Origin: Candidatus Nomurabacteria bacterium | Lineage (GTDB): Bacteria; Patescibacteriota; Minisyncoccia; Phycocordibacterales; SBAW01 | Direction of reading: 5' to 3' | Length of the DNA: 64,000 nucleotides | NCBI GenBank assembly: GCA_943356495.1 | Contig: CALRFF010000003.1 | Span: 551 to 64,550 of the forward strand | Program-made: the position numbers and the translations under genes | The notes under the pieces: model-generated | What the model was told of the DNA's origin: nothing | The model's input: only the letters and a program-made list of their open reading frames with translations | The model's database searches: none | Part shown: one piece after another, positions 1 to 64,000 of the stretch | How positions within the stretch are numbered: the stretch's first letter is position 1 | How the letters are laid out: each line of letters starts with the position of its first letter

Positions 1-3000
1 ACCATACCTCCAACACCTCTGCACCCGAGACAGACTATCTCTTGCTCGACTCAACGGCCGCCACTGCAGACGACGACACGTACTGGAACGACACCAAGCC
101 GACTGCATCTGTCTTCTCCGTCAAGTCTGCCACTGCCGTCAACGCCTCCGGCGCCACCTACGTCGCATACCTCTTCGCCTCCACCACGGGCTTCTCCTCA
201 TTCGGCTCCTACACGGGTAACGGCAGTGCCGACGGGCCCTTTGTCTACACTGGTTTTAAACCTCGCTTTGTGCTTGCTAAGCGGACCGACTCAACAGGTG
301 ACTGGTTTATGATCGACTCTGCGCGGACTACCACTACTAACCCCATAATTCCGACTGTGTGGGCCGATTTGGCGGATGCGGAGCAACTCAGCACCGCTCA
401 GGCTGACTTTAATGCAAACGGTTTTAAGCTCCGTTCCACCGGAGGCATAAATACCAGCACAGCAACCTATATCTACGCCGCATTCGCCGACGTGCCGTTC
501 AAATATTCCTCCGCAATCTCCGACGTCGGCGCGCTCTCCATCGCCAACTCCGCGCGGTTCATCTCGGGCAACAGCGATTATTTGAGCAAGACACCCGGAA
601 GTGCAAGCAACCGCAAAACCTGGACTTTTTCAACCTGGGTGAAACGAGCTGAGCTTGGCGCATATCAAAATATCTTTCAGATAGGAACAGCGGGTTCAGA
701 TTCGACGACATTCAATTTTCGTTTCGACTCCTCCGACCGTCTCGATATTGGAGGTGGCGCGACCACGTGGCGCGTTACGAGTGCGGTGTACCGCGATCCC
801 GCCGCTTGGCTTCATCTAGTGTTGGTAATGGATACGACCCAAGCGACTGCCGCCGACCGAATAAAACTGTATGTGAACGGCTCGCAGGTAACGGCGTTTG
901 GCACAAACGCTAATCCGACGCAAAATGCCGATCTCGCCGTCAATAACAACGCACTGCACGCAATTGGTAGGCACAATGACCCCACACAGTATCTCAACGG
1001 ATATCTATCGGATGCTCACTTGATAGACGGCGCGGCGTTGGCGCCGACATGCTTTGGCGAGACAGACGCTAATGGATATTGGAGGCCGAAGACCTACAGC
1101 ACCGCGTCGCCCTGCGCGGCATACGGCACCAACGGATTCAAGCTCTCGTTCGGCACGGGGAGTGCGCTCGGCACCGACACTTCCGGCAACGGCAACACGT
1201 GGACAGTCAACGGTCTTACCTCGGTCGACCAAGTTATCGACACACCCACTAATAGCTTCCCTACATTGAGCCCTATCGGTAATGTGGTTGCAGCGACGAG
1301 CCGCAGTACTCTGGCGAACGGCAATCTGAAAGCATCATCGGGTGCCGCGGTAAACGGATTACTCGCTACGCAAGAGTTCCCCACAACCGGCAAATGGTAC
1401 TCAGAGATAACACTGAATACCGCGCCGCCCTATCCATCACTCGGCCTAGCAATTTCTCAAACTGCCAACCAGCAGTACATAGATGCGGGTGTATATCTTA
1501 ATAGCTCTACGGGCATTTGGTACAACTCACAAAGTGCCACCGGACCGGCTACGAGCGATGCCGTAGGATTGGGCACATGGTCGAGCGGCGACGTGCTGAA
1601 CATCGCCTACGATGCGGACAATGGCAAGATATGGTTTGGCAGGAATGCCACCTATTACAACTCGGGAGATCCCGCCGCCGGCACTAATGCTACTTTTTCC
1701 GGTTCTGTTGTCGGTAGTAACAGATGGCAAGTCGGTGTCGGGACATATACCGGAGATTTGACCGTCAACTTCGGCCAGGGAGGTTTGGCCAGCCTGACCT
1801 ACGACTCCGCAGCGGGTGGCTACTTTAAATACACCCCACCCTCGGGCTACAAAGCCCTCTCGACCGCCAACATGGCGACACCCACCGTGACGGTGCCTAA
1901 AAATTATTTTGATGCCGTTACTTATCTCGGCACAGGCGCTGCAGAGACAGTCAAGGCATATGCGGTAACAGAAACATTTTATTACACGGGTGCGGACCAA
2001 ACATGGACAGTCCCAACAGGAGTCACCTCAATACGCGTAAAAGCGTGGGGTGCGGCAGGAGGCTCAACATCGCAAACGGGGGCTAACGCGGACTATGCAG
2101 GCGCGGGCGCGTATGTGACCGGAGAGATAAGTGTAACTGCAGGACAAACCTTAAAGTTGGTAGTAGGGCAGGGCGGTTCGCCCCGTGCAACCTCGGGGGG
2201 GCAGACGTATGGTGGTGGTGGCGGCGCCGGTACAAACAATGGGGTGTCGCCGGGCACGGGCGGGGGATATTCTGGCATATTTCTTACCTCGGTAAGCCAA
2301 GGCAATGCACTCGCCGTCGCGGGCGGCGGCGGCGGGTCTGCCAACACGAGCGACGCCGCTCAGTCTGGCGGAGCCGGAGGAGCCACGACCGGCTCGACAG
2401 GCACAGGGCCCGGCGGTACGGGTGGTACTACCTCGGCAGGTGGTACGGCCGGCACCGCAGGCTCAGGCCAAACCAACGGCTCGGCTCTTACCGGCGGCGA
2501 CGGCGCAACGCTCAACGGCGGCGGCGGCGGCGGCGGATACTATGGCGGCGGCGGCGGCGGGCAAACGACATCCGGCGGCGGCGGTTCAAGCTACCTTGGC
2601 ACCATGACAAATGCGTCAACAACCGCGAGTTCGGATGGTCATACTGCACCAAAAAAATCTGATCCCAATTATCCTAGTGGTGGAGTTGGCGAGGCTGATA
2701 CCACAGGAAATGTATCGGGTGGAAGCGGGCATATTGTCATTAGTTACAATATAAGCAACGTCACCGGCTTTACCCCCGACATCGTGTGGATTAAAGACCG
2801 TACGAGTGCGAATGCGCACGGGATTTTTTCCACTTCAACAACGCTGTATCCAGCGTGGGCGAGCAACGGCTCTGCGGCCGAAGGGGGCGGCACTACTGCC
2901 TTGCTCTCGTTTTTGAGTAACGGCTTTAGTCTCGGTGCATCTACCACGGTTAACACCAGCGGCGACAGTTATGTAGCCTGGATGTGGAAGGAGAGTGCAA

Positions 3001-3704
3001 CCGCCGGTTTTGACATCGTTACCTACACGGGCACGGGCGCCGCACAAACTATCGCCCACAGCTTGGGCAAAGCGCCTGACTTTATTATCGTCAAGCGCCG
3101 CGACGGCGCCGGCAGCCCGGCGGTGTATCACACCTCCAACACCTCGGCACCTGAGACCGACTACCTTTTGCTTGACTCGACTGCCGCCACCGCCGACGAT
3201 GATACTTACTGGAACGATACTAAACCGACTACGTCGGTGTTTAGCGTCAAGTCCAACACCAACACTAATTCCTCGGGCGCTACCTACGTGGCGTATCTCT
3301 TTGCCTCTACCACCGGCTTTTCCAACTTCGGCACTTATATAGGCAACGGCTCCGCCGACGGGCCGTTTGTGTATACGGGCTTCAAACCGCGTTTCCTGAT
3401 GTGGAAGCGAGTAAACAGCACAGGCTCATGGGGTGTCTATGATACGGTCCGTTCCACGTACAATCCGGCAACCGCAGGACTTCTTTTTGAGGAGAAGGGA
3501 GCAGAATTTTCCTACGATGCTTTTGATGTCCTCTCCAATGGATTCAAAGTACGTGCTGCAGGAGCAGGCACAAACGCGAGTAGCGATACACATATCTACT
3601 TTGCGTTTGCTGAACAACCGTTCAAATACTCCGCCGCTTCCGCATCCTCGGCAGCCTCCACTTTCGTCCAAGCAGTCGCCTTCCTCCTCGGCATGACGTT
3701 CTAA
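1..3704 (+). CDS. Very large secreted/surface protein, 5'-partial. Domains: LamG/ConA-like (~nt 600-900), SPRY-like (~nt 1380-1800), ALK-type glycine-rich domain (~nt 2000-2600). A ~130-aa module is duplicated at the N and C termini.
   Basis: The ORF continues in frame to nt 3 (HTSNTSAPETDYL upstream of the TTG at 42), so the gene starts outside the window. LamG_3-like pattern WTFSTWVKR...WLHLVLVMD...IKLYVNGSQV. SPRY-like GKWYSEITLN...GIWYN...GDVLNIAYDADNGKIWFGRN. Gly-rich block WTVPTGVTSIRVKAWGAAGG...LKLVVGQGG...GGGGGGGYYGGGGGG. The terminal modules (aa ~1-90 and ~1045-1135) are about 90 % identical in protein but diverged in nucleotide sequence. Confidence 0.7.
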   Translation, partial: HTSNTSAPETDYLLLDSTAATADDDTYWNDTKPTASVFSVKSATAVNASGATYVAYLFASTTGFSSFGSYTGNGSADGPFVYTGFKPRFVLAKRTDSTGDWFMIDSARTTTTNPIIPTVWADLADAEQLSTAQADFNANGFKLRSTGGINTSTATYIYAAFADVPFKYSSAISDVGALSIANSARFISGNSDYLSKTPGSASNRKTWTFSTWVKRAELGAYQNIFQIGTAGSDSTTFNFRFDSSDRLDIGGGATTWRVTSAVYRDPAAWLHLVLVMDTTQATAADRIKLYVNGSQVTAFGTNANPTQNADLAVNNNALHAIGRHNDPTQYLNGYLSDAHLIDGAALAPTCFGETDANGYWRPKTYSTASPCAAYGTNGFKLSFGTGSALGTDTSGNGNTWTVNGLTSVDQVIDTPTNSFPTLSPIGNVVAATSRSTLANGNLKASSGAAVNGLLATQEFPTTGKWYSEITLNTAPPYPSLGLAISQTANQQYIDAGVYLNSSTGIWYNSQSATGPATSDAVGLGTWSSGDVLNIAYDADNGKIWFGRNATYYNSGDPAAGTNATFSGSVVGSNRWQVGVGTYTGDLTVNFGQGGLASLTYDSAAGGYFKYTPPSGYKALSTANMATPTVTVPKNYFDAVTYLGTGAAETVKAYAVTETFYYTGADQTWTVPTGVTSIRVKAWGAAGGSTSQTGANADYAGAGAYVTGEISVTAGQTLKLVVGQGGSPRATSGGQTYGGGGGAGTNNGVSPGTGGGYSGIFLTSVSQGNALAVAGGGGGSANTSDAAQSGGAGGATTGSTGTGPGGTGGTTSAGGTAGTAGSGQTNGSALTGGDGATLNGGGGGGGYYGGGGGGQTTSGGGGSSYLGTMTNASTTASSDGHTAPKKSDPNYPSGGVGEADTTGNVSGGSGHIVISYNISNVTGFTPDIVWIKDRTSANAHGIFSTSTTLYPAWASNGSAAEGGGTTALLSFLSNGFSLGASTTVNTSGDSYVAWMWKESATAGFDIVTYTGTGAAQTIAHSLGKAPDFIIVKRRDGAGSPAVYHTSNTSAPETDYLLLDSTAATADDDTYWNDTKPTTSVFSVKSNTNTNSSGATYVAYLFASTTGFSNFGTYIGNGSADGPFVYTGFKPRFLMWKRVNSTGSWGVYDTVRSTYNPATAGLLFEEKGAEFSYDAFDVLSNGFKVRAAGAGTNASSDTHIYFAFAEQPFKYSAASASSAASTFVQAVAFLLGMTF

Positions 3705-3721
3705 AGATAGTTAAAACACAA

Positions 3722-3745
3722 GTTAGTAGTGAGTAGTTTGTAGTC
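3722..3745. repeat. Left inverted copy of the dispersed ACTAC(C/A)AACTAC repeat family, flanking the IVS-protein gene
   Basis: gttagtagtgagtagtttgtagtc is the reverse complement of the core found at 4145-4169, 4327-4357, 5015-5038 and 5613-5648. Confidence 0.6.
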
Positions 3746-3801
3746 AAAAAAGAAAATCCAAAACTAGTACACTACTAACTACGCACTATCAACTAACTTC
3801 T

Positions 3802-4179
3802 ATGTCAAATTTCAGAGAACTAAAAGTATGGCAACGGGGGATAGAATTAGCAAAAGAAATATATAAAACTACCCACGCAATGCCCTCGTCGGAAACTTTT
3901 GCCTTACAGGGGCAGATGCGCAGAGCTGCTGTTTCTATCTCTTCTAATATTGCAGAAGGCTCTAAGCGCAGTACTCGGAAAGACTTTGTCCATTTTCTGC
4001 ATGTGGCAGATGGTTCGGCTGCCGAATTAGAAACACAGATCATCATCGCGAAAGACTCCTATCCTAAGCTCGATTTTTCACGGGCTGATGCTTTACTCGA
4101 CGAGGTCCAAAAAATGCTCTTGGCTATGAGGCGCTCTCTGAGTCCTACTACAAACTACAAACTACCGACTCCCCACTAG
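3802..4179 (+). CDS. Four-helix-bundle protein of the 23S rRNA intervening-sequence protein family
   Basis: Family hallmark ELKVWQ...AMPSSETFALQGQMRRAAVSISSNIAEGSKRSTRKDFVHFLHVADGSAAELETQIIIAKD. Confidence 0.85.
   Translation: MSNFRELKVWQRGIELAKEIYKTTHAMPSSETFALQGQMRRAAVSISSNIAEGSKRSTRKDFVHFLHVADGSAAELETQIIIAKDSYPKLDFSRADALLDEVQKMLLAMRRSLSPTTNYKLPTPH
4145..4169. repeat. Right copy of the ACTACAAACTAC repeat (encodes the C-terminal TTNYKLPT of the IVS protein)
   Basis: ctactacaaactacaaactaccgac. Related copies at 4327-4357, 4961-4984 (inverted), 5015-5038 and 5613-5648. Confidence 0.6.
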
Positions 4180-4183
4180 CTAT

Positions 4184-4969
4184 ATGCCTCCGAAAATTGA
4201 AAATAAAAATTTGGATGCTGTACAAGATTTGCTTGTACAATCGAGTATGCAGATGGTGCAGCCGCCGGTTGTGAGTAACGACCAAGCGGCTAGTGTGCTA
4301 GTGGGTAGCGGAACTATAAACTCCTCACTACCAACTACCAACTACCAACTACAAACTCCGGTTGTTGCTGCACCTCCGCCGGTCGCCCCGACTCCGCCGC
4401 CTCCTACACCTATCTATACACAAGTTGCCCAGCCGGTTGCCGTTGTGCAACCAACACCGGTTACTGTTGCGCCACCGGTTGCGCACTCCAGACTACGGCC
4501 GTTGCTTGGCCCCGCACTGTTTTTATTCGGGGTCGCGCTGGTGGCCTACTCGGTGCGGTTGGGGAGCATCACCGGAGGCTCGATGGAACCTACCTTGCAC
4601 GAAGGCCAACACTTGGTTATCGATGCGCTCACGTGGCGCTTTACCGGTGTGCATCGCGGCGATGTGTTGGTGTTTACCAACCCGCACGACCGCACAACGG
4701 TCGAGGTAAAGCGCGTGATAGGCCTGCCGGGAGAGTCGGTACTTATCGAGGGCGGTACTATCGGGGTGACGCCGCTTGGCGGACGGTACGAGGAGTTTCC
4801 GCAGGGGACCGACATAGGCGGGCATGGCGATATAGCCAACTTTACTATCCAGCTCGGGGTAGAGGACTTTTTTGTCCTCGGCGACAACCGCCCCAAAAGC
4901 ACCGACTCCCGCGACTTTGGCGGGGTGCAGGCGGTCGACATTATCGGGCGGGTAATAGCTAGTTTTTAG
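4184..4969 (+). CDS. lepB: Signal peptidase I (LepB family) with a ~100-aa proline-rich N-terminal extension. The true start is uncertain.
   Basis: Catalytic boxes GSMEPTL (Ser), KRVIGLPGE (Lys) and GDNRPKSTDSRDFG. One TM segment LLGPALFLFGVALVAYSV precedes the catalytic domain. Confidence 0.8.
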   Translation: MPPKIENKNLDAVQDLLVQSSMQMVQPPVVSNDQAASVLVGSGTINSSLPTTNYQLQTPVVAAPPPVAPTPPPPTPIYTQVAQPVAVVQPTPVTVAPPVAHSRLRPLLGPALFLFGVALVAYSVRLGSITGGSMEPTLHEGQHLVIDALTWRFTGVHRGDVLVFTNPHDRTTVEVKRVIGLPGESVLIEGGTIGVTPLGGRYEEFPQGTDIGGHGDIANFTIQLGVEDFFVLGDNRPKSTDSRDFGGVQAVDIIGRVIASF

Positions 4970-5039
4970 TTAGTAGTGGGTAGGGTAAATCAAGTTATAA
5001 TTACTCTATCCGGAACTACCAACTACAAACTACAAACTC

Positions 5040-6233
5040 ATGCAACAAATTCTTAACTTTTTCAAATACAACAACGCGTTCCCTATTATGCTCGGGGTTA
5101 TATTCCTCGGCTCGGGGGCGGCGTTTGCCGCGGTTGACCCCGAGGCGGTGTACTCGGCCCAGCAGGAAGTTATTTCGGTAGACAACACCTACATTGCGGG
5201 CAAAGACTTTACGCTGTGGACGCCGCGCATACTTATCAATGAGGTGACCGAAGACGCCGACAACTATTACGTCGCCTATGCACTTACCACTATCGATGTG
5301 GTTGACTACGCGTGGCGCGATGCCGCAAAAAATAATGTCATGACCGTTTCCAAGGCCGACCTCGGCGTGCGCGACTTGGGAGTGTACGTTACCGGCCAGT
5401 TCCGCAACATTATCCAGAACGAGCTCGCGTACTTGACCGAAGTGCAGACCAACGCTAAAAAAGCGATTTCCCAAAAAATAGTAGCAACCACCTACGGCGG
5501 GCTTATCGGCAAGTTCCTCGACTCGACCACCGAAACACTGCCGGGGTATGTGCCGGTAGTACAACCGCCAACAGCGAGTAACGACCAAGCAGCTAGTGTG
5601 CTAGCGGGTAGCCAAACTACTAACTCCTCACTACCCACTACCAACTCCGGTGGTTCTTCTAACTTGATGTCGTTGCAGGTGCTCGGCAACAACCCCGCGC
5701 GCGTGGCGGTGGGCGGCGGTTACCTCGACCTCGGGGTCTTGTCGGTCAACCCGACCAACCCCAACATCGGGTACCATGCGTTTGTAAACGGCATACCAAG
5801 CGACCCGCCAAGTATTGATACCTCGACCACCAGCGCGCATGTTATTGAGTATCGCGCCACTGACCAGGCGGGTAATCACTTAAAGGTGGTGCGTATTGTG
5901 TTGGTGGGCGACGCACCCGACCCGGGCGGCGCGATAAACAAAGCAGGCAATGTGCCGACGATTGTACAAGGGGAGATAAAACCGCCCGAGCCCGAGCCGG
6001 CACCTGCGCCCGCTCCCACAAGTGCTCCCGCCGCTGCTCCTGTAGAAACGCCGGCAGCGACCACAACCGAACCTGCTCCCGAGCCGGAGCCCGCTCCTGC
6101 TCCGGCGGCCGAAGAGCCGGCGCCTACGCCCGCACCCGTGGTTGAAGAACCTGCCCCTGTCGCACCCGTCGAAACTCCGCCGGCTCCTGCAGAGACACCT
6201 CCCGCCGAAGCAACAGCGACCACCACTCCGTAA
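5040..6233 (+). CDS. Secreted protein with a signal peptide, a bacterial Ig-like segment and a low-complexity PEPAP-rich C terminus
   Basis: N-terminal signal MLGVIFLGSGAAFAAVDPEA. Ig-like HVIEYRATDQAGNHLKVV. C-terminal PEPEPAPAPAP repeats. Shares a ~75-nt duplicated segment (5584-5650) with the lepB gene (4271-4350). Confidence 0.55.
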   Translation: MQQILNFFKYNNAFPIMLGVIFLGSGAAFAAVDPEAVYSAQQEVISVDNTYIAGKDFTLWTPRILINEVTEDADNYYVAYALTTIDVVDYAWRDAAKNNVMTVSKADLGVRDLGVYVTGQFRNIIQNELAYLTEVQTNAKKAISQKIVATTYGGLIGKFLDSTTETLPGYVPVVQPPTASNDQAASVLAGSQTTNSSLPTTNSGGSSNLMSLQVLGNNPARVAVGGGYLDLGVLSVNPTNPNIGYHAFVNGIPSDPPSIDTSTTSAHVIEYRATDQAGNHLKVVRIVLVGDAPDPGGAINKAGNVPTIVQGEIKPPEPEPAPAPAPTSAPAAAPVETPAATTTEPAPEPEPAPAPAAEEPAPTPAPVVEEPAPVAPVETPPAPAETPPAEATATTTP

Positions 6234-6415
6234 TGAAAAAATATATCCGCAACCTAAGCGCGCGCGAGCTCCGCAACTTGGCGTGGGTGTGCGTAGGGAC
6301 AGCGGTGCTTATAGGTATGGCGTTGGTATTGTCGGGGAGCATCCCGTTGCCGCAGGGCTTTTCCAAACCGCGTTTGTACGAAGAGCCGAAGCCGTGGGTC
6401 ATGGAGTTGCCGTAA
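6233..6415 (+). CDS. Small hypothetical membrane protein whose start overlaps the upstream stop
   Basis: Single hydrophobic helix WVCVGTAVLIGMALVLSG. ATGA overlap with the preceding gene. Confidence 0.3.
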   Translation: MKKYIRNLSARELRNLAWVCVGTAVLIGMALVLSGSIPLPQGFSKPRLYEEPKPWVMELP

Positions 6416-6444
6416 GCGCAAAATTTTCGTAGTAGAATAATGGC

Positions 6445-6843
6445 ATGAGCGTCTTGCGCATAGCGTTAGTGCTGCTGGCAATTGTTGTAGCCGTGTTCGG
6501 ATTTGCAATAGTGCGGCGCTTTTTTATACCGGGGACCACACCGCTCTTGTCTGAAGAGCGGACCGCTGTGTTCGGCACTCTTATCGAAAAGACTGCCGAG
6601 GCTTTTAGTATCGAGTTACAAGACGGGTCGGTACGTACGATATATATAAGTACAAGCACAAACTTTCTGGCGGCTCCGGTGCCTCTTGCGTACGACGGCG
6701 TTGTCGTCGGCGCTCAGGTGGGTGTCAGCGCCATAGAGGGGGCAAACGGATCACTCGACGCCCGCTCGGTACAAGTCCTCCCGCCCCGCCCCGCACCTTC
6801 CGCCACCTCTTCACCCGCAGCCACTACTACAGTGCAACAATAG
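6445..6843 (+). CDS. Hypothetical membrane-anchored protein
   Basis: N-terminal TM IALVLLAIVVAVFGFAIV. No recognisable domain. Confidence 0.4.
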   Translation: MSVLRIALVLLAIVVAVFGFAIVRRFFIPGTTPLLSEERTAVFGTLIEKTAEAFSIELQDGSVRTIYISTSTNFLAAPVPLAYDGVVVGAQVGVSAIEGANGSLDARSVQVLPPRPAPSATSSPAATTTVQQ

Positions 6844-6847
6844 CTAT

Positions 6848-7876
6848 ATGTCAGTACGCGTCGCTATCAACGGTTTCGGGCGCATCGGGAGATGCTTTTT
6901 GCGCGCGGCCATACACGACCCCGAGATAGACATTGTGGCTATTAACGACCTTGGTGATATCGAAAACTTGGCGTACTTGTTGCGTCACGACAGCGTGTAC
7001 CGCGACTTTGCGGGGCAAGTGTCGGTCGAGCCCGGCGTGTTGGTGGTGGGGGCCAAACGCATTAAGGTACTGAACGAAAAAGATCCTACAAAGCTCCCGT
7101 GGGGCGCGCTTACCGTGGGTGTGGTGGTGGAGTCTACCGGTCTCTTTACCGATTTTGAAAAGGCGCAGGTACACTTGGCCGCCGGTGCCAAGCGCGTGGT
7201 TATCTCCGCCCCCGCGCACGGCGAACACGAAACCGGCGAACACCCGCTGGGCGCCACGGTGCTTATGGGTGTTAACGAAGAAAAGCTGCAGACCTGCCAG
7301 ATAACCTCCAACGCATCGTGCACCACCAACTCTGCCTCGCCGGTTATTGCGATACTCGACGAAGCGTTAGGGATAGAAAAAGCGCTGCTTAACACCACGC
7401 ACGCCTACACCGCCAGCCAGCGCATTGTCGACAGCCCGAGCGCTAAAGACTTTCGCGAGGGGCGCGCAGGCGCACAAAACATTATTCCGTCCTCGACCGG
7501 CGCGGCTATTGCGGTTACCAAAGCATACCCGCAGCTCGCTAACAAGTTTGACGGTATTAGTTTGCGCGTGCCGGTGGTCGCGGGCTCAATAGCTGACATC
7601 ACCTTTATATCCAAGCGCGACACAACCGCGGAGGAGGTAAATAAAATTTTAGAAGACGCGGCCAAGCTGCCGCGGTGGCGGGGGATTTTTACCACGACGC
7701 GTGAGCCGCTGGTAAGCAGCGACATCATCGGCAACGAGCATGCCAGTATTGCCGACCTGCCGATGACGCGCGTCGTGGGCGGCAATTTGGTAAAAGTGCT
7801 GGCGTGGTACGACAACGAGGCAGGGTATACGCAGACCCTTTTGCGGCATGTAAAAGCCGCCGGAAGCCACGTATAA
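6848..7876 (+). CDS. gap: Glyceraldehyde-3-phosphate dehydrogenase, type I
   Basis: VRVAINGFGRIGR NAD-binding N terminus. Active-site SNASCTTNSASPV. Confidence 0.95.
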   Translation: MSVRVAINGFGRIGRCFLRAAIHDPEIDIVAINDLGDIENLAYLLRHDSVYRDFAGQVSVEPGVLVVGAKRIKVLNEKDPTKLPWGALTVGVVVESTGLFTDFEKAQVHLAAGAKRVVISAPAHGEHETGEHPLGATVLMGVNEEKLQTCQITSNASCTTNSASPVIAILDEALGIEKALLNTTHAYTASQRIVDSPSAKDFREGRAGAQNIIPSSTGAAIAVTKAYPQLANKFDGISLRVPVVAGSIADITFISKRDTTAEEVNKILEDAAKLPRWRGIFTTTREPLVSSDIIGNEHASIADLPMTRVVGGNLVKVLAWYDNEAGYTQTLLRHVKAAGSHV

Positions 7877-7883
7877 TAGAGGA

Positions 7884-8339
7884 GTGAAAATCTTCATCGG
7901 TGCCGACCACGGCGGGTACGCGTTAAAGAATATTCTATATAAACAGCTGGTGGCTAAAGGCCACTCGGTTACCGATTGCGGGCCGCAGGTGCTAAACCCA
8001 GAGGACGACTACCCCGACTATGCCCGCAAGGTAGCCGAGGGTGTTGCTAAAAACGCGGGCAGCCGCGGGGTACTGCTGTGCCGTTCGGGGTTGGGGGTGG
8101 GCGTCGTTGCCAACAAGGTGCGCGGGGTACGCGCGGGGCTTGGGCTCAGCGCCAACGCGGTTATGCACGGCCGCGTTAATGACGACCTAAACGTATTGAC
8201 GCTTGCGGCCGATGCGATAACCGAGCACGACGCGGAAGCGTTTGTAGAATTGTTTTTGATTACGCCGTTCGGCGGCGAGGAGCGCAACGTCCGCCGCCTG
8301 CAAAAAATAGCCGACCTCGAGGCGCAGAATTTTAAATAG
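7884..8339 (+). CDS. rpiB: Ribose-5-phosphate isomerase B (RpiB/LacAB family)
   Basis: MKIFIGADHGGYALKNIL...CGPQV motif family. GTG start with an agagga RBS upstream. Confidence 0.85.
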   Translation: MKIFIGADHGGYALKNILYKQLVAKGHSVTDCGPQVLNPEDDYPDYARKVAEGVAKNAGSRGVLLCRSGLGVGVVANKVRGVRAGLGLSANAVMHGRVNDDLNVLTLAADAITEHDAEAFVELFLITPFGGEERNVRRLQKIADLEAQNFK

Positions 8340-8340
8340 T

Positions 8341-9045
8341 ATGAAGGCGCCTATAGAAATAATCCCCGCGGTACTGCCCAAGTCGTGGGACGACCTCGAG
8401 GCACATGTGGCGCGCATCCCCGGCATTACGCGGCATGTACAAATAGATGTCGTCGACGGCCATTTTGCCAAAGGTAAGACGTGGCCGTACAAAGACGGGG
8501 AAAAGTTTGCCATGGTAGTCCAGCAAGAACACGGCTTGCCGCACTGGGAGGAGCTGGATTTTGAGTTTGACTTGATGATTGCCGACCCCGCCGCCGAGGT
8601 GATGAAGTATGTGCACGCCGGGGCGTCGCGCATCATCATACATGCCGCCAGCAAGACAGCCCTGCCGGCGCTCCAACAGTTGATCGACCTTAACGAAGAC
8701 ACCGGGGCGTGGAGCGTGCAGGTGGGTCTTGCCGTAGGGTGCCAGCAAAACCTCGATGACCTTGAGCCGTTTGAGGGCCAGTACGACTTTGTGCAGGTAA
8801 TGGGCATAGAGCACATCGGTAAACAAGGCGAGCCCTTAAGTCAAAAGGCATTGTTTATGCTTGAGCGGTTGCGCCATCGCTACCCAAACCTGCCCTTGCA
8901 AGTAGACGGCGGGGTAAAACCGGAGAATGCCGCGGCACTGGTTGCCGCGGGGGCAACGCGGCTGGTTGCAGGTTCGGCTATTTTTGGCAGTGATGACGCA
9001 AGGGCAGCCTACCAGGCGCTGTATACTGTAGCTAATGCTCAGTGA
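8341..9045 (+). CDS. rpe: Ribulose-phosphate 3-epimerase-like TIM-barrel protein (divergent)
   Basis: IDVVDGHF and LQVDGGVKPENAAALVAAGATRLVAGSAIFGSDD match RPE motifs. The position between rpiB and tkt fits. Confidence 0.6.
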   Translation: MKAPIEIIPAVLPKSWDDLEAHVARIPGITRHVQIDVVDGHFAKGKTWPYKDGEKFAMVVQQEHGLPHWEELDFEFDLMIADPAAEVMKYVHAGASRIIIHAASKTALPALQQLIDLNEDTGAWSVQVGLAVGCQQNLDDLEPFEGQYDFVQVMGIEHIGKQGEPLSQKALFMLERLRHRYPNLPLQVDGGVKPENAAALVAAGATRLVAGSAIFGSDDARAAYQALYTVANAQ

Positions 9046-9889
9046 CGTCGATATTCTTCGTATAGAGGAGCGCGCCGCGGCAATACGGCGCACGATTATT
9101 GAAATGCTGGTGGCGGCAGGCTCGGGCCACACGGCGGGCCCTTTGGGCATGGCCGATATCTTTGCGGCGCTCTATTTTAGTATCCTTAACCACGACCCTG
9201 CGCACCCCGAGTGGGCCGCACGCGACCGGCTTATTTTAAGCAACGGGCATATTGTGCCGGTGCGCTACGCGGCGATGGCACATGCGGGTTATTTTCCTGT
9301 CTCCGAATGTTTGACGCTACGCAAGTTCGGCTCGCGCCTGCAGGGGCACCCCGAGCGGCTAAAGTTGCCGGGTCTTGAGACAACCGGCGGGCCCTTAGGC
9401 TCGGGGCTCGGCCAAGCGGCGGGCATTGCCTACGGCGCGCGTATGGATGGGGCGAAATTCCGTGTGTATTGCGCCATGAGCGACGGCGAGCATGACGCGG
9501 GCAATGTGTGGGAGTCGGTTATGTTTGCGGGCGCCAACCGGCTGAGCAACCTTACCGTTATTATCGACCGCAACAATATACAAATAAACGGCATGACGGA
9601 ACAGGTGATGCCTCTTGAGGGTTTGCGCGCCAAGTACGAGGCGTTTAACTGGCACGTGCTCGAGGTAGACGGCCACAATATCGCCGCGATTATCTCGATG
9701 GTCAACCAAGCCAAAGCAATTTACGAAAAACCGACCTGCATTATTGCCCACACGATACCCGGCAAAGGCGTTAAAGAAATCGAGTTTGACTACAAGTGGC
9801 ACGGCAAACCACCAAGCTATGAGGAGGCGCAAAAATTCTTGGCCGAGCTACGTACGATGAAGGGTAAGATAACAAGCGAACACCAATAA
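9035..9889 (+). CDS. Transketolase, N-terminal subunit (split tkt)
   Basis: GSGHTAGPLGMADIF, QGHPER, DGEHDAGNVWE. The gene ends ATGA-coupled to the C-terminal subunit. Confidence 0.9.
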   Translation: MLSDVDILRIEERAAAIRRTIIEMLVAAGSGHTAGPLGMADIFAALYFSILNHDPAHPEWAARDRLILSNGHIVPVRYAAMAHAGYFPVSECLTLRKFGSRLQGHPERLKLPGLETTGGPLGSGLGQAAGIAYGARMDGAKFRVYCAMSDGEHDAGNVWESVMFAGANRLSNLTVIIDRNNIQINGMTEQVMPLEGLRAKYEAFNWHVLEVDGHNIAAIISMVNQAKAIYEKPTCIIAHTIPGKGVKEIEFDYKWHGKPPSYEEAQKFLAELRTMKGKITSEHQ

Positions 9890-10881
9890 TGATTACTCCC
9901 GACGCAAAACTTAAAGAAAATCTTTTTGACAAGCCCGAGACGGCGCCGACGCGCGACGGCTTTGGTAAAGCGCTGCTTGAGCTCGGCGAAAGTAACCCCA
10001 ATGTCGTCGTCTTGTGCGCCGACTTGGCCGAAAGCACGCGCGTACTGCCGTTTAAAGAAAAGTATCCCGACCGGTATATAGAGTTGGGCGTTGCCGAGCA
10101 AAACTTGGCTACCGTAGCTTCGGGCCTCGCCACCTACGGCAAAATCCCTTTTATTACCTCTTATGCAACCTTTTCCCCGGGCCGCAACAACGAGCAAATA
10201 CGCACCACTATTGCCCTTAACAATGTGCCGGTAAAAATCATCGGTTCGCATGCGGGGCTCAGTGTCGGCCCCGACGGCGCGACGCACCAGGCGCTCGAGG
10301 ACATGGCGCTTATGCGCGTGCTCCCTAACATGACGGTCCTTTCCCCGTGCGACAGCGAGGAGGCGCGCAAAGCGACGCTTGCCGCCGCCGCGCACGCGGG
10401 GCCCGTGTATGTGCGTTTAGGCCGCGCGCCGACCGCCGCAATAACTACGGCCGAAACACCGTTTGCAATAGGCAAAGCGCAGTTGGTGTGGGCAGGCGAG
10501 CATGCGGCCGAGGTCGCGGTGTTTGCTACGGGACCGCTTTTGTACCAAGCACTATGCGCCGCCAAAGAGCTTGAGCACCATATACCGGTTGAGGTGTATA
10601 ACGTGCACAGCGTTAAGCCGCTCGACGTTGAGGAGCTGGCCGACGCCGCCGAGCGCGCCGGCGCGGTAGTAACGGTCGAGGAGCATCAGGTTGCAGGGGG
10701 CCTCGGCGGCGCTATTGCCGAAGTGTTGGCGGCCCGGTGCCCCGTGCCGGTGGAGTTTGTAGGAGTCAAAGATAGCTTCGGCCAGTCGGGAGAGCCCGCG
10801 GAGCTTATCGAGCACTACGGGCTTGGAAAGTCGGGTATACTACAGGCTATACAAAGGGTACACACCCGCAAAACCCTATGA
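9889..10881 (+). CDS. Transketolase, C-terminal subunit (split tkt)
   Basis: FGKALLELGESNPNVVVLCADL, YIELGVAEQNLATVASGLA, SHAGLSVGPDGATHQALEDMALMRVLPNM. Confidence 0.9.
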   Translation: MITPDAKLKENLFDKPETAPTRDGFGKALLELGESNPNVVVLCADLAESTRVLPFKEKYPDRYIELGVAEQNLATVASGLATYGKIPFITSYATFSPGRNNEQIRTTIALNNVPVKIIGSHAGLSVGPDGATHQALEDMALMRVLPNMTVLSPCDSEEARKATLAAAAHAGPVYVRLGRAPTAAITTAETPFAIGKAQLVWAGEHAAEVAVFATGPLLYQALCAAKELEHHIPVEVYNVHSVKPLDVEELADAAERAGAVVTVEEHQVAGGLGGAIAEVLAARCPVPVEFVGVKDSFGQSGEPAELIEHYGLGKSGILQAIQRVHTRKTL

Positions 10882-11069
10882 TTACCCGAGGACAAGCAAC
10901 ACTATTGGGCGAGAACGTCCGCAGCTTCGTGGGCCTAAGTTTTGTCGCCAGTTTTTCGCTCGCGATGGCGCTCCTTATTTGGCAAACCGCATTTGATGAA
11001 AACCCGGTGGCCAACGCCATGGCAAAGGCGCTGTACGACCGCAACATACAGTACTCGCAGGAGATTTAA
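10878..11069 (+). CDS. Small hypothetical protein
   Basis: ORF only. ATGA overlap with the tktC stop. Confidence 0.25.
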   Translation: MITRGQATLLGENVRSFVGLSFVASFSLAMALLIWQTAFDENPVANAMAKALYDRNIQYSQEI

Positions 11070-11079
11070 AGCGGCTTAG

Positions 11080-13860
11080 TTACCGTTTTTCAGTAATTGT
11101 AAGCAGTTGGTCTACAGGGACCGCTGTACTAACTGTTTTAATACCCGAGGGCCACAGCACCGTAATGTCGACGGGGTTTGTTTGCTTGCCGAGTCCGAAT
11201 AGTAGGCGGTGCGAGCTCTGCGCGTAGAAACTGCTCCCCAGCAACACGGTTTGTGTTTGGGTAGTGCCGCCGGCGGTAACAGACACGACGGCGCCCACGG
11301 CGTCGGCGTTGCTTACGGTGCCCGTAAGATTAACTGCAATATAATGTGCGCCCGTGCCGGTGTTGCGGTACAGGGTCGGCGGTGTGCGCGCGACACCAAA
11401 GGCAAAGTATCCGACAAACAGGTCGGGGTAGCCGTCGTTGTCGTAGTCGGCGACCGCCGAGGGCCGGGTCAGTTGGCCGTCTGCGGGGCAAAAACCCTGT
11501 GCGGTGACATCGGCAAAACCGGTGGCGGTGCGTCGGTACAGCTTGTCCGAGCGGTACAGCGCGCGGGTAAGGTCGAGCCGCGGCAGGTCAGAGCGCGTCT
11601 CGACGTTGCCGTTGCCGACAAACAGGTCGCGCCGGCCGTCGTTGTCGTAGTCAAACAGGTTAATGCCCCAGGCGATACTAAGCGGGTTAAGCCGGTGTAC
11701 CCAGCGCTCGTCGGTAAAAGTGCCGTTACCGTTGTTTTTGTACAACTCGGTCTTGCTGATGTTGCTTACCGCCACATCCTGCAGGCCGTCGCCGCTGTAG
11801 TCGCCGACGTCGGCCCCCATGCCGTCGCCGTAAAAGTTCATACCCGCCTCGGCGGTCATGTTAGAGAATGTCAGCCTGCCGTCGTTGCGCATAAGCAGGT
11901 TGGTGCCCCAGTCGACGCTTAAAAATATGTCCTGCCTGCCGTCTTGGTTATAGTCGAACGATACCGGTTGGTAAAACGAGTTGGATACGGCGTCGTACGG
12001 GTGTTCGGCGGTAGAAAATGACTGACCGGTGCTGCTAGCGTAGAGCGCGTGCAGTTGCGCGGCAAACGGCGCGTGCTCGGTAAACCCATTGCCGCCTCGG
12101 TTGGTAAACAAATGCGCCGAGCCCGGTTTGTATGCGGTAGCAAAAAAGAGGTCGTCGAGGTTGTGGTGCAATGCCTGCGGGTCTTTGGTAAGGGGGATCC
12201 GTTCCACCGTAAGCATGCAGCCGCCGTCTGCCACAAACGCGTCGCGCGCCGCGGCGCGGGCAAACTCCGGCGGTCCGTACTTTTGCAGAATCGCGGTGAC
12301 GACCGCGCTGTCGCATATAATTTGTTGCTGCGTATTGAGATACGGTTCAAAAAAAGCTTTAAGTAACGCCCAGTTGCCGACCGGCGAGAGGTCGTAGTAG
12401 TTGGCCTGCGCCGCGTACACAAAGTCGAGGTACCCGTCGCTGTCGTAGTCGGCAAAGGAGAGCGTGCCGCCGCCCGGCGGCAGGGTAAACGCATTCAGCC
12501 CGAGCGCCTTCGTTGTTTCGCTAAAGCCGCTGCCGGTATTTTTAAATACGCGCACGGCGGTGACTTTTGGTTTTTGTGCCAGAGGTTCGCCGTCTACGGC
12601 CGTACGATAGTCTTGCATGCCTTGTACGACAAACAGGTCGCGCCGGCCGTCATTGTCGTAGTCGGCAAAGAACGCGCTTTGCGAGTTAACGGCGGGCAAG
12701 CCCGCAGCGGTTGTGGTGTCGACAAACCCCAGAGGGGTATTGCGATACAACCGGCTGGGTTCGTCGATACTCGAGACAAACAAGTCGTCGCGGCCGTCGC
12801 TGTCGTAGTCGCCCCACGAAGCGCCGGTGGTCATGCGCGCCGAGGCATTAAATGATTTGTCAGGGACAAACGCAGGAGTTTTTGAGCATTGTGTTATCGA
12901 CGGGCTTTCGACACCCATCAGCAAAAATGCCGGCGAGACACGGGTAAATTCTACATACAGGCCGTCTTTGCGTATGGTCTGTACGTAGGCGGCCCCCATG
13001 GCCAGTACCAAAAAAAGACACGCAAGACTATTTTTGGGCAGTGCGGCCGCTTTGGTGGGCACAAGTCGCATGGCGTATGCGGAGAGGAGCGTAAGCACTG
13101 TTACGCCAAACGATGCGACAAACAGCGCATACTTGACCCCCAGCATTTCCAGCAAGAAGAATGCCGAGGCAACCCCGATGCCGTGCAGTATCCGCGGGTA
13201 CGTGCCCGTGGGCGAGGTGCGCGGGTCGGTAATCATAAACGAGGCAAAAAGCACCAGCGAGGGGCCGAGTATCCCGTAGTGGTGCACCGACAATATATCG
13301 AGATGGAAAGGAACTGATATAAGGAGGAGTGCGGTGTAGCTGAGCAAAAAAGACAACGTTGTTATCCATGCGCCTGCGCGGTAGGAAATAAAAAAGCATA
13401 TAGCCGCTACCAGCGCGTAGACCCATAGACTGTTGCCCCATTGCGTAAACTCGACTGTTGCGGCGGAGGGGAAGGCAAATACCAACACCACGACGGCGAT
13501 GTTCGACGGATTAAAAATGTGTTTACCGTTTGCTTTGAGTACGTATTTTGAGCCTACGGCGACGAGTGCGGCAAGAAAAAAGTATATGGGGTCGGTTGCT
13601 CTAAAAAATATAGCTATCCCAAGCGCCGCGGCTACGGCGCTTGCGGGGAAAAACAGCTCAAACGGGAGACCTTTGGCACGGCGCGCTATGTAGGTAAAAA
13701 GAAGTTCGGCCGCAACAGCGGTGGCAAGCCCGACGACGATGTCTGTCCACCCGAGGTTAAACTCCAGCACCGTCTTGCCCAAGACAACAAAGAACGCTTG
13801 CGCGGCTATAAGGAGATATAGCGGGTTCAGCCCGTTAACGATGTCGCTAACGGGCTTCAC
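11080..13860 (-). CDS. CRTAC1-family protein (FG-GAP/VCBS repeats plus a C-terminal ASPIC/UnbV domain) fused to an N-terminal ~280-aa polytopic membrane domain
   Basis: At least seven DYDNDGRRDLFV-type FG-GAP repeats. C-terminal UnbV-like LLGSSFYAQSSHRLLFGLG...VLWPSGIKT. The N terminus has ~8 predicted TM helices. Confidence 0.65.
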   Translation of the reverse strand: MKPVSDIVNGLNPLYLLIAAQAFFVVLGKTVLEFNLGWTDIVVGLATAVAAELLFTYIARRAKGLPFELFFPASAVAAALGIAIFFRATDPIYFFLAALVAVGSKYVLKANGKHIFNPSNIAVVVLVFAFPSAATVEFTQWGNSLWVYALVAAICFFISYRAGAWITTLSFLLSYTALLLISVPFHLDILSVHHYGILGPSLVLFASFMITDPRTSPTGTYPRILHGIGVASAFFLLEMLGVKYALFVASFGVTVLTLLSAYAMRLVPTKAAALPKNSLACLFLVLAMGAAYVQTIRKDGLYVEFTRVSPAFLLMGVESPSITQCSKTPAFVPDKSFNASARMTTGASWGDYDSDGRDDLFVSSIDEPSRLYRNTPLGFVDTTTAAGLPAVNSQSAFFADYDNDGRRDLFVVQGMQDYRTAVDGEPLAQKPKVTAVRVFKNTGSGFSETTKALGLNAFTLPPGGGTLSFADYDSDGYLDFVYAAQANYYDLSPVGNWALLKAFFEPYLNTQQQIICDSAVVTAILQKYGPPEFARAAARDAFVADGGCMLTVERIPLTKDPQALHHNLDDLFFATAYKPGSAHLFTNRGGNGFTEHAPFAAQLHALYASSTGQSFSTAEHPYDAVSNSFYQPVSFDYNQDGRQDIFLSVDWGTNLLMRNDGRLTFSNMTAEAGMNFYGDGMGADVGDYSGDGLQDVAVSNISKTELYKNNGNGTFTDERWVHRLNPLSIAWGINLFDYDNDGRRDLFVGNGNVETRSDLPRLDLTRALYRSDKLYRRTATGFADVTAQGFCPADGQLTRPSAVADYDNDGYPDLFVGYFAFGVARTPPTLYRNTGTGAHYIAVNLTGTVSNADAVGAVVSVTAGGTTQTQTVLLGSSFYAQSSHRLLFGLGKQTNPVDITVLWPSGIKTVSTAVPVDQLLTITEKR

Positions 13861-14849
13861 AACGGTCGTACTGCAAAGGGCGCCGGCGGGTTAGCCAAGT
13901 TGTGCTCCAATTGCTCGCGTTTTAGCAGACCTTTTTGCGCTCCTATCTCTTGCAGCACGGCCGAGGCGTTGGTCGCCCCCCACATTAGCGCTGTCTGCAG
14001 GTCTTTGCCCAGTTGGAGCGCGGCCACGGTGGTCGAGGCAAAAGCGTCACCTGCGCCCGTAATTTCGTACGGTGGGCGCGGGTCGGGGTATCGGGGGATA
14101 AACCAGAAGTTATTTTCTTCATCCACGGCCGTGGCGCCGCGTACGTCGTCGGTGATGACAACGATCTTAGGGCCCAACGCTTTCATCTGAGTCAGTAATG
14201 CTTTGGCGTCTTGTGTTGGCTCGATACCTAATATCCGTTCCGCCTCTTCTTTGTTGCAAAACACAATGTGCGCGCGCTGGTACACTGCAGCCAGCGCTTC
14301 TTTGCCGAATTTCATCTGGTAGGTGCCGGGCTGGAAGGCGAGTTTAACGCCGGGATTTTTTTGCAGATACTCTATCCACGTACTGTGATACGGTAGAGAA
14401 TTTTCGCTTAGGGAAGAAAGGTAGAGCCATGCCGGCGGCTCGGCAACGGCGGGCACCGCATAGTCAAACGTTTCGTGCTTTACCAAAATGGTGCGTTGGC
14501 CCTCAAACCACAGCACGTAATGGTAGTTAGTTTTCTTACCGTTCTGTTTTTCTACAAAATCAGTGTTTACTTGGTCGGCTGCAAGGCTGGCAAGGCACTG
14601 TGCCCCCCACTGGTCGGCGCCGACATAGGCCCGCAGGCCGGAGCTAAGCCCGAGGCGGGCCGCCGCAACAGCGGCGTTGGCCGAGTTGCCCACCGCCGGC
14701 ACTATCGTTGATGACTCGAAAGGGATTTTGTCGCCCCAACGCATGCATATCTCGCAGGACTCGTCGTTTATGTTGCAGTGCACGCGCGCGTCTTTAAGCC
14801 TGATAAAGGCGTCTACCACCAGGTCGCCTACCGCAAGGAAGTCCATATA
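13857..14849 (-). CDS. PfkB-family carbohydrate kinase (ribokinase-like). The start is trimmed to MDFLAVGDLVVD.
   Basis: N-terminal DxxxxGD motif and C-terminal ITGAGDAFASTTVAALQLG anion-hole motif. The longer ORF reaches 14960. Confidence 0.75.
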   Translation of the reverse strand, partial: YMDFLAVGDLVVDAFIRLKDARVHCNINDESCEICMRWGDKIPFESSTIVPAVGNSANAAVAAARLGLSSGLRAYVGADQWGAQCLASLAADQVNTDFVEKQNGKKTNYHYVLWFEGQRTILVKHETFDYAVPAVAEPPAWLYLSSLSENSLPYHSTWIEYLQKNPGVKLAFQPGTYQMKFGKEALAAVYQRAHIVFCNKEEAERILGIEPTQDAKALLTQMKALGPKIVVITDDVRGATAVDEENNFWFIPRYPDPRPPYEITGAGDAFASTTVAALQLGKDLQTALMWGATNASAVLQEIGAQKGLLKREQLEHNLANPPAPFAVRPL

Positions 14850-14870
14850 ATTAGTAGTATACTGCAAGTC

Positions 14871-15743
14871 ATGCAGACGTTGCGGCAGGTGATTGGGGAT
14901 TTTAAAAAGTCGGGGCGCGCGATAGGGCATTTTAATGTCTCGGACTCTAACCAGCTGCATGCTATTGCGCTTGCAAGCAAAGAAACGGGCTTGCCCGTCA
15001 TCGTCGGTTTGTCAGAGGGCGAGCGGGAGTATTTTCCTATCCGCCATGCCAAGGCACTTGTTGATGTGTACCGCACGCACGGCATTAACATCTACCTCAA
15101 CGCCGACCATACCTACAGTTTAGAAAAGGCGGTGGCCGCAATTGACGCAGGGGTAGACTCTATCGTCGTCGATGGCGCCAATTTGCCGATGGCCGCCAAT
15201 ATTGCGCTCGTAAAGGCGGTTGTGGAGTATGCCAAATCCAAGAAAACATTCTGGGGCGGCCGCGACATTGTGGTCGAGGGCGAGCTCGGCTACATCGGCA
15301 CCTCGAGCAAACAGCTGGACGCTTTGCCCGAGGGAGTGACGCTTGAAAATTTGACCAGCATTGTAGACGCTAAACAATTTGTCGCCGAGTCGGGTGTGGC
15401 CTGCTTTGCGCCGGCGGTGGGCAATATACACGGCATGCTAAAAAATGCCGCCGAGCCGCGCCTGCATCCCGAGCGGGTTAAAGAGATAGCCGACATGGTC
15501 GGCATACCCTTGGTGCTCCACGGCGCCTCGGGCAACACCGCCGAGGATATAAAAGAGTGCATTACCGCGGGTGTGGCGGTGGTGCATATTAACACCGAGT
15601 TTCGTGTAGCGTACCGCGACGCTTTGCGCGACCAAATTGCCCAGAATCCGGACGAAACGGCGCCCTACAAGTTGCTGACTCCGGTCGTGCAGAAACTAAA
15701 GGAATTCATAATCCAGAAACAGCACCTGTTTGCAAAAGCCTAG
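14871..15743 (+). CDS. fba: Class II fructose/tagatose-bisphosphate aldolase
   Basis: GHFNVSD, IYLNADHT (Zn His), EGELGYIGT, VGNIHGM, LVLHGASG. Close in organisation to Bacillus FbaA. Confidence 0.85.
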   Translation: MQTLRQVIGDFKKSGRAIGHFNVSDSNQLHAIALASKETGLPVIVGLSEGEREYFPIRHAKALVDVYRTHGINIYLNADHTYSLEKAVAAIDAGVDSIVVDGANLPMAANIALVKAVVEYAKSKKTFWGGRDIVVEGELGYIGTSSKQLDALPEGVTLENLTSIVDAKQFVAESGVACFAPAVGNIHGMLKNAAEPRLHPERVKEIADMVGIPLVLHGASGNTAEDIKECITAGVAVVHINTEFRVAYRDALRDQIAQNPDETAPYKLLTPVVQKLKEFIIQKQHLFAKA

Positions 15744-15767
15744 ATTCTTCGGTATATTGTGCGGGTC

Positions 15768-16421
15768 ATGGAACTCGCTGTTACCAAGCGCGATAAAGCC
15801 AAAAGCCCCAATACTCTCCGTCGGGAGGGAGTTTTGCCTGCGGTCCTCTACGGCCGCTCCCAAGAGGCTACTCCGGTGGCTGTTGACCGCAAGGTGTTTG
15901 AAAAGCTTTTCCACACCGCGGGCGAGTCCACGGTTATTACTCTGACCGGCCTCGATACTCAAAAGCAAGTGCTTATACAGGAAGTCGCGACCGACCCGGT
16001 TACCGGCGTCGCGGTGCACGCCGACTTTTACGCAATAGAAAAGGGCCAACTGGTTACCGTCTCGGTACCGCTCGAGTTCGACGGCGTTGCTCCGGCTGTT
16101 AAGGATCTTGGCGGCATTTTGACCAAGGTTATGCACGAGCTCGAGATAGAGTGTGAGCCGTCTGAGCTTCCGCAGGCAATACATGTAGACGTTTCCAAAC
16201 TTGCTACCCTTGAAGACCAAATAAAGGTCAGCGACCTTAAGCTCCCTAAGAGCGCCAAAATTTCTGTTGATGTCGACGAGGTAGTGGCCATGATCTCGGT
16301 CGCCAAAGAGGAGGTTGAGGAGGTTGCTCCGATGGACCTCTCGACTATCGAGACCTCTGTGGAGCGCGGCAAAAAGGAAGAGGAAGGCGAGCCCGCCGCC
16401 GAAGGAGAGCCAAAAGAGTAA
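15768..16421 (+). CDS. rplY: 50S ribosomal protein L25 (general stress protein Ctc form)
   Basis: MELAVTKRD...REGVLPAVLYG at the N terminus, with an acidic C-terminal tail. Confidence 0.85.
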   Translation: MELAVTKRDKAKSPNTLRREGVLPAVLYGRSQEATPVAVDRKVFEKLFHTAGESTVITLTGLDTQKQVLIQEVATDPVTGVAVHADFYAIEKGQLVTVSVPLEFDGVAPAVKDLGGILTKVMHELEIECEPSELPQAIHVDVSKLATLEDQIKVSDLKLPKSAKISVDVDEVVAMISVAKEEVEEVAPMDLSTIETSVERGKKEEEGEPAAEGEPKE

Positions 16422-16545
16422 CCACGAAAAGTGGCTTCGCCACCTCGTGGCCTGCGGCCGAGAAGCAGGCTTTGCAGGGCTCGTGGCGGGCCAACTTGAG
16501 TGAGCCCCGCGTGAGTCCTCGAATTTTGCGGGGTATTCTTGGTAT

Positions 16546-16836
16546 ATGTATACGGTCTATGTGTTGGAAAGCCAACGAGACAAATCCTGGTATATCGGCC
16601 AGACAGACGACCTAAGGCGTCGCCTGATGCAGCATAATTCAGGCAATGGGGGTAGGACTACAAGAATTAAAGGCGGACCGTGGAAGTTGGTATACGCTGA
16701 AGCGTATTGTGACAAAAGAGATGCATTAGGTCGGGAAAAGTTTTTAAAAGGTGGTTCTGGTCGGAAATATTTACAAAAGCAACTAGTGCATTATTTACAA
16801 GACACTCCTACCCTCGAAGGAAGTTATATAAAATGA
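16546..16836 (+). CDS. GIY-YIG nuclease family protein (small, UPF0213/Slx1-like)
   Basis: YTVYVLESQRDKSWYIGQTDDLRRRLMQHN. Local GC (~45-50 %) is well below the flanks. Confidence 0.7.
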   Translation: MYTVYVLESQRDKSWYIGQTDDLRRRLMQHNSGNGGRTTRIKGGPWKLVYAEAYCDKRDALGREKFLKGGSGRKYLQKQLVHYLQDTPTLEGSYIK

Positions 16837-17417
16837 AAACCGCGATTATTGTACACGGATGGGACGGGACGCCGCAGGAAGGCTGGTTTCCTTGGCTTAA
16901 AAAAGAGCTGGAGGCGAGAGGGTTTGAGGTGCGTGTGCCGCAGTTACCGGACCAAGCCAACCCGCGAATTTACAACTGGGTGCCAGCGCTTGCTGCAGCA
17001 GTAGGTACTCCTACTGAGCAAACATATTTAATTGGACACAGTATGGGTTGTCAGACTATTGCCCGCTACTTAGAAAGTCTGCCTGAGGGACAAAAAATTG
17101 GTGGAGTAGTTTTTGTGGCAGGATTCTTTAAACATCTTACCGGTCTTGAGGATGACCCTGCTGTGCAAGAAACAGACAAGCATTGGCTCGAGACCCCGCT
17201 CGACTTGGTAAAAGTTCGGTCGCATCTGCCTAAAAGTATTGCAATTTTTTCCGACGATGACCCGTGGGTACCGCTCGACAACCAAGATGATTTCCGCGAC
17301 AAGCTTAATAGCGAAATAGTCATTGAGTACAAGAAAGGGCATTTTAGTGGTGGAGAAGGACATACTGAGCTCCCTGCAGCACTAGAAAGCGTACTCAAAC
17401 TGAGCGCTTCATGGTAA
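16833..17417 (+). CDS. Alpha/beta serine hydrolase (RBBP9/YdeN family)
   Basis: AIIVHGWDGTP, nucleophile elbow GHSMG, C-terminal HF. The ATGA overlap with the GIY-YIG gene suggests co-transcription, and it lies in the same low-GC islet. Confidence 0.7.
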   Translation: MKTAIIVHGWDGTPQEGWFPWLKKELEARGFEVRVPQLPDQANPRIYNWVPALAAAVGTPTEQTYLIGHSMGCQTIARYLESLPEGQKIGGVVFVAGFFKHLTGLEDDPAVQETDKHWLETPLDLVKVRSHLPKSIAIFSDDDPWVPLDNQDDFRDKLNSEIVIEYKKGHFSGGEGHTELPAALESVLKLSASW

Positions 17418-17457
17418 GCAAAAAACGCGGCGCGCGTCTGATATAATTGAACTAATA

Positions 17458-18843
17458 ATGAAATTGGGGCGACTTATAGGTGTTTCTGTTTTTATGTTTG
17501 CCCTTGGGGTAGGGGGATTTTTTGCCTATAACGCCCCCGCGCCGGCCGTAGCGCAGGAGCTGACGCCCCAGCAGCGTGCGGTCCTGCAGGCCGAGTATGA
17601 CCAATTGCAAAAGGAGATTGCCGAGTGGCAAAAAGTCTTGGACGAAACGCAGGCCAAGAAAAATACTCTTAAAGGCGATGTTTCCGCGCTTACTGCGCAG
17701 ATAAACAAGGCGACCGCCGAGATAAAACAACGCAACGTGGTTATTACCCAGCTTTCCACCCAGATAGCACAAAAAAATAAAACCGTCGCCACGCTTAATG
17801 CCCGCCTAACCGCCGGCCAAGAGTCGCTGGCAAAAATTTTGCGCGAAAAGTCCGAGCGCGACTCGACGCCGCTGGTGGTGCTTGCGCTTTCTTCGGGCAG
17901 TTTGTCCGACTTTTTCGGCACGGTAGACGACCTCGACACGCTCAACGGGGCACTGCAGGAGCACTTTGACGACCTGCGGGGGATAAAAAAACAAACCGAG
18001 GAAGAAAAGGCGGCGCTCGCTAAACAGCAAAACGCGCAACTCGACGCGCGCTACCAAGTGCAGGTAAAAGAAAAGCAGATAACCGCCGACAAGACCGAAA
18101 AAAATAAGCTTCTGGCGGCGACTACAAAACAAGAGCAGGGCTACGCGCAAATTCTTGCCGAGCGGCAAAAACGCGCCGACGAAATCCGCAATGCTTTGTT
18201 TGACCTGCGCGACGCGGGCGGCATTTCGTTTGAAAGCGCGCTTAACTACGCCACCGTGGCGGGCGCTAAAACCGGCGTACGTCCGGCGATGATACTTGCC
18301 ATCCTTTCGCAGGAGTCCGACTTGGGTAAAAATATCGGCTCGTGTTTAGTGACTAACCTTGAGACGGGCAACGGCGTGGGTAAAAACACAGGCTCGGCGT
18401 TTGAAAAGGTGATGAAGGCGCCGCGCGACACCGAGCCGTTTCAAACCGTTACAGCGGCGCTCGGGCTTAACTGGGCGTCAACGCCGGTGTCCTGCCCCTT
18501 GGGCAAGGTGTACAGCGCGGGCCGCGGCTACGGCGGCGGTATGGGGCCGTCGCAGTTTATCCCCTCTACCTGGGTGCTGTTTGAGCCGCGGCTAAAAGTG
18601 GCGCTTGGCGTCGGCACCCCCAACCCGTGGAATCCGCAGGACGCTATTATGGCCACATCACTGTATTTAAAAGACTTAGGCGCCGCCGCGGGTACCTATA
18701 CCGCCGAGCGCAATGCCGCCTGCAAGTATTACTCGGGCCGCTCGTGTGACAGCAGGACCCCCACCAACTATACCTACGGCAACGCGGTGGTTGCCAAGGC
18801 GGAGACCTTCCAAAACAATATAGACTTTCTTAAGGACAACTAG
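17458..18843 (+). CDS. Secreted or anchored coiled-coil protein with a C-terminal lytic-transglycosylase-like (SLT) domain
   Basis: Signal anchor. ~250 aa of heptad-rich sequence. C-terminal AMILAILSQESDLGKNIGS (catalytic Glu context) and GMGPSQFIPSTW. Confidence 0.55.
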   Translation: MKLGRLIGVSVFMFALGVGGFFAYNAPAPAVAQELTPQQRAVLQAEYDQLQKEIAEWQKVLDETQAKKNTLKGDVSALTAQINKATAEIKQRNVVITQLSTQIAQKNKTVATLNARLTAGQESLAKILREKSERDSTPLVVLALSSGSLSDFFGTVDDLDTLNGALQEHFDDLRGIKKQTEEEKAALAKQQNAQLDARYQVQVKEKQITADKTEKNKLLAATTKQEQGYAQILAERQKRADEIRNALFDLRDAGGISFESALNYATVAGAKTGVRPAMILAILSQESDLGKNIGSCLVTNLETGNGVGKNTGSAFEKVMKAPRDTEPFQTVTAALGLNWASTPVSCPLGKVYSAGRGYGGGMGPSQFIPSTWVLFEPRLKVALGVGTPNPWNPQDAIMATSLYLKDLGAAAGTYTAERNAACKYYSGRSCDSRTPTNYTYGNAVVAKAETFQNNIDFLKDN

Positions 18844-18881
18844 CGCGGTTTGGCGCAAAAAGCAGAGGTATACTGTAGGTA

Positions 18882-21800
18882 TTGATGCAGCAACAAAGCC
18901 GCAACCTATGGATATTACTGGGCGCGGTTGCCGTAGCCGCGGGTATCCTGTCGCAGGGTTTTTTTGCCGAGCAATTTAGGCTAGTCTTGGCTACACTGCC
19001 CGCTGCCTCGCAAAGCGCCACAACTGCGCTTGGTGTCGAGCAAGGCTTGCCCTCGTATAGCGGCTACCCGTCGCCGACCAACTGCAGCACCGGCGAAAGT
19101 CTTTGTTACCCGAACACGCGCATCACTATGGTAAGCGTGCGCGACCAAGGCGGCGCCTCGGGCGCAGGGGAGACAAAATATATGGATTTAGCAGGGGTTG
19201 CAGGCTCTTCCGGTACCCCGGTAGTATTGGCGACACTTAACCCCACTACCATTCAATGGTCGTGCCAGCCGTCGCAGGTCGTAACCAGTCCTTACTATCA
19301 ATCGCAGACCTGCTCCTCCACTTACGACTGTAGCTGTTGGTTGGACTCCTATGGTGGTGTATTTTGCAGCACGTGTACCAGTTATTACGAGTGCGGGTAT
19401 TGGACCACACAAACCAACACCTACACGATGAGCGCGGGGTCCACCGGGAGCGGCGGAGCATTTACCGCAGGCGGCCTTAGCGGGTCGCAAACGCTTACCT
19501 ACCCGGTGGGTACGTACGAAACCGGAGAGGTCGTGCCCTACACCCTTTCCTGCAACTACGGTACACCCGTAAGTATCAACGTCACCATGGGGTCGACGAT
19601 TACCACCACCTCGCTGTCGGCAAGTGCTACCACCTTGCGCGCGGGGCTCGACCAAACAACGCTTACGGTTACCGCCACTGATGCGGTTGCCGACTCCTGC
19701 CAGTTGTTAGGTAACGCGGGTGTCATTAAGTCATACACGGGCACTAGTGTTAGCGACATAATAGACGTAGGGCCTTTCAACAACGAAAGCGAATCACAAA
19801 CCGTACGCATAAGGTGTATTACGCCGGAGGGCTTCAGCAAGACGTCGTCCGTTACTCTGACGATAAAAATACCGCCGGCACTTTCTATCACCGCAAACAA
19901 CCTCCCTACGGTCGCCTTTGTCGCGCCGAACACCAGCGCCGATATACGCTGGACCTCGAGCAACCAATATCCTAACTCCTGCTCGGTCAGCTATACCGCG
20001 TACGGCGGCTCGTGCGCCGCCGCGGCCAAGTATGTCGCCACTAAAGGCGCCTATGCATGGAAGGCGTTTACCGTGGACGGGGATACCTTTTTGGCGGTCG
20101 CCAACGCGTACGACGGCACGACGTACAACACCGACTCCAGTATTTACAAATGGGTGTCGAGCTTGAGCTGTTTCGGTAAAGACGCCGAGTCGCCGTGCGG
20201 GACGTCGTACCAAGACATAGCCACCAACGGCGCCTCCATGTGGGAGTCGTTTACCGTCTCGGGCGATACGTACCTTGCGGTCGCCAACAGCCGTAATGAC
20301 ACGACCCGTCTGGTGAATTCAAACATATACAAATGGCTTTCCGCACAGGCGTGCTTCGGGGCGGACACGACCTGCGGCACGGCGTACCAGTCGATACCCA
20401 CAAGCGGCGCGGTCGACCTGCAGCCTATTACTGTCGGTTCTACGTTATATTTGGCCGCGGCCAATTATCGCGACGACACGACCTACGCCACCAGCAGTAC
20501 GCTGTATCGCTGGATGTCCTCGGGGACCAATTGCCCTTCGGGCGGCGGCTTCGGCAACGGTGCTGCCTGCGGGTCGGTGCTGCAGTCGATAGCTACTAAA
20601 GGTGCCTACCGCATGGAAGCATTTGTAGTAGAAGGTGAGTCGTACTTGGCGGTCAGTAACGCCTACGACGGCAGCGGGTATAACCTTCCTTCCCATATCT
20701 ATAAATACACCGCGACCGGCACTAACTGTCCCTCGGGCGGAGGCTTTGGCAACGGCAATACGCATACCTGCGGGACGCCGATACAAACCATAAACACGAG
20801 CGGGGCATACGGGTTTAAATTCTTTATGGTCGGCAGCGCGCCGTACCTTGCGGTCGCCAACTCCTACGACGGCACCACCTTCCAGATCAACTCAAAGATT
20901 TATAAATGGATGAGCGGCAGCAAATGCTTCGGCAGCGGGACTACCTGTAGTGCCGCGTTTCAGGTATTGGCAACCAAGGGCGCCACGCAGCTGCAGACGT
21001 TTACTATCGGCCCGGAGACGTACCTGCTTGCCGCCAACGCGTACGACGGACTTACCTACAATATAAGTTCCAGCATGTACCGCTGGATGCAAAGCTCCCA
21101 GTGCTTCGGCAACAGCACCTCTTGTGGCACTGCGCTCGAAGTAATCCCCACGAGCGGAGCGGCATGGTGGGAGCCGGTCACAGTAAACGGCGACGTGTAT
21201 TTGGCGACCGCCAACTACTTTAACGGCACTACCCGCAACATAAACTCCGCGATTATGAAGTGGTCTCCGAACGGCTGCGGCGACACAGAGTTTGGTACTC
21301 CGGCCACGTGGACCGCCGACCAAAGCCCCGTCGCCGGCTACCCGACGGGAGTCTTTTCCGGCGCTCGACTGTATACGCTTGTTTGTAAATGGATGGACAA
21401 CACCACCGCCAGCAGTACCAGCGTCATCGTATCGGTGTTGCCGGAACTTATATTGAGCGCCAACGGCAGCACTACCAACCCTGTGTATGTGACCCCCGGC
21501 AGCGCGGCGCTTATACAGTGGTCGGCAAAGAATGTGCAAAACGGTTCCTGCGGCGTCACCAACACCTACGACGCTTCTAATTGGGCAGGGGACAACAACT
21601 CCGCCGGCTACTCCTCGCCGGTGTTTAGCAACGGACAGGAAATAACCTACACGCTCGCCTGCCTTGGGCTGGACGGCGCACCGCTTACTAAGGTAATGCG
21701 GGTCATCGGCGCTACGCCGGTGCCGCTGCTTTCCAGCCTTTCTATATCCGCCTCGCGCGTGGTTAAAGGCGGCCGCCCGACTATCCACTGGAACGCCACC

Positions 21801-22028
21801 GACCTTGATGCCGGCATCGAGTGTAGCGTTACACCTACCTTGCAGGGCGGTGCCTCGGCCTCTACGTGGGATGGCTCGGGTACTACATGGAGTTCACCCG
21901 TGGGCGGCGCGATAGGGCCCATTATCACCGTGGCGACCGCCTTTACGCTTAAGTGTGTTAATGCGGCCGGCGACATCGCGCAGGTCTCTGCGGTAGCCAA
22001 CCTGATTCCGGGCTTTAAGGAGATATAA
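18882..22028 (+). CDS. Secreted multi-domain protein with two Ig-like modules, a seven-bladed EAR/EPTP-like beta-propeller (nt ~20028-21270), then two Ig-like modules
   Basis: Seven ~55-aa repeats of the form C-x-G...Q-x-I-x-T-x-GA...F-x-V-x-G-x-x-YLAVAN-x-x-(D/N)-x-T-x-x-x-S-x-IYKW, which is the EAR/EPTP consensus. N-terminal signal peptide. Confidence 0.7.
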   Translation: MMQQQSRNLWILLGAVAVAAGILSQGFFAEQFRLVLATLPAASQSATTALGVEQGLPSYSGYPSPTNCSTGESLCYPNTRITMVSVRDQGGASGAGETKYMDLAGVAGSSGTPVVLATLNPTTIQWSCQPSQVVTSPYYQSQTCSSTYDCSCWLDSYGGVFCSTCTSYYECGYWTTQTNTYTMSAGSTGSGGAFTAGGLSGSQTLTYPVGTYETGEVVPYTLSCNYGTPVSINVTMGSTITTTSLSASATTLRAGLDQTTLTVTATDAVADSCQLLGNAGVIKSYTGTSVSDIIDVGPFNNESESQTVRIRCITPEGFSKTSSVTLTIKIPPALSITANNLPTVAFVAPNTSADIRWTSSNQYPNSCSVSYTAYGGSCAAAAKYVATKGAYAWKAFTVDGDTFLAVANAYDGTTYNTDSSIYKWVSSLSCFGKDAESPCGTSYQDIATNGASMWESFTVSGDTYLAVANSRNDTTRLVNSNIYKWLSAQACFGADTTCGTAYQSIPTSGAVDLQPITVGSTLYLAAANYRDDTTYATSSTLYRWMSSGTNCPSGGGFGNGAACGSVLQSIATKGAYRMEAFVVEGESYLAVSNAYDGSGYNLPSHIYKYTATGTNCPSGGGFGNGNTHTCGTPIQTINTSGAYGFKFFMVGSAPYLAVANSYDGTTFQINSKIYKWMSGSKCFGSGTTCSAAFQVLATKGATQLQTFTIGPETYLLAANAYDGLTYNISSSMYRWMQSSQCFGNSTSCGTALEVIPTSGAAWWEPVTVNGDVYLATANYFNGTTRNINSAIMKWSPNGCGDTEFGTPATWTADQSPVAGYPTGVFSGARLYTLVCKWMDNTTASSTSVIVSVLPELILSANGSTTNPVYVTPGSAALIQWSAKNVQNGSCGVTNTYDASNWAGDNNSAGYSSPVFSNGQEITYTLACLGLDGAPLTKVMRVIGATPVPLLSSLSISASRVVKGGRPTIHWNATDLDAGIECSVTPTLQGGASASTWDGSGTTWSSPVGGAIGPIITVATAFTLKCVNAAGDIAQVSAVANLIPGFKEI

Positions 22029-22235
22029 TATAATCAACCCATGACGATTAACCGTTTCCGCATAAAAATCGTACTGGTAGTCCTTGCTTGCCTCCTTGCG
22101 ACGGTCGTGTTGAGCGAGCTACTGATTCGGACCGTGCAAGGTATGTTACCCGGACACGATAAAAGTGTTGCGGCCGCTGACCGCTCGTGTCCCCTTATTG
22201 AAGACGAAGCACGTTTTGTCGGATGCAACGCTACT

Positions 22236-23801
22236 CTATAACGCGGCGTTGTACCAGCGCCTGAGCAGACCTGCGGCAAAAATTACAGCGAAGAAACCGA
22301 GGAGCGGCGCGTTACCGAAACGCGAGAAAAAAGTCGGGCTCGTGTCGGCCAACACGATCTCGCCGCGCAGGAGAGTGCTTTCACCTATACCCGCGTATGC
22401 CATAAGAGAGCCGTCCGCGCGGATAATGGCCGAAGGCCCGAGCACATTGGCGCGTATGACGGGCAGATTATTTTCTACGGCGCGAAACCGGGCCGCTCGA
22501 AGGCTGTACACACGCACGGTCGTCCCAAAAAAACTTTCAGAGCCGACGGAAACAATAACCGATGAACGTTGCGCGTCTGTGCGCACCTCGTCTTGGCCGT
22601 ATACCTCCGAGCATATGGCCCCCGCAACCTCCCTACCCGCTATGGTGAATTGCTGACCGGCTCCGCCCGGAGTTATTTCCTCCGAGATGGTCGAAAGGCC
22701 GGCGTGCTGCGCCCAGCGTGGTGTATAGTCAAAAAAAGGAAACAAAGAACGCTTTCGGTACTCGGCGGCGAGCGCCCCGTCTTTGTAGGTCTGCAGTTCG
22801 TTGTACAGCAGGTCGTTTTGGTAGTAACTGGCCCAGACTAAGGCAGTGGTTCCCGCAGGCAACTGTTGCGCAAACCACGCCGCAACCGAGTCTGCCGAAG
22901 CAACGGAAAGATCGTATTTGAGTACCGGCTTTTTGTCATCGTACAGTACTCCCCGGGAGGGCGAAAAAGGGTATACGACGAGGTTGGACTTGTTTTTTGA
23001 CGCCTCCCTAAGCCACGGCTCCAGCGCCGAGAGGCTAAACACACCATCGTACTCCCGGCCGATAAGACGTTGGGGGTTAGCATCATCGCCAAACTGGATA
23101 CTGGCGACCGAGATAGACTGACCCCCAGCCTCGGGCGCGCGTGCATACAGGACCGCGCCGACACATAGCACGCCGATTACATACAGGGGGACGACCCCGA
23201 GGGCTACCGCGGGGCGGCGTGCCCAGTGTTGGGGTGCCTCGGCTAGCAAAGCATTACCCCAGGCAATCAAAAAAGAGACAAGAAATAGGCCCCCCACTGC
23301 GCCGAACGCCATAAGCACGGGCACCTCGGCGGCGGCATAGCCGAGGAGTGCAAAATTGTACCCGCCGTAAAGGCTGTAGAGCAGCAGCTCACCGGTCACA
23401 TACAGGACGGCGCCAAGCAGGCTGTTATGTAACAACGAGTCCGACCGCAAGGCTCTATATATGAGCAACGCTATGCCGGTGCAGACCCCGCCGAGCGCGG
23501 CAACAAGGAAAAAGCTAAGACGCACCGCCGTAATAAAAAACTGCTGGTCTGCGCTCCACCGAAACTCAACCACTGCGCCGAGCGAGAGCGAAAGAGCCAG
23601 CATGCCGCCGGCAATACATCCGCCCAAAAATACTTGCCATGCCGGTCGGTTGGGGAATGCGGCAACAAAATAAAAAAGAGGCGCAAGCGCGACGAACGTC
23701 AGGGGCCATACATCGTAGGGGTAAAAGGCGAGGACCAAAAGCGCGCCCGAAAGTACGGGCAGAATAAACCATCGACGCTCTAACAATTCACTGCTCGGCA
23801 T
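22236..23801 (-). CDS. lnt: Apolipoprotein N-acyltransferase-like protein (Lnt family: membrane domain plus CN-hydrolase domain). The start is trimmed to MPSSELL.
   Basis: Multi-TM N terminus, RKRSLFPFFDYTP (Lys motif) and GAICSEV (Cys motif). The longer ORF reaches 23972. Overlaps the upstream gene by 14 nt. Confidence 0.6.
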   Translation of the reverse strand: MPSSELLERRWFILPVLSGALLVLAFYPYDVWPLTFVALAPLFYFVAAFPNRPAWQVFLGGCIAGGMLALSLSLGAVVEFRWSADQQFFITAVRLSFFLVAALGGVCTGIALLIYRALRSDSLLHNSLLGAVLYVTGELLLYSLYGGYNFALLGYAAAEVPVLMAFGAVGGLFLVSFLIAWGNALLAEAPQHWARRPAVALGVVPLYVIGVLCVGAVLYARAPEAGGQSISVASIQFGDDANPQRLIGREYDGVFSLSALEPWLREASKNKSNLVVYPFSPSRGVLYDDKKPVLKYDLSVASADSVAAWFAQQLPAGTTALVWASYYQNDLLYNELQTYKDGALAAEYRKRSLFPFFDYTPRWAQHAGLSTISEEITPGGAGQQFTIAGREVAGAICSEVYGQDEVRTDAQRSSVIVSVGSESFFGTTVRVYSLRAARFRAVENNLPVIRANVLGPSAIIRADGSLMAYAGIGESTLLRGEIVLADTSPTFFSRFGNAPLLGFFAVIFAAGLLRRWYNAAL

Positions 23802-25050
23802 GCGTAATAAAGCGGCGCACTTTGACGCCGCCACGGGATAGCACAGGCACGATAATAGCTTTAAAAGTCCCCACCGCGCCTTGCGCAAGGGCTGTCTGCA
23901 TTGTTGCCGTCGGAGAGAGACGCCACACACTCGGGACCTCGCGTTCGATAAACGCGGCAAGATCGTGCGCACGTTCGGAGTCGGTCGACAAAACAGGGTC
24001 CACCACTTCTACCTGTATGGAGACTGCCGTACTCCCTTTAATCGGATAAAAATGTACTTGATACTCTTTGCCGGCCAAATGGGGAAAGACCGCAAACGCG
24101 CGGTCCGACTCCTCGACATCGAATTGCATGCCGTTGACGCGTACGCGGTCCACGTCGCTTCGGTGTGACCACTCAAGCAAAGGACCCGGCAAGTCGCACG
24201 AGCAGCCCTCCGGAACTTCGGCAAAATAGTCGCCGGTCCGGTACCGGAGCAGCGGCGTCGCTTTATTGTTGCCGAAGCTTATAACAAGTTCGTCGTCTAT
24301 AAGCTCCATGGCAGCAACGTCGGTCGTTACTATATGAAAACGGTTTTGTCCTTTCTTCATTATGTCGGGGCAGGTAAAGAGGATCCATTGGCCTATCTCG
24401 GTCGTAGCGTATATGCTGCCCATTAACGCGTTAGGGAACACCGCACCTAATTCAGCCCGTCTTGCGCCGGTAAGTGCCTCGGCGGAAAAGACTATAAGTT
24501 TTATATGTTCTGCTATGCCGCCGGCTTTTGCGTAAGGAGCGAAGGCCGAGGCGATGGTGGGGAGTGCCCACAACGAGTCGCATCCGGCCATCTTGGAGAT
24601 AATCACGTTGTTGGCCATGTTGTTGAGGTCGCCGAACACGGGTACGACCGGATGGCGTGCCTCCTGACACATCTGCACGAACACGGTAGGGAACCCTTTT
24701 TGTATCTGCGGATGGAGCACCAACGGACGCGCGGTGGGGTAGCCCAGCGACGGTTCAACCCCGTACTTTTGCACCCGCGCGTACGGGATAATAAGCGGAG
24801 TGCCCGAGGTAGTGCCGGAGGTAAGCGCAACCGAGCGTATCTCTTCTTTCGGCACAAAAAGTCTGCGGTCTACCGGAGTATCGATAAGTTCTTGGCGCGT
24901 GAGCAGCGGAAGATTAAAAAAACTATCTATGGTTACGGTCTTGGGCTCCACCCCGGCGTGCATATATTTGTCGCGGTAAAAGGAAGAGTAGGAGTTGCCG
25001 ACCGCGGCCGCGAGTAGCTGCTCGAGCAGGGGGCGGTTGATCCATTGCAT
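23788..25050 (-). CDS. Adenylate-forming enzyme of the PaaK / CapK / coenzyme-F390-synthetase family
   Basis: [14 protein letters not shown] (phosphate-binding loop) and LLRYRTGD. The start is trimmed to MQWINRPLL. The 5' extension of the long ORF overlaps rpmE. Confidence 0.7.
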
Positions 25051-25095
25051 AGGGCTATTATTGCAACAAAAGCGCTTTTGTGCTACATTCTTGGT

Positions 25096-25320
25096 GTGAA
25101 AACCGACACCCACCCGACCTATTTCCCCAAGGCTAAGATAACCTGCGCGTGCGGGCACTCCTTTACCGTGGGCTCCACCAAGGAGAAGCTCGAGGTGGAA
25201 ATCTGCTCCAATTGCCACCCGTTTTACACCGGCAACGAAAAGGTGCTCGACGCCGCCGGCCGTGTAGAGAAGTTTAAAAAGCGCGCCGCTTCCAAAACCT
25301 CGACTCTCAAGTCGAAGTAG
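25096..25320 (+). CDS. rpmE: 50S ribosomal protein L31 (zinc-ribbon type)
   Basis: GTG start (V)[13 protein letters not shown]...[19 protein letters not shown]. Confidence 0.85.
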
Positions 25321-26184
<864 letters not shown>

Positions 26185-26219
26185 TAATCTCTTGGGACGG
26201 CCCTCGGGCCCATTTTTAG

Positions 26220-26942
26220 ATGGAAAACAACCCACTTATAGACAAACTCTTCTCGGTCGGCGCTCACTTCGGCTACAGCCCGTCGCGCCGTCACCCGAGC
26301 ATTTCGCGCTTTATCTTCGGCCAAAAGGGCGGGATGGAGCTTTTTGATTTGGAGCAAACAGCCAAGCTTCTTGAAGAGGCGCTGGCGGTTGTTAAGTCCC
26401 TTGCCGCAGAGCGCAAAGTTATTCTTTTTGTCGGCGGCAAAGCCGAGGCAAAAGCGGCAGTTACCCGCACTGCGCAAATGCTTAACCAGCCGTACTCCGC
26501 CGGCCGCTGGATAGGCGGCACGCTCACCAACTGGCAGGAAATTAAAAAGCGCCTCAACCGTTTGGCCGAGCTTACGCAGATGCGCGAAAAGGGCGAGTTG
26601 GTAAAATTTACTAAAATGGAGCGCCTGCTTATCGACCGCGACATTGCCGACTTGGAGCTTATGTTCGGCGGCCTTAAAGGTATGCAGAAGGCTCCGGACG
26701 CGCTGTTTGTTATCGACCCTAAAGCCGAGAGCGGCGCGGTGGCCGAGGCTAATCAATTGAAGATACCGGTTATTGCGCTGCTTAACTCCGATTGCAATCA
26801 GGCGGGGGTGGCGCATCCGATACCGGCCAACGACTCCTCGCGCGAGTCTATCCAGTTTGTGCTCGACGAAGTCGGCAAGACCTACCTCAACAACTTGGGG
26901 GCTGTGCCTGCAGCGGCCGCTCCTGAAACGCCGGCTAAATAA
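26220..26942 (+). CDS. rpsB: 30S ribosomal protein S2
   Basis: VGAHFGYS, ILFVGGKAEAK, RWIGGTLTNW, IPVIALLNSDCN...PIPANDSSRESI. Confidence 0.9.
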   Translation: MENNPLIDKLFSVGAHFGYSPSRRHPSISRFIFGQKGGMELFDLEQTAKLLEEALAVVKSLAAERKVILFVGGKAEAKAAVTRTAQMLNQPYSAGRWIGGTLTNWQEIKKRLNRLAELTQMREKGELVKFTKMERLLIDRDIADLELMFGGLKGMQKAPDALFVIDPKAESGAVAEANQLKIPVIALLNSDCNQAGVAHPIPANDSSRESIQFVLDEVGKTYLNNLGAVPAAAAPETPAK

Positions 26943-26950
26943 TCCTACGT

Positions 26951-27406
26951 ATGGCTATCTCTCCCGAGGCCGTTAAAGAGCTGCGCGACAAGACCGGTAT
27001 TTCGGTTATGGAGTGCAAAAAAGCGCTCGAAGAAGCGCAGGGCGACATGGCAAAAGCCATCGAAATTCTTTCTGCACGCGCCGCCGCGTCTGTAGCCAAA
27101 AAGGCCGACCGCGTTTTGGGCGCCGGCACCGTAGCCTCCTACATTCACAACCAAGGCCAAGTCGGTGCGATGGTCGTACTTTCCTGCGAGACTGACTTTG
27201 TATCCAAAAACGACGAGTTTATGACGCTCGCGCGTGATATTGCGATGCACGCCGCGGCCATGCGCCCGGCAGATGTTGCCGAGCTGGCGACACAGCCGTT
27301 CATTAAAAATCCCGAGAAAACAATTGCGGACCTTATCTCGGGTGCGACGCAAAAGTTCGGCGAGCGCGTTGAGGTAACGCAATTCGCGTGCTTTGCGGTC
27401 AAGTAG
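26951..27406 (+). CDS. tsf: Elongation factor Ts (short form, 151 aa)
   Basis: ISPEAVKELRDKTGISVMECKKALEEAQGDMAKAIE. Conserved rpsB-tsf order. Confidence 0.85.
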   Translation: MAISPEAVKELRDKTGISVMECKKALEEAQGDMAKAIEILSARAAASVAKKADRVLGAGTVASYIHNQGQVGAMVVLSCETDFVSKNDEFMTLARDIAMHAAAMRPADVAELATQPFIKNPEKTIADLISGATQKFGERVEVTQFACFAVK

Positions 27407-27436
27407 CCCCTGCGCGTAAAGCGCTATACTAGTATT

Positions 27437-27841
27437 ATGTGGCTGTTTTTTACCATAACGCTTCTGCTTTCCTGCCTCGGCATGCTGGTCTTGCTATGGC
27501 TTAAACGCTACGAGTTGCGCACGGGGCGGATGTTCTTTGCGGGTGCGCGCCCGCGCTTGGGAGAGTTTTTTAGCCGCACCCTGGTATGGGTCGAGTATGC
27601 GCTGCCGGCTCTGCTTGCGCACGCCGCAAAGCGCTTGTGGCGTGCCGCACGGGTGCTCGCACATCGCACGGTGGCATGGGTGGTGGTGGGCACCGAAACT
27701 TTGCTCGAGCGCGGGCTGCAGGTGTTGCGGCATAAAACAGACGCGCCGCGCCAAGGCGGCGAAGCGTCGCCTTTCTTGCGCGAGGTAGCCGAGCATAAAA
27801 AAATCCTGCGCGGCGGGCAGGATGATGGTCAGCCGGAGTAG
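27437..27841 (+). CDS. Hypothetical membrane protein. Its stop codon lies inside the first 10 nt of tRNA-Thr.
   Basis: N-terminal TM WLFFTITLLLSCLGMLVLLWL, arginine-rich remainder. Confidence 0.35.
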   Translation: MWLFFTITLLLSCLGMLVLLWLKRYELRTGRMFFAGARPRLGEFFSRTLVWVEYALPALLAHAAKRLWRAARVLAHRTVAWVVVGTETLLERGLQVLRHKTDAPRQGGEASPFLREVAEHKKILRGGQDDGQPE

Positions 27842-27904
27842 CTTAGTTGGTAAAGCACCTCTTTTGTAAAGAGGCGACCGTCGGTTCGAGTCCGACCTCC
27901 GGCT
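27832..27904 (+). tRNA. tRNA-Thr (anticodon TGT). CCA is not encoded.
   Basis: Hand-folded cloverleaf. Acceptor GCCGGAG/CTCCGGC, D arm GCTT-AGTTGGTA-AAGC, anticodon stem CCTCT/AGAGG with loop TTTGTAA, T arm GTCGG-TTCGAGT-CCGAC. Confidence 0.85.
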
Positions 27905-27908
27905 CTAA

Positions 27909-28592
27909 TTATTGGTTTGTGCTCGTTGCCGCCGTAGTGGTGGCGAGATTTTTTAGCTCGGGTATCAGCTTTTGCATTTCTTCGAGCGTTTTAAAACCGT
28001 ATACCGACGTGCGGTTGTTTATTACAAAGGCGGGGAGTCTGCCGCCGTCTACGCGGCGCAGGGTCTCGAGCGTGCGCAGGGCCGAGAGGTCGAGATGGTA
28101 GTCAAACGAGTACACGCGCAACCCCGGGTAGGTCTCGCGGAGATACGTAAGCACATCGCCGGCGCGCGCGCAGTCTTTGCAGTCTCCGGCGTTTGAGTAA
28201 AAGTACAATATGTACACAGGTTTATAAGAAGCGCATTTTTGAGAAATTTGGCGCAGCAACAGATAGTCTTTTATCTGAAAGAGCGAGTACTGCTTTTTTA
28301 GCTGCACCACCTCGGCGTTGGTTGCGCCCAAGTTTTGCTCGGCGACCGAGAGCTTGCCCGACAGGCTGTTTAACTCTTCGGAGAGTACCGGATTTTCCGA
28401 CAAGGCCGAGCAATCGAGGCTACCCAAGAGCTCAAACTGGGTTTCGGACGACAGTATGTCTATAGAAATAGCGTCCTGCGTGGTGCGGATATCGGCAATG
28501 CGGCGGGCGTCGAGCCGCGAGGCAATATAAAAGGCGGTGCCGAATATGGCCGCGGTAATACCAAACGCCAGTATATATTTCTGCCAACTCAT
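27909..28592 (-). CDS. Membrane-anchored thioredoxin-fold protein with a CxxC motif (thiol-disulfide oxidoreductase-like)
   Basis: N-terminal TM, coiled region, then YILYFYSNAGDCKDCARAGDVL. Start trimmed to MSWQKY. Confidence 0.5.
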   Translation of the reverse strand: MSWQKYILAFGITAAIFGTAFYIASRLDARRIADIRTTQDAISIDILSSETQFELLGSLDCSALSENPVLSEELNSLSGKLSVAEQNLGATNAEVVQLKKQYSLFQIKDYLLLRQISQKCASYKPVYILYFYSNAGDCKDCARAGDVLTYLRETYPGLRVYSFDYHLDLSALRTLETLRRVDGGRLPAFVINNRTSVYGFKTLEEMQKLIPELKNLATTTAATSTNQ

Positions 28593-28605
28593 AGAGGCCG
28601 ATACT

Positions 28606-29841
28606 TTACCGCCAAGCGCTCTCGCGCGCAAGCACGGCGCCCCATGCGGCGCGCGCAAGCCACAGCGGCGCTATAAACCCAAAGAGCGCAAAGTAGGACA
28701 CTATCGACAGCACTCCCAGCTTTGTGTTTGAAATACGGCTGCCGAGCACTATGGTCGCCAAGGTCATACCCAGCACCGCAAGGATAACAAACAGCATCAT
28801 GCCGGTATCGAGGTAAAACCAAGACACCTGCTCGGCGCTCGGCAGGTGCAGTGGTATGCCGGTTGCGTACAGATCGGTTATTTTTTGTGCAATAGTGGCG
28901 CCGACATGTACCAACGCATAGCCGGCCATATACAGCCCCGCCCCAAATGCCGAAAGTGCAAAGGGCAATACCAGCATACCGAAGTTGCCGAAGCGGCGGT
29001 TAAAGAACATGTACTTGTAGTCCCGCGCGTTTTGGAGGAAGCCCTGCGACCAGCGGGTGCGCTGCTTGAGCAGAGCGCGGACGGTCTGCGGCACCGTGGT
29101 ATATACAAATGCGGTGTGTGCGTTAACAATTTTTAGATGGTTGGCGTGCATACGGAACGCTATCTCCATGTCCTCGGTGTTGTGCGCGTGCCGGAAGGGG
29201 CCTATTTTTGTAAACACGTCGCGTTTGTACATCGAAAACGGCCCCGGCAACACGTTAATAGCCGAAAGGTTGTCGAACATTTTTTTGTAAAAGATCCCGA
29301 AGGTGTACTCCACCGCCTGCATGCGTTCGAGTATTTTGCGCGGGCGGTAGACCTTCATGACGGGAGTAATCGCCATAATACCCGGGTCGCGGTCAAACTC
29401 TTTTACCGCCTCCAGTAGCGCGTCTTCAGCGGCAAAGGAGTCGGCGTCCAAGCATCCGATAAGCTCGGTAGTAGTGTGCGCAATGGCAAAGTTGAGTGCG
29501 GTGTATTTGCCGCCGTTTTCTTTATGAAAAAAGCTGACCTGCTGATACTTGGCGGCGTAGCCTTCGGCAATGGCGCGGGTGCTGTCTTTAGAGCCGTCGT
29601 CTACGACTACTATCTGCAGTTTGTCGGCGGGATAGTCGAGCGCCAGTAATGACTCGATTGTCTTGCCGACCGTTTTTTCTTCGTTATAGCAGGGGACTAC
29701 CATAGCAACCGAAGGATACCGTTTAGGCGGTAAAGATGTTTTTGCCGCGGGCTTTTTTTCAAAAAAAGAGATAAGCAGAAACACCTCAAAATAGAGGGCA
29801 ATAAAAAGACACACATACAGGCCGGTGGCCCCTATATCCAT
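28606..29841 (-). CDS. Processive family-2 glycosyltransferase (cellulose/chitin/hyaluronan-synthase-like, membrane-integral)
   Basis: VVPCYNEE...VVDDGSKD, DAD, QRTRWSQG (QxxRW), several C-terminal TM helices. Confidence 0.8.
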   Translation of the reverse strand: MDIGATGLYVCLFIALYFEVFLLISFFEKKPAAKTSLPPKRYPSVAMVVPCYNEEKTVGKTIESLLALDYPADKLQIVVVDDGSKDSTRAIAEGYAAKYQQVSFFHKENGGKYTALNFAIAHTTTELIGCLDADSFAAEDALLEAVKEFDRDPGIMAITPVMKVYRPRKILERMQAVEYTFGIFYKKMFDNLSAINVLPGPFSMYKRDVFTKIGPFRHAHNTEDMEIAFRMHANHLKIVNAHTAFVYTTVPQTVRALLKQRTRWSQGFLQNARDYKYMFFNRRFGNFGMLVLPFALSAFGAGLYMAGYALVHVGATIAQKITDLYATGIPLHLPSAEQVSWFYLDTGMMLFVILAVLGMTLATIVLGSRISNTKLGVLSIVSYFALFGFIAPLWLARAAWGAVLARESAWR

Positions 29842-29890
29842 ACTGCTGAACTATAGCATTTTAGGCCTTTTTGAGCCATAATTTCTTCAT

Positions 29891-30634
29891 ATGGCAACCG
29901 AGGCTAGGCGAGGCAGTATACATCCTATTTCTTCGCTTATCCGCGAGGCGGGCACTATTTTTACGCAGATGGGCTTTACGTTGGCGGACGGGCCGCTTAT
30001 GGAAACCGAGTGGTACAACTTTGACGCTCTAAATGTGCCTAAAGACCACCCTGCGCGCGACATGCAGGACACCTTTTTTATCAAAGACACGCCCGCTACG
30101 GTGTTGCGCACCCACACCAGCAACGTGCAGATACGCTACATGGAGGCGCAGCTTAAAGCGGGTATCCAGCCGCCCTTCCGCATGGTCACGATGGGCAAAG
30201 TCTTCCGCAACGAGGCGACCGACATGACGCACGAGGCCGAGTTTTTTCAAATGGAAGGCTTGGTGGTGGGCAAGGATATTACGCTGGCGCATCTTAAAGG
30301 CACTTTGGAGCAGTTTTTTGCGACCTTGTTTAAAGGCGCTTCGGTGGAGGTGCGCTTCCGGCCGAGCTTCTTCCCCTTTGTCGAGCCGGGGGTCGAGGTA
30401 GACATGCGCTTGGTCGGGGACGGCGTGCCCGAAAAGTTGCGCGACAAGTGGATAGAAATGATGGGCGCCGGCATGGTGCATCCAAACGTGCTTACAAACG
30501 CGGGTGTCGACCCCACGCAGTATCAAGGCTTTGCCTTTGGTATGGGGCTCGACCGCTTGGCGCTTTTGCGCTGGGGCATAGACGACGTGCGGCACATGCA
30601 CTCGGCCGATCTGCGTTTTGTAAATCAATTTTAA
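29891..30634 (+). CDS. pheS: Phenylalanine--tRNA ligase alpha subunit (catalytic core only, 247 aa)
   Basis: HPARDMQDTFF, FRMVTMGKVFRNE, FRPSFFPFVEPGVEVD, GFAFGMGLDRLA. Confidence 0.9.
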   Translation: MATEARRGSIHPISSLIREAGTIFTQMGFTLADGPLMETEWYNFDALNVPKDHPARDMQDTFFIKDTPATVLRTHTSNVQIRYMEAQLKAGIQPPFRMVTMGKVFRNEATDMTHEAEFFQMEGLVVGKDITLAHLKGTLEQFFATLFKGASVEVRFRPSFFPFVEPGVEVDMRLVGDGVPEKLRDKWIEMMGAGMVHPNVLTNAGVDPTQYQGFAFGMGLDRLALLRWGIDDVRHMHSADLRFVNQF

Positions 30635-34533
<3,899 letters not shown>

Positions 34534-34542
34534 TCCGCGCAA

Positions 34543-34578
34543 CAAAAAAGCCCCGGCGAAATGCCGGGGCTTTTTTGT
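34543..34578. terminator. Bidirectional rho-independent terminator between convergent gyrB and the CARDB-like gene
   Basis: AAAAAAGCCCCGGCGAAATGCCGGGGCTTTTTTGTTTT. Confidence 0.8.
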
Positions 34579-34588
34579 TTTCGGAGTA

Positions 34589-35725
34589 TTAGTAGGAAAT
34601 GTAGGTCGCGGTTGCGCTGTTGTTGTACTTGCTGCCCTCGAAGACCTGATTGTTCGGGTCGACGGTGATAGTAACCGCCTTCTGCGCGTTGTAACCGGTG
34701 TTGCCGGCCGGCTGGTACGGGTACCAATTGGTATACGGCTGCGTGTAGCCGCACGGCGTTGCGCCGCAACCGCCGGAGTAGCCCGGCACTGCGCACGGGC
34801 CGTACAGGTTGCACGTACCGTAGGTGTAGCCTGCCTGACCGGTAGGCAGGCTGTTGGTGCCGTAGTTGGTGGCGCCGTACTGGGTGTTGCTGTTGTAGTC
34901 GCTAAAGTTGAGCGTGTAGACTATTTTGTCGCCCGGGTACAGAGCGCGCTGCGGACCGGACGGGTAGGTGTAACTGCCGTTAATAGGGAGTATCGCGTTA
35001 AAGCTCCAGTTAGAAGGGGAGACGTTGGTACCGACGTTCTCAACCACAAACTGCGCCGTGGCGTTGCCGTTCTGCGAACGGACCGAGCTAATAGCAACCG
35101 CGAGGTCGGCGTAACCGTAGAGGTTACTCGTGCGGCCGCTTGCGACGTAGGTAGTGTTAGAGGGGCTCTTGGTCGTGGTCGGTTTAACTGTGGCCTTTTT
35201 AGTGGCCGGTACCGTCATAGCGCCGGTGGCGGTTGCAGTAATAGCGCCGCTCGAAAGCTTGGTGGCGGTAACCGTAATAGTCGTTTTTGCGTCAGTAGTG
35301 CCGCTGTACACAGGGGTAAGCGCGAGTGCGGAGTTTGCCTGCGTGTAGTTAAACGGCGTGTCGCACGCTACCGTTTGGGTAGCGCCGGTCGGGACCGGTG
35401 CCTTAAACGAAAGGCCCTCAACACACGAGTAGGAAAGGGTGTAGGCGTATGCGCCCGTGCCGCCCTGATGACCCCAGCTTACGGTAGTTGCAGAACCCGC
35501 GGTTGCGGTAGCGGGGACCGATATAGTCAGGGTCTCGCGGACGACGGTTTGGGTTACCGGCGCGTTGGTAGTGCCGCCCGTAAAGAGTGAGGAGATAAAA
35601 AAGGCGAGCTGTATAATACCCCAAGCGCCGAGGAGCAGTATCGCCAACAGGCCGATAACCGCGACGACGCGGAGGACGTTTTCCTTAAAAGTGTGTTTGG
35701 TTGTCATACGGTTAGAGGGTAGCAT
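34589..35725 (-). CDS. Secreted protein with Ig-like/CARDB-like domains
   Basis: N-terminal signal anchor. FVVENVGTNVSPSNWSFNAIL...YPGDKIVYTLNF (CARDB-like). Cys-rich C terminus. Confidence 0.5.
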   Translation of the reverse strand: MLPSNRMTTKHTFKENVLRVVAVIGLLAILLLGAWGIIQLAFFISSLFTGGTTNAPVTQTVVRETLTISVPATATAGSATTVSWGHQGGTGAYAYTLSYSCVEGLSFKAPVPTGATQTVACDTPFNYTQANSALALTPVYSGTTDAKTTITVTATKLSSGAITATATGAMTVPATKKATVKPTTTKSPSNTTYVASGRTSNLYGYADLAVAISSVRSQNGNATAQFVVENVGTNVSPSNWSFNAILPINGSYTYPSGPQRALYPGDKIVYTLNFSDYNSNTQYGATNYGTNSLPTGQAGYTYGTCNLYGPCAVPGYSGGCGATPCGYTQPYTNWYPYQPAGNTGYNAQKAVTITVDPNNQVFEGSKYNNSATATYISY

Positions 35726-35791
35726 GATACAATATACTTGTCAAGTAGGCAAGTTGACAAAACACCAAAAACTGATATACTATAACGGTAT

Positions 35792-36415
35792 ATGGCACAA
35801 CGCCGCTTTAGCTTTGCTCTGACTTTTCTGGCGCTCTTTGCGCTTACTTTTGCGTTTTTGGGTTTTGCCGATGCCTTGCCCAATGCGGTGACTCGGGATC
35901 CCTCACAAGAAGTCCTCGGTTCTCCCGTCTCGGGTCAAGACCCTCGCGGGCCAGACTATCTTGCTCAGAATCCTGAGTCACCTATCCGTGTCGTTGCTAA
36001 AACAGTCGGTTTGGATGCAACCGTAGGTAACCCCGACACTACCGATGTTGCCGCGCTCGACAAGGCGCTCGAGGACGGCGCCGTGCGGTACCCGACCTCG
36101 GCCCTGCTTAATGTCGACGGCACGGTGCTTTTGTTTGGTCACTCTTCCTACTTGCCGGTGGTATATCACCAGTACTACAAAACGTTTAACGGTATACAAA
36201 AACTTAAGACGGGGGAGACGATAAGCGTCTACTCCGGTACTGCCGAGTATCGCTACAGCGTTACCGGTGTGCGTGTTGCCAACGCCGAGGAAGAGAACAT
36301 CGAGCTGCCTGCAAGCGGTAAGCACTTGGTCTTGGTTACCTGCGACTCCTTTGCCAGCAAGTCGAGCCGCTATGTGGTACATGCCGATTTTGTCGGTGTT
36401 TTTGCGGCTAATTAA
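35792..36415 (+). CDS. Sortase (cysteine transpeptidase)
   Basis: Signal anchor. Catalytic His LLFGHSS, Cys LVLVTCDSF, Arg SRYVVHA. Confidence 0.8.
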   Translation: MAQRRFSFALTFLALFALTFAFLGFADALPNAVTRDPSQEVLGSPVSGQDPRGPDYLAQNPESPIRVVAKTVGLDATVGNPDTTDVAALDKALEDGAVRYPTSALLNVDGTVLLFGHSSYLPVVYHQYYKTFNGIQKLKTGETISVYSGTAEYRYSVTGVRVANAEEENIELPASGKHLVLVTCDSFASKSSRYVVHADFVGVFAAN

Positions 36416-36432
36416 GGCCTTCAGATAAGGGC

Positions 36433-36461
36433 TTGACAAGCAAGCCCGCTTGGTGTATACT
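36433..36461 (+). promoter_or_regulatory. Consensus sigma70-type promoter (TTGACA-N17-TATACT) upstream of the small secreted ORF
   Basis: cTTGACAagcaagcccgcttggtgTATACTag. The -35 box sits in a GGGCTTG/CAAGCCC hairpin. Confidence 0.55.
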
Positions 36462-36525
36462 AGAAACAGACTATAAGATCTATCTAGCCCACCCAAAACT
36501 TCACCAACGGTCGAGGAGACCAGTC

Positions 36526-37044
36526 ATGAAGACCCATATTGTTGCGCTCGCCGCCTTCCTGGCGGCACTTGCGACTTCGACTCCGGCTACCGCATATGCG
36601 GAACCCGGCGACTACGCCAAGACCTCCAAACGCTTCCAGACCTACGTCGACATCTGCGGCATGAGGGAATCGCCGCGGATTCAGGACGAGGCCGCCAAGA
36701 AGCTCGAGCAGATGTCCGTGAAGCAGTTCGAACTTCATATGGAAGTCTGCCCCAAGCCGCGTACCAAGGCCGTCGCCAATCCGGCGAAGGACAAGGTCGC
36801 CGACAATAAGGTTCTGCCGTTCGTCGCTGGGGCGGCGGTCGGCACGGTTGTCGGGGCGGCGGTCGTGTCGCAGCGTCCGCGCTACGGTGCACCGGTCGAG
36901 CGGCCGATGTATCGCGGCGATCGGGAGCTCCTCGAGCTCCAATCGCTCGGTCCGCGCGGCCGAGTGATCCGTAACCGCCCAGCACCGGCCGGAGCCATTC
37001 CCTGCATCGTGCGGGGTGTGGTCGGCAAGTGTGTGCCGAGGTAA
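36526..37044 (+). CDS. Small secreted cysteine-containing hypothetical protein
   Basis: gaggag RBS. Signal peptide MKTHIVALAAFLAALATSTPATAYA. AAG/GAG-rich codon usage that differs from its neighbours. Followed by a perfect 13-bp stem-loop at 37065-37094. Confidence 0.5.
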   Translation: MKTHIVALAAFLAALATSTPATAYAEPGDYAKTSKRFQTYVDICGMRESPRIQDEAAKKLEQMSVKQFELHMEVCPKPRTKAVANPAKDKVADNKVLPFVAGAAVGTVVGAAVVSQRPRYGAPVERPMYRGDRELLELQSLGPRGRVIRNRPAPAGAIPCIVRGVVGKCVPR

Positions 37045-37201
37045 CGGTGGGATCAACTACGTTCGGTGCGCTTGTTTTAGGAAACAAGCGCACCGGACAC
37101 ACTATCTTCAATTTTCATACTCCTGACTTAATCTAAACTTGAGTCCGGAGCGTGAGTATTGACATTTATTAGGTTCTCAGTTACTTTTTGTTTTCAATTA
37201 T

Positions 37202-38113
37202 ATGCAAAGCATTACTAACACCAAGGCCACCACGGTTGCGCTTATAGCGGCGCTTATAGTTGCTGCGCTCTTTGTTGCGGCACCCAAGGCACAAGCGGCT
37301 GACCTCGGCGACTTTGGCGGCTCGTATGATTTTTACCCGGACGCTCCGTCGTACGATTTCTACTCGGATGCTCCTTCTTACGATTTTTACCCTTCTGCCC
37401 CCGCATCGGCTCCGTCGTACGATTTCTACCCGGATGCTACTTCGTATGACTTCTATCCCGGCTACAGTTCATACACTCCGTCTTACGGCGGTTCCTACGG
37501 CGGTGGCAGCATGGGCGGCGGCTTCCCGTTCGGCGGTTCGAGCGGCATGAGCCAGTCTCAGTCGCAGAGCTCGACCAACGTCAACACGAACGTCAATACC
37601 AATACCTGCACCAGCGGTAGCTGCAATACCGCAATCAACGCTCCGACTAACATCGTAGTCTCCGGCGGCGGCTCTTCTAATAACAGCTACCCGGTCTACA
37701 CGCCTGTATACACTCCGGTCTACACCCCGCCGGTCTATCAGCCGACGTACTACCCGACCTATCAACAGCCTATCGCGTACAACAATACGCCGTATGTGTC
37801 GCTCTCTGCGGTACCGTACACCGGTCTTGAGCTGGGGCCCGTGGGCACGGCACTGTACTGGGGCTTCCTTATCGCTTGGTGCCTCGTTGCGGCGTACCTT
37901 ATAGTCGTCAAGCGCGTGCAGAACAAACTCGTAAGCGGTCTCAATACCTTCCTCTTCGGTGAGCCTTCTCAGAAGACTGTCGTTCAAAAGTCCTCGGATC
38001 TCCCGTCTGGGTCGGGCCAGACTTTTGCCCGCCAGTCTTCTGCTCCGGTTCGCGACAGCTTCTCTAACATCGACCCGTTTGTCGCGTCGCAAATCAAGCG
38101 CGCCGCGTTCTAA
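37202..38113 (+). CDS. Secreted tandem-repeat protein (5x SYDFYPDAP, PVYT repeats) with a sorting-signal-like VPYTG motif plus a hydrophobic helix and KR
   Basis: Signal peptide ALIAALIVAALFVAAPKAQA. Repeats encoded at 37331-37468. LSAVPYTGLELGPVGTALYWGFLIAWCLVAAYLIVVKR, followed by a ~50-aa tail. Confidence 0.6.
   Translation: MQSITNTKATTVALIAALIVAALFVAAPKAQAADLGDFGGSYDFYPDAPSYDFYSDAPSYDFYPSAPASAPSYDFYPDATSYDFYPGYSSYTPSYGGSYGGGSMGGGFPFGGSSGMSQSQSQSSTNVNTNVNTNTCTSGSCNTAINAPTNIVVSGGGSSNNSYPVYTPVYTPVYTPPVYQPTYYPTYQQPIAYNNTPYVSLSAVPYTGLELGPVGTALYWGFLIAWCLVAAYLIVVKRVQNKLVSGLNTFLFGEPSQKTVVQKSSDLPSGSGQTFARQSSAPVRDSFSNIDPFVASQIKRAAF
37331..37468 (+). repeat. Imperfect 27-nt tandem repeat (x5) encoding SYDFYPDAP
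   Basis: tcgta(t/c)ga(t/c)tt(t/c)tacccggatgctcc(g/t) units read directly. Confidence 0.8.
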
Positions 38114-38152
38114 ATCCTAATGTGGGTGCTCCGCACCAGAAAAAACCGCGCC

Positions 38153-39361
38153 TTAGGCGCGGTTTTTGATTTCCTCCTGCAGTTTAGAAATTATTTCAGC
38201 AATAGGGAGCGCGCCGAGTTTGCCGGTGCGGCCCTCGAGCGTCGCGGTACCGGCCGCTACCTCGGCATCGCCGATAACCAGCAGGTAGGGAACTTTTAGT
38301 GTCTTAGCTTCGCGGATTTTTTTACCCAAGCTTTCACCACTCTCATCCAATTCTGCACGGATACCGGCCTTGAGTAGCTGCTGATAGGCATTATGTGCAA
38401 ACGCCATATGGCCTTCGCCGATAGGGAGCACGCGCGCCTGTACCGGCGAAAGCCAGGTGGGCAGTACGCCGCCCAAGTGCTCCAGCAGTACCGCGACGCA
38501 GCGCTCTATCGAGCCGGTAATCGCGCTGTGTATCATAACGATGCGCTCCTTCTCGCCTTTTTCGTTTATGCAGTTTAAGTCAAACCGGTCGGGTTGGTTG
38601 AGGTCAAGCTGTATGGTGGCTACCTGCCACTCGCGCCCTGCGGCATTTTTAGCCATAAAGTCGAGCTTTGGGCCGTACAGCGCCGCCTCGCCCGGACCTT
38701 CTATATAGTCGGCGCCGCGCTCCTTGGCTATCTCGCGCAACTGCTCTTCGGCCATGTCCCACACGGCTGGTGTGCCGATGTATTTCTCGGGCGCGGCGGG
38801 GTCGCGGAAGGAAAGCCGGACACGTAGCGAAAAGCCGAACTGCTTATAAAAGGTATCGACAATATCCCAGATTTTTAGAAACTCTTCTTTAATCTGGCTG
38901 GTGCGGCAAAACACGTGGCTGTCGTCTTGGGTAATCGAGAGCACACGCGTCAGGCCCGAGAGCTCGCCCGACTGCTCATCGCGGTAGACCATGGTGGTTT
39001 CGGCGTAGCGTTGCGGCATTTCGCGGTAGCTGTGCGGGCGGCGGTTAAAAATTTGGGTGTGGTGCGGGCAGTTCATCGGCTTTAAAGCCATCTCGCGGCC
39101 GTCGCGGCTGGTTATGCGAAACAAGTCTTCTGCAAATTTGTCCCAATGGCCCGAGGTTTCGTAGAGCTCTTTTTTAGTGAGATGGGGGATAGTGACGCGG
39201 CTGTAGCCGTAGGCGCTGCGCAGCTCCCATACAAACTTGTCTAACTCTTCGCGCACCACGGTGCCTTTGGGCGTCCATAGCGGGAGCCCCGGGCCCACTA
39301 GATCGCTAAAGGTAAATAGGTCGAGCTCTTGGCCTATCCTGCGGTGGTCGTTGTCTTCCAT
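38153..39361 (-). CDS. thrS: Threonine--tRNA ligase, catalytic core plus anticodon-binding domain only (402 aa; no N-terminal TGS or editing domains)
   Basis: RIGQELDLFTF, ALKPMNCPHH, class II motifs, C-terminal anticodon-binding region. Confidence 0.85.
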   Translation of the reverse strand: MEDNDHRRIGQELDLFTFSDLVGPGLPLWTPKGTVVREELDKFVWELRSAYGYSRVTIPHLTKKELYETSGHWDKFAEDLFRITSRDGREMALKPMNCPHHTQIFNRRPHSYREMPQRYAETTMVYRDEQSGELSGLTRVLSITQDDSHVFCRTSQIKEEFLKIWDIVDTFYKQFGFSLRVRLSFRDPAAPEKYIGTPAVWDMAEEQLREIAKERGADYIEGPGEAALYGPKLDFMAKNAAGREWQVATIQLDLNQPDRFDLNCINEKGEKERIVMIHSAITGSIERCVAVLLEHLGGVLPTWLSPVQARVLPIGEGHMAFAHNAYQQLLKAGIRAELDESGESLGKKIREAKTLKVPYLLVIGDAEVAAGTATLEGRTGKLGALPIAEIISKLQEEIKNRA

Positions 39362-39388
39362 ATATCGCTATATCCTACCGCGGATTTG

Positions 39389-39423
39389 TAAAAAGAAAAC
39401 CCGCCGCACTTTCGTGCGGCGGG
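39389..39423 (-). terminator. Rho-independent terminator for the minus-strand gene at 39431-39859
   Basis: Hairpin CCCGCCGCAC-TTTC-GTGCGGCGGG followed on the minus strand by TTTTCTTTTT. Confidence 0.7.
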
Positions 39424-39430
39424 GAGCGGT

Positions 39431-39859
39431 TTAACTGCCGGCGGCGGCCTTGTCGCCGGTAATGACGCTAAATGGGTGCGCGACCCGGGTCGGGGCAGGC
39501 AGTGCGGTCGCGGCCATCTCCTGCAAAATAGCCTCGCAACACTCGGCTATCGAGTCGCAGTACGTGCCCGACTGGCCCCGGATAGCGGGGGACAATATGC
39601 CGTGCTCCACCGCCCAGATGGTGCAGTATATATCGCGCGCCCGCTGTGTAACCAAGTCATCCTTGCGCGAACTCAGCAGTTTGCACCAAAAGGCTTTTGC
39701 CTGCGCGTACTCGGCGAGGTCGATTGTCTCGCCGAGCGGCTTTTCGGACATTTTTGCCTGCTGGAGCAACCGCAGCAAGTGCCGATGCACTTTTTGCAGT
39801 TGGTAGGTTTTGCAGGCCATATGCAACTGAGACAGACAGACTCTGAATTGCTCGGACAT
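39431..39859 (-). CDS. Hypothetical protein (cysteine-containing, no recognised domain)
   Basis: ORF with a GGGAG RBS 8 nt upstream of MSEQF and its own terminator. Confidence 0.45.
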   Translation of the reverse strand: MSEQFRVCLSQLHMACKTYQLQKVHRHLLRLLQQAKMSEKPLGETIDLAEYAQAKAFWCKLLSSRKDDLVTQRARDIYCTIWAVEHGILSPAIRGQSGTYCDSIAECCEAILQEMAATALPAPTRVAHPFSVITGDKAAAGS

Positions 39860-39920
39860 GGCAGATGCTCCCACGTAGTGACGTCTATCGCTATTCAACT
39901 CCTACCGGCGCAAAATTGCA

Positions 39921-39951
39921 AATAGAAAAGGCCCCGACTTTCGCCGGGGCC
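39921..39951 (-). terminator. Rho-independent terminator for the small minus-strand ORF at 39957-40193
   Basis: GGCCCCG-acttt-CGCCGGGGCC hairpin with a T-run on the minus strand. Confidence 0.6.
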
Positions 39952-39956
39952 TCTGG

Positions 39957-40193
39957 TCATTTCTCGTCCGCGCAGTGCATCAGTCGGACACTTGGTTCGC
40001 ACGTCGGGCACTTGCCTGTGCGGTAACTGCTCCCGCACCTGCAGAGTGTCCACTCATGGAGCGGTGCCGACGATGCAAGTGTCGGCTTGATATTGTGGAC
40101 CGGAGCATGTGCTCCGGCAAAAAGCATATCGACGCCTTGGATCAAGAGTACCTCCCCAGGTTCAGCTGCAACTAGCAACAAGTATACCCCCAA
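39957..40193 (-). CDS. Small zinc-ribbon-like protein (CxC...CxxC)
   Basis: LCRCGSSYRTGKCPTCEPS. Followed by its own terminator. An overlapping plus-strand ORF (39975-40175) is the alternative. Confidence 0.3.
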   Translation of the reverse strand: MGVYLLLVAAEPGEVLLIQGVDMLFAGAHAPVHNIKPTLASSAPLHEWTLCRCGSSYRTGKCPTCEPSVRLMHCADEK

Positions 40194-40219
40194 AAGGGGT
40201 AAAAGTCAAGGTAGGATAT

Positions 40220-43200
40220 CTACAGGGCTTTTAGCGCGTCGGCGACCATGCTGAGTTCGCCGTTGCGGTTACTTAGTCTGCCTTTAAGCGCGATATACTT
40301 TTCGGGGCGCAAAATATCCTTATGCTCCGCGTAGCCTTTAGGAAAGACGACCGCCTCTAGCTGGTCGTCAAAATCACTGATTTTTATAAACGCCATCTGG
40401 TCGCCGCCTTTGGTAAGTATCACGCGTACGTCAGAGACCATGCCGGCCGCTACAATCATTTGCCCCGGCGATACATTGCTTTTTATCTGCGCCAAGTTCA
40501 TCGTGCGCGCCGCCAGCTTGTCTTTGTATTTGTCGAGCGGGTGGCCGGAGACATACAGGCCCAGCAACTCTTTTTCCCACCCGAGCCGCAGTTCTTGCGA
40601 TGCGGCAGCGGCGGGCCGGAGCGCCAGCTCGCTTGCAACACCGCCGCCGGCAAACAACGAGTCCTGCGCGCTGTCTTTTTGCGAGTCGCGATGATACTCA
40701 AGCAAGCGCTCCAGGTTGGCAAGCATTGCGCCGCGCTCGCCGAGCGAGTCGAGCGCTCCGCACATTATTAAACTTTCGAGCGAGCGCTTGTTGAGTGTTT
40801 GGCCTTTGATGCGCGATAAAAAGTCCGACAGGGTCGTGTACCTGCCGTTTGTTTTGCGTTCGGTAATAATTTCGTCGGCAATGTTGCGCCCGAAGTTTTT
40901 TATCGAGTACAGCCCAAAGCGTATCGAATCGGTGTCGGCCTCGGCGGCCAGCGCGGCCGCTTTGGCGGTGCGCTCTTTGGTCGCCCCAAGCAGTACCGTA
41001 AAGTCGCCGAAGCTTTCGTTAACATCGGGCGGCAAGACGGGGATACTCGCACGTTTACACTCGCCGACCATAATCGCAATGGTGTCCACGTCGCCGGACT
41101 CGGCGGTAAGCACCGCCGCCATGTACTCCACCGGATAGTTGGCCTTCATGTACGCGGTCTGGTAGGCGACACGGCCGTAGCTCGCGGCGTGCGCTTTGTT
41201 AAACCCGTAGGCGGCAAAGGGCTCGATAAGCTTCCACAATTTTTCGGCCAAGCCGGGGCTTAGTTTGCCGTAGCCTATAAACCCTTTAATCAGTTTTTCT
41301 TTTTCGGCGGCCATCACGGCGGGGATTTTTTTACCCATCGCTTTGCGCAGCATGTCGGCCTCGAGCCAGCTGTACCCGCCGAGCGTAATAGCAGTAAGGA
41401 GTACGTCGTCTTGGTACACGAGCACCCCGTAGGAAAAATCGAGGTACGCGCGCATGCGCGGGTCGAGGTAGTGGATACGGTCGGGGTTGTGTTTGCGTTT
41501 GATGTACTGCGGGATAGTTTCCATCGGCCCGGGGCGGAAGAGTGCGACCATCGCGTTAATGTCGTGTATGGTCGTGGGCTTAAGTTCCTTTAAGTAGCGC
41601 GTCATGCCCGCGCCGTTTAACTGGAAGGTGCCCTCGGTCTCGCCGCGCGCCAGCATTTCGAATGTGTGGGTGTCGTCGACCGGTACATTTTCGATATCTA
41701 TTTTTATGCCGCGGGTTTTCTCTACCAGTTTGACCGCGTGCGCCAAAATAGCGAGGTTACGTATACCAAGAAAGTCGAACTTAAGCAGGCCCGCTTCTTC
41801 TATCGAGTACATATCGTACTGTGTAATTATTTTGCCGCCTTTGGGGTCGAGTTGGAGCGGCGTAAAGTCGACCAAGGGGGTGGGCGACATCACGACGCCC
41901 GCAGCGTGCACACCCACGTGGCGGGCGCAGCCTTCGATTTTTCTGCCGAGGTCGATAACCTCGCGCACCTCCTTTTCTTTTTTGTACATCTTTTCGAGTT
42001 CCGGATTTTCGGCCAAGGCGCGCTCGAGCGTCATGGGGAAGCCCTGCGAGCCGAAGGGGATTTCTTTGGCAATGCGATCGCCGAGCCCGTACGGTTGGCC
42101 GAGTGCGCGGGCGACATCGCGCACCACCCCGCGGGCAAGCATGGTGCCAAAGGTACCGATTTGGGCTACCTGTTCGTTGCCGTATTTTTGCCGCGCGTAC
42201 TCGATAACCTCGTCACGCCGGTTGTCGGCAAAGTCCATGTCGATGTCCGGGGCACTGGGGCGCTCTGGGTTAAGAAACCGCTCGAAGGGGAGTTTGTACT
42301 CAAGTGGGTTTACATTGGTAATGCCGGTCACGTAGGTTACTAAGCTGCCGGCGACCGAGCCGCGGATAGTGGTGAGTATTCCGTTTGTACGCGCAAACGC
42401 CAGCAGGTCGGCTACTACTAAAAAATACGGCGCGTAACCCTTGTCGGTAATAATTGTAAATTCGTACTCAATGCGCTCACGTACCTCGGGGTTTGCGGAG
42501 ATAAAGCGGCGCTTGATGCCTTCTTCTATAAGTTCGCGTAGTGCGTCGTTGTAGGAAACACCGCCCGGTTTGGGGTAGTTAGGGAAGACCCACTTTCCTA
42601 GATCAAGTTCTAAATTACAAGAGTCGGCAATTTCTAAAGTTTTGGCCAGCTGCGCCTCGCTAAACTTCTCCGCCATCTGTGCGTTAGTGGGGAAGAAGAA
42701 GGCATCGTCTTCTTGTGTAATGTCACCGTCCTCGGCGGGCCCGCGGTTTTCTATCGCGCGCATGGTCTCCCACGCGCGGCGGTCGTCCGGTTCTAAGTAG
42801 TAGATTTCGCTCAGTGCGACTTCGTTCGTTGTCGGGTCGAGCGTAATAAGTCCGGCGCTGTGCGCGCTTAGCATCTCTTGCGTAACAGTCGGATTTTCGG
42901 GTGTCGCCAAGTGCGACTTGGTTACCAACTGCAAAAGGTTTTGGTAACCCACGCGGTCCTTTGCATATAGTAGAGTGCGCTTGCCATCGCCTACGTGTGC
43001 ATCGAGGCCGATAATTGGCTTAATGCCTGCGCTCTTACATTCTTTATAAAACTCTATCGCGCCGTACAGGTTGTTAAGGTCGGTGAGCGCCAGCGCCTCG
43101 CATCCTTCGGCCTTTGCGCGCGCCACCAGCTCGGGGATTTTAGGCAATGCTTTAAGCAAAGAGTAGTGCGAGTGTACGTGGAGGTGTACGAAACTCTGTG

Positions 43201-43252
43201 CCATGCACCCACTATACTCCCGGGGTAGTACCTTGAGCCAATGCTGATACAA
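40220..43252 (-). CDS. dnaE: DNA polymerase III alpha subunit (DnaE type, 1010 aa)
   Basis: PHP domain FVHLHVHSHYSLLKA, polymerase core FDFLGIRNL, OB-fold C terminus. Confidence 0.9.
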   Translation of the reverse strand: MYQHWLKVLPREYSGCMAQSFVHLHVHSHYSLLKALPKIPELVARAKAEGCEALALTDLNNLYGAIEFYKECKSAGIKPIIGLDAHVGDGKRTLLYAKDRVGYQNLLQLVTKSHLATPENPTVTQEMLSAHSAGLITLDPTTNEVALSEIYYLEPDDRRAWETMRAIENRGPAEDGDITQEDDAFFFPTNAQMAEKFSEAQLAKTLEIADSCNLELDLGKWVFPNYPKPGGVSYNDALRELIEEGIKRRFISANPEVRERIEYEFTIITDKGYAPYFLVVADLLAFARTNGILTTIRGSVAGSLVTYVTGITNVNPLEYKLPFERFLNPERPSAPDIDMDFADNRRDEVIEYARQKYGNEQVAQIGTFGTMLARGVVRDVARALGQPYGLGDRIAKEIPFGSQGFPMTLERALAENPELEKMYKKEKEVREVIDLGRKIEGCARHVGVHAAGVVMSPTPLVDFTPLQLDPKGGKIITQYDMYSIEEAGLLKFDFLGIRNLAILAHAVKLVEKTRGIKIDIENVPVDDTHTFEMLARGETEGTFQLNGAGMTRYLKELKPTTIHDINAMVALFRPGPMETIPQYIKRKHNPDRIHYLDPRMRAYLDFSYGVLVYQDDVLLTAITLGGYSWLEADMLRKAMGKKIPAVMAAEKEKLIKGFIGYGKLSPGLAEKLWKLIEPFAAYGFNKAHAASYGRVAYQTAYMKANYPVEYMAAVLTAESGDVDTIAIMVGECKRASIPVLPPDVNESFGDFTVLLGATKERTAKAAALAAEADTDSIRFGLYSIKNFGRNIADEIITERKTNGRYTTLSDFLSRIKGQTLNKRSLESLIMCGALDSLGERGAMLANLERLLEYHRDSQKDSAQDSLFAGGGVASELALRPAAAASQELRLGWEKELLGLYVSGHPLDKYKDKLAARTMNLAQIKSNVSPGQMIVAAGMVSDVRVILTKGGDQMAFIKISDFDDQLEAVVFPKGYAEHKDILRPEKYIALKGRLSNRNGELSMVADALKAL

Positions 43253-43884
43253 TGGTCTTAATGCCGCAGGAATTCATCCTCGGGGTGGACGAAGCGGGGC
43301 GGGGGCCCTTGGCGGGGCCGGTTGCGGTAGGGGTCGTTGCCTTGCCGCCGGGGTTTGATGTATTAAAGGAATTTCCGGGGGTTAAAGACTCTAAGCTTTT
43401 GAGCGCTCAAAAGCGCGAAAAGATTTTTGTCGAGGTCGAGCGTCGCGCCAGCCGCGGCGACCTGCACTTTGCGGTCTGCTTTTCGAGCCACCGGTTTATC
43501 GACGAGTACGGTATTACGCACGCGGTACAAACTGCCGTGGCGCGCGGTGTGCGCGAGCTTGCCCCGCCCAGCCGCGGCGTCGTGTTGCTCGACGGCCTGC
43601 TGCGTGCGCCCAAAAACTATACCCAACGCACTGTCATACATGGCGATGGGTTGGTGCCGGTCATCGGCCTTGCCTCGATACTCGCAAAAGTTACCCGCGA
43701 CCGCTTGATGGAGCATCTTGCGCGCTTGTACCCCGAGTACGGGTTTGACCAACATAAAGGCTATGGCACCGAAGTGCACTTACGGGCCCTACGCCGCCAC
43801 GGCTTGTGTGATATTCACCGCCGTACCTACTGCAAAGTTGGTGTGCACAAACGGCTTGACCGATTAGTACAAAGGGTGGTATAG
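43252..43884 (+). CDS. rnhB: Ribonuclease HII
   Basis: ILGVDEAGRGPLAGPVAVGVVAL, DSKLLS. Confidence 0.85.
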   Translation: MVLMPQEFILGVDEAGRGPLAGPVAVGVVALPPGFDVLKEFPGVKDSKLLSAQKREKIFVEVERRASRGDLHFAVCFSSHRFIDEYGITHAVQTAVARGVRELAPPSRGVVLLDGLLRAPKNYTQRTVIHGDGLVPVIGLASILAKVTRDRLMEHLARLYPEYGFDQHKGYGTEVHLRALRRHGLCDIHRRTYCKVGVHKRLDRLVQRVV

Positions 43885-43969
43885 TGCTTATCCAGTTGCT
43901 CTACTGCTTTGTTTTGTACTCAACCGGCGTATCAAATTAAGAAACAGCAAAAGGTTAAGGGGTTACGAA

Positions 43970-44218
43970 ATGACATCCAAGGGACCGAAGGCGGAACGGA
44001 TTCCCAAACGTAAATGCGGCGGCATCTGCAGAGATTGTCCGCTGCAGCGAGACTTGAGGCTCAAAGACGCACAGGTGTTCTGCGGCGCGGAACACGCCAC
44101 CATCGGCATGAACCGGTGGAAGCTTATCCCGAACGGCCCGTGCAAGGACCGTCCGGGGTCAGATACCGCTTCTGCTTTGCCGTCGCCGTGGGTTACCTCG
44201 TTGGCGCAAGCAGGTTAA
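43970..44218 (+). CDS. Small cysteine-rich hypothetical protein
   Basis: aagggg RBS 7 nt upstream, CGGICRDC...C...C, strong terminator at 44226-44257. Confidence 0.45.
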   Translation: MTSKGPKAERIPKRKCGGICRDCPLQRDLRLKDAQVFCGAEHATIGMNRWKLIPNGPCKDRPGSDTASALPSPWVTSLAQAG

Positions 44219-44225
44219 CCGCTAC

Positions 44226-44257
44226 GGCCCCGTCTTCGGACGGGGTCTTTTCTTTTT
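44226..44257 (+). terminator. Rho-independent terminator
   Basis: GGCCCCGTC-TTCG-GACGGGGTC followed by TTTTCTTTTT. Confidence 0.8.
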
Positions 44258-44282
44258 AGCCCTTATTTGATAGGGTATTGGC

Positions 44283-44513
44283 ATGGTAGTCAGGATGAGA
44301 AGCACCCGGTCGCACACGGCAAACCGCCGTTCGCACCATGCCTTGGTGGCCCAGACGCTCGCGGTATGCGAGTGCGGGGCTACGCGCGTGTCTCATCGCG
44401 CCTGCCAGACCTGCGGCCGCTACAATGGCCGCGTGGTAGTTGATGTAGCGGCCAAGGCATCCGCCAAGGCGGCTAAGCGTGCAAAGAGGGATAAAAGCGA
44501 GGGGCAGAAATAA
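44283..44513 (+). CDS. rpmF: 50S ribosomal protein L32
   Basis: RRSHHALVAQTLAVCECGATRVSHRACQTCGRYNGR matches the L32 zinc-ribbon consensus. Confidence 0.85.
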   Translation: MVVRMRSTRSHTANRRSHHALVAQTLAVCECGATRVSHRACQTCGRYNGRVVVDVAAKASAKAAKRAKRDKSEGQK

Positions 44514-44598
44514 AATTCTGCGGTTCGGTTTTAAATCTCTGGTACAATTGCAGACATAGAAGCGCAGGGGCGGTTTGTAGCGCGTTCTTCAAATAACA

Positions 44599-45522
44599 AT
44601 GGCCAATAGGCACCTTTCACGCTCAGTAGTCCTCCAAACACTCTTCGAGTGGGACATCCGCCAACTCTCCGCGGATGTCGCGCGTGATGCCTTGCGCCGC
44701 AATGCCGCCGAGTTCGCCCCCGGCGCCGCGGACCTCCCGTTTATGGAAGACTTGTTGGTGGGCAGCGTTTCGCGCCGCAACGACCTCGACTTGGTTATAG
44801 AAAAGGCCGCCCCCGAGTGGCCCTTGGCGCGTATTGCGCCGGTCGACCGCAACGTATTACGGCTCGGCCTCTACGAGCTCCTTTTTGCCGATAGGGAAAA
44901 GGTTCCCGCTAAAGTCGCTATCAACGAAGCCATCGAGCTTGCCAAAAGTTTCGGCGGCGACAACAGCGGCCGGTTTGTTAACGGCGTGTTGGGCGCGGTA
45001 TACAAAGAGTTGGGCGAGCCCGGCAAAGACGATGTCGGCAAAAAAAAGAAGGACGTGCCCTATGCCGAGATGCCGGTGCAAAACCTCGGCGGTGCGGTAG
45101 TGTACTGCCGGCAGGGCGGCGACCTGTACTTGGCGCTGGTGCACGACATCTTCGGTCATTGGACGCTTAGTAAAGGTAAAATCGGTGATGCCCCCGAGAT
45201 AGCCGACGAAAGCGTCGAGGAGGGGACCGTGCGCGAGATAAAAGAGGAGTTGGGCCTTGATATTAAAATAAAAGAGAAGTTGGGGGAAAACGAGTACGTC
45301 GCGAGCGACCCCGCGACCGGCAAAAAGCGCAAACATGTCACGTACTTTTTGGCCGAGTCGCCGTTTACCGAGGTAAAGCTCGAGCAAAAAGGCGGACTCG
45401 ACGACGCGCGGTGGTTTAGACTCCAAGACGCGCTCGACCTTAACTTTTATGAAGATATGCTGCCTATTATCCAAAAGGCCGTAGAACGCCTGTCGATGCA
45501 GACCAAGAAAACAAAGAAGTAA
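44599..45522 (+). CDS. nusB: NusB (N-terminal ~140 aa) fused to a C-terminal Nudix hydrolase domain
   Basis: NusB: RSVVLQTLFEWDI...LLFADREKVPAKVAINEAIELAKSFGG. Nudix box: GKIGDAPEIADESVEEGTVREIKEELGL. Confidence 0.7.
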   Translation: MANRHLSRSVVLQTLFEWDIRQLSADVARDALRRNAAEFAPGAADLPFMEDLLVGSVSRRNDLDLVIEKAAPEWPLARIAPVDRNVLRLGLYELLFADREKVPAKVAINEAIELAKSFGGDNSGRFVNGVLGAVYKELGEPGKDDVGKKKKDVPYAEMPVQNLGGAVVYCRQGGDLYLALVHDIFGHWTLSKGKIGDAPEIADESVEEGTVREIKEELGLDIKIKEKLGENEYVASDPATGKKRKHVTYFLAESPFTEVKLEQKGGLDDARWFRLQDALDLNFYEDMLPIIQKAVERLSMQTKKTKK

Positions 45523-46211
45523 TGAAAGACTTTAATTCGTTCGAACAAAATATCGGAGTTTCATTTAATGACGCCGCGCTTTTACGGCAGGCTTTTACGC
45601 ATCGCTCGTACCTTAACGAACACCGCGGCGAGTCGGGCGGGCACAACGAGCGGCTTGAGTTCCTCGGCGACGCGGTGCTCGAGCTTATCGCCACGCACTT
45701 TTTGTACACCGAGTTCCCCGACAAGCCAGAAGGCGAGTTGACCGCGTACCGCGCGGCGCTGGTCAACGCGGTTACCTGCGCGCAGATTGCCACAGAGATA
45801 GGCATGAACGACTTTTTGCTCCTCTCGCGCGGCGAGGCCAAGGACACCGGCCGCGCGCGCAACATTTTGCTTGCCAACGCGTTCGAGGCGTTGGTGGGCG
45901 CGATATATATCGACCAAGGCTACGACGCGGCCAAGCAGTTTATCTCCGAGCGCCTCTTCCCCCGTATCGACTCAATTATAAAAGAGCGGCTGTGGCAGGA
46001 CGCTAAGTCGTCTTTGCAGGAGAAAGCGCAGGAGCACGAAGGCTCGACCCCCAACTATAAAGTAATGCAGGAGACCGGTCCCGACCACGACAAGCATTTT
46101 GTCGTCGGTGTGTACGTAAAGGACGTATTGCTCGGGCAAGGCGAAGGCAAGGCCAAACAAGAGGCCGAACAAGCGGCAGCCCGCGAGGCACTAGACAAAA
46201 AGGGTTGGTAG
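45522..46211 (+). CDS. rnc: Ribonuclease III
   Basis: Signature ERLEFLGDAVLEL, C-terminal dsRBD, ATGA coupling to nusB. Confidence 0.9.
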   Translation: MKDFNSFEQNIGVSFNDAALLRQAFTHRSYLNEHRGESGGHNERLEFLGDAVLELIATHFLYTEFPDKPEGELTAYRAALVNAVTCAQIATEIGMNDFLLLSRGEAKDTGRARNILLANAFEALVGAIYIDQGYDAAKQFISERLFPRIDSIIKERLWQDAKSSLQEKAQEHEGSTPNYKVMQETGPDHDKHFVVGVYVKDVLLGQGEGKAKQEAEQAAAREALDKKGW

Positions 46212-46274
46212 TGCTATAATACATAGCAGAGGGTCCGGTCGGAAACTCAACAACACAAACACACGAGGTGTGTC

Positions 46275-46787
46275 GTGAATTACCAAAGGTCTGAACCCGC
46301 CACAACATCTAAGCACGTTCCGGGCGGCGCAGCAGTGGTCATCGCCATCATGGGCGAAAAAAAGATTCTCCTAATTAAGGAGACGACCAAGCCGCGGCCG
46401 CATTTTTGGAAGTTTGTCGGCGAGACGGTTGAGCCCGGCGAGCCGATACTCAATGCGCTCTGGGGCGGCGTCCGCGAGGAAGCGGGCCTCGAGCTCGAGG
46501 CCCGCAGGGTCGGCGGCAAAGTGGTCGAGATCATCGACCCGCGCATCAAGGTCACCAGGCAGCTTTTACCGCCGCACTGGGTGCAAAGTCACACCCCCCA
46601 CAAGCGTCATTTCTGGGGGCTTATGACGACCGACGAGGTGGTGCTCGCGCTTTCGGGCAAGCACCACACCGGCGATGTCAACGAAGAGATCGACACGCTC
46701 GCGTTCGATCTTTCAGAGCTCGACAAGATGCCGGACTTCCACCCCCAGCATCGCAAGTTGATCGGGGAGCTTAAGCGAGCCGGCTGA
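46275..46787 (+). CDS. Nudix-family hydrolase (second Nudix gene in the cluster)
   Basis: GETVEPGEPILNALWGGVREEAGLEL approximates the Nudix box. GTG start. Confidence 0.5.
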   Translation: MNYQRSEPATTSKHVPGGAAVVIAIMGEKKILLIKETTKPRPHFWKFVGETVEPGEPILNALWGGVREEAGLELEARRVGGKVVEIIDPRIKVTRQLLPPHWVQSHTPHKRHFWGLMTTDEVVLALSGKHHTGDVNEEIDTLAFDLSELDKMPDFHPQHRKLIGELKRAG

Positions 46788-46810
46788 TATCTGGGCGCCC
46801 CGATTGGTAG

Positions 46811-46841
46811 GCCCCGCGCGAAAGCGCGGGGCCATTTTTTT
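46811..46841 (+). terminator. Rho-independent terminator upstream of smc
   Basis: GCCCCGCGC-GAAA-GCGCGGGGC followed by CATTTTTTT. Confidence 0.8.
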
Positions 46842-46857
46842 GATACAATTACACCGC

Positions 46858-49020
46858 ATGCGGCTGAAATCGATTGAGTTGTCGGGGTTTAAATCCTTTG
46901 CCAAAAAAACTCCGCTGGAGTTCGCCTCTTCTATTACCTCTATTGTCGGGCCCAACGGCAGCGGCAAAAGCAACATTGCCGAGTCGTTTCGCTTTGTGCT
47001 CGGTGAGCAGTCGATGAAGTCGATGCGCGGCCGCCGCGGCGAAGACATGATATGGAACGGCAGTGCCGCCGTGCCGCGCGCAGGGCGGGCCGGTGTTAAG
47101 CTGGTGTTCGACAACTCCGACCGCGCTTTAAATTTAGACTTTGACGAGGTAAGTATCGAGCGTGTGGTGCACCGCGACGGCGTCAACGACTACCTACTCA
47201 ACGGCTCCATCGTGCGCCTGCGTGACGTGGCCGAACTTCTTTCGCAAGCCAACATCGGGTCTTCCGGCCACCATATTATTTCCCAAGGCGAGGCCGACCG
47301 CGTTTTGACCGCCAGTTCGCGCGAGCGGCGCGAGATGATAGAAGACGCGCTCGGGCTTACGGCCTATTTGTATAAGCGCGAAGAGGCCGGCCGCAAACTC
47401 GATAAAACAGCCGAAAATATGCGCGAGGTGCAGGCCCTGCGCCGCGAGTTGGCGCCGCACCTGAAGTTTCTCGGGGCCCAAGTTAAAAAAATCGAGCAGG
47501 CACAAGCGCTGCGCGAGGACTTGGCGGTGCTGTATGCCGAGTACCTCAAGCGCGAGCAAACCTATGTGTCGATAACCAAAAAAGAATTGGCGGGCGAGTT
47601 GCACGAACCGTCCGCCGAGCACAAAACACTGAGCGAGCGGATTAACCATCTGCGCGTGAGCTTAAGCAAAAAACTCGACGACAAAGGCGCCTCAGAGTTG
47701 GTGCGGCTCGAGGAGGAGAGCCGCGCGGTGGCTAAAAAGCAGGAGGCAGCTAACCGCGAGTTGGGTGCGGTCGAGGGCGAGTTGCGCGCACACGAGCGGC
47801 TGGCAAAAGAGGCCGGCGGCACCGTGCCGGTTGCCGAGGCACGCGGGTTTGCTGAGCGGGTTCTAAAGGAGCTCGAGGCCGGCGGCAATATTGCCGCGCT
47901 GGTGGTACTTGCTAAAGAGTTTTTGCGCCGCCTTACACACACGCCCACGGCGGGTCATAGTAAGGGGGAGTTAGAGACCAAAAAAGCGCAGCTCGAAAAA
48001 GAGCTGGCGCATTTGCGCACGCAAGAAGAGCATACCCGCCACGCCGTAGCCAAGCTGCGTAAAGAACTGGAAAGCGAAAAGGACTTAAGCCGCGATGCCG
48101 AGCGCGAGTTGTTTGCCGCGATGGCCCGCAGAAGTGAGTTGGAAACCTCGCTTGCGGGTCTGCGCGCCCGCGAAGAGATGCTGAAGCGCGACGAAGAGCA
48201 ATATAAACAAGAGTTTCGCGAGGCGGCGGTGCTGCTTGGCCATTTGCCCGAGACAGAAGTCTTGTTTGACGACGAACCGCGCGAGGCCCAAGCCGAGCGC
48301 CGCCGCAAACTTGAGCGCCTTAAAATCCGGCTCGAAGAGGCGGGGTTGGGCAACTCTACCGAGGTGTTACGAGAGCATCAGGAAACGACCGAGCGCGACG
48401 CCTTTTTGGAGCGCGAGCTCCAGGACCTCGAGCTTTCTGCGGGCAAACTGCGCCAGCTTATAGAAGAGCTGACAAAAACATTAGAGACCCGTTTTGTCGA
48501 CGGTATAGATAAAATAAACACCGAGTTCGAAAAGTTTTTTAAACTCATGTTCGGCGGCGGTTCGGCAAGTTTGGCGATAGTTAAAGACAAAAAACTGCGC
48601 CGCGGTGCGGGCGAGGCACACGACGGCGATGAGGAAGAGATAGTGGATACCGATATTGAGGTTGAGGAAGGCGTCGAGATTTCTATAGCCTTGCCGCACA
48701 AGCGCATCAAGGGTCTCCACATGCTCTCCGGCGGGGAGCGCGCGCTAACCTCTATAGCGCTTATCTTTGCGATGTCGCAGGTTAACCCGCCGCCGTTTCT
48801 TATATTGGACGAGACAGACGCGGCGCTCGACGAGGCTAACAGCCGCCGCTACGGCGACATGATAGAAACACTGGCACGCCACAGTCAGCTTATTGTTATT
48901 ACCCACAACCGCGAGACGATGAGCCGCGCCGGCGTGCTCTACGGCATCACCATGGGTTCCGACGGTGTCTCTAAACTTCTGTCCGTAAAATTTGAGGAGG
49001 CGCTGGCGGTAGCAAAATAA
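46858..49020 (+). CDS. smc: SMC-family chromosome-condensation ATPase, short form (721 aa)
   Basis: N-terminal head MRLKSIELSGFKSF...VGPNGSGKSN. C-terminal head LSGGERALTSIALIFAMSQVNPPPFLILDETDAALDEAN...VITHN. Only ~220 aa of coiled coil in between. Confidence 0.8.
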   Translation: MRLKSIELSGFKSFAKKTPLEFASSITSIVGPNGSGKSNIAESFRFVLGEQSMKSMRGRRGEDMIWNGSAAVPRAGRAGVKLVFDNSDRALNLDFDEVSIERVVHRDGVNDYLLNGSIVRLRDVAELLSQANIGSSGHHIISQGEADRVLTASSRERREMIEDALGLTAYLYKREEAGRKLDKTAENMREVQALRRELAPHLKFLGAQVKKIEQAQALREDLAVLYAEYLKREQTYVSITKKELAGELHEPSAEHKTLSERINHLRVSLSKKLDDKGASELVRLEEESRAVAKKQEAANRELGAVEGELRAHERLAKEAGGTVPVAEARGFAERVLKELEAGGNIAALVVLAKEFLRRLTHTPTAGHSKGELETKKAQLEKELAHLRTQEEHTRHAVAKLRKELESEKDLSRDAERELFAAMARRSELETSLAGLRAREEMLKRDEEQYKQEFREAAVLLGHLPETEVLFDDEPREAQAERRRKLERLKIRLEEAGLGNSTEVLREHQETTERDAFLERELQDLELSAGKLRQLIEELTKTLETRFVDGIDKINTEFEKFFKLMFGGGSASLAIVKDKKLRRGAGEAHDGDEEEIVDTDIEVEEGVEISIALPHKRIKGLHMLSGGERALTSIALIFAMSQVNPPPFLILDETDAALDEANSRRYGDMIETLARHSQLIVITHNRETMSRAGVLYGITMGSDGVSKLLSVKFEEALAVAK

Positions 49021-49179
49021 CAAAAAGCAGTGTAGAGTTTTTGGAGACTGCAACCGGGAGCAAGTCGATGGCCACCAAAAATGAGTTTGACCGGCCGGAG
49101 CAGCCGGCTACGCACGAAACGCTTGTCCTGCGCCAACGGGACGGTACCTTTTATACCGACACCGTTGAAGACCCGGCGG

Positions 49180-51132
49180 TTACGCCAACTCAAAGTCCAG
49201 CTGACGACTAGCCAAGTCGGCCGACACCAATTTTACGCGCACGGTATCCCCGAGCGCGTATTTCTTTTTTGTCTTCTGCCCGATAAGCGCGTACTCTTTT
49301 GCCGAGTAGTTGTAAAAATCGGTGCCGATGGTGCGCACGCGCACCAACCCCTCGGCCGAGCTCAACTTTTCCTCCACATACAGGCCCCAGTCGGTAACGC
49401 CGGAGATAACGCCGTCGAAGGTCTGCCCGACCTTGGTGCTCATAAACTCCACCAACTTGTAGCGGATAGAGTCGCGCTCGGCACTGGTTGCCTTAGCCTC
49501 TTGCTCGCTTGCGGCGATGCACATTTTTTCCAAACTCACGTACTCGTCGCGGTTAATGGGGTTGCCGCTTAGGTGCGAGGCAAGTATCCGGTGCACCAAC
49601 ATGTCGGGGTAACGGCGAATAGGGGAGGTAAAGTGCGTATAAAACTCAAACGCCAGCCCGAAGTGCCCGATGTTTTTGGTCGAGTACACCGCTTTAGCCA
49701 TACTGCGCAGAGTCGCGGTGCGGATAAGCGCCGCCTCGGGCTTGCCTTCTATTTGTTTGAGTAGGTTTTGGATATCTTTGGCGGAGTACTTCTTTTTTTG
49801 TTTATTCCCGAACTCGTACCCGATAGCGCGCACAAAGGTCGCCAACTCGTCGATGCGGTCGGGCTTGGGGTCGTCGTGGATGCGGTACAAAAAGACGTAG
49901 TTTTTTTCCGGCACTTTTTTGGCAAGGTCGGAGATGTAGGTGGCCACCTCGCGGTTGGCAAGGAGCATAAACTCCTCGATAAGCCAGTTGGTGTCTATGC
50001 GGTGCTTACGAACCACCTGTAGCGGCTTGCCGTCTTTGTCTAACTCAAAACGCACTTCGTTGTCGCCAAAGTCTATGGCGCCTTCGTTGGCGCGTTGCGC
50101 GCGCATAATCGCGGCAAGTTTGAGCAGGGTATTGAGCTCGCTTAGATACGGCCCGTTTTGAGTGTCGAGCACGGCCTGAGCCTCTTCGTAACTAAAACGC
50201 TTGTTCGAGCAGATGACCGACTTTTCGAACTTGCGGGAAAGTACGCGCGCATTTTTATCGAGTGTAAACACGGCCGAAAAAGCCAGACGGTCTTCGCCCT
50301 CGCGCAGCGAGCATACGTTGCCCGAAAGCTCGTGCGGGAGCATGGGGATAGTCGCGTCTACCAAGTACACGCTGGTGCCGCGCTTAACCGCCTCGGCGTC
50401 TATGGCGGTGCCCGGCGCGCAAAAAAAGGTTGCGTCGGCGATGTGGATACCCACCTCGTAGGTGCCATCAGCTAGCTCTCGGACCGACAATGCGTCGTCA
50501 AAGTCTTTAGCATCTACCGGATCGATAGTCATGGTGGTAACACCGCGGTAGTCGGCGCGTTTGGGTACCTCGCCGGCAATAGTCGCCGCATGGTTAGCCT
50601 CCATCTTCTGCGCTTCAAGCGCCACCTCGACGGGGAACTGGGTGCGGAATCCGTGCTCAAGCACAATCGCGTTCATCTCTACCCGATGTTCGCCGGCTTT
50701 GCCGATGTTTTCGATAAGCGTACCCTTGGCGACTTTACCGTCAAAGGAGTCGAGCTTGATAAGCAGCTTCTGTCCCTCTTCGAACGTGCCGGCAACGTCT
50801 ATCGGTTTGTAAAAACGCTGGTCGTCGGCGATAACCAACCCCTTTTTAATAGTGCAGACAAACTCGGTTTTATTGCGTTCTACTATTTTTATTACTTTGC
50901 CGCTCGGGCGGGGAAACAGGCCCGTAAGCTCGACCGACACCATGTCGCCGTTAAGAGCACCCATCAACTTTTCGTTCTGTATCTCGATGTCCTCCTTTTC
51001 TTTATCATCGGGCCAAGCCACATAACCCGTCCCGCGGCGGTTTACCTGTACAATGCCCTCGACGGGCTTTTTCTGGATATGTCCTTTAGGCGCCTCCTTT
51101 TGGGGAGCGCCTGCGTGCTTTCGCTGAGGCAT
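49180..51132 (-). CDS. rnr: Ribonuclease R / RNase II family exoribonuclease (RNB domain plus S1)
   Basis: VTTMTIDPVDAKDFDDALSV, RNB motifs, C-terminal S1-like GDTVRVKLVSADL. Start trimmed to MPQRK, because the 5' 276 codons of the long ORF overlap rpsP and the KH gene. Confidence 0.8.
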   Translation of the reverse strand: MPQRKHAGAPQKEAPKGHIQKKPVEGIVQVNRRGTGYVAWPDDKEKEDIEIQNEKLMGALNGDMVSVELTGLFPRPSGKVIKIVERNKTEFVCTIKKGLVIADDQRFYKPIDVAGTFEEGQKLLIKLDSFDGKVAKGTLIENIGKAGEHRVEMNAIVLEHGFRTQFPVEVALEAQKMEANHAATIAGEVPKRADYRGVTTMTIDPVDAKDFDDALSVRELADGTYEVGIHIADATFFCAPGTAIDAEAVKRGTSVYLVDATIPMLPHELSGNVCSLREGEDRLAFSAVFTLDKNARVLSRKFEKSVICSNKRFSYEEAQAVLDTQNGPYLSELNTLLKLAAIMRAQRANEGAIDFGDNEVRFELDKDGKPLQVVRKHRIDTNWLIEEFMLLANREVATYISDLAKKVPEKNYVFLYRIHDDPKPDRIDELATFVRAIGYEFGNKQKKKYSAKDIQNLLKQIEGKPEAALIRTATLRSMAKAVYSTKNIGHFGLAFEFYTHFTSPIRRYPDMLVHRILASHLSGNPINRDEYVSLEKMCIAASEQEAKATSAERDSIRYKLVEFMSTKVGQTFDGVISGVTDWGLYVEEKLSSAEGLVRVRTIGTDFYNYSAKEYALIGQKTKKKYALGDTVRVKLVSADLASRQLDFELA

Positions 51133-51157
51133 TAATAACGGCAGTATAAGGCATTTA

Positions 51158-51186
51158 TTGACTTTAGGCCAGTGCATTGTTAGAGT
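51158..51186 (+). promoter_or_regulatory. Sigma70-like promoter (TTGACT-N17-TAGAGT) upstream of rpsP
   Basis: Read directly; 37 nt before the rpsP ATG. Confidence 0.45.
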
Positions 51187-51222
51187 GTCTTTATTCCCGC
51201 TCAGGCGGGTATTTTTAAGAAA

Positions 51223-51609
51223 ATGCTTACCATCCGACTCAGCCGCGTAGGACGCAAGAACGACCCGTCGTTCCGCGTTATTGTCGTGGAATCCAAGCGC
51301 AAGCCCCAACCCGGCAATTATCTCGAAAACGTCGGCTCGTACGATCCGCGTGTTGACCGCGTAGAGTTGAAGGCCGACCGCATCAAGTACTGGATCTCGA
51401 TGGGCGCTACGGTTAGCGACACCGTGCACAACATCCTCGTTTCGCAAAAAGTTATTGACGGCAAAAAAATAAACATTTTGCCTAAGTTTAAAGCGCCTGA
51501 GGCTGCTCCTGTTGCCGAGGCTCCCGCGGCTGCGGCAGAGGCTCCGGTTGCGGAGGTTGCCGTAGAAGACGCTCCGGCAGAAGCACCTGCTCCTGAGGCG
51601 GGTGTATAA
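51223..51609 (+). CDS. rpsP: 30S ribosomal protein S16 with an Ala/Pro-rich C-terminal extension
   Basis: MLTIRLSRVGRKNDPSFRVIVVES...GSYDPR. Confidence 0.9.
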   Translation: MLTIRLSRVGRKNDPSFRVIVVESKRKPQPGNYLENVGSYDPRVDRVELKADRIKYWISMGATVSDTVHNILVSQKVIDGKKINILPKFKAPEAAPVAEAPAAAAEAPVAEVAVEDAPAEAPAPEAGV

Positions 51610-51639
51610 TTGCAGGTAATTACAAATAAATATACTGAC

Positions 51640-52005
51640 ATGGCAGAGAAAGACCAAGAGTTTTTGGAATTCGTAGTAAAAGGTCTCGTCGAGCATCCGC
51701 AGGACGTTAAGGTGTCGCGCGTGGTCGACGAGATGGGTGTGCTTTTGACGCTCGACCTTAACGCCGACGACATGGGCAAGGTTATCGGCCGCTCGGGCAA
51801 CACCGCTAAAGCTATCCGCACCCTTTTGCGCGTTGTGGGTATGAAAAACAGCGCCCGCGTAAATCTTAAAATAAACGAGCCGGCCGGCGGCCGCGCCGAT
51901 GCCGGTGGCGCCGCAGCCCAAGGGTGGGACGGCACGCACGCCGCGCCGACCGCTCCGCAAATGAAGTCGATAGACGAAGCAATGGGCGACCTGGGCAACT
52001 TCTAG
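51640..52005 (+). CDS. KH-domain RNA-binding protein (YlqC family), a conserved rpsP neighbour
   Basis: FVVKGLVEHPQDVKVS...GKVIGRSGNTAKAIRTLLRV. Confidence 0.75.
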   Translation: MAEKDQEFLEFVVKGLVEHPQDVKVSRVVDEMGVLLTLDLNADDMGKVIGRSGNTAKAIRTLLRVVGMKNSARVNLKINEPAGGRADAGGAAAQGWDGTHAAPTAPQMKSIDEAMGDLGNF

Positions 52006-52006
52006 C

Positions 52007-52657
52007 TTGCAATTTCACGTAGTTACATTATTTCCTGAAGTAGTAGACGCCTATGCGGCGGCGTCTATTCTTGGTCGCGCACAAAAGGAGAAGCTTTTGA
52101 AGGTAAAAACCTACCAACTGCGCGACACGGCAGGGAATAAGTGGGGCAAAGTAGACGAGCGCCCGTATGGCGGCGGTCCGGGGATGGTCCTGCGCGCCGA
52201 GCCGGTTATCAAAGCCGTCGAAAAAATTCGGAAGGCTAAACCTTCCAGTAAGGTTCTGATTACGTCGGCGGGAGGAAAGCCGTTTACGAACGCCTACGCG
52301 AAATCGCTTTTGAAATACAAAAATGTGGTTATTGTCTGTGGGCGGTACGAGGGCATAGACGTGCGCGCCAAAAAGGCGCTCAAAGCCGAGGAAGTCTCGG
52401 TCGGCCCGTACATTTTGACCGGCGGCGAGGTGCCCGCAATGGCTATCATCGACGCAACCGCGCGCCAGATACCGGGCGTGCTCGGCAAGTTTGAAAGTCT
52501 GGAGGAAGGTCGGGTAGCCAGCCACGACATGTACACGCGCCCCGAGGTGTTGAAGGTACAAGGCAAAAACTTGCGCGTGCCTAAGGTCCTACTCTCCGGC
52601 CATCACGCCAAGATGGATGAGTGGAAGAACAAACGCCGGAGCAACCCTAAACAATAG
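52007..52657 (+). CDS. trmD: tRNA (guanine37-N1)-methyltransferase
   Basis: YGGGPGMVL, VIVCGRYEGIDVR, GPYILTGGEVPAMAIIDA. Confidence 0.9.
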   Translation: MQFHVVTLFPEVVDAYAAASILGRAQKEKLLKVKTYQLRDTAGNKWGKVDERPYGGGPGMVLRAEPVIKAVEKIRKAKPSSKVLITSAGGKPFTNAYAKSLLKYKNVVIVCGRYEGIDVRAKKALKAEEVSVGPYILTGGEVPAMAIIDATARQIPGVLGKFESLEEGRVASHDMYTRPEVLKVQGKNLRVPKVLLSGHHAKMDEWKNKRRSNPKQ

Positions 52658-52734
52658 AGGTGTATAAGTGGGGTTGACCTACAAACAGCCCCGAGCTATC
52701 TTCGGAGAAGTTGCAACCGAGGGAGAGAAGCTCA

Positions 52735-52893
52735 ATGAGTCAGCAGCAGGCTGAAGCGTCGTCGAGCATTCCGGAGGGTTGGCACAAAGATGTGTCGCCC
52801 CACTACATCGGCAAGGGGATGGCAACGCCCATCCTTCGGCAGGCCCCGCCGCCCGCCCCCAACCCGCAGACCGTGACCCCGCCCGGCCGCTAG
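52735..52893 (+). CDS. Small hypothetical protein (52 aa)
   Basis: ggagag RBS 6 nt upstream of ATG. Terminator at 52915-52945. Confidence 0.35.
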   Translation: MSQQQAEASSSIPEGWHKDVSPHYIGKGMATPILRQAPPPAPNPQTVTPPGR

Positions 52894-52914
52894 CACGGTT
52901 CGATTTTTAAGAGA

Positions 52915-52945
52915 CGCCGCCTGAGACTCCTCGGGCGGCTTTTTT
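52915..52945 (+). terminator. Rho-independent terminator
   Basis: GCCGCC-tgagactcctc-GGGCGGC followed by TTTTTTAT. Confidence 0.75.
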
Positions 52946-52951
52946 ATGTAT

Positions 52952-52979
52952 TTGACAGGTATATAGGGTCTGCTATACT
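52952..52979 (+). promoter_or_regulatory. Consensus sigma70-type promoter (TTGACA-N16-TATACT) about 180 nt upstream of rpoBC
   Basis: Read directly. It leaves a long leader (52980-53158). Confidence 0.55.
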
Positions 52980-53158
52980 CGATAGCGAAACCAACGGGGG
53001 CTCCGCAAGGAGCAGATTGCGTATCGAGTGGGGGTTTCGATACAAAGAGTGCGACAGATTTTATAAAGCTTCATAAAGAAGCTAGAGGGAGTTGTATGCT
53101 CCCGCTCTTTTCGTGTTTTTAGCCGCAACACATTACTAATTCTTCACCCCACACTCAT

Positions 53159-60019
<6,861 letters not shown>

Positions 60020-60032
60020 GAACATATTAGAA

Positions 60033-60067
60033 AACAAAAAACCCGAGGTGAAAACCTCGGGTTTTTG
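60033..60067. terminator. Bidirectional rho-independent terminator after rpoBC
   Basis: AAAACAAAAAACCCGAGGTGAAAACCTCGGGTTTTTGG. Confidence 0.8.
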
Positions 60068-60081
60068 GTACTCTATACGCT

Positions 60082-61686
60082 ATGGACCCGCAGGTACAGC
60101 AGATTAAAGACAGGATAAATATTACCGAGGTTATCGGGCAGTATGTGCAACTTAAGCGTGCGGGGCGTAGCTGGACCGCGCGATGCCCGTTCCATAAAGA
60201 GCGCACGCCCTCCTTCCATGTCTCTCCCGAACGCGGGACCTATATGTGCTTCGGCTGCGGCGAAAAAGGCGACGTATTTTCTTTTATCCAAAAAATGGAC
60301 GGGATAGACTTCCCAACGGCGCTCAAACAGATGGCCGAAAAGGCGGGGATTAAGCTCGAGCCGAGGCAGCAGCGCCCACCGGAGGAAAAAGAAAAAGAGG
60401 AGCGCCTGCGCGAAGTGTGCGAGGCGGCGGTCAAGTTTTTTGAAGCGGAGCTTAAGAAGCACAAAGAGGTACAAGAGTATGTGCGCACCCGCGGTGTAAA
60501 AGACGAGACTACTGCCGCTTGGCGCTTGGGGTATGCCCCCGCCACGTGGGACGCGTTGTCTAAACATCTGCAGGGTTTAGGGTGGGGTAACAGCGAAATT
60601 GTTGATGCGGGTTTTGCCGTGCGCTCGGAGAAAAAACAAGGCGAGATTTTTGACCGCTTTCGCGGCCGGATTATCTTCCCTATTTTTGATGTAGCCGGCG
60701 CGCCTATTGCGGTGTCGGGGCGCTTCTTCGAGAAGGTGCCTAATAGCCGCGAGGACGGTGAGCCTGCCAAGTATGTAAACTCTCCCGAGACCGCGCTGTT
60801 TAAAAAGTCGCGCGTGCTTTATGGGCTCGACCGCGCGCGCGGCAGTATCCGCAAAGCCGATTGTATATTGCTGGTTGAAGGTCAGTTTGACCTGATCATG
60901 GCGCACCAATCGGGCTTGCCGTTTGCGGTAGCACTCTCCGGCACGGCGCTTACCCCCGAGCACCTGTCGCTGCTCGGCAGACTTTCTAAGCGTTTGGTGC
61001 TGGCGCTTGATGCCGACGCCGCAGGCGTGCGCTCCGGCTTAAAGTCCGCCCATATGGCGCTTGCGGCCGGTTTTGACGTTAAGGTACCGACCTTCCCGCA
61101 GGGCCAAGACCCGGCCGATGTCGCCAAACAAAACCCGGAGCTTCTTAAGGCGGCAATACGCACCAGCGCTACGGCGGTAGAGTTTTTTCTGGCTGCATCG
61201 CGTGCGGGCGTACGCGACGAGCGGGCGTACAAAAAAGTAGTAGAGACGCAGGTGCTCCCGCTTATAGCCGCCATGGGCAGCCGCATCGAGCAGGAGCACT
61301 TTATACGCATCGTTGCCGCAAAGATAGGTGTCTCCGACACGGCGGTGCGCGCCGAGGTAGACAAGCGCCCTAAGCCGGTAGAAGACGCTTCATCGGATAT
61401 TCAGCAATCGCGCGCAGAATCAACCGTAGGGCCGTTTGAAAAGAAGGTCGGTATGTTGTTGTTTTACTTTGGTCGGACGTCGGCGGTGGGCGAACAGTTA
61501 GAGGCGTTGCTCGGGGCCGAGCGGCTTGCCGAGATTGAGCAGGAGCTTGGCCCGCAGGCCGAAGCCCTGCGCTTTAAGTTTGAGGCCGAGGTGGGCGAGC
61601 ATACCGAAGAGACTATAAGCCAAGACATGCTGGGGGAGCTCCAGCGGGTGGTAGAGAAGGAGCGTTTCAAAATGAAATTTTTGTGA
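60082..61686 (+). CDS. dnaG: DNA primase
   Basis: Zinc-binding CPFHKERTPSFHV...CFGCG and TOPRIM ILLVEGQFDLIM. Confidence 0.9.
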   Translation: MDPQVQQIKDRINITEVIGQYVQLKRAGRSWTARCPFHKERTPSFHVSPERGTYMCFGCGEKGDVFSFIQKMDGIDFPTALKQMAEKAGIKLEPRQQRPPEEKEKEERLREVCEAAVKFFEAELKKHKEVQEYVRTRGVKDETTAAWRLGYAPATWDALSKHLQGLGWGNSEIVDAGFAVRSEKKQGEIFDRFRGRIIFPIFDVAGAPIAVSGRFFEKVPNSREDGEPAKYVNSPETALFKKSRVLYGLDRARGSIRKADCILLVEGQFDLIMAHQSGLPFAVALSGTALTPEHLSLLGRLSKRLVLALDADAAGVRSGLKSAHMALAAGFDVKVPTFPQGQDPADVAKQNPELLKAAIRTSATAVEFFLAASRAGVRDERAYKKVVETQVLPLIAAMGSRIEQEHFIRIVAAKIGVSDTAVRAEVDKRPKPVEDASSDIQQSRAESTVGPFEKKVGMLLFYFGRTSAVGEQLEALLGAERLAEIEQELGPQAEALRFKFEAEVGEHTEETISQDMLGELQRVVEKERFKMKFL

Positions 61687-61707
61687 TATATTGATATCCA
61701 ATCAAGC

Positions 61708-62943
61708 ATGGCTAAAAAGAAGGCTAAAAAGACCGCGCGGCGCCCAAAAAACGCCGTGAAGGCTAAGAGGTTTAAGCTGGCCGCCCAAAAGCGTCGGGCG
61801 AAACTCATACCTAAAAAGAAAAAAGTCGCCAAGAAAGTGGTCCCCGTAGTGAAGCTCTCACCCAAGGCCGCGCGCAAAGAGGCCGATAACAACAAAAAAG
61901 CCGAGGCTCTGTTGGCCCACGGCCGCCAGCGCGGGTTTGTCACCTACGACGAGATTTTAAAATCGTTCCCTAATATCGAAACCGACGTCAACTTTTTGGA
62001 AGAGTTGTACGAAAAATTTTCGGTCGCGCACATCGACGTGCTCGAGGGCGGTGGCATGCTCGAGATTACCGAAGAGCCGCTGGAAAAAGGCTACAGTCGC
62101 AGCGACTCCAGCTACGACTCGATACAAATGTACCTGCGCGAGATAGGCAAGTACCCGCTCTTAAATGCCGAGGAGGAGCGCACGCTTGCTAAACGCATCG
62201 TCGACGGCGACAGTGAGGCCCGCAACCTGCTCGCCCGCGCCAACCTGCGCTTGGTCGTGTCTATCGCTAAAAAGTATGTAGGCCGCTCGCCCGACCTTAC
62301 GCTGCTTGACCTTATCCAAGAGGGCAACCTAGGCCTCTTTAAAGCCGTGGACAAGTTTGACTACACCAAGGGCTACAAATTTAGCACCTATGCCACGTGG
62401 TGGATACGCCAAGCTATTACCCGCGCGCTTGCCGACCAAAGCCGCACGATCCGTATCCCCGTGCACATGGTCGAAACCATCGCCAAGTACAAGCAGGTCT
62501 CCCGCCGTTTGGCGCAGGACCTCGGCCGCGACCCATTGGCCGAAGAGATAGCACTCGAAATGGGCGTTGATGTAGAAAAAATTTACCAAATAGAAAAGAT
62601 AGACCAAGACACGGTATCGCTTGAGTCGCCGGTAGGTAGCGACGACGACGACGGCAAGTCGGTCTTGGGCGACTTTATTAAAGACGACAAAATACTGTCC
62701 CCCGACCAAGAGGTGTCGCGCCGTATACTCGGCGACCAGCTTAAAGAGATTTTAGACGAGCTATCGCCCAAAGAACGCGAGATACTGAAACTCCGCCATG
62801 GGTTGGAAGACGGTATTTACCACACGCTCGAAGAGGTGGGTAAAAAGTTCGGCGTTACCCGCGAGCGCATCCGCCAGATCGAAGCTAAAGCATTAGAGCG
62901 CATCCGCACGCACGAAAAGGCCAAGCGCCTCCGCAGTTACTAA
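61708..62943 (+). CDS. rpoD: Primary RNA polymerase sigma factor (sigma70) with a lysine-rich N terminus
   Basis: [11 protein letters not shown], region 2 [13 protein letters not shown]...[37 protein letters not shown], region 4 [23 protein letters not shown]. Confidence 0.9.
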
Positions 62944-62980
62944 AAAGAAAAGGCCGCCCTTACTTGGGCGGCCGGTTTGG
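62944..62980. terminator. Hairpin terminator after rpoD (GGCCGCCC-ttactt-GGGCGGCC)
   Basis: Read directly. A-run on the plus side (the T-run is on the minus strand). Confidence 0.5.
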
Positions 62981-63076
62981 GTTGCTGGGTTTGGGGCAGG
63001 CAATGCCCCACGCAATAAGCACTACCACAGCCGCGAGGCCAAGGTAGCCGATAATTTCTGCTATCCTTTGAGCCAT
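62960..63076 (-). CDS. Possible small membrane protein (38 aa)
   Basis: MAQRIAEIIGYLGLAAVVVLIAWGIACPKP hydrophobic helix. Weak call. Confidence 0.25.
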   Translation of the reverse strand: MAQRIAEIIGYLGLAAVVVLIAWGIACPKPSNPNRPPK

Positions 63077-63133
63077 CACGCACCTCACACTACTGCAACT
63101 CGCTCTTTTTTTTGTACACAATATACTGGAGTT

Positions 63134-64000
63134 ATGCAAGGAAAACGGCGGGCAAAAGCGCCGACACTGCCTATCAAACACTGGAGCCACTCGAGCTTGA
63201 TGGCTTTTTTGCGCAACCCTTTGGCGTGGCATAAGCGGTATGTCGAGCAGGTGTATGACACGCCCTCGGGGCCCGCGGGTGTGGTGGGCCGTGCGGCGCA
63301 CACGGCGCTCCAGCACTACTACGGCGGGATAGACAAAGAGGGGGCTACGGCGCTCGGGCTCGAGTACCTGCGCGGGGTGAGCGACTTTGAGATTAACTTC
63401 GGCAAGGCAAAAAGCAAGGCCGCCAAACGCAAAAAGCGCGAAACAATGGAGCGCGAGTACCTGCAGGCGGTTGGCTTTTACCTCGAGCGTCCGCCAAGGT
63501 ACAAGGTGCTTGGGGTCGAGGTTAAAGCAATCGTTGAGGTATCGGGTTTGCCTCTACCCATTAAAGCAGTCTCGGACTTGGTGGTACAAAGCGGCGTCGA
63601 CCCGCGCGGGGTCGACGTGGTGGACCATAAATTCGTGGCGGCTTTTACGCCGCACAAAGGGGACAAGGCGCTTTTTATACTACAGGCTATTTTTAACTAT
63701 TACACGGTCAAAAAAACATTTAACAAACCGGTACGGCGCTTTATTATCCATGAGTGCAAAATCTCGCGCAATGCCGACGGCAAACCGCAGATGCGTCGGC
63801 ACATTATAGACTTCCGCCCGTTTAGAGAAGAATTTATTATCTTTAACCGGCTTGTCCGCGACGCCACCGCAGCGCTCGCAAACATGAAGGTATTTTTACC
63901 CAACCCCTCAGACATGTTTGAAGGGGAAAATAGTTTCGATATTTATCGCATCAACCTGCCGCGCGAGGAGTCCGACGCGCACTTTAGACCCGAGGAGTAA
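63134..64000 (+). CDS. PD-(D/E)XK-superfamily nuclease (RecB/Cas4-like fold, no Cys cluster)
   Basis: N-terminal HWSHSSLMAFLRNPLAWHKRY and a D...D-x-K core (VSDLVV...VDVVDHKF). The stop TAA occupies the last three bases of the window. Confidence 0.55.
   Translation: MQGKRRAKAPTLPIKHWSHSSLMAFLRNPLAWHKRYVEQVYDTPSGPAGVVGRAAHTALQHYYGGIDKEGATALGLEYLRGVSDFEINFGKAKSKAAKRKKRETMEREYLQAVGFYLERPPRYKVLGVEVKAIVEVSGLPLPIKAVSDLVVQSGVDPRGVDVVDHKFVAAFTPHKGDKALFILQAIFNYYTVKKTFNKPVRRFIIHECKISRNADGKPQMRRHIIDFRPFREEFIIFNRLVRDATAALANMKVFLPNPSDMFEGENSFDIYRINLPREESDAHFRPEE

Follow-up and report, generated by a model that had tools for sequence, protein, structure and literature searches.

A giant multi-domain protein related to phage fibre modules, encoded beside a signal peptidase I gene on a Patescibacteria chromosome

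What kind of protein is encoded by a gene that combines lectin-type, SPRY-like and glycine-rich domains in an ultra-small bacterium, and does this gene belong to the cell or to a phage? The 64,000-nt stretch of Candidatus Nomurabacteria DNA analysed here (hereafter the window) starts inside such a gene. Its frame reads without interruption on the plus strand between base 3 and the stop codon at 3702-3704, and the gene runs off the 5' edge of the window as the first-pass annotation stated, with the start codon outside. That annotation described a giant surface protein in which LamG, SPRY and ALK-type glycine-rich domains form an unusual combination, and in which a terminal module had been duplicated in the distant past.

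The domain content was assessed with Pfam profiles (Table 1). The LamG domain was recovered well above its gathering score (Laminin_G_3, PF13385, 57-63 bits against 27.6). The SPRY call is probably right, but the match is weak in the present sequence: SPRY (PF00622) scores 19-22 bits against a gathering score of 26.3 here, and 32-66 bits in the aligned region of homologues. The glycine-rich block matches ALK_LTK_GRD (PF12810) at aa 678-877 with 51-54 bits (gathering score 24.5), and Gly_rich_2 (PF21722) stays under the cut-off on the same block with 19.5 bits. DUF7483 (PF24299) occurs twice, with 441 bits in total against a gathering score of 27 bits; the first copy is partial (aa 9-165, profile positions 174-330, 176 bits), and the second covers aa 920-1206 (profile positions 22-330, 284 bits). 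Among PHROG families, the frame matches PHROG 19943 (virion structural protein) and PHROG 24898 (tail fiber protein), and PHROG 27411 spans aa 190-625. The combination is not unusual in itself: LamG, SPRY, Gly_rich_2 and DUF7483 form the standard architecture in the 5988 close matches, and DUF7483 is carried by 21,801 cluster representatives (50%-identity clusters).

Table 1 Features of the giant gene and its downstream neighbours (window coordinates)
Feature	Position	Strand	Remarks
Giant-protein ORF	3..3704	+	N-terminus missing; 1233 codons + stop
Block A copy 1 (89-aa highly conserved block)	3..269	+	
End of preceding unit: DUF7483 fragment (second half of repeat 2 + repeat 3), ending ..YIYAAFADVPFKYSS	3..503	+	PF24299
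Whole unit, 3123 nt = 1041 codons	469..3591	+	Absent from sister-strain contigs L001, L002, L005
Apparent recently exchanged segment: unit junction + LamG + next linker	472..1282	+	93.1% nt identity to P0001 unit 2 in L006
Laminin_G_3 / ConA-like lectin domain	567..1034	+	Pfam, aa 189-344
SPRY-like domain	1395..1877	+	Pfam match aa 465-551; taken to reach ~aa 625
First strand of DUF7483 repeat 1, KNYFDAVTYLGTGAAETV	1899..1952	+	Split from rest of repeat by inserted Gly-rich domain
ALK/LTK-type TNF-like + glycine-rich domain (PF12810)	1956..2753	+	Nested in loop of DUF7483 repeat 1
DUF7483 copy 2, three homologous ~100-aa repeats	2760..3632	+	R1 to nt 3011, R2 3012-3317, R3 3318-3632
Block A copy 2	3129..3395	+	91% aa, 76% nt identity to copy 1
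C-terminal extension: Ser/Ala linker + hydrophobic end FVQAVAFLLGMTF	3633..3701	+	pLDDT below 50 in model
Four-helix-bundle protein (23S_rRNA_IVP family), neighbour	3802..4179	+	Flanked by 24-nt inverted repeats
Signal peptidase I (S26), neighbour	4184..4969	+	TIGR02227, 96 bits vs cut-off 47

A direct repeat links 3-283 to 3129-3409 with a spacing of 3126 nt. Residues 1-89 and 1043-1131 are identical at 81 of 89 positions (91%), and at 76% DNA identity the two blocks differ synonymously at 45 codons (pS = 0.73, saturated; dN = 0.089). The proposed intragenic duplication is therefore real, and the repeated block is indeed old and under strong purifying selection (dN/dS ~0.03). The high-identity block comprises 89 residues instead of the ~130 first given, with homology reaching aa 167 at ~44% identity, and copy 2 stops short of the C-terminus, since a 23-aa tail follows it. 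What was duplicated is not a terminal module. Full-length homologues consist of two complete tandem units of the form LamG-SPRY-(Gly-rich)-DUF7483, and the visible repeat is the end of a tandem array of such ~1040-aa units, of which the window holds the end of one and the entire next.

The DUF7483 region itself is built of repeats. Every pair of its three internal repeats was matched by HHalign (probability 98%, E about 1e-13), and the structure model is all-beta (pLDDT 85, pTM 0.85). A search of this model against the PDB gave no significant fold match, and comparison with models of viral DUF7483 proteins gave TM values of 0.75-0.83 at an rmsd of about 2 A. The split of repeat 1 around the glycine-rich domain was read from units that lack this domain, namely that of the sister strain (..NYFNAVIYTGTGAAL..GFRPDIVWLKDR), and from the consensus of homologue alignment A1.

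The inserted block could be read as mere low complexity; this was ruled out, since the AlphaFold2 model is that of a folded domain (pLDDT 90.4, pTM 0.88). The ALK/LTK assignment of the first-pass annotation is borne out by both the profile match and the fold. The best PDB match is the TNF-like/Gly-rich domain of LTK/ALK (7nx1, E 5.8e-7, probability 1.0), and the top 11 matches are all LTK/ALK TG/GRD structures at probability 1.0, followed among others by the phage Bxb1 tail tip (4.5e-5) and the cyanophage Pam3 fibre (1.8e-3). The domain thus resembles the TG domains of ALK/LTK, Pam3 gp24 and S16 gp38 in its PF12810 match and in its fold (7nx1, 7nx4; E 6e-7 to 3e-6), but the TM values to the known structures are only 0.35-0.44 and the sequence identity is about 20%. 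The likeness to ALK/LTK implies no cytokine-type ligand. In Pam3 gp24 and S16 gp38, TNF-like/Gly-rich domains are the receptor-binding tips of the fibres (PMC9608196); there the domain caps a trimeric shaft, whereas in the giant protein it is nested in a DUF7483 repeat.

This PF12810-type cassette, rather than the domain combination, is the unusual feature of the giant protein. The nearest relatives of the protein carry a PF21722-type Gly-rich domain or none, and a phmmer search with the present domain matched none of the Gly-rich domains of the nearest homologues. Its closest relatives are small stand-alone PF12810 proteins. The presence of a Gly-rich domain varies unit by unit.

The history of the gene seems to be more than one ancient duplication preserved to the present. 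To judge from alignments, it is a mosaic, in which units have been gained or lost between strains and segments exchanged between lineages. A unit indel of exactly 1041 codons relative to the sister strain was shown by blastn, translation and the three-way alignment A4, with the junction in the YIYAAFAD.PFKYS motif, and the last repeat of the DUF7483 fragment at 3..503 is 94% identical in amino acids to the terminal unit of the sister-strain contigs. The apparently exchanged segment (812 nt) shows 93.1% nucleotide identity to unit 2 of the homologue P0001 in L006, with the LamG part at 98% amino acid identity. Elsewhere in the gene, the regions that match L006 have 70-83% nucleotide identity, bar two short ones of about 50 nt, and the S26 protein flanking the exchanged segment has only 56% amino acid identity to its L006 relative. 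Block-wise jumps of identity, such as 92% against ~50%, also occur among the homologues.

Chimeric joins in a repeat-rich gene would reduce both the repeat and the difference in units between strains to assembly artefacts. All assemblies of this species break within the gene, and two Logan contigs begin at window position 3098, next to block A copy 2. However, copies with 76% DNA identity are too different for k-mer collapse or mis-joining, and a scaffold of 852 kb and a closed chromosome of Kaiserbacteria both contain two-unit genes. The in-frame, unit-less junction is moreover shared by L001, L002 and L005 (three deposited records, which may share reads: a MAG from NCBI and a pair of ENA metagenome assemblies). 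We consider an artefact very unlikely, and the least probable of the explanations.

The locus is a cellular chromosomal gene and not a phage gene, a point that the first-pass annotation did not make. The window carries dnaE, gyrB, pheST, rnc, rpoBC, dnaG, rpoD, gap, rpiB, rpe and tkt, and the order giant gene, S26, hypothetical gene, gap, rpiB, rpe recurs across genomes with 32-76% identity between their housekeeping proteins; in L007-L009, though not in L010, the order goes on with tkt. At 50-54% identity in the syntenic genomes, the giant protein diverges at the rate of core genes. Orthologous loci with the same architecture encode the two-unit proteins P0001, P0005 and P0002 of Patescibacteria MAGs (50-69% identity), which share the neighbours S26, gap, rpiB and rpe; P0002 corresponds to 'hypothetical protein HYS26_04540' of Candidatus Kaiserbacteria CP066682.1. 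Any Gly-rich domain in these proteins belongs to the PF21722 type and can lie in either unit, unlike the PF12810 cassette here. The Kaiserbacteria-like placement follows the names given to the syntenic MAGs, of which CP066682.1 is the closest.

The adjacent signal peptidase I has the catalytic Ser (GGSMEPT) and Lys (KRVIGLPG) motifs and the GDNRxxSxDSR motif. The S26 gene adjoins the giant gene in L006, L007-9, L010/L011 and L012, and in P0044, P0056, P0068 and P0074 the peptidase is fused to a unit, with a vestigial h-region and an AEG/AY site between the two. Dedicated signal peptidases encoded next to surface-fibre substrates are familiar from SipW with TasA/TapA in Bacillus subtilis and from SipA/LepA of streptococcal pilus islands. 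As in those systems, the peptidase gene lies directly beside that of a large surface protein, probably exported in this case, and in some relatives the two are fused; the substrates of SipW and SipA/LepA have no sequence relationship to the giant protein, and the peptidase here may be the only one of its genome. It may simply be the housekeeping signal peptidase of the cell.

A diversity-generating retroelement was considered because a neighbour is Avd-like. It was rejected, as no reverse transcriptase domain was found in L007/L010 or in those parts of the window that were annotated, and the substitutions between the repeat copies affect all bases and fall mainly on third codon positions. In relatives, a conserved RAYT-like Y1 transposase gene is translationally coupled to the giant gene.

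The link to phage tail-fibre-like proteins drawn by the first-pass annotation is supported by the PHROG matches and by co-linear podophage proteins. One unit is co-linear with CYYG_00029 of cyanophage SS120-1 (781 aa, 'virion structural protein') and with gp36+gp37 of Pelagibacter phage HTVC011P ('tail fiber protein'); such a unit corresponds in full to one fibre-module protein of T7-like podophages from marine and fresh waters. These proteins have the same domain order, the motifs YxIxxSxRF at the start and AFAExPFKY at the end, 35-40% identity over the whole unit and the same predicted DUF7483 fold. Their genes sit between internal virion protein/tail fibre genes and terminase genes; the tail-fibre role of the phage relatives is assigned by gene position and annotation. 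SS120-1 and HTVC011P have a single unit (in two genes in HTVC011P), and other phage-type proteins have two DUF7483 copies. The podophage proteins lack a signal sequence, end in ..PFKYANAR without a hydrophobic tail and belong to a virion gene module, whereas the present gene is chromosomal and multi-unit, with a tail and a PF12810 insert.

If the protein were a genuine virion tail fibre, encoded by an integrated prophage or a phage remnant inside which the window starts, this would account for the PHROG and tblastn matches to tail-fibre and virion structural proteins, for the adjoining Y1 transposase-like gene and for the genes upstream in L007 and L010, whose products are another giant protein with PHROG structural matches and an excisionase-like HTH_17 protein. 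On the other hand, L007 and L010 have no capsid/head, portal or terminase gene within 10 kb, housekeeping genes of the cell flank the locus, and its chromosomal neighbours are the same in genomes whose housekeeping proteins share 32-76% identity, with the giant protein diverging at a matching pace. The signal sequence and hydrophobic tail of the cellular homologues are also missing from the phage versions, and we regard a prophage fibre as very unlikely.

Both termini bear on where the protein resides. Full-length homologues start with an h-region followed by AxA and AY(T/S)IxNS.RF, and an n-h-c signal whose residues at -3 and -1 are small is present in P0001-P0013. A surface location, as first proposed, is thus likely from the homologues; since the protein's own N-terminus lies outside the window and is reached by no assembly, its export is deduced from them. 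The hydrophobic C-tail is found in cellular homologues and is absent from phage ones. Among 120 homologues, 67 of the 69 with the phage-type end have no N-terminal hydrophobic segment, and such a segment accompanies the hydrophobic C-tail in 31 of 44. A standard transmembrane helix would need more residues than the tail has, and the tail resembles none of the known sorting signals. A sortase or exosortase sorting signal was rejected, as the tail (..SAASASSAASTFVQAVAFLLGMTF) has neither an LPXTG/PEP-like motif nor basic residues, and it was matched by no NCBIfam model.

We think it rather likely that the gene encodes, in a Kaiserbacteria-like member of the Patescibacteria, a Sec-exported giant cell-surface protein that is processed by signal peptidase I and works as an adhesin or host-recognition fibre. 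ConA-like lectins are numerous in Patescibacteria and are believed to function in attachment (PMC12911398). The protein would string together two or more ~1040-aa units, each with a ConA/LamG lectin-like domain, an SPRY-like domain, a DUF7483 knob and optionally a TNF-like/polyglycine-rich domain. The lectin-type and Gly-rich domains may recognise glycans or proteins on the surface of whatever cell or particle the ultra-small bacterium attaches to, and the hydrophobic C-tail probably retains the protein on the envelope. Whole units would be gained or lost through recombination at the conserved unit ends, and LamG, the Gly-rich domain and the last DUF7483 repeat may be swapped singly between units, strains and related species; such cassette exchange would alter the binding specificity.

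The same signal sequence and C-terminal tail would also suit the main envelope (S-layer-type) protein, in which variability would mean escape from phages or predators and not a new binding target. Conservation at the rate of core genes in a fixed chromosomal position beside a signal peptidase agrees with this, as does the strain-level variation, which is frequent in surface layers. The domains, however, are of lectin and receptor-binding types (LamG, SPRY, TNF-like/Gly-rich), and domain profile searches found no known S-layer or SLH-type anchoring domain, so that an S-layer protein seems unlikely. A secreted protein that scavenges by binding or degrading carbohydrates, not attached to the cell, is considerably less likely still. 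Laminin_G_3 falls within the ConA-like lectin/glucanase superfamily and Patescibacteria depend on external substrates (PMC12911398), but the same searches matched no catalytic glycoside-hydrolase family, the conserved hydrophobic C-tail argues for retention on the cell, and the protein's architecture matches a receptor-binding fibre.

The adhesin or host-recognition fibre has a more far-reaching form, which we put forward as speculation that is probably wrong in at least some part. Kaiserbacteria-like Patescibacteria may have domesticated a phage receptor-binding fibre and made it a core surface organelle that is inherited vertically and Sec-exported with a coupled peptidase, and its units and tip domains may be cassettes that are actively shuffled among co-occurring strains and species, possibly with the help of the RAYT-like Y1 transposase, thereby switching the range of host cells.

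What distinguishes the giant gene is its place next to a signal peptidase I gene in a chromosomal synteny that distant Kaiserbacteria-like genomes share, its added termini and its mosaicism. For DUF7483, a very large family (~21,800 representatives at 50% identity) without a solved structure, the finding of three repeats able to accommodate a nested domain constitutes a first anatomical description. For host recognition and attachment by ultra-small Patescibacteria, the giant protein is a concrete candidate for a specificity determinant: it is conserved, probably exported, composed of phage receptor-binding modules and apparently subject to strain-level cassette turnover. It would be a clear case of one recognition module serving both viruses and cells.

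The giant protein is encoded by an open reading frame that is cut by the 5' edge of the window, and its domains are listed in the table below. The LamG domain, proposed from the sequence in the first-pass annotation, lies well above the Pfam cut-off. The SPRY domain proposed with it is less firm, since the window's own segment falls below the cut-off while the aligned region in homologues exceeds it (32-66 bits). The suspected likeness to phage tail fibres was borne out by PHROGs, which assigns the protein to families 19943 ('virion structural protein') and 24898 ('tail fiber protein'). No further copies of the four domains were found elsewhere in the 64-kb window. The PDB sequence search and the NCBIfam search of the giant protein gave no match, and the phage collection contained no near-identical DNA.

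Features of the giant protein and of other genes in the window (aa, residues of the encoded protein; otherwise window positions)
Feature	Position	Strand	Basis or remark
Giant-protein ORF, 1233 codons	open from base 3 to stop at 3702-3704	+, frame 3	5' end beyond the window edge
DUF7483 (PF24299) copy 1	aa 9-165		Pfam; match confined to the profile's last half
Laminin_G_3	aa 189-344		Pfam, 57-63 bits (cut-off 27.6)
SPRY	aa 465-551		Pfam, 19-22 bits (under cut-off 26.3)
ALK_LTK_GRD	aa 678-877		Pfam, 51-54 bits (cut-off 24.5)
DUF7483 (PF24299) copy 2	aa 920-1206		Pfam
24-nt inverted repeats	3721-3744 and 4147-4170		83% complementary
Four-helix-bundle gene	3802-4179	+	23S_rRNA_IVP / TIGR02436
Signal peptidase I (S26) gene	4184-4969	+	TIGR02227, 96 bits
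Gene for 397-aa protein	5040-6233	+	no family match
Gene for 1048-aa EPTP protein	18882-22028	+	seven EPTP repeats (PF03736, E 6e-68)
Sortase gene	35792-36415	+	PF04203; mapped from contig L050
Fused RNA polymerase gene	53159-60019	+	one 2286-aa ORF; Rpb2 domains aa 19-1048, Rpb1 domains aa 1066-2160

The first-pass annotation described an old duplication of a ~130-aa terminal module kept under selection. Residues 1-89 and 1043-1131 are identical at 81 of 89 positions, with a DNA identity of only 76%. The 45 codons with synonymous differences (pS = 0.73, saturated; dN = 0.089; dN/dS ~0.03) agree with an old repeat under strong purifying selection. The size did not hold, as the conserved block is 89 aa: identity between the copies drops to ~44% past the motif GFKPRF, and the homology extends over at least 167 aa, its sole limit being the edge of the window. 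The second copy is followed by a tail of 23 aa. Nor is a terminal module duplicated. The closest full-length homologues, P0001 (1886 aa, 67-69% identity to the window protein), P0002 (1952 aa, closed Candidatus Kaiserbacteria chromosome CP066682.1) and P0005 (2133 aa, 852-kb scaffold), consist of two whole tandem units each, in which (S/T)IxNSxRF is followed by LamG, SPRY, an optional Gly-rich domain, DUF7483 and ..AAFA(D/E)xPFKYS. Accordingly, the window opens in the closing part of one unit and contains the following unit in full. In much longer proteins, among them P0251 (4064 aa), DUF7483 is matched in up to 8-10 stretches, so that the units also form arrays longer than two.

DUF7483 consists of three homologous ~100-aa repeats, every pair of which is aligned by HHalign with a probability of 98% and E about 1e-13. 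Its AlphaFold2 model is all-beta (pLDDT 85, pTM 0.85) with a disordered C-terminal tail, and models of viral DUF7483 domains superpose on it at TM 0.75-0.83. Phage proteins with a single repeat (110-117 aa) are also known. Foldseek found no significant match to DUF7483 among the solved structures of the PDB; a resemblance to the pseudo-threefold beta-prism of APCbeta (7pln) was set aside as weak and non-significant (E 3.8e-3, TM 0.23-0.28). Individual repeats found no second family in Pfam at E up to 10. The Gly-rich block is a real domain rather than mere low complexity, as indicated by its AlphaFold2 model (pLDDT 90.4, pTM 0.88) and by PDB fold matches, of which the TNF-like/Gly-rich domains of LTK and ALK are the best and the mycobacteriophage Bxb1 tail tip and the cyanophage Pam3 fibre follow. 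In Pam3 gp24 and S16 gp38, the TNF-like/Gly-rich domain is the receptor-binding tip (PMC9608196). The domain is nested in DUF7483 repeat 1, between the strands ..YFDAVTYLGTGAA and GFTPDIVWIKDR, which are joined directly in units without it. Since phmmer matched the window's Gly-rich domain to none of 130 homologues, the Gly-rich domains of the nearest relatives included, it is a cassette distinct from theirs, and it shares 40-46% identity with small PF12810 proteins that stand alone.

The giant gene is a mosaic, with gain and loss of units between strains, exchange of segments between lineages and a foreign Gly-rich cassette. Downstream of 3592, the window shares 93-98% identity with three sister-strain contigs (L001, L002 and L005), in which the gene closes with a unit lacking the Gly-rich domain. 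Their final repeat is 94% identical in amino acids to the window's partial first unit, with 100% identity in the last ~110 nt, and it switches to the sequence of the window's second unit within the conserved YIYAAFAD.PFKYS motif. Relative to the sister, the window thus has an extra 3123 nt, exactly 1041 codons. Window positions 472-1282, covering the unit junction and LamG, match the second unit of P0001 at 93.1% nucleotide identity (98% aa in the LamG part). Elsewhere, the substantial matches between the two genes are 70-83% identical in nucleotides, two of ~50 nt stand at 92-95%, and for some parts no match is detectable; the S26 flanking P0001 is 56% aa identical to that of the window. The ENA analysis accessions of P0001 and the sister contigs are neighbours (ERZ27280192, ERZ27280223 and ERZ27280297), which suggests one project. 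P0001 and P0003 are 92% identical in the last repeat and about 50% elsewhere, and P0004 and P0005 share 94% in the block before the last repeat and 46% in the last repeat. An assembly artefact is an unlikely alternative explanation. Look-ups of three neighbouring proteins for the upstream part of the gene returned only contigs that break inside it. Probably it is the mosaic heterogeneity, and not a collapse of the sequence, that makes every assembly break inside the gene.

Further along the window are housekeeping genes (gap, rpiB, rpe, a split transketolase, fba, L25, dnaE, gyrB, pheST, RNase III, RNase HII, dnaG, rpoD and a fused rpoBC) and a sortase gene. In contigs L006-L010, too, the giant gene is followed by genes for signal peptidase I and a hypothetical protein and then by gap, rpiB and rpe, and the transketolase genes extend this synteny in L007-L009, not in L010. 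Compared with L007 and L010, GAPDH is 60-62%, RpiB 38-40%, Rpe 32-37% and S26 38-46% identical, and transketolase, compared with L007 only, 65-76%. Since the giant protein (50-54%) lies within the range of its neighbours (32-76%), its gene shows the divergence of a core gene that keeps a fixed place. When one genome of each species was scanned, relatives occurred in many MAGs of Patescibacteria (Kaiser-, Nomura-, Gracili-, Peri- and 'Sacchari'-bacteria, Paceibacterota), and phage-type copies were scattered across other phyla. The whole 781-aa 'virion structural protein' of cyanophage SS120-1 is co-linear with one unit, as are gp36 and gp37 of pelagiphage HTVC011P together; in both phages, the terminase genes lie on one side of these genes and the internal virion protein/tail fibre genes on the other. 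A prophage fibre was considered as an explanation and largely rejected on the synteny and on the export signals described below; the giant gene is a cellular, not a phage, gene.

The ends of the 120 best homologues were compared, with the hydrophobic N-terminal segment scored by a threshold. A phage-like end, ..PFKYANAR, occurs in 69 homologues, 67 of which lack the hydrophobic segment. A C-terminal extension of ~20 aa, ending in FLxGMx(F/Y) or ..(F/W/M)E(F/I/W), is present in 44; the segment is strongly hydrophobic in 31 of these and mostly just below the threshold in the remainder. Homologue N-termini run from a long n-region through an h-region to AxA and AY(T/S)IxNS.RF, and this AxA is a predicted signal peptidase I site directly ahead of the first unit. 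The neighbouring S26 gene of the window encodes a bona fide signal peptidase I with visible catalytic motifs. Four relatives on short metagenome contigs (P0044, P0056, P0068 and P0074) are fusions of a complete signal peptidase I, N-terminal, to one LamG-SPRY-Gly_rich_2-DUF7483 unit, with a short hydrophobic stretch (a vestigial h-region) and AEG|AY at the join and an FFLGMSF tail at the end. The window protein itself is thus presumably exported, and the neighbouring peptidase may have a dedicated role for it. The C-terminal tail of the giant protein matches no known sorting signal and probably retains the protein at the envelope. An S-layer-type envelope protein is a less likely alternative, and a secreted glycan-binding protein an unlikely one. 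The sortase gene lies ~32 kb from the giant gene, and no LPXTG-type signal was found in the giant protein. Directly 3' of the signal peptidase gene, the 397-aa protein has an N-terminal hydrophobic segment and a Pro/Ala/Glu-rich C-terminus, and a 47%-identical homologue occupies the same position in L007.

The four-helix-bundle gene, preceded by an A+T-rich spacer and surrounded by the inverted repeats, lies between the giant and signal peptidase genes; in L006 its product and the signal peptidase are joined in one protein, and in L010 it lies upstream of the giant gene. A diversity-generating retroelement, an idea prompted by this Avd-like neighbour, was rejected: the annotated parts of the window, L007 and L010 showed no reverse transcriptase, and the differences between the two repeat copies are not specific to adenines. 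In many Patescibacteria loci, a ~220-aa Y1 (IS200/RAYT-like) transposase-family gene adjoins the DUF7483 giant gene, the stop codon of one often overlapping the start codon of the other (L006 510-1187, L007 9340-10008, L010 15856-16515; also L012, L013, L015, L022 and L029). It scores 42 bits with Pfam Y1_Tnp and 55 bits, under the cut-off of 80, with NCBIfam REP_Tyr_transpos. In the window's genome, its position would be upstream of the window. No REP-like hairpins, possible RAYT-like substrates, were found at the unit boundaries, and the sole inverted repeats are those flanking the four-helix-bundle gene. Upstream of the DUF7483 gene, L010 (2734-9504) and L007 (3263-9316) encode a second giant protein (2017-2256 aa) that is preceded by an HTH_17 protein; it has no Pfam match on record, and its PHROG hits are to families of head-decoration, virion-structural and tail-fibre proteins (E down to 6e-87). 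Elsewhere in the window, RNA polymerase beta and beta' are fused, both halves being short, and one protein carries EPTP repeats, which are known best from animal proteins.

Clustered at 50% identity, the very large DUF7483 family has 21,801 representatives at an E-value limit of 1e-3 and 10,371 at a limit of 1e-30. LamG, SPRY, Gly-rich domain and DUF7483 form its usual architecture, and the combination, earlier regarded as unusual, is therefore not; two DUF7483 copies are common in phage-type proteins too. The literature search found no paper on DUF7483 or these Patescibacteria proteins. The cellular subfamily appears undescribed in its signal sequence, hydrophobic tail, signal peptidase neighbour or fusion and conserved synteny, and likewise in its strain-level turnover of units and cassettes and in an anatomy of three repeats in which a Gly-rich domain is nested. 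We consider a Sec-exported, peptidase-processed surface fibre or adhesin of phage-type receptor-binding units to be the best-supported reading of the giant protein. Its units may serve in binding, and cassette exchange would then alter its binding specificity.

Follow-up and report, generated by a model that had tools for sequence, protein, structure and literature searches.

Proteins encoded by intervening sequences of 23S rRNA (IVPs) were reportedly first described by Ralph and McClelland in 1993, and thousands of IVP copies carry no annotation beyond "four helix bundle protein." The rRNA intervening sequences (IVSs) themselves have long been suspected of being selfish or mobile. In their known forms (Leptospira, Coxiella burnetii), they contain an open reading frame (ORF) of the IVP/S23p family with terminal inverted repeats around it. 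In the Coxiella IVS, tandem GACAGAT units lie 5' of the IVP ORF in strain-dependent numbers, and the first of these units is a site of RNase III cleavage; the enzyme removes the IVS from the Coxiella transcript, and the cut ends are not re-ligated (PMC4990558). IVP genes have also been located within cas operons (PMC3936711).

Heptamer repeats are over-represented in bacteria (PMC4692102), and several families of them, including the cyanobacterial STRRs and the units GGGGAYT of Nostoc, GGGAATC of Xanthomonas, and TAACTGA of Beggiatoa, have no explained function (PMC4692102; PMC4679880). Such repeats comprise about 2 to 26 tandem 7-nt units, lie mostly between the genes of operons, and often form convergent inverted pairs (PMC4692102; PMC4679880). 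The studies of heptameric repeats make no link to IVP genes; in the literature searched, only the Coxiella note, which concerns a single organism, connects IVP genes with heptamer arrays, and the searchable literature contained no statement of a general AG-phased heptamer rule and no description of ORF-less satellites.

Other described systems share parts of this organization. REP/REPIN sequences with their RAYT genes, like MITEs with their parent insertion sequences, combine a gene between inverted short repeats with many dispersed ORF-less copies, insert at intergenic junctions, and are present or absent among relatives. Avd, the accessory protein of diversity-generating retroelements (DGRs), has a four-helix-bundle fold homologous to that of IVPs, forms pentamers, and plays an accessory role in handling nucleic acid (PMC10053308; PDB 2gsc). 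Here, we compare these systems with a locus that probably represents an IVS-type insertion cassette in an operon junction, a relative of the classical IVS that lies outside rRNA and has heptamer arrays as its ends.

Results

The cassette and its repeats

In the window, the whole 64-kb stretch of DNA that was analyzed, the cassette separates a DUF7483 gene, whose stop codon occupies 3702-3704, from the lepB ATG at 4184 (Table 1).

Table 1. Coordinates of the cassette, its repeats, and related features in the window
Feature	Position	Strand	Basis or remark
Cassette as inserted, comprising left hairpin, IVP gene, and right arm	3705-4183	+	Empty relatives
5' arm, AG-type array AGTTAGT AGTGAGT AGTTTGT AGT (reverse complement of ACTACNA)	3721-3744	+	Period 7; inverted with 4147-4170
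CT-type array ACTACTA ACTACGC ACTATCA ACTA	3771-3795	+	3' half of hairpin 3720-3799
IVP gene, 125-aa four-helix-bundle protein	3802-4179	+	PF05635 / TIGR02436
3' arm, CT-type array ACTACAA ACTACAA ACTACCG ACT	4147-4170	+	IVP ORF reads through (TTNYKLPT)
lepB, signal peptidase I	4184-4969	+	PF10502, TIGR02227
Duplication copy 1, 96 nt	4248-4343	+	82% identical to copy 2
In-frame repeat copy in lepB tail	4290-4357	+	Degenerate AG-type 4290-4310, then CT-type array 4313-4357 (4.4 units)
ORF-less heptamer hairpin	4953-5039	+	AG-type arm 4955-4984, ~30-nt loop, CT-type arm 5014-5038
Duplication copy 2, 96 nt	5551-5646	+	Inside 397-aa gene (5040-6233); includes in-frame CT-type array 5613-5646

[quoted passage not shown] Homologues with 55 to 68% identity came largely from metagenome contigs, and the named ones belonged to Patescibacteria, e.g., Kaiserbacteria and Portnoybacteria. 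The gene is in the database as a 99-aa call, its 125-aa product has no exact protein match on record, and a phage collection yielded no IVP homologue at E ≤ 1e-8. The protein has no known catalytic motif, and no recognizable transposase is encoded in the element. Since the cassette leaves almost no space for a promoter or terminator of its own and is co-directional with its neighbors, read-through is its most likely mode of transcription.

Every repeat copy listed in the preliminary description was found in the sequence, i.e., the inverted pair around the IVP gene (24 nt, 83% complementary), the inverted pair at the spacer between lepB and the next gene, and the coding copies in the lepB tail and the 397-aa gene; the right arm is indeed coding sequence for the IVP C terminus, ...SPTTNYKLPTPH. 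Not described before were the 7-nt periodicity of these repeats, the array at 3771-3795, and the weak complementary half-arrays directly 5' of both coding copies. Runs of the unit ACTACNA or its complement occurred seven times, all within 3721-5646 and none elsewhere in the 64 kb. The 17-mer ACTACCAACTACAAACT, with up to 3 mismatches allowed, had 13 matches in the window, every one in this same interval, compared with a mean of 0.04 in shuffled sequences, none of 100 of which reached 13. Tandem Repeats Finder placed period-7 repeats at 3721-3744, 4147-4165, 4327-4357, and 5014-5038 (2.7 to 4.4 copies) and at no other site anywhere in the window. The window arrays, like STRRs, consist of head-to-tail 7-nt units in at least 2 copies.

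The preliminary description had proposed an RNA fold as a check for an IVS-like stem between the two flanks; the predicted fold leaves the outer flanks unpaired: the 5' arm folds onto 3771-3795, an additional array directly beside it. The resulting local hairpin ends 2 nt 5' of the IVP start codon, and the fold of 3715-3800 (-21.6 kcal/mol; z = -4.56) was matched in stability by 0 of 200 shuffles. The ORF-less hairpin downstream of lepB folds at -28.1 kcal/mol (z = -4.63). The fold of the whole element was unremarkable (z = -1.41), and the repeat copy in the lepB tail had no significant RNA structure (z = -0.74).

Comparison with relatives

Three syntenic loci (L093, L094, and L234) keep the gene order DUF7483 gene, lepB, 364- to 375-aa gene, GAPDH, rpiB, and rpe, with an additional 53- to 60-aa gene before GAPDH in L093 and L094. 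All three lack the IVP gene, the heptamers, and the spacer hairpin, so the comparison of orthologous loci for unit 3705-4180, which the preliminary description had proposed, revealed relatives with neither gene nor repeats. The L093 junction reads TTCTAATGCCTCCG, in which the stop codon of the preceding gene and the lepB start codon overlap, and the window junction reads TTCTAA-(479 nt)-ATGCCTCCG. This overlap, together with the three empty loci, shows that 3705-4183 is an insertion. Without the cassette, the window junction would have the expected empty form TTCTAATGCCTCC. The empty-site comparison in this lineage spans roughly 35% lepB protein divergence, which makes it uncertain where exactly the window insertion ends and whether it has a target duplication; we saw no clear target-site duplication there.

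In L098 this junction is occupied by a different IVP gene and in L235 by a Y1-transposase element; with L236, it is reused by other elements in three loci, and, judged from these occupants, the DUF7483/lepB junction is an insertion hot spot. Strain variants of the window locus (L001 to L006) were identical over 3701-5047, with unchanged heptamer copy number, and are uninformative on instability; no movement was observed.

By the same kind of comparison, the heptamer hairpin that follows lepB is an insertion too. The spacer measures 70 nt in the window versus a conserved 15 nt (TGATAAAATAA...) in L093, L094, L234, and L236. The first unit of the AG-type arm is lepB's own end, AGTTTTTAG, which overlaps the lepB stop codon, and the CT-type arm abuts the start codon of the 397-aa gene. 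The lepB product itself carries an N-terminal tail of ~105 aa ahead of its membrane segment; in an alignment with nine relatives, the tail is shorter and starts with MP in six, and in the other three the protein starts with MS or else at the membrane segment or close to it. The duplicated segment shared by lepB and the 397-aa gene is present as previously noted, but it is 96 nt long rather than ~75 nt, with a 73-nt core that is 89% identical. Its 17 mismatches involve an A of one or the other copy in 4 and 8 cases and no A in 5. In the 397-aa protein, the segment replaces a variable linker with no length insertion; heptamers are absent from the corresponding linkers of the L093 and L094 orthologues.

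Filled and empty sites are both present in Nostoc plasmids that are about 90% identical. The empty site there reads TTCTAG-att-ATG, and the filled site holds exactly the arms plus the ORF, with ATTCTAR (7 nt) on both sides. At a second site, we found ORF-less elements that have the same arms and whose loops, i.e., the inner sequences, are different. The Nostoc insertions are flanked on both sides by ATTCTAR and ATTTAA.

Survey of IVP loci

Our survey of homologues covered 79 IVP loci, which represent many phyla; the genome loci, 80 in number, had the highest scores among at least 593 confirmed matches and are a non-random sample. The arm architecture seen in the window, previously described for this locus only, is general for the IVP gene family: nearly every IVP gene is enclosed by inverted heptamer arrays in which an AG is fixed. 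Period-7 arrays occurred at 2.95 per kb beside IVP gene ends compared with 0.141 per kb elsewhere in the same 79 loci, a 21-fold enrichment; near the gene ends, periods 5, 6, 9, and 10 reached 0 to 0.08 per kb and period 8 reached 0.62 per kb. Arms could be aligned in 68 of the 79 loci (median, 26 bp; 86% complementarity). Upstream flanks paired with their own downstream flanks at -43.5 kcal/mol versus -28.9 kcal/mol with partners from other loci (p = 2e-12), and in 39 of 78 loci the own pair was better than all 10 mismatched partners.

The arrays, with a median of 3.7 units, follow the unit nnnnAGn, with A at 0.88 and G at 0.94 at two adjacent positions when placed in register; in the window, the inward-reading strand has nnGTAGT, which becomes ACTACnn at the far side. 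AG marked 38 of 44 upstream arrays and CT marked 40 of 49 downstream arrays, against 0.36 expected by chance (p about 1e-11 and 1e-10, respectively). Protein identity fell from 55% at a heptamer distance of 0 to 42% at a distance of 5 (Mantel p = 0.0005): the arms are part of the element and change together with its protein. Arm mismatches in the 68 aligned loci, read on the sense strand, showed no bias between G·U and A·C (45 versus 53; p = 0.48), and transversions were dominant (141); pairing of the arms as RNA is not demonstrably selected.

IVP genes sit in tight junctions of operons and were co-directional with both neighbors in 59 of 73 loci (median gaps, 57 and 44 nt), at sites such as that between an ABC ATPase and a permease (L007) or between a response regulator and a kinase. 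Variants of the P0100 element were identical. Of the arrays elsewhere in a locus, 32% had the same heptamer as the IVP flanks there, versus 3.4% when the flanks came from other loci. The earlier proposal that terminal repeats had seeded neighboring sequence holds to the extent of this local sharing; the direction of transfer, into coding sequence, is one that we infer.

Discussion

The window element resembles an rRNA IVS in its IVP ORF and terminal inverted repeats, and it differs in lying between protein-coding genes instead of in an rRNA helix and in pairing its 5' arm with an extra adjacent array instead of with the far arm. A permissive Rfam search of 3000-6500 returned chance hits only and no rRNA, and conserved rRNA motifs were found neither in the window nor in any of the 79 IVP loci. 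We rejected identity with a classical rRNA IVS, as the element lies outside any rRNA gene. With respect to published heptamers, in our own reading STRR1 (CCCCAGT), STRR3 (CAACAGT), and TAACTGA fit nnnnAGn, unlike the Xanthomonas unit GGGAATC, which is without AG; the arrays described here further differ from heptameric repeats in forming the arms of a gene cassette, with whose protein they co-vary. Compared with REP/REPIN and MITE systems, the element encodes a helical bundle of 125 aa that lacks HUH/Y and DDE motifs, and its arms repeat a variable 7-nt unit in tandem rather than forming a single fixed palindrome, with a unit sequence that changes from element to element. The notion of a mobile or recombinogenic cassette, raised in the preliminary description, is largely upheld by the insertion relative to three empty relatives, by the reuse of the junction, by the same arms at 79 loci, by the local sharing of heptamers, and by the filled and empty Nostoc sites.

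Ordinary polymerase slippage in this lineage, with the IVP gene as a resident of a repeat-rich patch, could also place heptamers around such a gene. Heptamer repeats are over-represented in bacteria (PMC4692102), and of 80 metagenome loci with ACTACMA arrays only 1 had an adjacent IVP gene, with 29 of the other 79 having the array inside long ORFs; on the 1.8-kb contig L235, a 5-unit array after lepB grows from that gene's native stop codon, and the 990 nt available upstream of lepB contain no IVP gene. Heptamer arrays are thus far commoner than IVP genes and can exist, and probably arise, without one. As an account of the window, slippage is nevertheless unlikely, given that the enrichment at IVP gene ends is specific to period 7, that the arms are matched, inverted, AG-polarized, and co-variant with the protein, that arms and ORF are jointly present or absent in relatives and in Nostoc plasmids, and that the 64-kb window has no arrays elsewhere. 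We regard it as very unlikely that the hairpins are host regulatory structures evolved in place (mRNA stabilizers, attenuators, or translational couplers) with the IVP gene incidental to them. In favor of such structures, the two intergenic hairpins are highly stable (z about -4.6) and stop 1 to 2 nt short of the next start codon, and the lepB stop codon lies within the 5' arm of the second one; yet relatives with the same operon do without them, IVP genes in unrelated operons and phyla come with hairpins built of other units, and the arms bear no wobble-pair signature of RNA selection.

Movement of REP/REPIN-like hairpins by a Y1 (RAYT-type) transposase encoded elsewhere, with the IVP gene as passive cargo, draws on the Y1_Tnp genes in the same neighborhood in L098, L235, and L236, on the existence of ORF-less hairpins, and on the window unit, which includes GTAG, the conserved REP tetranucleotide. 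AG alone, however, is conserved across loci, and the arms co-vary with the IVP protein. This reading is highly improbable, and we rejected it for the window, where tblastn detected no Y1 homologue in the 64 kb; in L235, the sequences flanking the Y1 gene are GC-rich palindromes unrelated to the heptamers. The homology of the IVP to Avd (PMC10053308), its weak matches, below the cut-offs, to the bAvd and DivGenRetAVD models, and the location of the duplicate in variable linkers of two adjacent proteins might instead suggest a DGR remnant, with the IVP as the Avd accessory protein and the 96-nt duplicate as a template/variable-region pair. Against this, the Avd equivalog model NF033474 gave 21.8 bits against a cut-off of 80, no reverse-transcriptase family was represented among the called genes from ~1.7 kb upstream to 10 kb downstream of the IVP gene, and the mismatches between duplicates are not limited to the adenines of either copy, as those of a template/variable pair would be. 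On these grounds, we rejected the DGR reading as extremely unlikely.

Under the preferred reading of an IVS-type insertion cassette, the element consists of one IVP gene enclosed by inverted arrays of 3 to 4 heptamer units, and the arms would be simple-sequence arrays with fast turnover. Arrays of the cassette's unit probably arose nearby, as the ORF-less hairpin after lepB and as in-frame copies in two flanking genes, and the 96-nt copy probably passed between lepB and the 397-aa gene. For the mode of movement and the role of the IVP, we infer that the arms could act at the DNA level as termini of a unit that moves or recombines, that they might form hairpins in the transcript that are possibly cut by RNase III, as published for rRNA IVSs, and that a pentameric, Avd-related IVP may bind the AG-phased arrays.

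We tentatively speculate, as a possibility that we hold to be somewhat doubtful, that IVP genes and AG-phased heptamer arrays make up one unrecognized, pan-bacterial class of insertion elements with arrays as ends. A pentameric, Avd-like protein might bind one unit per subunit, much as TRAP binds spaced (G/U)AG triplets, and so promote array formation, cargo exchange, or movement; cyanobacterial and possibly other bacterial heptamer repeats could be its ORF-less progeny.

For annotation, the arms matter in that they lengthen or fuse adjacent ORFs, as in the lepB tail and in the IVP-lepB fusion proteins P0155, P0159, and P0160, and put repeat peptides into real proteins. More broadly, IVPs and heptamer repeats, two long-unexplained features of bacterial genomes, are now linked, and the two puzzles become one question: whether an IVP recognizes the arrays, and whether such recognition would drive insertion or RNA processing.

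Heptamer repeats around the IVP gene

The gene at 3802-4179 gave a clear profile match to PF05635/TIGR02436, the four-helix-bundle "23S rRNA intervening-sequence protein" (IVP) of the preliminary description, and has a solved structural relative in PDB 2gsc. Homologues at 55 to 68% identity come largely from metagenome contigs, the named ones being Patescibacteria, and MAG GCA_943356795.1 carries the window's IVP locus too.

A 17-mer (ACTACCAACTACAAACT) had 13 matches with up to 3 mismatches, all within 3721-5646, against a mean of 0.04 in shuffled sequence. Tandem Repeats Finder identified the repeat unit as a heptamer and detected no period-7 arrays in the 64 kb outside this patch. Arrays are either AG-type (inward-reading, nnnnAGn) or of the complementary CT-type. 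The inverted pair that brackets the IVP gene, the encoding of the IVP C terminus by its right copy, the second inverted pair around the spacer downstream of lepB (signal peptidase I), the copies inside the next two genes, and a duplicated segment had been described previously and were all recovered. The bracketing pair is 83% complementary, and the duplicated segment measures 96 nt, with 82% identity. Also present in the window, at 37322-37487, are 27- and 66-nt tandem repeats (score, 100 to 153), which are unrelated to the heptamers and probably lie within a coding region.

Heptamer arrays and the duplicated segment in the window
Feature	Position	Strand
AG-type array, AGTTAGT AGTGAGT AGTTTGT AGT; left arm of pair bracketing the IVP gene	3721-3744	+
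CT-type array, 26 nt after the preceding array	3771-3795	+
Second CT-type array, forming end of IVP ORF; right arm of bracketing pair	4147-4170	+
Inverted pair, lepB/next-gene spacer	4955-4984 with 5014-5038	
Coding copies of heptamer array	4313-4357 and 5613-5646	
Duplicated segment	4248-4343 and 5551-5646	

The first two arrays fold together into a stable hairpin (z = -4.56), its end lying 2 nt upstream of the IVP start codon. A second stable hairpin (4953-5039; z = -4.63) begins in the last codons of lepB (AGTTTTTAG) and stops at the next start codon. RNA structure was not significant for the two coding copies (z about -0.7). Pairing of the cassette flanks in a stem like that of an intervening sequence had been suggested as a check, and the fold of 3700-4200 did not bear it out: the 5' array paired with its near partner, leaving out the far arm, and the whole fold was unremarkable (z = -1.41).

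Insertion at the junction upstream of lepB

The earlier reading of the cassette as mobile or recombinogenic mostly agrees with orthologous loci. The IVP gene and the heptamers are absent from three relatives (L093, L094, and L234) that keep the gene order (DUF7483 gene, lepB, a gene of 364 to 375 aa, GAPDH, rpiB, and rpe), with an additional 53- to 60-aa gene before GAPDH in L093 and L094. The empty junction in L093 reads TTCTAATGCCTCCG, and the window has TTCTAA, 479 nt, and ATGCCTCCG; the relatives compared here are substantially diverged for an empty-site comparison, with lepB proteins 61 to 68% identical to that of the window. Four relatives have kept the spacer following lepB at 15 conserved nt (TGATAAAATAA...); that of the window is 70 nt long. 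Other insertions occupy the cassette junction elsewhere: in L098, an in-frame fusion of a divergent IVP gene with lepB, with quite different repeats that are also present inside lepB; a Y1-transposase gene between GC-rich palindromes in L235; and a 177-nt insert in L236. L235 also has five AG-type units (CGGATAG three times, TGGATAG, and TGAATAG) inserted precisely where the lepB stop codon would meet the conserved spacer. Judged from these sequences, the cassette was inserted, and its junction is a hot spot.

Coding sequence was also affected. Six of nine aligned relatives have the lepB start MP in common with the window, and therefore the long lepB tail with its in-frame array is coding sequence that grew. 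In the 397-aa protein encoded next (5040-6233), the repeat segment substitutes for a variable linker without an increase in length, and no heptamers were found in the orthologous linkers.

The IVP-lepB fusion, in one frame, belongs to another lineage and occurs in L098 (5860-7140; GCA_943354425.1) and in proteins P0155, P0159, and P0160. Its purine-rich repeats (AAAGGGG type, encoding GEKGEKGE...) flank the IVP gene and also lie within the IVP and lepB coding parts; inserts derived from these repeats vary greatly from strain to strain. RAYT-like Y1 transposase genes with flanking GC-rich palindromes (CCTGCGCAGGTCTGACCTGCGCAGG) recur in this neighborhood in three relatives: L235 (60-990), where one is at exactly the junction of the window's IVP cassette, L236 (4440-5300), and L098 (1-206).

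The region 3701-5047, which spans the cassette, lepB, and both hairpins, is 100% identical in strain variants L001 to L003 and L005. Just upstream (3591-3700), many substitutions and a 9-nt indel set these four apart from the window; L001 and L002 diverge again from 5048 on, and L003 and L005 end soon past there. The block may have been exchanged recently, or the upstream gene, which is internally duplicated, may have affected the assembly.

That upstream gene encodes a giant DUF7483/laminin-G/glycine-rich protein (42-3704) ending in ...AFLLGMTF. A small signal peptidase I is always directly next, as seen in the window (4184-4969), L093, L094, L098, and L234, and several relatives have the stop codon of the one gene overlapping, or almost abutting, the start codon of the other. 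The two look like a dedicated substrate-peptidase pair, perhaps with a sorting signal at the C terminus.

Architecture of IVP loci across phyla

Genomes spanning many phyla supplied 80 IVP loci, a nonrandom set comprising the best-scoring 80 of at least 593 confirmed matches; we analyzed 79 loci (77 of these, L007, and the window), detecting arrays by simple thresholds. The density of period-7 arrays was 2.95 per kb in the 130 nt or so around IVP gene ends, compared with 0.141 per kb in the rest of these loci. Around the gene ends, densities were 0 to 0.08 per kb for periods of 5, 6, 9, and 10 and 0.62 per kb for a period of 8. Upstream and downstream flanks of the same locus pair at -43.5 kcal/mol, versus -28.9 with flanks of other loci (p = 2e-12), and ungapped arms were alignable in 68 of 79 loci (median, 26 bp; 86% complementarity).

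The heptamer varies by locus. When units are aligned in register, two neighboring positions are almost invariant (A, 0.88; G, 0.94). Of 44 upstream arrays, 38 have AG, and of 49 downstream arrays, 40 have CT, versus a chance expectation of 36%. The median array is 3.7 units long. A median of 21 nt separates the upstream array from the ATG, and the downstream array starts around the IVP stop codon and is often read through. Protein identity drops steadily with rising heptamer distance (Mantel p = 0.0005), so the arms and the gene are either inherited together or matched to each other.

In the heptamer logo, T precedes the fixed AG in 53% of units; thus, many 5' arms carry TAG every 7 nt. One idea is that this would close all three frames to translation entering the element, with the 3' arm open. 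Another is a resemblance of the complementary-strand motif CTA/CTG to bacterial primase initiation trinucleotides.

IVP genes were co-directional with both neighbors in 59 of 73 loci (median gaps, 57 and 44 nt), for example, at ABC ATPase/permease and response regulator/kinase junctions; published examples sit inside cas operons (PMC3936711). rRNA was absent from all analyzed IVP loci.

Arrays without IVP genes

Arrays are more numerous than IVP genes, and elements with the same arms and no IVP gene (ORF-less elements) exist. The cleanest filled/empty comparison came from Nostoc plasmids that are about 90% identical. In three, genes 3 and 4 are separated by 3 nt (TTCTAG-att-ATG); in two, the site is filled by exactly (CAGGAGT/CAGAATT)n, an IVP ORF, and (ACTCCTG/AATTCTG)n, with ATTCTAR on both sides. 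The neighboring spacer of these plasmids is either empty or occupied by a solo array or by ORF-less hairpin elements; the hairpin elements share one insertion point and have identical arms and different loops.

Of the arrays distant from an IVP gene, 32% had the same heptamer as the IVP flanks of that locus, versus 3.4% for the flanks of other loci. Among 80 metagenome loci with ACTACMA arrays, an IVP gene was adjacent in one, at the predicted position, and an inverted partner lay upstream in 11 and downstream in 1, indicating that the AG-then-CT order is intrinsic. The window heptamer (AACTACC) is also arrayed in unrelated Patescibacteria (L024, 655-685; L067, 5747-5776; L187, 665-695) and in numerous metagenome contigs, so that individual units are found repeatedly in different lineages.

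Interpretation

IVP ORFs within rRNA intervening sequences with inverted termini, heptamers in a Coxiella element (PMC4990558), CPR rRNA insertions containing IVP genes, and enigmatic heptamer repeats, often in convergent pairs (PMC4692102), were already known. The general IVP-heptamer link, the AG rule, the operon-junction habit, and the shared-arm ORF-less elements were not found in the searchable literature, the coverage of which is incomplete.

The arms of rRNA intervening sequences together make a substrate for RNase III (PMC4990558). Selection for RNA pairing was not demonstrated here, because G·U-compatible mismatches between arms were not in excess on the sense strand (45 versus 53) and transversions predominated. 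The arm symmetry is no less consistent with the termini of a DNA element than with RNA pairing. Plain slippage repeats, regulatory hairpins of the host, REP/RAYT elements, and a DGR remnant each fit the data less well than an insertion unit does.

The best explanation is that the window cassette is related to the classical intervening sequence but lies outside rRNA. It would be an insertion unit that rides on operon transcription, with inverted, fast-evolving heptamer arrays as its ends, and is accompanied by same-unit satellites in the adjoining spacer and coding sequences. From its homology to Avd, its pentameric relatives, and the AG fixed at a 7-nt phase, we infer that IVP would bind the arrays.

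Follow-up and report, generated by a model that had tools for sequence, protein, structure and literature searches.

A seven-bladed EPTP propeller, predicted to be inserted in an Ig-like domain, in a putative surface protein of a Kaiserbacteria-like Patescibacterium

The EPTP (or EAR) repeat, which is carried by LGI1, LGI2-4, TSPEAR and ADGRV1/VLGR1, is viewed in the literature as an animal domain of epilepsy and deafness genes (LGI1, ADGRV1, TSPEAR). In these metazoan proteins it is combined with LRR (LGI), with TSPN/LamG (TSPEAR) or with Calx-beta and the 7TM region of a GPCR (ADGRV1). The LGI1 propeller is the protein-binding module for the ADAM22 ectodomain; its N-terminal strand pairs with the last three strands in blade 7, and the domain contains one disulfide (C260-C286) and a channel Ca2+ site (PMC5906670). 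Here we describe a bacterial protein that shares with human LGI1 EPTP (PDB 5Y2Z, 5Y31, 9KZC) the Pfam family PF03736, seven repeats, seven four-stranded blades and a predicted extracellular location. The two propellers are nevertheless only 14-15% identical and are unlinked by direct sequence search, seven putative Cys pairs in the bacterial propeller stand against the one disulfide of LGI1, and, unlike LGI1, the bacterial propeller is modeled as nested in an Ig-like domain. Pfam finds no LRR, LamG or Calx-beta in the bacterial protein, and its single N-terminal hydrophobic segment leaves no 7TM.

[quoted passage not shown] The PilX2 pilin of Saccharibacteria TM7x has a seven-bladed propeller needed for host binding, a precedent for the use of a propeller by Patescibacteria for this purpose (PMC11623550), and EsrA of Actinobacteria, built of a Sec signal, Ig-like repeats and a propeller at its end, senses epibionts (PMC13622651). 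In both, as in PilY1 of Pseudomonas, a filament or Ig-like stalk displays the propeller, seven-bladed or WD40-type, at the cell surface for the recognition of another cell (PMC11623550; PMC13622651). These propellers belong to other families (RCC1, PilY1-type, WD40), sit on pili or long Ig filaments, and have no sequence relationship to the protein described here.

The gene lies in a 64,000-nucleotide stretch of DNA, hereafter the window. Its ORF, from a TTG at 18882, encodes 1048 aa and has exactly the coordinates given in an earlier note on this DNA; the gene-caller start is the ATG at 18885, one codon after the TTG, and the resulting 1047-aa protein is 100% identical to P0001, which was found on six contigs from several samples. 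Ten full-length orthologs are 55-70% identical, dN/dS is 0.05-0.3, and the GC content of the gene is 0.565-0.593 vs ~0.56 for the genome. The mature part of the protein is acidic (pI 4.7) and rich in Thr, Ser, Ala and Gly, with N-glycosylation sequons at shuffle level (14 seen vs 12.9 +/- 3.1 in shuffles). The features are as follows, in nucleotide positions of the window.

17458..18843, + strand: upstream neighbor, a membrane-anchored coiled-coil protein with a lysozyme-like (SLT_2) C-terminal domain (Pfam)
18882..22028, + strand: EPTP protein gene, predicted exported multidomain protein of 1048 aa; probable start ATG 18885, stop 22026-22028
18906..18971, + strand: N-terminal hydrophobic segment, predicted Sec signal or signal-anchor (aa 9-30; hydrophobicity, orthologs)
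19062..19592, + strand: variable Cys-rich N-terminal region (aa 61-237; 10 Cys; low pLDDT)
19593..19874, + strand: Ig-like module A (aa 238-331; Cys273/Cys312; all-beta, pLDDT 80-86, aligns with the other modules)
19875..20012, + strand: Ig-like module B, N-terminal half (aa 332-377; Cys367; spliced alignment and fold)
20013..21278, + strand: seven-bladed EPTP/EAR beta-propeller (aa 378-799), within a loop of module B as modeled (PF03736, pLDDT, Foldseek)
20016..20159, + strand: blade repeat 1 core (aa 379-426; this and the other cores by repeat alignment)
20169..20198, + strand: Cys-pair linker hairpin 1 (C430-C439; Cys conservation)
20199..20342, + strand: blade repeat 2 core (aa 440-487)
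20376..20519, + strand: blade repeat 3 core (aa 499-546)
20571..20714, + strand: blade repeat 4 core (aa 564-611)
20772..20915, + strand: blade repeat 5 core (aa 631-678)
20949..21092, + strand: blade repeat 6 core (aa 690-737)
21126..21269, + strand: blade repeat 7 core (aa 749-796)
20352-20375, 20532-20570, 20727-20771, 20925-20948 and 21102-21125, + strand: Cys-pair linker hairpins 2-6
21279..21440, + strand: Ig-like module B, C-terminal half (aa 800-853; Cys835; spliced alignment and fold)
21441..21719, + strand: Ig-like module C (aa 854-946; Cys890/Cys927; model and module alignment)
21720..22025, + strand: Ig-like module D (aa 947-1048; Cys981/Cys1025), ending L-I-P-G-F-K-E-I-COOH (nt 22002-22025)

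The earlier note had read this ORF as carrying seven EAR/EPTP repeats that would close into one propeller, and both a profile search and structure prediction bear it out. PF03736 matches the protein in seven stretches (225 bits vs a cutoff of 21, E=6.3e-68) and is the sole Pfam family to match at E<=10, so the match is far above chance; Pfam also has EPTP tags precomputed on all orthologs, and a search of NCBIfam gave zero matches. Each 58-66 aa long, the seven tandem repeats occupy aa 367-798 (nt 19980-21275) with a mean pairwise identity of 44%, and they are also detectable in the DNA at 60-78% identity (repeat families D3 and D4). The AlphaFold2 model shows seven blades of four strands (pLDDT 85-92), a single closed propeller as predicted. 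In a Foldseek comparison of the model with the PDB, the best six matches are all LGI1 EPTP (E 9e-15 to 1e-13), with TM scores of 0.81-0.83 to the isolated LGI1 chains (9kzc_B: E=9e-15, TM 0.83). None of the other 44 matches listed is described as a propeller protein; Ig-chain proteins (GhpA neck, alpha-2-macroglobulins) rank highest among them. Among solved structures the fold is thereby closest to EPTP, not to WD40, YVTN or Kelch propellers. Neither of the outcomes that the earlier note had named as refuting, lack of a significant EPTP/EAR HMM match or a predicted non-propeller fold, was observed. A search of viral folds (BFVD) was uninformative, yielding nothing beyond virion proteins of generic multi-Ig or propeller type at poor TM scores.

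By sequence as well as by fold, the propeller is truly related to LGI1 EPTP. Direct sequence searches of the PDB do not find LGI1 at E<=1 or E<=10 (phmmer; family profile), and the only match of the protein and of the family profile, RNase T1, is spurious. A transitive chain does connect the two: the propeller matches the metagenomic relative P0036 at E=2e-67, and P0036 matches LGI1 at E=5.7e-12. The residues kept in every blade belong to the structural core of EPTP and recur in LGI1.

The earlier note had further described the propeller as bracketed by Ig-like modules. At the level of fold this is correct, since the flanking modules are beta-sandwiches, ~90-105 aa long and with 7-8 strands, that resemble Ig, FN3 or MG domains in structure; none of them, module A included, matches a Pfam family. 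The arrangement needs refinement, however: in the model, the propeller (aa 378-799) is more than flanked, being inserted in a loop of the second Ig-like domain. When the propeller is spliced out, the joined halves of module B (aa 332-377 and 800-853) align end-to-end with modules C (E=5e-11) and D (E=6e-7), with invariant W, C, C and T-L columns, and the spliced sequence is predicted as one sandwich (pTM 0.72). For this comparison, contiguous modules C and D served as rows of the structure-prediction alignment. Three orthologs (P0004, P0005, P0011) carry additional domains inserted at the same junction. The extra domain of P0005 resembles LamG by eye, an assignment that Pfam does not support at E<=0.1.

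The cysteines of the protein suggest how such a head could be held rigid. The protein contains 32 Cys, an even count and 3.1% of its residues, and all those of the propeller and Ig-like modules are invariant. The paired Cys that the earlier note had seen at the starts of blades comprise six pairs (430/439, 491/498, 551/563, 616/630, 682/689, 741/748), which are invariant in 10 orthologs, as are C378 and C799; bonding within the pairs is predicted from this conservation. Their junction pattern, C-F-G-x-G-T-x-C-G, repeats in distant relatives, in which linker Cys are present or missing as pairs. Because the N-terminal strand of LGI1 pairs with the last three strands in blade 7, C378 and C799 are placed where a linker hairpin would be, and this pair probably closes the propeller ring. 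DSSP strand order in the model (first propeller strand at 383-385, last three at 760-794) is compatible with such a 1+3 'Velcro' closure. We propose that, after Sec export, the 32 Cys would form 16 disulfides, including one in each Ig-like module and one in each of the six blade-junction hairpins. C378-C799 would clamp the point at which the chain enters and leaves the propeller, in an LGI1-type 1+3 'Velcro' blade, and the clamp would produce a rigid head on an Ig-like stalk.

Export is suggested by aa 9-30, which hold the sole strongly hydrophobic 19-residue window of the protein and have a counterpart in all orthologs. The signal peptide of the earlier note is thus upheld as a hydrophobic leader, predicted to be either a Sec signal or a signal-anchor. 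An extracellular location is expected because of this single N-terminal segment, the acidic, Thr/Ser-rich mature part and the partner domains of relatives. No C-terminal LPXTG, Por CTD or PEP-CTERM sorting signal was found in Pfam or NCBIfam, and the ...NLIPGFKEI end lacks a hydrophobic tail. The propeller is the most conserved part of the protein (74%), and aa 61-237 are the least conserved, with a mean identity of 50% that falls to 39% between near-identical strains. A spliced version of this region weakly resembles module C (blastp E=7e-6, one-sequence search), and, tentatively, it may be one more Ig-like module, with a Cys-rich hairpin inserted in it. Should the N-terminus anchor the protein in the membrane, the variable part would lie close to the membrane, which is not expected of a distal recognition tip.

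Among prokaryotes, EPTP is not rare. The propeller of the window matches 938 cluster representatives of metagenomic proteins, and bacterial EPTP as such therefore does not appear exceptional; since LGI1 goes undetected by the same query, these clusters are not metazoan proteins. All inspected relatives are large extracellular multidomain proteins, of prokaryote type by their lipobox or Sec leaders and by their partner domains, among which are PKD, LamG, Calx-beta, Big_5, DUF11 and Peptidase_S74. The earlier note had called such propellers under-described. This is fair to the literature, in which we found prokaryotic EPTP mentioned only once, in passing, but not to the databases, in which the domain is tagged automatically by Pfam and the 938 clusters are present. 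The canonical prokaryotic EPTP proteins (P0018, P0021, P0027, P0032, P0035-P0037) share with the window protein blade cores that are 35-55% identical (E to 1e-214), a large extracellular multidomain setting and, in 118/163, exactly seven repeats per propeller. They differ in blade junctions of the form W-N-G-x-x-F-x-x-x-Q without Cys, in propellers set in series with PKD, LamG, TSP3 or S74 rather than nested in an Ig-like domain, and in Pfam scores of 313-680 bits vs 225. The components of metazoan TSPEAR recur in P0036 and P0037, which have LamG, TSP type-3 repeats and seven EPTP repeats.

Proteins of the Cys-stapled, Ig-nested form make up a small subfamily. Seven relatives (P0013, P0020, P0031, P0098, P0117, P0125, P0144) share the C-F-G-x-G-T-x-C-G junction hairpins and a leader made of a hydrophobic helix, a spacer and then an A-A-A motif, and most share a C-terminal Ig module ending P-x-[FY]-[KQ]-E-I. 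Module D with its terminal motif, [LIV][LIV]-P-x-[FY]-[KQ]-E-[IL], is common to all of these but P0013. The relatives differ in length (838-1878 aa), in carrying several degenerate propellers along with Calx-beta, BNR/sortilin-like or glycine-rich domains and, for some, in a weak or absent Pfam EPTP score. Only two fragments, one of them from 'Candidatus Paceibacterota', were recovered in a profile search with the C-terminal module, and neither the protein nor the ortholog alignment detected a relative in scans of GTDB species-representative contigs.

The host appears to be a Kaiserbacteria-like Patescibacterium (CPR); its GyrB is 84% identical to that of Ca. Kaiserbacteria and 78-79% to those of Adlerbacteria and Patescibacteria. 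The gene is single-copy, in a conserved core neighborhood among ribosomal and translation genes, and this core synteny across lineages of 50-70% identity implies old, vertical inheritance in the clade. The neighboring coiled-coil/SLT protein of the earlier note lies upstream; its SLT_2 match is weak (25.7 bits vs a cutoff of 24.3), accompanied by coiled-coil matches in Pfam and by only weak sequence matches in the PDB (EnvC coiled-coil, SltB). The two genes are possibly co-transcribed, being separated by 38 to 41 nt according to which start codon is used. An SLT-like gene is upstream in every related locus with upstream DNA (L004, L005, L006, L009, L010, L012, L013, L014, L016). However, the adjacency is limited to one syntenic clade and is absent from the distant relative P0013; it may be inherited gene order rather than functional coupling. 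The low-GC islet of the earlier note amounts to a modest dip only (GC 0.50-0.52 at 16-18 kb vs ~0.56 elsewhere). LNT, a 533-aa ORF and a Ser-hydrolase, considered as insertions specific to the window, also occur in L009, L012 and L014.

Between strains, the EPTP protein can be 70% identical where its downstream genes are 99-100% identical; in the same strain pair S2, GT2, PheT and GyrB are 100% identical. Within the gene, identity is 96-100% (dS 0.09) over an internal tract of 600 nt, and other segments have dS >1 wherever it can be estimated. By these comparisons, the gene is a recombination mosaic. A diversity-generating retroelement (DGR) was rejected as the cause of hypervariability for want of a template/variable repeat pair: no long near-identical repeat in the 64-kb window touches the gene, and no reverse transcriptase is among the neighboring genes.

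Based on these observations, we propose that the gene encodes an exported cell-surface binding protein of this ultra-small, putatively episymbiotic, Kaiserbacteria-like Patescibacterium, a functional reading to which we assign a probability of roughly 55%. By analogy with EPTP in LGI1-ADAM22, the propeller would bind a protein or a glycan, and the ligand would probably belong to a partner or host cell or to the envelope of the organism itself. Peptidoglycan at this site may be the target of the adjoining SLT-like muramidase. Mosaic, fast-diverging alleles would fit a surface molecule under diversifying pressure.

The main rival is an S-layer or other envelope-lattice protein with a structural or protective role, in which Ig-like modules and propeller form the lattice and one terminus anchors it; we regard this as unlikely, if serious. 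An S-layer role would account for many of the same facts as the binding reading. A single-copy gene in a conserved core neighborhood, the acidic, Thr/Ser/Ala/Gly-rich composition and the strong divergence between strains, typical also of S-layer genes, agree with it, and the conserved C-terminal module with its fixed terminal motif could be the anchor. There is also precedent for the fold, as S-layer proteins predicted in Patescibacteria are mostly Ig-like sandwiches and the one of Dehalococcoides has a beta-propeller (bioRxiv 10.1101/2024.05.28.596244). Yet relatives carry the propeller in very diverse architectures, including a tail-fiber-like one with Peptidase_S74, and a portable binding module therefore fits better than an S-layer. 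S-layer proteins usually have few or no cysteines, so that 3.1% Cys with 16 putative disulfides is atypical, and neither SLH, CWB2 nor another known anchoring domain was found in Pfam or NCBIfam.

Many bacterial propellers are enzymes, and the propeller might instead be catalytic (lactonase-, cyclase- or PQQ-type) or an EsrA-like signal sensor. Weak Lactonase-family matches in 2/76 relatives and the combination of Ig-like repeats and propeller in EsrA (PMC13622651) lean this way. However, the window protein matches no enzyme family at E<=10 (Pfam, NCBIfam), and the residues kept in all blades are structural, as in LGI1. At most ~8 residues precede the hydrophobic segment, which leaves no room for a cytoplasmic signaling domain, and there are no kinase, MoxR or vWA genes within 10 kb on either side. 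We consider an enzyme or sensor improbable. Least credible is recent acquisition from an animal of a 'eukaryote-like protein' that mimics or binds eukaryotic host factors: EPTP was defined in metazoan LGI1, ADGRV1 and TSPEAR, the best solved-structure match is human LGI1, and EPTP is listed as a eukaryote-like domain in a Thaumarchaeota sponge symbiont (PMC7848895), but the 14-15% identity to an LGI1 that neither protein nor profile finds, the 938 matching clusters, prokaryote-type where inspected, the genome-like GC of the gene and its conserved core synteny make this very improbable.

The window shows that a CPR bacterium has a genuine EPTP propeller, encoded by a core gene of vertical inheritance, and at least 938 prokaryote-type clusters are indicated to have the same propeller, a large and almost undescribed prokaryotic branch. 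New here are the putative blade-junction disulfides, the ring-closing clamp and the Ig-loop insertion, the EPTP domain itself being already known; together they would offer a compact example of a propeller turned into a rigid, insertable extracellular module. As a conserved yet strain-mosaic putative surface protein beside a muramidase-like gene, it is a candidate for attachment and envelope studies, and it provides a starting point for the origin of the metazoan EPTP domain. More speculatively, and rather doubtfully as a whole, the Cys-stapled, Ig-nested EPTP protein could be the molecule by which Kaiserbacteria-like episymbionts recognize their partners, or else the receptor of their phages, with recombining alleles setting strain-level host range; more broadly, EPTP would be primarily a prokaryotic extracellular domain, and, given the TSPEAR-like parts of P0036 and P0037, the animal propeller could descend from a bacterial surface protein.

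Two smaller observations concern the locus and its distribution. A GIY-YIG ORF (16546-16836) alone appears unique to the window, and a paper that deals with metagenome assemblies from Sphagnum (peat moss) names ERZ12293633, the contig record of P0008.

The EPTP protein carries seven EPTP/EAR repeats, as the earlier note had read from the sequence, and its match to the family lies far beyond chance. The gene, its upstream neighbour and the GyrB gene that helps to place the host lie as follows:

18882..22028, + strand: EPTP ORF, 1048 codons
17458-18843, + strand: coiled-coil SLT-like gene, upstream of the EPTP gene
32455..34533: GyrB gene, whose product shares 84% identity with a protein named Candidatus Kaiserbacteria

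The EPTP ORF opens with TTG, directly followed by an ATG (18885) at which the database copy of the protein, P0001, starts; P0001 is 100% identical to the window protein and is present on six contigs that come from several samples, including one of the NCBI MAG GCA_943354845.1. In the HMM search that had been proposed as a check, EPTP (PF03736) was the sole Pfam-A match; it covers seven stretches and scores 225 bits (gathering score 21; E=6.3e-68). No second family came up at E<=10, and NCBIfam gave no match. Cutting at the recurring Cys residues yields seven units of 58-66 aa each (aa 367-798, nt 19980-21275) with a mean pairwise identity of 44%, and the repeats are also detectable in the DNA at 60-78% identity (repeat families D3 and D4).

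The predicted structure also agrees with the family assignment. A full-length AlphaFold2 model built from an alignment of ten orthologs arranges aa 383-795 as seven sets of four strands with pLDDT 85-92; values are 75-87 in the flanking all-beta modules and <50 at aa 1-200. When the model was compared with the PDB by Foldseek, the six top matches were LGI1 EPTP chains, the best being 9kzc_B (E=9e-15, target-normalised TM 0.83, 14-15% identity), so that the predicted fold is a propeller of the LGI1 kind, with no non-propeller outcome. After LGI1 come Ig-chain proteins (GhpA neck, alpha-2-macroglobulins); a propeller protein is named in none of the descriptions of the remaining 44 matches listed. 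Sequence searches of PDB chains, with either the protein or the family profile as query, did not reach LGI1. By sequence, the connection runs through an intermediate, the canonical prokaryotic EPTP protein P0036, which is matched by the window propeller (E=2e-67) and itself matches LGI1 (E=5.7e-12). Judged by sequence and predicted fold, the window protein belongs to the EPTP family and is an ortholog of neither LGI, TSPEAR nor ADGRV1.

A phmmer search with the propeller against 1.84 billion cluster representatives returned 938 matches at E<=1e-3, 553 at E<=1e-10 and 194 at E<=1e-30; because LGI1 is undetectable with this query, these are not metazoan proteins. Exactly seven repeats are present in 118 of the 163 relatives analysed, and some have 14 or ~28. 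Pfam EPTP is passed by 75 of 76 sampled relatives, whose partner domains include PKD, LamG_3, DUF11, Big_5, Calx-beta, CBM96 and Peptidase_S74, and lipobox-like leaders occur in 14/146. EPTP propellers are thus a rare but diverse extracellular module of prokaryotic type. P0036 and a second canonical protein, P0037, join LamG-like and thrombospondin type-3 parts to seven EPTP repeats, a part list shared with metazoan TSPEAR, and P0036 also matches thrombospondin-2 by sequence (E=7e-12; LGI1 E=6e-12). Two other proteins with seven EPTP repeats, P0027 and P0032, terminate in Peptidase_S74 ('chaperone of endosialidase'), the domain that cleaves itself in the tail fibres and spikes of phages. The pairing points to a further use of EPTP propellers, in receptor-binding proteins of fibre-like form. 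Our literature search found one passing prokaryotic mention, in which EPTP is listed as a 'eukaryote-like' domain of a sponge thaumarchaeon (PMC7848895), and no account of bacterial EPTP proteins.

Whereas canonical prokaryotic EPTP junctions read W-N-G-x-x-F-x-x-x-Q, without Cys, the window protein and, besides its orthologs, ~10 clusters among the best 150 representatives carry C-F-G-x-G-T-x-C-G junctions. The propeller holds 14 Cys: six hairpin pairs at blade junctions (430/439, 491/498, 551/563, 616/630, 682/689 and 741/748), and C378 and C799 at its entry and exit. Each Ig-like module adds one conserved pair (273/312, 367/835, 890/927 and 981/1025). All of these residues are invariant in the ten orthologs, which bears out the suggestion of paired cysteines at the blades. 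The LGI1 EPTP domain has one disulfide only, and its blade 7 combines the N-terminal strand with the last three strands (PMC5906670); the window propeller, in contrast, has seven putative Cys pairs. By register, C378 and C799 appear to hold in blade 7 the position of the hairpin Cys of blades 1-6 and, by analogy with LGI1, probably form a ring-closing disulfide. Sixteen disulfides are predicted overall, this ring clamp among them.

The earlier note had described a propeller bracketed by Ig-like modules. The modules are there, but the propeller (aa 378-799) does not simply lie between them; it is nested in a loop of one, module B. When aa 332-377 are spliced to aa 800-853, the result can be aligned over its whole length to the module that follows, aa 854-946 (blastp E=5e-11), and also to the last Ig-like module (E=6e-7). 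Trp, Cys, Trp, Thr-Leu and Cys columns are invariant across this splice in the multiple alignment, and the spliced 105-residue sequence is predicted to form a single eight-stranded sandwich (pLDDT 78.5, pTM 0.72). Because the splice both aligns with the other modules and is predicted to fold as one domain, we place the propeller within the module B loop, with alignment and model putting the insertion point after the strand that bears the first conserved Cys. The orthologs P0004, P0005 and P0011 have an extra 230-250-residue insertion at this same junction, which marks the loop as an insertion hot spot.

The protein is predicted to be exported, and its multidomain architecture extends to both termini. 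The N-terminal region (aa 61-237) contains ten further Cys and is poorly modelled; it may perhaps be one more Ig-like module, whose equivalent loop would hold an inserted Cys-rich hairpin. Members of the Cys-linker subfamily have an unusual leader, in which a hydrophobic helix and a spacer of 10-25 residues lead up to a conserved A-A-A (or G-A-A) located some 40-50 residues into the protein, as seen at window aa ~38-50 (nt ~18990-19030) and in the relatives P0006, P0013, P0031, P0098, P0117, P0125 and P0144. This motif, far from the hydrophobic helix, may be a processing site. At the other end the protein closes with L-I-P-G-F-K-E-I (aa 1041-1048, nt 22002-22025); the last Ig-like module and a terminal [LIV][LIV]-P-x-[FY]-[KQ]-E-[IL]-COOH are common to the distant relatives P0020, P0031, P0098, P0117, P0125 and P0144. 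No known sorting-signal model matches this motif, which may serve to anchor or sort surface proteins of the Paceibacteria type, and the conserved C-terminal module could be an anchor. If the protein is anchored at its C-terminus and processed at A-A-A, its variable N-terminal domain would be the tip that is exposed.

The host is a Patescibacterium (CPR), as indicated by the GyrB identities (78-79% to Adlerbacteria and 'Patescibacteria group' proteins) and by a fragment, labelled Candidatus Paceibacterota, that matches the C-terminal module of the EPTP protein. The gene sits in core synteny: the order L25 - (Ser-hydrolase) - coiled-coil SLT-like - EPTP - (LNT + 533-aa ORF, opposite strand) - L31 - RF1 - S2 - EF-Ts recurs in related MAG and metagenome loci at 50-70% protein identity. 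Every related locus for which upstream DNA was available has the SLT-like gene on the upstream side of the EPTP gene, including lineages with 50-58% protein identity (L009, L010, L012, L014 and L016); one or two genes intervene in locus L004 and probably in L013. The gap between them is 38-41 nt in the window and ~40 nt in L009, L010 and L012, a spacing consistent with a possible operon. Since the distant relative P0013 has no SLT-like neighbour, we regard functional coupling as no more than possible. A lysozyme-like identity for the neighbour is tentative, given SLT_2 at 25.7 bits (cutoff 24.3) and marginal PDB sequence matches. At 22236-25389 (-), the apolipoprotein N-acyltransferase (LNT) gene adjoins the 533-aa ORF, which has no Pfam match and, by eye, an adenylate-forming-enzyme-like T-S-G-T-T-S-G-T-P motif; the pair is kept in L009 and L012 and missing from L004 and L005. 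A GC dip at 16-18 kb contains a small GIY-YIG-type ORF (16546-16836, +) that is absent from all of the related loci examined; it may represent the insertion of a mobile endonuclease.

Strain comparison set window 18882-22028 against L005:3364-6519, together with the flanks 14000-36000. The downstream 8 kb of DNA is 99.6% identical between the window and the MAG of L005, and protein identity is 100% for S2, GT2, PheT and GyrB, 95% for the SLT-like protein, 93% for L25 and just 70% for the EPTP protein. Within the EPTP gene, a 600-nt internal tract spanning blades 3-6 (nt 20382-20981) shows 96-100% identity and a dS of 0.09, dS exceeds 1 in the remaining segments where estimable, and the N-terminal third of the protein is 38-55% identical. 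With dN/dS of 0.05-0.18 in the folded domains, these mosaic alleles are under purifying selection: they are old, functional and shuffled by recombination rather than decaying. Both were assembled independently, several times each. Among the ten orthologs the propeller and its host Ig-like module are most conserved (74-78%) and the Cys-rich N-terminal region least (50%). A DGR was rejected as the source of the variability, no DGR-like repeat having been found.

We propose that the protein is exported via Sec and that its propeller would form a rigid head, borne on a stalk of Ig-like modules, for binding protein or glycan. The earlier interpretation holds up overall, with the binding role argued from three analogies: LGI1 EPTP binds ADAM22 (PMC5906670), the relatives occur in portable extracellular contexts, and host binding by Saccharibacteria needs the propeller-bearing pilin PilX2 (PMC11623550). 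The main alternative is an S-layer or envelope-lattice protein, a role that fits the composition, genomic position and strain variability as well as published S-layer surveys (bioRxiv 10.1101/2024.05.28.596244), but that sits poorly with the high Cys content and with the portability of the propeller module. That the propeller is an enzyme or sensor is unlikely. Recent acquisition from a eukaryote is likewise unlikely; the GC of the gene equals that of its surroundings. Relative to described systems, the new features of the proposed binding protein are its putative disulfide-stapled blade junctions with probable covalent ring closure, the nesting of the propeller in an Ig-like loop, a C-terminal module and motif in common with distant relatives, and mosaicism among strains of a CPR host.

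Several other genes in the window deserve mention. A 1220-aa product at 42-3704 (+), probably a large surface protein, combines Laminin_G_3, two DUF7483 copies and a glycine-rich domain of the ALK/LTK type (PF12810), which occurs in receptor kinases of animals; DNA repeat D1 (3-283 and 3129-3409, 75% identical) falls inside this gene. The gene at 11080-13860 (-) encodes an FG-GAP/UnbV_ASPIC propeller protein of 925 aa that, unusually for such a protein, matches the RnfD/NqrB membrane family in its N-terminal part (36.6 bits). A short tandem DNA repeat at 37316-37458, within ORF 37202-38113 (offsets 27 and 66 nt, identity 74-86%), encodes, by our reading of the sequence, (A/D)PSYDFY-like repeats. 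Finally, a single 2286-aa ORF at 53159-60019 (+) encodes the complete set of RpoB domains and, after it, that of RpoC, an apparent fusion of the beta and beta' subunits of RNA polymerase.

Follow-up and report, generated by a model that had tools for sequence, protein, structure and literature searches.

Does the sortase encoded in this locus act on the tandem-repeat protein encoded by the second gene downstream of it, through a sorting motif, VPYTG, that departs from LPxTG? The locus lies within a stretch of 64,000 nt, which as a whole is referred to here as the window. Most likely, the Tyr-rich PYTG protein is the private substrate of the sortase, and the pair most likely represents an uncharacterised variant of the surface-anchoring mode of Gram-positive bacteria. 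The wider reading, that Paceibacteria/Parcubacteria-type CPR bacteria have in these genes a dedicated sortase-substrate cassette, has a probability of roughly 0.7. The features of the locus are listed in Table 1.

Table 1. Genes and sequence features of the locus, numbered from the first nucleotide of the window
Feature	Position (nt)	Strand	Basis
Membrane-anchored CARDB-type protein, 378 aa (372 aa in public records)	34589..35725	-	Homologues, Pfam, AlphaFold
Divergent promoter-like region between CARDB and sortase genes	35731..35783	both	Consensus scan, pattern match only
Sortase, 207 aa	35792..36415	+	Pfam match, triad alignment, AlphaFold, Foldseek
Promoter-like site TTGACA-17-TATACT	36433..36461	+	Consensus scan, 11/12 matches
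Secreted or bitopic protein, 172 aa, 4 Cys	36527..37044	+	Gene call
Perfect 17-bp stem-loop 3′ of the intervening gene, no U-tract	37061..37098	+	Fold energy against shuffles
Predicted sortase substrate (repeat protein), 303 aa	37202..38113	+	Sequence, repeats, module profile
Signal-peptide-like N-terminus, aa 1–32	37202..37297	+	Read from sequence
Tandem repeats encoding (P)SYDFYPDA units	37322..37487	+	Tandem Repeats Finder
Second short repeat array, (PVYT)n	37690..37729	+	Tandem Repeats Finder
Conserved C-terminal module, aa 196–303	37787..38110	+	Alignments, profile search
VPYTG pentapeptide, aa 204–208	37811..37825	+	Sequence; conservation among representatives
Membrane helix, aa ~214–236, and KR stop-transfer pair, aa 237–238	37841..37915	+	Per-column information content
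Cytoplasmic tail, 65 aa	37916..38110	+	Alignments, sequence

The sortase and its divergent neighbour

The sortase gene product matches the Pfam Sortase family (PF04203) over residues 73–199, with an E-value of 1.4e-16 and 60.8 bits against a gathering cutoff of 26.6. His117 (nt 36140), Cys184 (nt 36341) and Arg193 (nt 36368) are invariant in an alignment of 42 sequences and lie in the contexts LFGHSS, LVTCD and SSRYVV; in B. anthracis SrtA (PDB 2kw8), the aligned counterparts of the latter two are TLITC and SKRYVV. The AlphaFold model (pLDDT 85.7) consists of an N-terminal membrane helix (aa 2–25), a disordered linker (aa ~30–60) and a catalytic barrel (aa ~61–205) with the eight-stranded sortase fold. 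Foldseek searches with this model returned 125 PDB matches at E <= 0.001, and the best 50 of the 125 are all sortases. The product is a sortase with an intact catalytic triad, as had been claimed at the outset. More than 1200 homologues, named Paceibacterota, Parcubacteria or Patescibacteria, share 55–73 % identity with it.

Assignment of the enzyme to a defined sortase class was dropped, as NCBIfam class models, the PDB sequence search and Foldseek favour none. Its score of 34 bits is below the NCBIfam sortase-family cutoff of 39.35, and every class model was missed by a wide interval (bits/cutoff: class GN 33.8/158, SrtD 30.1/140, D 29.1/165, E 25.2/160, C 22.4/160). The best PDB sequence match is B. 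anthracis SrtA (2kw8; E 2e-8, 29 % identity in structural alignment), and solved sortases described as A, C, D, E and F are matched about equally by Foldseek at 13–29 % identity. Since the sortase matches none of the defined classes, the grounds named in advance for refuting the original prediction did not materialise.

The gene divergent from that of the sortase encodes a CARDB-type protein with an N-terminal membrane helix bearing an invariant LLGAWGIIQ, two beta-sandwich domains and a disordered stretch. Homologues number 329, many of which carry Pfam CARDB (PF07705), and they are present in most loci that have sequence upstream of the sortase. The conserved CARDB membrane protein, which was absent from the original prediction, is a member of the sortase cluster. 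Pfam, NCBIfam and PDB searches placed it in no family besides CARDB. Its AlphaFold model gave generic Ig/FnIII-like sandwiches in Foldseek, with RbmA, transglutaminase C-domains and antibodies at low TM-scores and no enzymatic clue among them. The region between the two genes contains TTGACA-16-TATACT with a TG extension on the forward strand and TTGTCA-18-TATATT on the reverse strand in a consensus scan.

The C-terminal PYTG module

The repeat protein comprises, in order, a signal peptide, a low-complexity exported part rich in Tyr, Pro, Ser and Gly, and a conserved C-terminal PYTG module. As read from the sequence, the N-terminus has a Lys-containing N-region, a hydrophobic core and the end ...AAPKAQA|AD; an N-terminal hydrophobic segment is found in 123 of 139 members of the module-protein family. 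No Lys and no Arg occur in the exported part of the window protein. Lys is likewise absent from 86 of the 139 passengers of the family, its overall content being 1.35 %, and this near lack of lysine in the exported part is an unusual feature of the module proteins.

The module itself runs from a 17-mer, PYVSLSAVPYTGLELGP, through the membrane helix and the KR pair to the cytoplasmic tail. VPYTG stands in the immediate context SAVPYTGLELG (the peptide around it, residues 204–208 included, is LSAVPYTGLELG), five residues ahead of the ~23-residue helix. Between the motif and KR are 28 residues (LELGPVGTALYWGFLIAWCLVAAYLIVV), ~23 of them hydrophobic. The layout originally proposed, a secreted tandem-repeat protein with VPYTG, a hydrophobic segment of ~26 residues and KR, is therefore present in the ORF with a stretch of 28 residues, and the tail past the charged residues, put at ~50 aa, counts 65.

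A profile search found the module (~100 aa) in 812 protein clusters, at the C-terminus in all of them. Among cluster representatives, PYTG is kept in 145 of the 146 best matches examined, while position 1 varies (V in 118, A in 11 and T in 9, with L, I and M rarer); P2, T4 and G5, the residues that are kept, are exactly those that sortases need. The pair after the helix is almost always basic (K in 137 and R in 4 of 145 sequences at the first position, R in 85 and K in 58 at the second). Most helix positions exceed 3 bits of information content per alignment column, with Y219, W220, F222, L223, W226, C227, A230, A231, Y232 and L233 conserved, and conservation of the module begins abruptly 8 residues upstream of the motif.

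Two features had been counted as deviations from LPxTG. The first, V at position 1, is indeed present; the position is variable, however, and V has precedent. The pilus sortase Spy0129 of S. pyogenes (class B) recognises EVPTG, VPPTG, QVPTG and VVPTG (PMC3019223), and since it takes Val for Leu at or before Pro, V-P-x-T-G is a bona fide sortase motif. Additionally, paralogues with different position-1 residues share a locus in three cases (MPYTG with VPYTG in L014, IPYTG with VPYTG in L021 and LPYTG with VPYTG in L035), so that one sortase would serve both. What sets the motif apart is its invariant Tyr together with the conserved flanks, rather than V.

The second supposed deviation, the long tail, is also present and is itself conserved, yet it behaves as a modular add-on, whose length in different paralogues and lineages runs from ~10 to ~250 aa, and is not counter-evidence. 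It opens with a conserved juxtamembrane segment, VQN...L..FLFG, continues as a variable linker and closes with a conserved terminal motif, which reads IDPFVASQIKR in the repeat protein (aa 290–300, nt 38069–38101) and D.FI.SQI.R across the family. Some distant lineages have ~270 aa past the motif, including a conserved cytoplasmic domain. Other paralogues stop 10–25 residues past the helix, and one of them (L059) reads IPYTG-helix-KRGFSPRA, a textbook sorting signal. Because such short tails exist, the tail is dispensable for the core of the module.

Searches of Pfam, NCBIfam and PDB with the module and its tails returned only spurious low-complexity matches. NCBIfam sorting-signal models, including the LPXTG-anchor model TIGR01167, matched neither the whole repeat protein (E <= 1) nor the isolated module (E <= 10), HMMER filters being liable to lose very short weak matches of this kind. 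Neither VPYTG nor PYTG combined with sortase led to a relevant paper in literature searches, and those for CPR or Parcubacteria with sortase gave general statements only; no description of the module was found in Pfam, NCBIfam or this literature.

Genomic linkage and the predicted anchoring reaction

In species-representative loci with at least 5 kb of upstream sequence, the sortase is encoded on the same strand as the module in 50 of 50, and the median module-sortase distance in species-representative loci is 1.4 kb. A further 19 loci have no sortase, and every one of them is cut by a contig end. Likewise, when loci were picked from the sortase side, 5 of 5 contained one or two module genes. 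Each locus has 1–3 module genes, and all matches in the species-representative scan map to this single locus, two apparent second module loci being contig breaks within the same locus. Gene order within the cluster shifts while the linkage stays: the sortase lies between two module genes in four loci (L035, L053, L056 and L065), and insertions are found on both sides in another (L088). In all sampled genomes, the genes for enzyme and module are inherited together at one locus.

Adjacency alone is nevertheless weak evidence, because synteny extends across the entire block gyrB / CARDB / sortase / ... / module / thrS / dnaE in almost every genome sampled. Part of the association between sortase and module may come from gene order passed on by descent rather than from a functional link. 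Among the genes of the 64-kb window, which include several large surface proteins, no other C-terminus combines xPxTG with a helix. A wider pattern, xPx[TSA][GASN] with a helix and K/R, applied to the window and ~1.2 Mb of related loci, returned only module variants and spurious frames, the scanned part of the source genome being ~10 % of one genome. The search that the original prediction had called for, of other [LV]P.TG proteins with a transmembrane segment and K/R, yields, in the same material, only variants of the module and spurious frames. Its central claim, that the sortase nearby acts on the repeat protein by way of a non-LPxTG motif, is strongly supported by comparison of genomes, through the retention of PYTG, the invariably C-terminal position of the module and the same-strand linkage, with cleavage as the predicted step.

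Under the preferred reading, the Tyr-rich protein would be exported by its N-terminal signal peptide, and the helix and KR of the C-terminal module would hold it in the membrane with xPYTG displayed ~5 residues outside. The membrane-anchored sortase, using Cys184, His117 and Arg193, would then cut between Thr207 and Gly208, the site predicted by analogy and homology with LPXT|G processing. An amine in the cell envelope, most likely that of a peptidoglycan precursor, would receive the exported part, and a remnant of 96 residues, Gly208–Phe303 (the helix and the conserved tail), would remain in the membrane.

Conservation of the helix and tail, far stronger than that of ordinary sorting signals, together with the lineages that carry ~270 aa past the motif, suggests a separate function for the uncleaved or C-terminal part. 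The strongest alternative to a private substrate is that the protein is an uncleaved bitopic membrane protein, in which PYTG and its flanks would form a structural juxtamembrane element and the tail would be functional, with the sortase acting on proteins encoded elsewhere in the genome. Perhaps such an element packs against conserved helices in the sortase or the CARDB protein. The very strong conservation of the membrane helix fits this alternative, as does the extension of conservation to 8 residues ahead of the motif, an unusual trait among LPXTG signals, and the synteny of the whole locus could account for the adjacency. However, P, T and G would have to occupy the sortase-critical positions, with canonical spacing of helix and K/R and with a sortase as neighbour, by coincidence. 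The conserved D.FI.SQI.R end and the cytoplasmic domain of distant lineages speak for a working tail, but tail length varies ~25-fold around a fixed motif and helix, which argues that the tail is not the conserved core, and the short-tailed paralogues look the same as classical sorting signals. No alternative substrate was detected in the window or the ~1.2 Mb of related loci. An uncleaved protein is on this balance unlikely, if still a serious alternative.

A sortase that cuts PYT|G but joins the protein to another protein, such as the CARDB partner at Lys261, or into a pilus-like polymer, is considerably less probable. Co-conservation and divergent transcription of the CARDB gene are seen in most loci, and the invariant membrane helix of its product suggests a membrane complex. 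Lys261 (in YPGDK) is the sole well-conserved exported lysine of this protein and is kept in 35 of 40 homologues, but R, Y or N replaces it in the other 5. The class C sortase model is far from its cutoff (22 bits against 160), and self-polymerisation through lysine is excluded for most members by the lysine-free passengers of the window protein and the majority of the family; pilus-type polymerisation was rejected on the same ground. Finally, although an exported part of low complexity and rich in Y, P, T and G can give rise to short motifs, a functionless chance resemblance is refuted by the position of VPYTG outside the repeats, in a near-maximally conserved module of 812 clusters.

The substrate reading itself admits a tentative and rather improbable extension, in which the PYTG module is two-in-one, a sorting signal and a functional membrane remnant, or in which the exported part is ligated to Lys261 of the CARDB protein. 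Possible roles of such a remnant include the reporting or positioning of anchoring on the cytoplasmic side, or a membrane complex with the helices of the sortase and the CARDB protein. Its tail would measure 65 to ~250 aa, with either the D.FI.SQI.R motif or a helical domain, the latter in some lineages. If either idea were true, sortases would be used in a way that the Gram-positive models do not describe, and a very large uncultured clade would have this as a core feature of its envelope.

Known sorting systems and the intervening gene

In its layout, the repeat protein follows the three-part sorting signal described earlier, a motif followed by a helix and basic residues (PMC3237569, PMC8703055). 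With the housekeeping sortase A/LPXTG system of Firmicutes (S. aureus, B. anthracis SrtA) the present enzyme has the fold and the His-Cys-Arg triad in common, and the repeat protein resembles LPXTG substrates in its signal peptide, xPxTG, hydrophobic helix and basic residues. Sortase A serves many substrates, whereas the relation here appears to be one-to-one (1–3 paralogues at one locus); the motif is xPYTG, in which Tyr is invariant and position 1 variable; conservation covers the helix and flanks; and in place of a short tail most members have 65 aa (up to ~250) past the basic residues.

A sorting enzyme with a single adjacent target has been termed a 'dedicated system' (Haft & Varghese 2011, PMC3237569). 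The class GN 'marine' sortase TIGR03784, with its lone adjacent LPXTG-type target, follows the same pairing logic. TIGR03784 is the second-best NCBIfam match of the window sortase, yet the score of 33.8 bits against a cutoff of 158 means that the latter is not a family member. The hosts of TIGR03784 are Gram-negative Proteobacteria and its target is vWA/vault-like, in contrast to CPR bacteria and a Tyr-rich low-complexity or Ig-repeat protein with an extended cytoplasmic tail. Spy0129, the precedent for V, polymerises pilins through a lysine acceptor whereas the passengers here are essentially lysine-free, and the window sortase shows no similarity to a specific sortase class.

A precedent for a functional helix and tail after sortase cleavage is the C-pep of Streptococcus gordonii, the membrane remnant of LPXTG adhesins, which is sensed by the SGO_1180 two-component system (PMC11326707). 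C-pep is a short generic sorting-signal peptide, whereas the predicted remnant here is a conserved 96 aa (up to ~290 aa) with motifs of its own, and the locus contains no gene for a sensor kinase. The conserved helix and tail raise the question of whether the fragment left after sorting has a function, one that is barely addressed in the classical systems.

More than half of the CPR genomes are reported to encode sortases (PMC6744442). A clade-wide cassette of one enzyme and one substrate, with a defined motif, xPYTG, and a substrate family, would provide a concrete biochemical handle and bears on the envelope of these ultrasmall, mostly uncultured episymbionts. The motif is testable in vitro with a peptide, could be used to predict anchored surface proteins of Paceibacteria, and could give a new specificity for sortase-based protein ligation.

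The small Cys protein encoded between the sortase and the repeat protein was rejected as a part of the system: its family occurs in 6 loci only, and unrelated small secreted proteins are encoded at this place elsewhere. Judged by this distribution it is a variable passenger gene. The promoter and stem-loop first ascribed to it are borne out as a promoter-like site (11/12 consensus matches) and a 17-bp hairpin. The gene begins at ATG 36527 rather than at TTG 36433. The stem-loop folds at -33.4 kcal/mol (z = -7.76), a value equalled by 0 of 200 shuffles, and is a probable terminator or RNA-stability element. The GC content of the intervening gene is 64.7 %, against 54–58 % in its neighbours.

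Sortase and gene neighbourhood

The window comes from a contig of the Patescibacteria (CPR); an identical sequence is public as contig CALRDF010000004.1 of GCA_943354845.1, and several metagenome assemblies contain it too. The original prediction of a sortase with an intact catalytic triad is borne out: the enzyme matches PF04203 at 60.8 bits (Pfam cutoff 26.6), and His117, Cys184 and Arg193 do not vary among 42 homologues. In an alignment with B. anthracis SrtA, LVTC corresponds to TLITC and SSRYVV to SKRYVV. In the AlphaFold model (pLDDT 85.7) a disordered linker joins the membrane helix at the N-terminus to a barrel; a structure search with this model gave 125 PDB matches at E ≤ 0.001, and all 50 among the matches listed are sortases. 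The membrane helix is itself conserved across the homologue alignment, with F8 and F12 invariant, F16 and F22 nearly invariant, and an invariant P30 just past it. Class assignment, which the original prediction had left to be made, reached no defined class: class-specific NCBIfam models score 22–34 bits each against cutoffs of 140–165, and in Foldseek solved sortases described as A, C, D, E and F are matched about equally, at 13–29 % identity.

Features of the window
Feature	Position	Strand	Remark
Large predicted surface protein	3-3701	+	LamG, ALK/LTK glycine-rich, DUF7483
Large predicted surface protein	11083-13890	-	RnfD-like membrane domain fused to FG-GAP/ASPIC repeats
Large predicted surface protein	18879-22025	+	seven EPTP repeats
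gyrB	32455-34533	+	
378-aa membrane protein	34589-35725	-	
Sortase	35792-36415	+	
Sortase–repeat protein interval	36416-37201		
TTGACA-17-TATACT	36433-36461		promoter-like
172-aa Cys protein	36527-37044	+	ATG start at 36527
Hairpin	37061-37098		strong
303-aa repeat protein	37202-38113	+	
Short thrS	38153-39361	-	
dnaE	past thrS	-	
2298-aa ORF	53123-60016	+	unbroken

The gene between sortase and repeat protein is not conserved (family in 6 loci), and its GC content is raised, at 64.7 %. The promoter-like site and stem-loop first ascribed to it are both present. A TTG start giving a longer ORF was rejected, as this TTG is the -35 hexamer. Across L005-L088, the related loci in other genomes, the same interval is a hotspot of unrelated small secreted Cys-containing proteins that vary by genome.

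A conserved PYTG module

The repeat protein has a signal-peptide-like N-terminus and DNA tandem repeats encoding SYDFYPDA and PVYT units. The predicted sorting-signal layout is present: VPYTG (aa 204-208) is followed by 28 residues, about 23 of them hydrophobic, and then KR. The tail beyond KR, put at about 50 aa in the original prediction, is 65 residues long.

With the last 117 residues as query, 16 relatives were found that have in common PYV(T/S)LSxVPYTGL(D/E)LGP, the conserved helix YWGFL..WC..AAYLI, K(R/K)VQN, FLFG and a D.FI.SQI.R end, which a variable linker precedes. The resulting profile, searched against 1.84 billion cluster representatives, matched 812 proteins at E ≤ 1e-3, of which 72 reach E ≤ 1e-30. 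Among the matches listed, the module is the extreme C-terminus in 150/150 proteins, which are 95–680 aa long, and PYTG occurs in 145 of 146 new representatives, preceded by V (118), A (11), T (9) or rarely L, I or M. Conservation sets in abruptly 8 residues ahead of the motif and is near maximal through the helix. No matching entry was found for the module in Pfam, NCBIfam or PDB, and a literature search found no description of PYTG together with a sortase. Val ahead of Pro, initially regarded as a deviation from LPxTG, is indeed present; it is already known, because Spy0129 accepts VPPTG and VVPTG (PMC3019223).

The length after the motif falls into three size groups. Second paralogues have 38–61 aa, some being textbook signals (e.g. 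IPYTG-helix-KRGFSPRA at locus L059); the window type has 83–124 aa and ends in D.FI.SQI.R; distant lineages have 258–288 aa with a conserved helical domain. What stays constant is the core of motif and helix; the tail is an add-on. In distant Paceibacteria (L070-L083, e.g. L072:7271-10882) about 270 aa come after this core and include an uncharacterised cytoplasmic helical domain (FI.ALL.GDRD.VFG ... CALDDAYR ... DGSYS ... ALTRAL) that is without a match in Pfam, NCBIfam or PDB, and the exported part has 3–8 tandem Ig-like repeats. In the window protein, the conserved motif at the tail end, (G)IDPFIxSQIxR (aa 290-300, 38069-38101), may bear a faint likeness to the FtsZ C-terminal peptide D-I-P-x-F-L-R, which recruits division proteins.

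Passengers, the exported parts ahead of the module, are of two kinds: low-complexity Tyr/Gly/Ser/Asp/Pro repeats, as in the window, or tandem Ig-like repeats (TLTWTT.NA.S.SI..GIG ... TTYTGTA ... C). The three large predicted surface proteins of the window have no sortase-type C-terminus.

Linkage of module and sortase

Scanning species-representative genomes gave 78 loci. Their labels are Adlerbacteria, Kaiserbacteria, Nomurabacteria, Paceibacterota, Parcubacteria or Minisyncoccia, and 'Saccharibacteria' in many third-party MAGs. All 50 loci whose sequence extends 5 kb or more upstream of their first module gene carry this sortase, on the same strand (median gap 1.4 kb); in each of the 19 loci without one, a contig edge lies less than 2 kb upstream. 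Likewise, five sortase homologues picked solely for long contigs all have 1–2 module genes downstream. Sixty loci carry one module gene, 18 carry two and 1 carries three. Two genomes gave two module matches each, both pairs being flanks of one contig break in the same locus; thus the scan found no module gene away from this locus.

The block that runs from gyrB and the membrane protein through the sortase and, after intervening genes, the module to thrS and dnaE is syntenic in nearly all sampled genomes, so the adjacency is partly inherited order. However, L035, L053, L056 and L065 have two module genes with the sortase between them, the trio in L088 is flanked by insertions, and the genes separating sortase and module are freely replaced between genomes. 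Changing internal order with persisting linkage speaks against purely historical adjacency.

Many third-party MAG records labelled 'uncultured Candidatus Saccharibacteria' (L006, L011, L014, L016, L017 and others) share the Paceibacteria-type locus, synteny and sortase with Adlerbacteria- and Paceibacterota-labelled genomes, and their labels look unreliable.

Proposed mechanism and alternatives

The enzyme is intact, P, T and G are invariant within the conserved C-terminal module, and enzyme and module are exclusively co-located. The most likely mechanism (probability about 0.7) is export, sortase cleavage and envelope attachment. The substrate would be exported and held by its helix and KR; the membrane-anchored sortase would cleave xPYT|G just outside the membrane and pass the exported, Tyr-rich portion on to an amine of the envelope, probably that of the peptidoglycan precursor. 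Helix and tail would stay behind in the membrane, where the remnant may have a role of its own; C-pep sensing in S. gordonii, as far as summarised in PMC11326707, is a precedent.

A substrate that remains an uncleaved bitopic protein is a distinctly weaker candidate; the unusual conservation of helix and tail speaks in its favour. It is improbable that the exported part is ligated to the divergently transcribed 378-aa protein or polymerised. This protein is conserved in most loci, many homologues carry Pfam CARDB, and its model has a membrane helix, with an invariant LLGAWGIIQ segment, and two beta-sandwich domains; Lys261 in YPGDK (35/40 sequences) is its sole well-conserved exported lysine. 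Passengers contain 11.8 % Tyr and 1.35 % lysine, 86 of 139 are lysine-free, and the 175 exported residues of the window protein include neither Lys nor Arg. This near absence of lysine argues against lysine-mediated pilus polymerisation. A chance origin of VPYTG is refuted by its conservation.

Sortase, substrate and CARDB protein are inherited together and each has a conserved helix, which suggests that they may form a membrane complex.

Cleavage and attachment as proposed would follow the mode of sortase A with LPXTG, and in organisation the cassette resembles what Haft and Varghese (PMC3237569) defined as 'dedicated' systems with a single target. It differs from known systems in its host clade (CPR), in the invariant Tyr and the conservation of flanks and helix, in a cytoplasmic tail that is both long and conserved, and in an enzyme outside defined classes. 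For a huge uncultured lineage, the cassette is a well-supported, testable prediction about the envelope; no new principle is involved, unless remnant or acceptor proves unconventional.

Threonyl-tRNA synthetase, in the window, L084-L088 and most related loci, is merely 402–408 aa, with catalytic (tRNA-synt_2b) and anticodon-binding domains and no N-terminal TGS or editing region, a form kept across relatives. The 2298-aa ORF contains the full set of RNA polymerase beta (Rpb2) domains in aa 31-1060, followed by the full set of beta-prime (Rpb1) domains in aa 1078-2172, an apparent rpoB-rpoC gene fusion.
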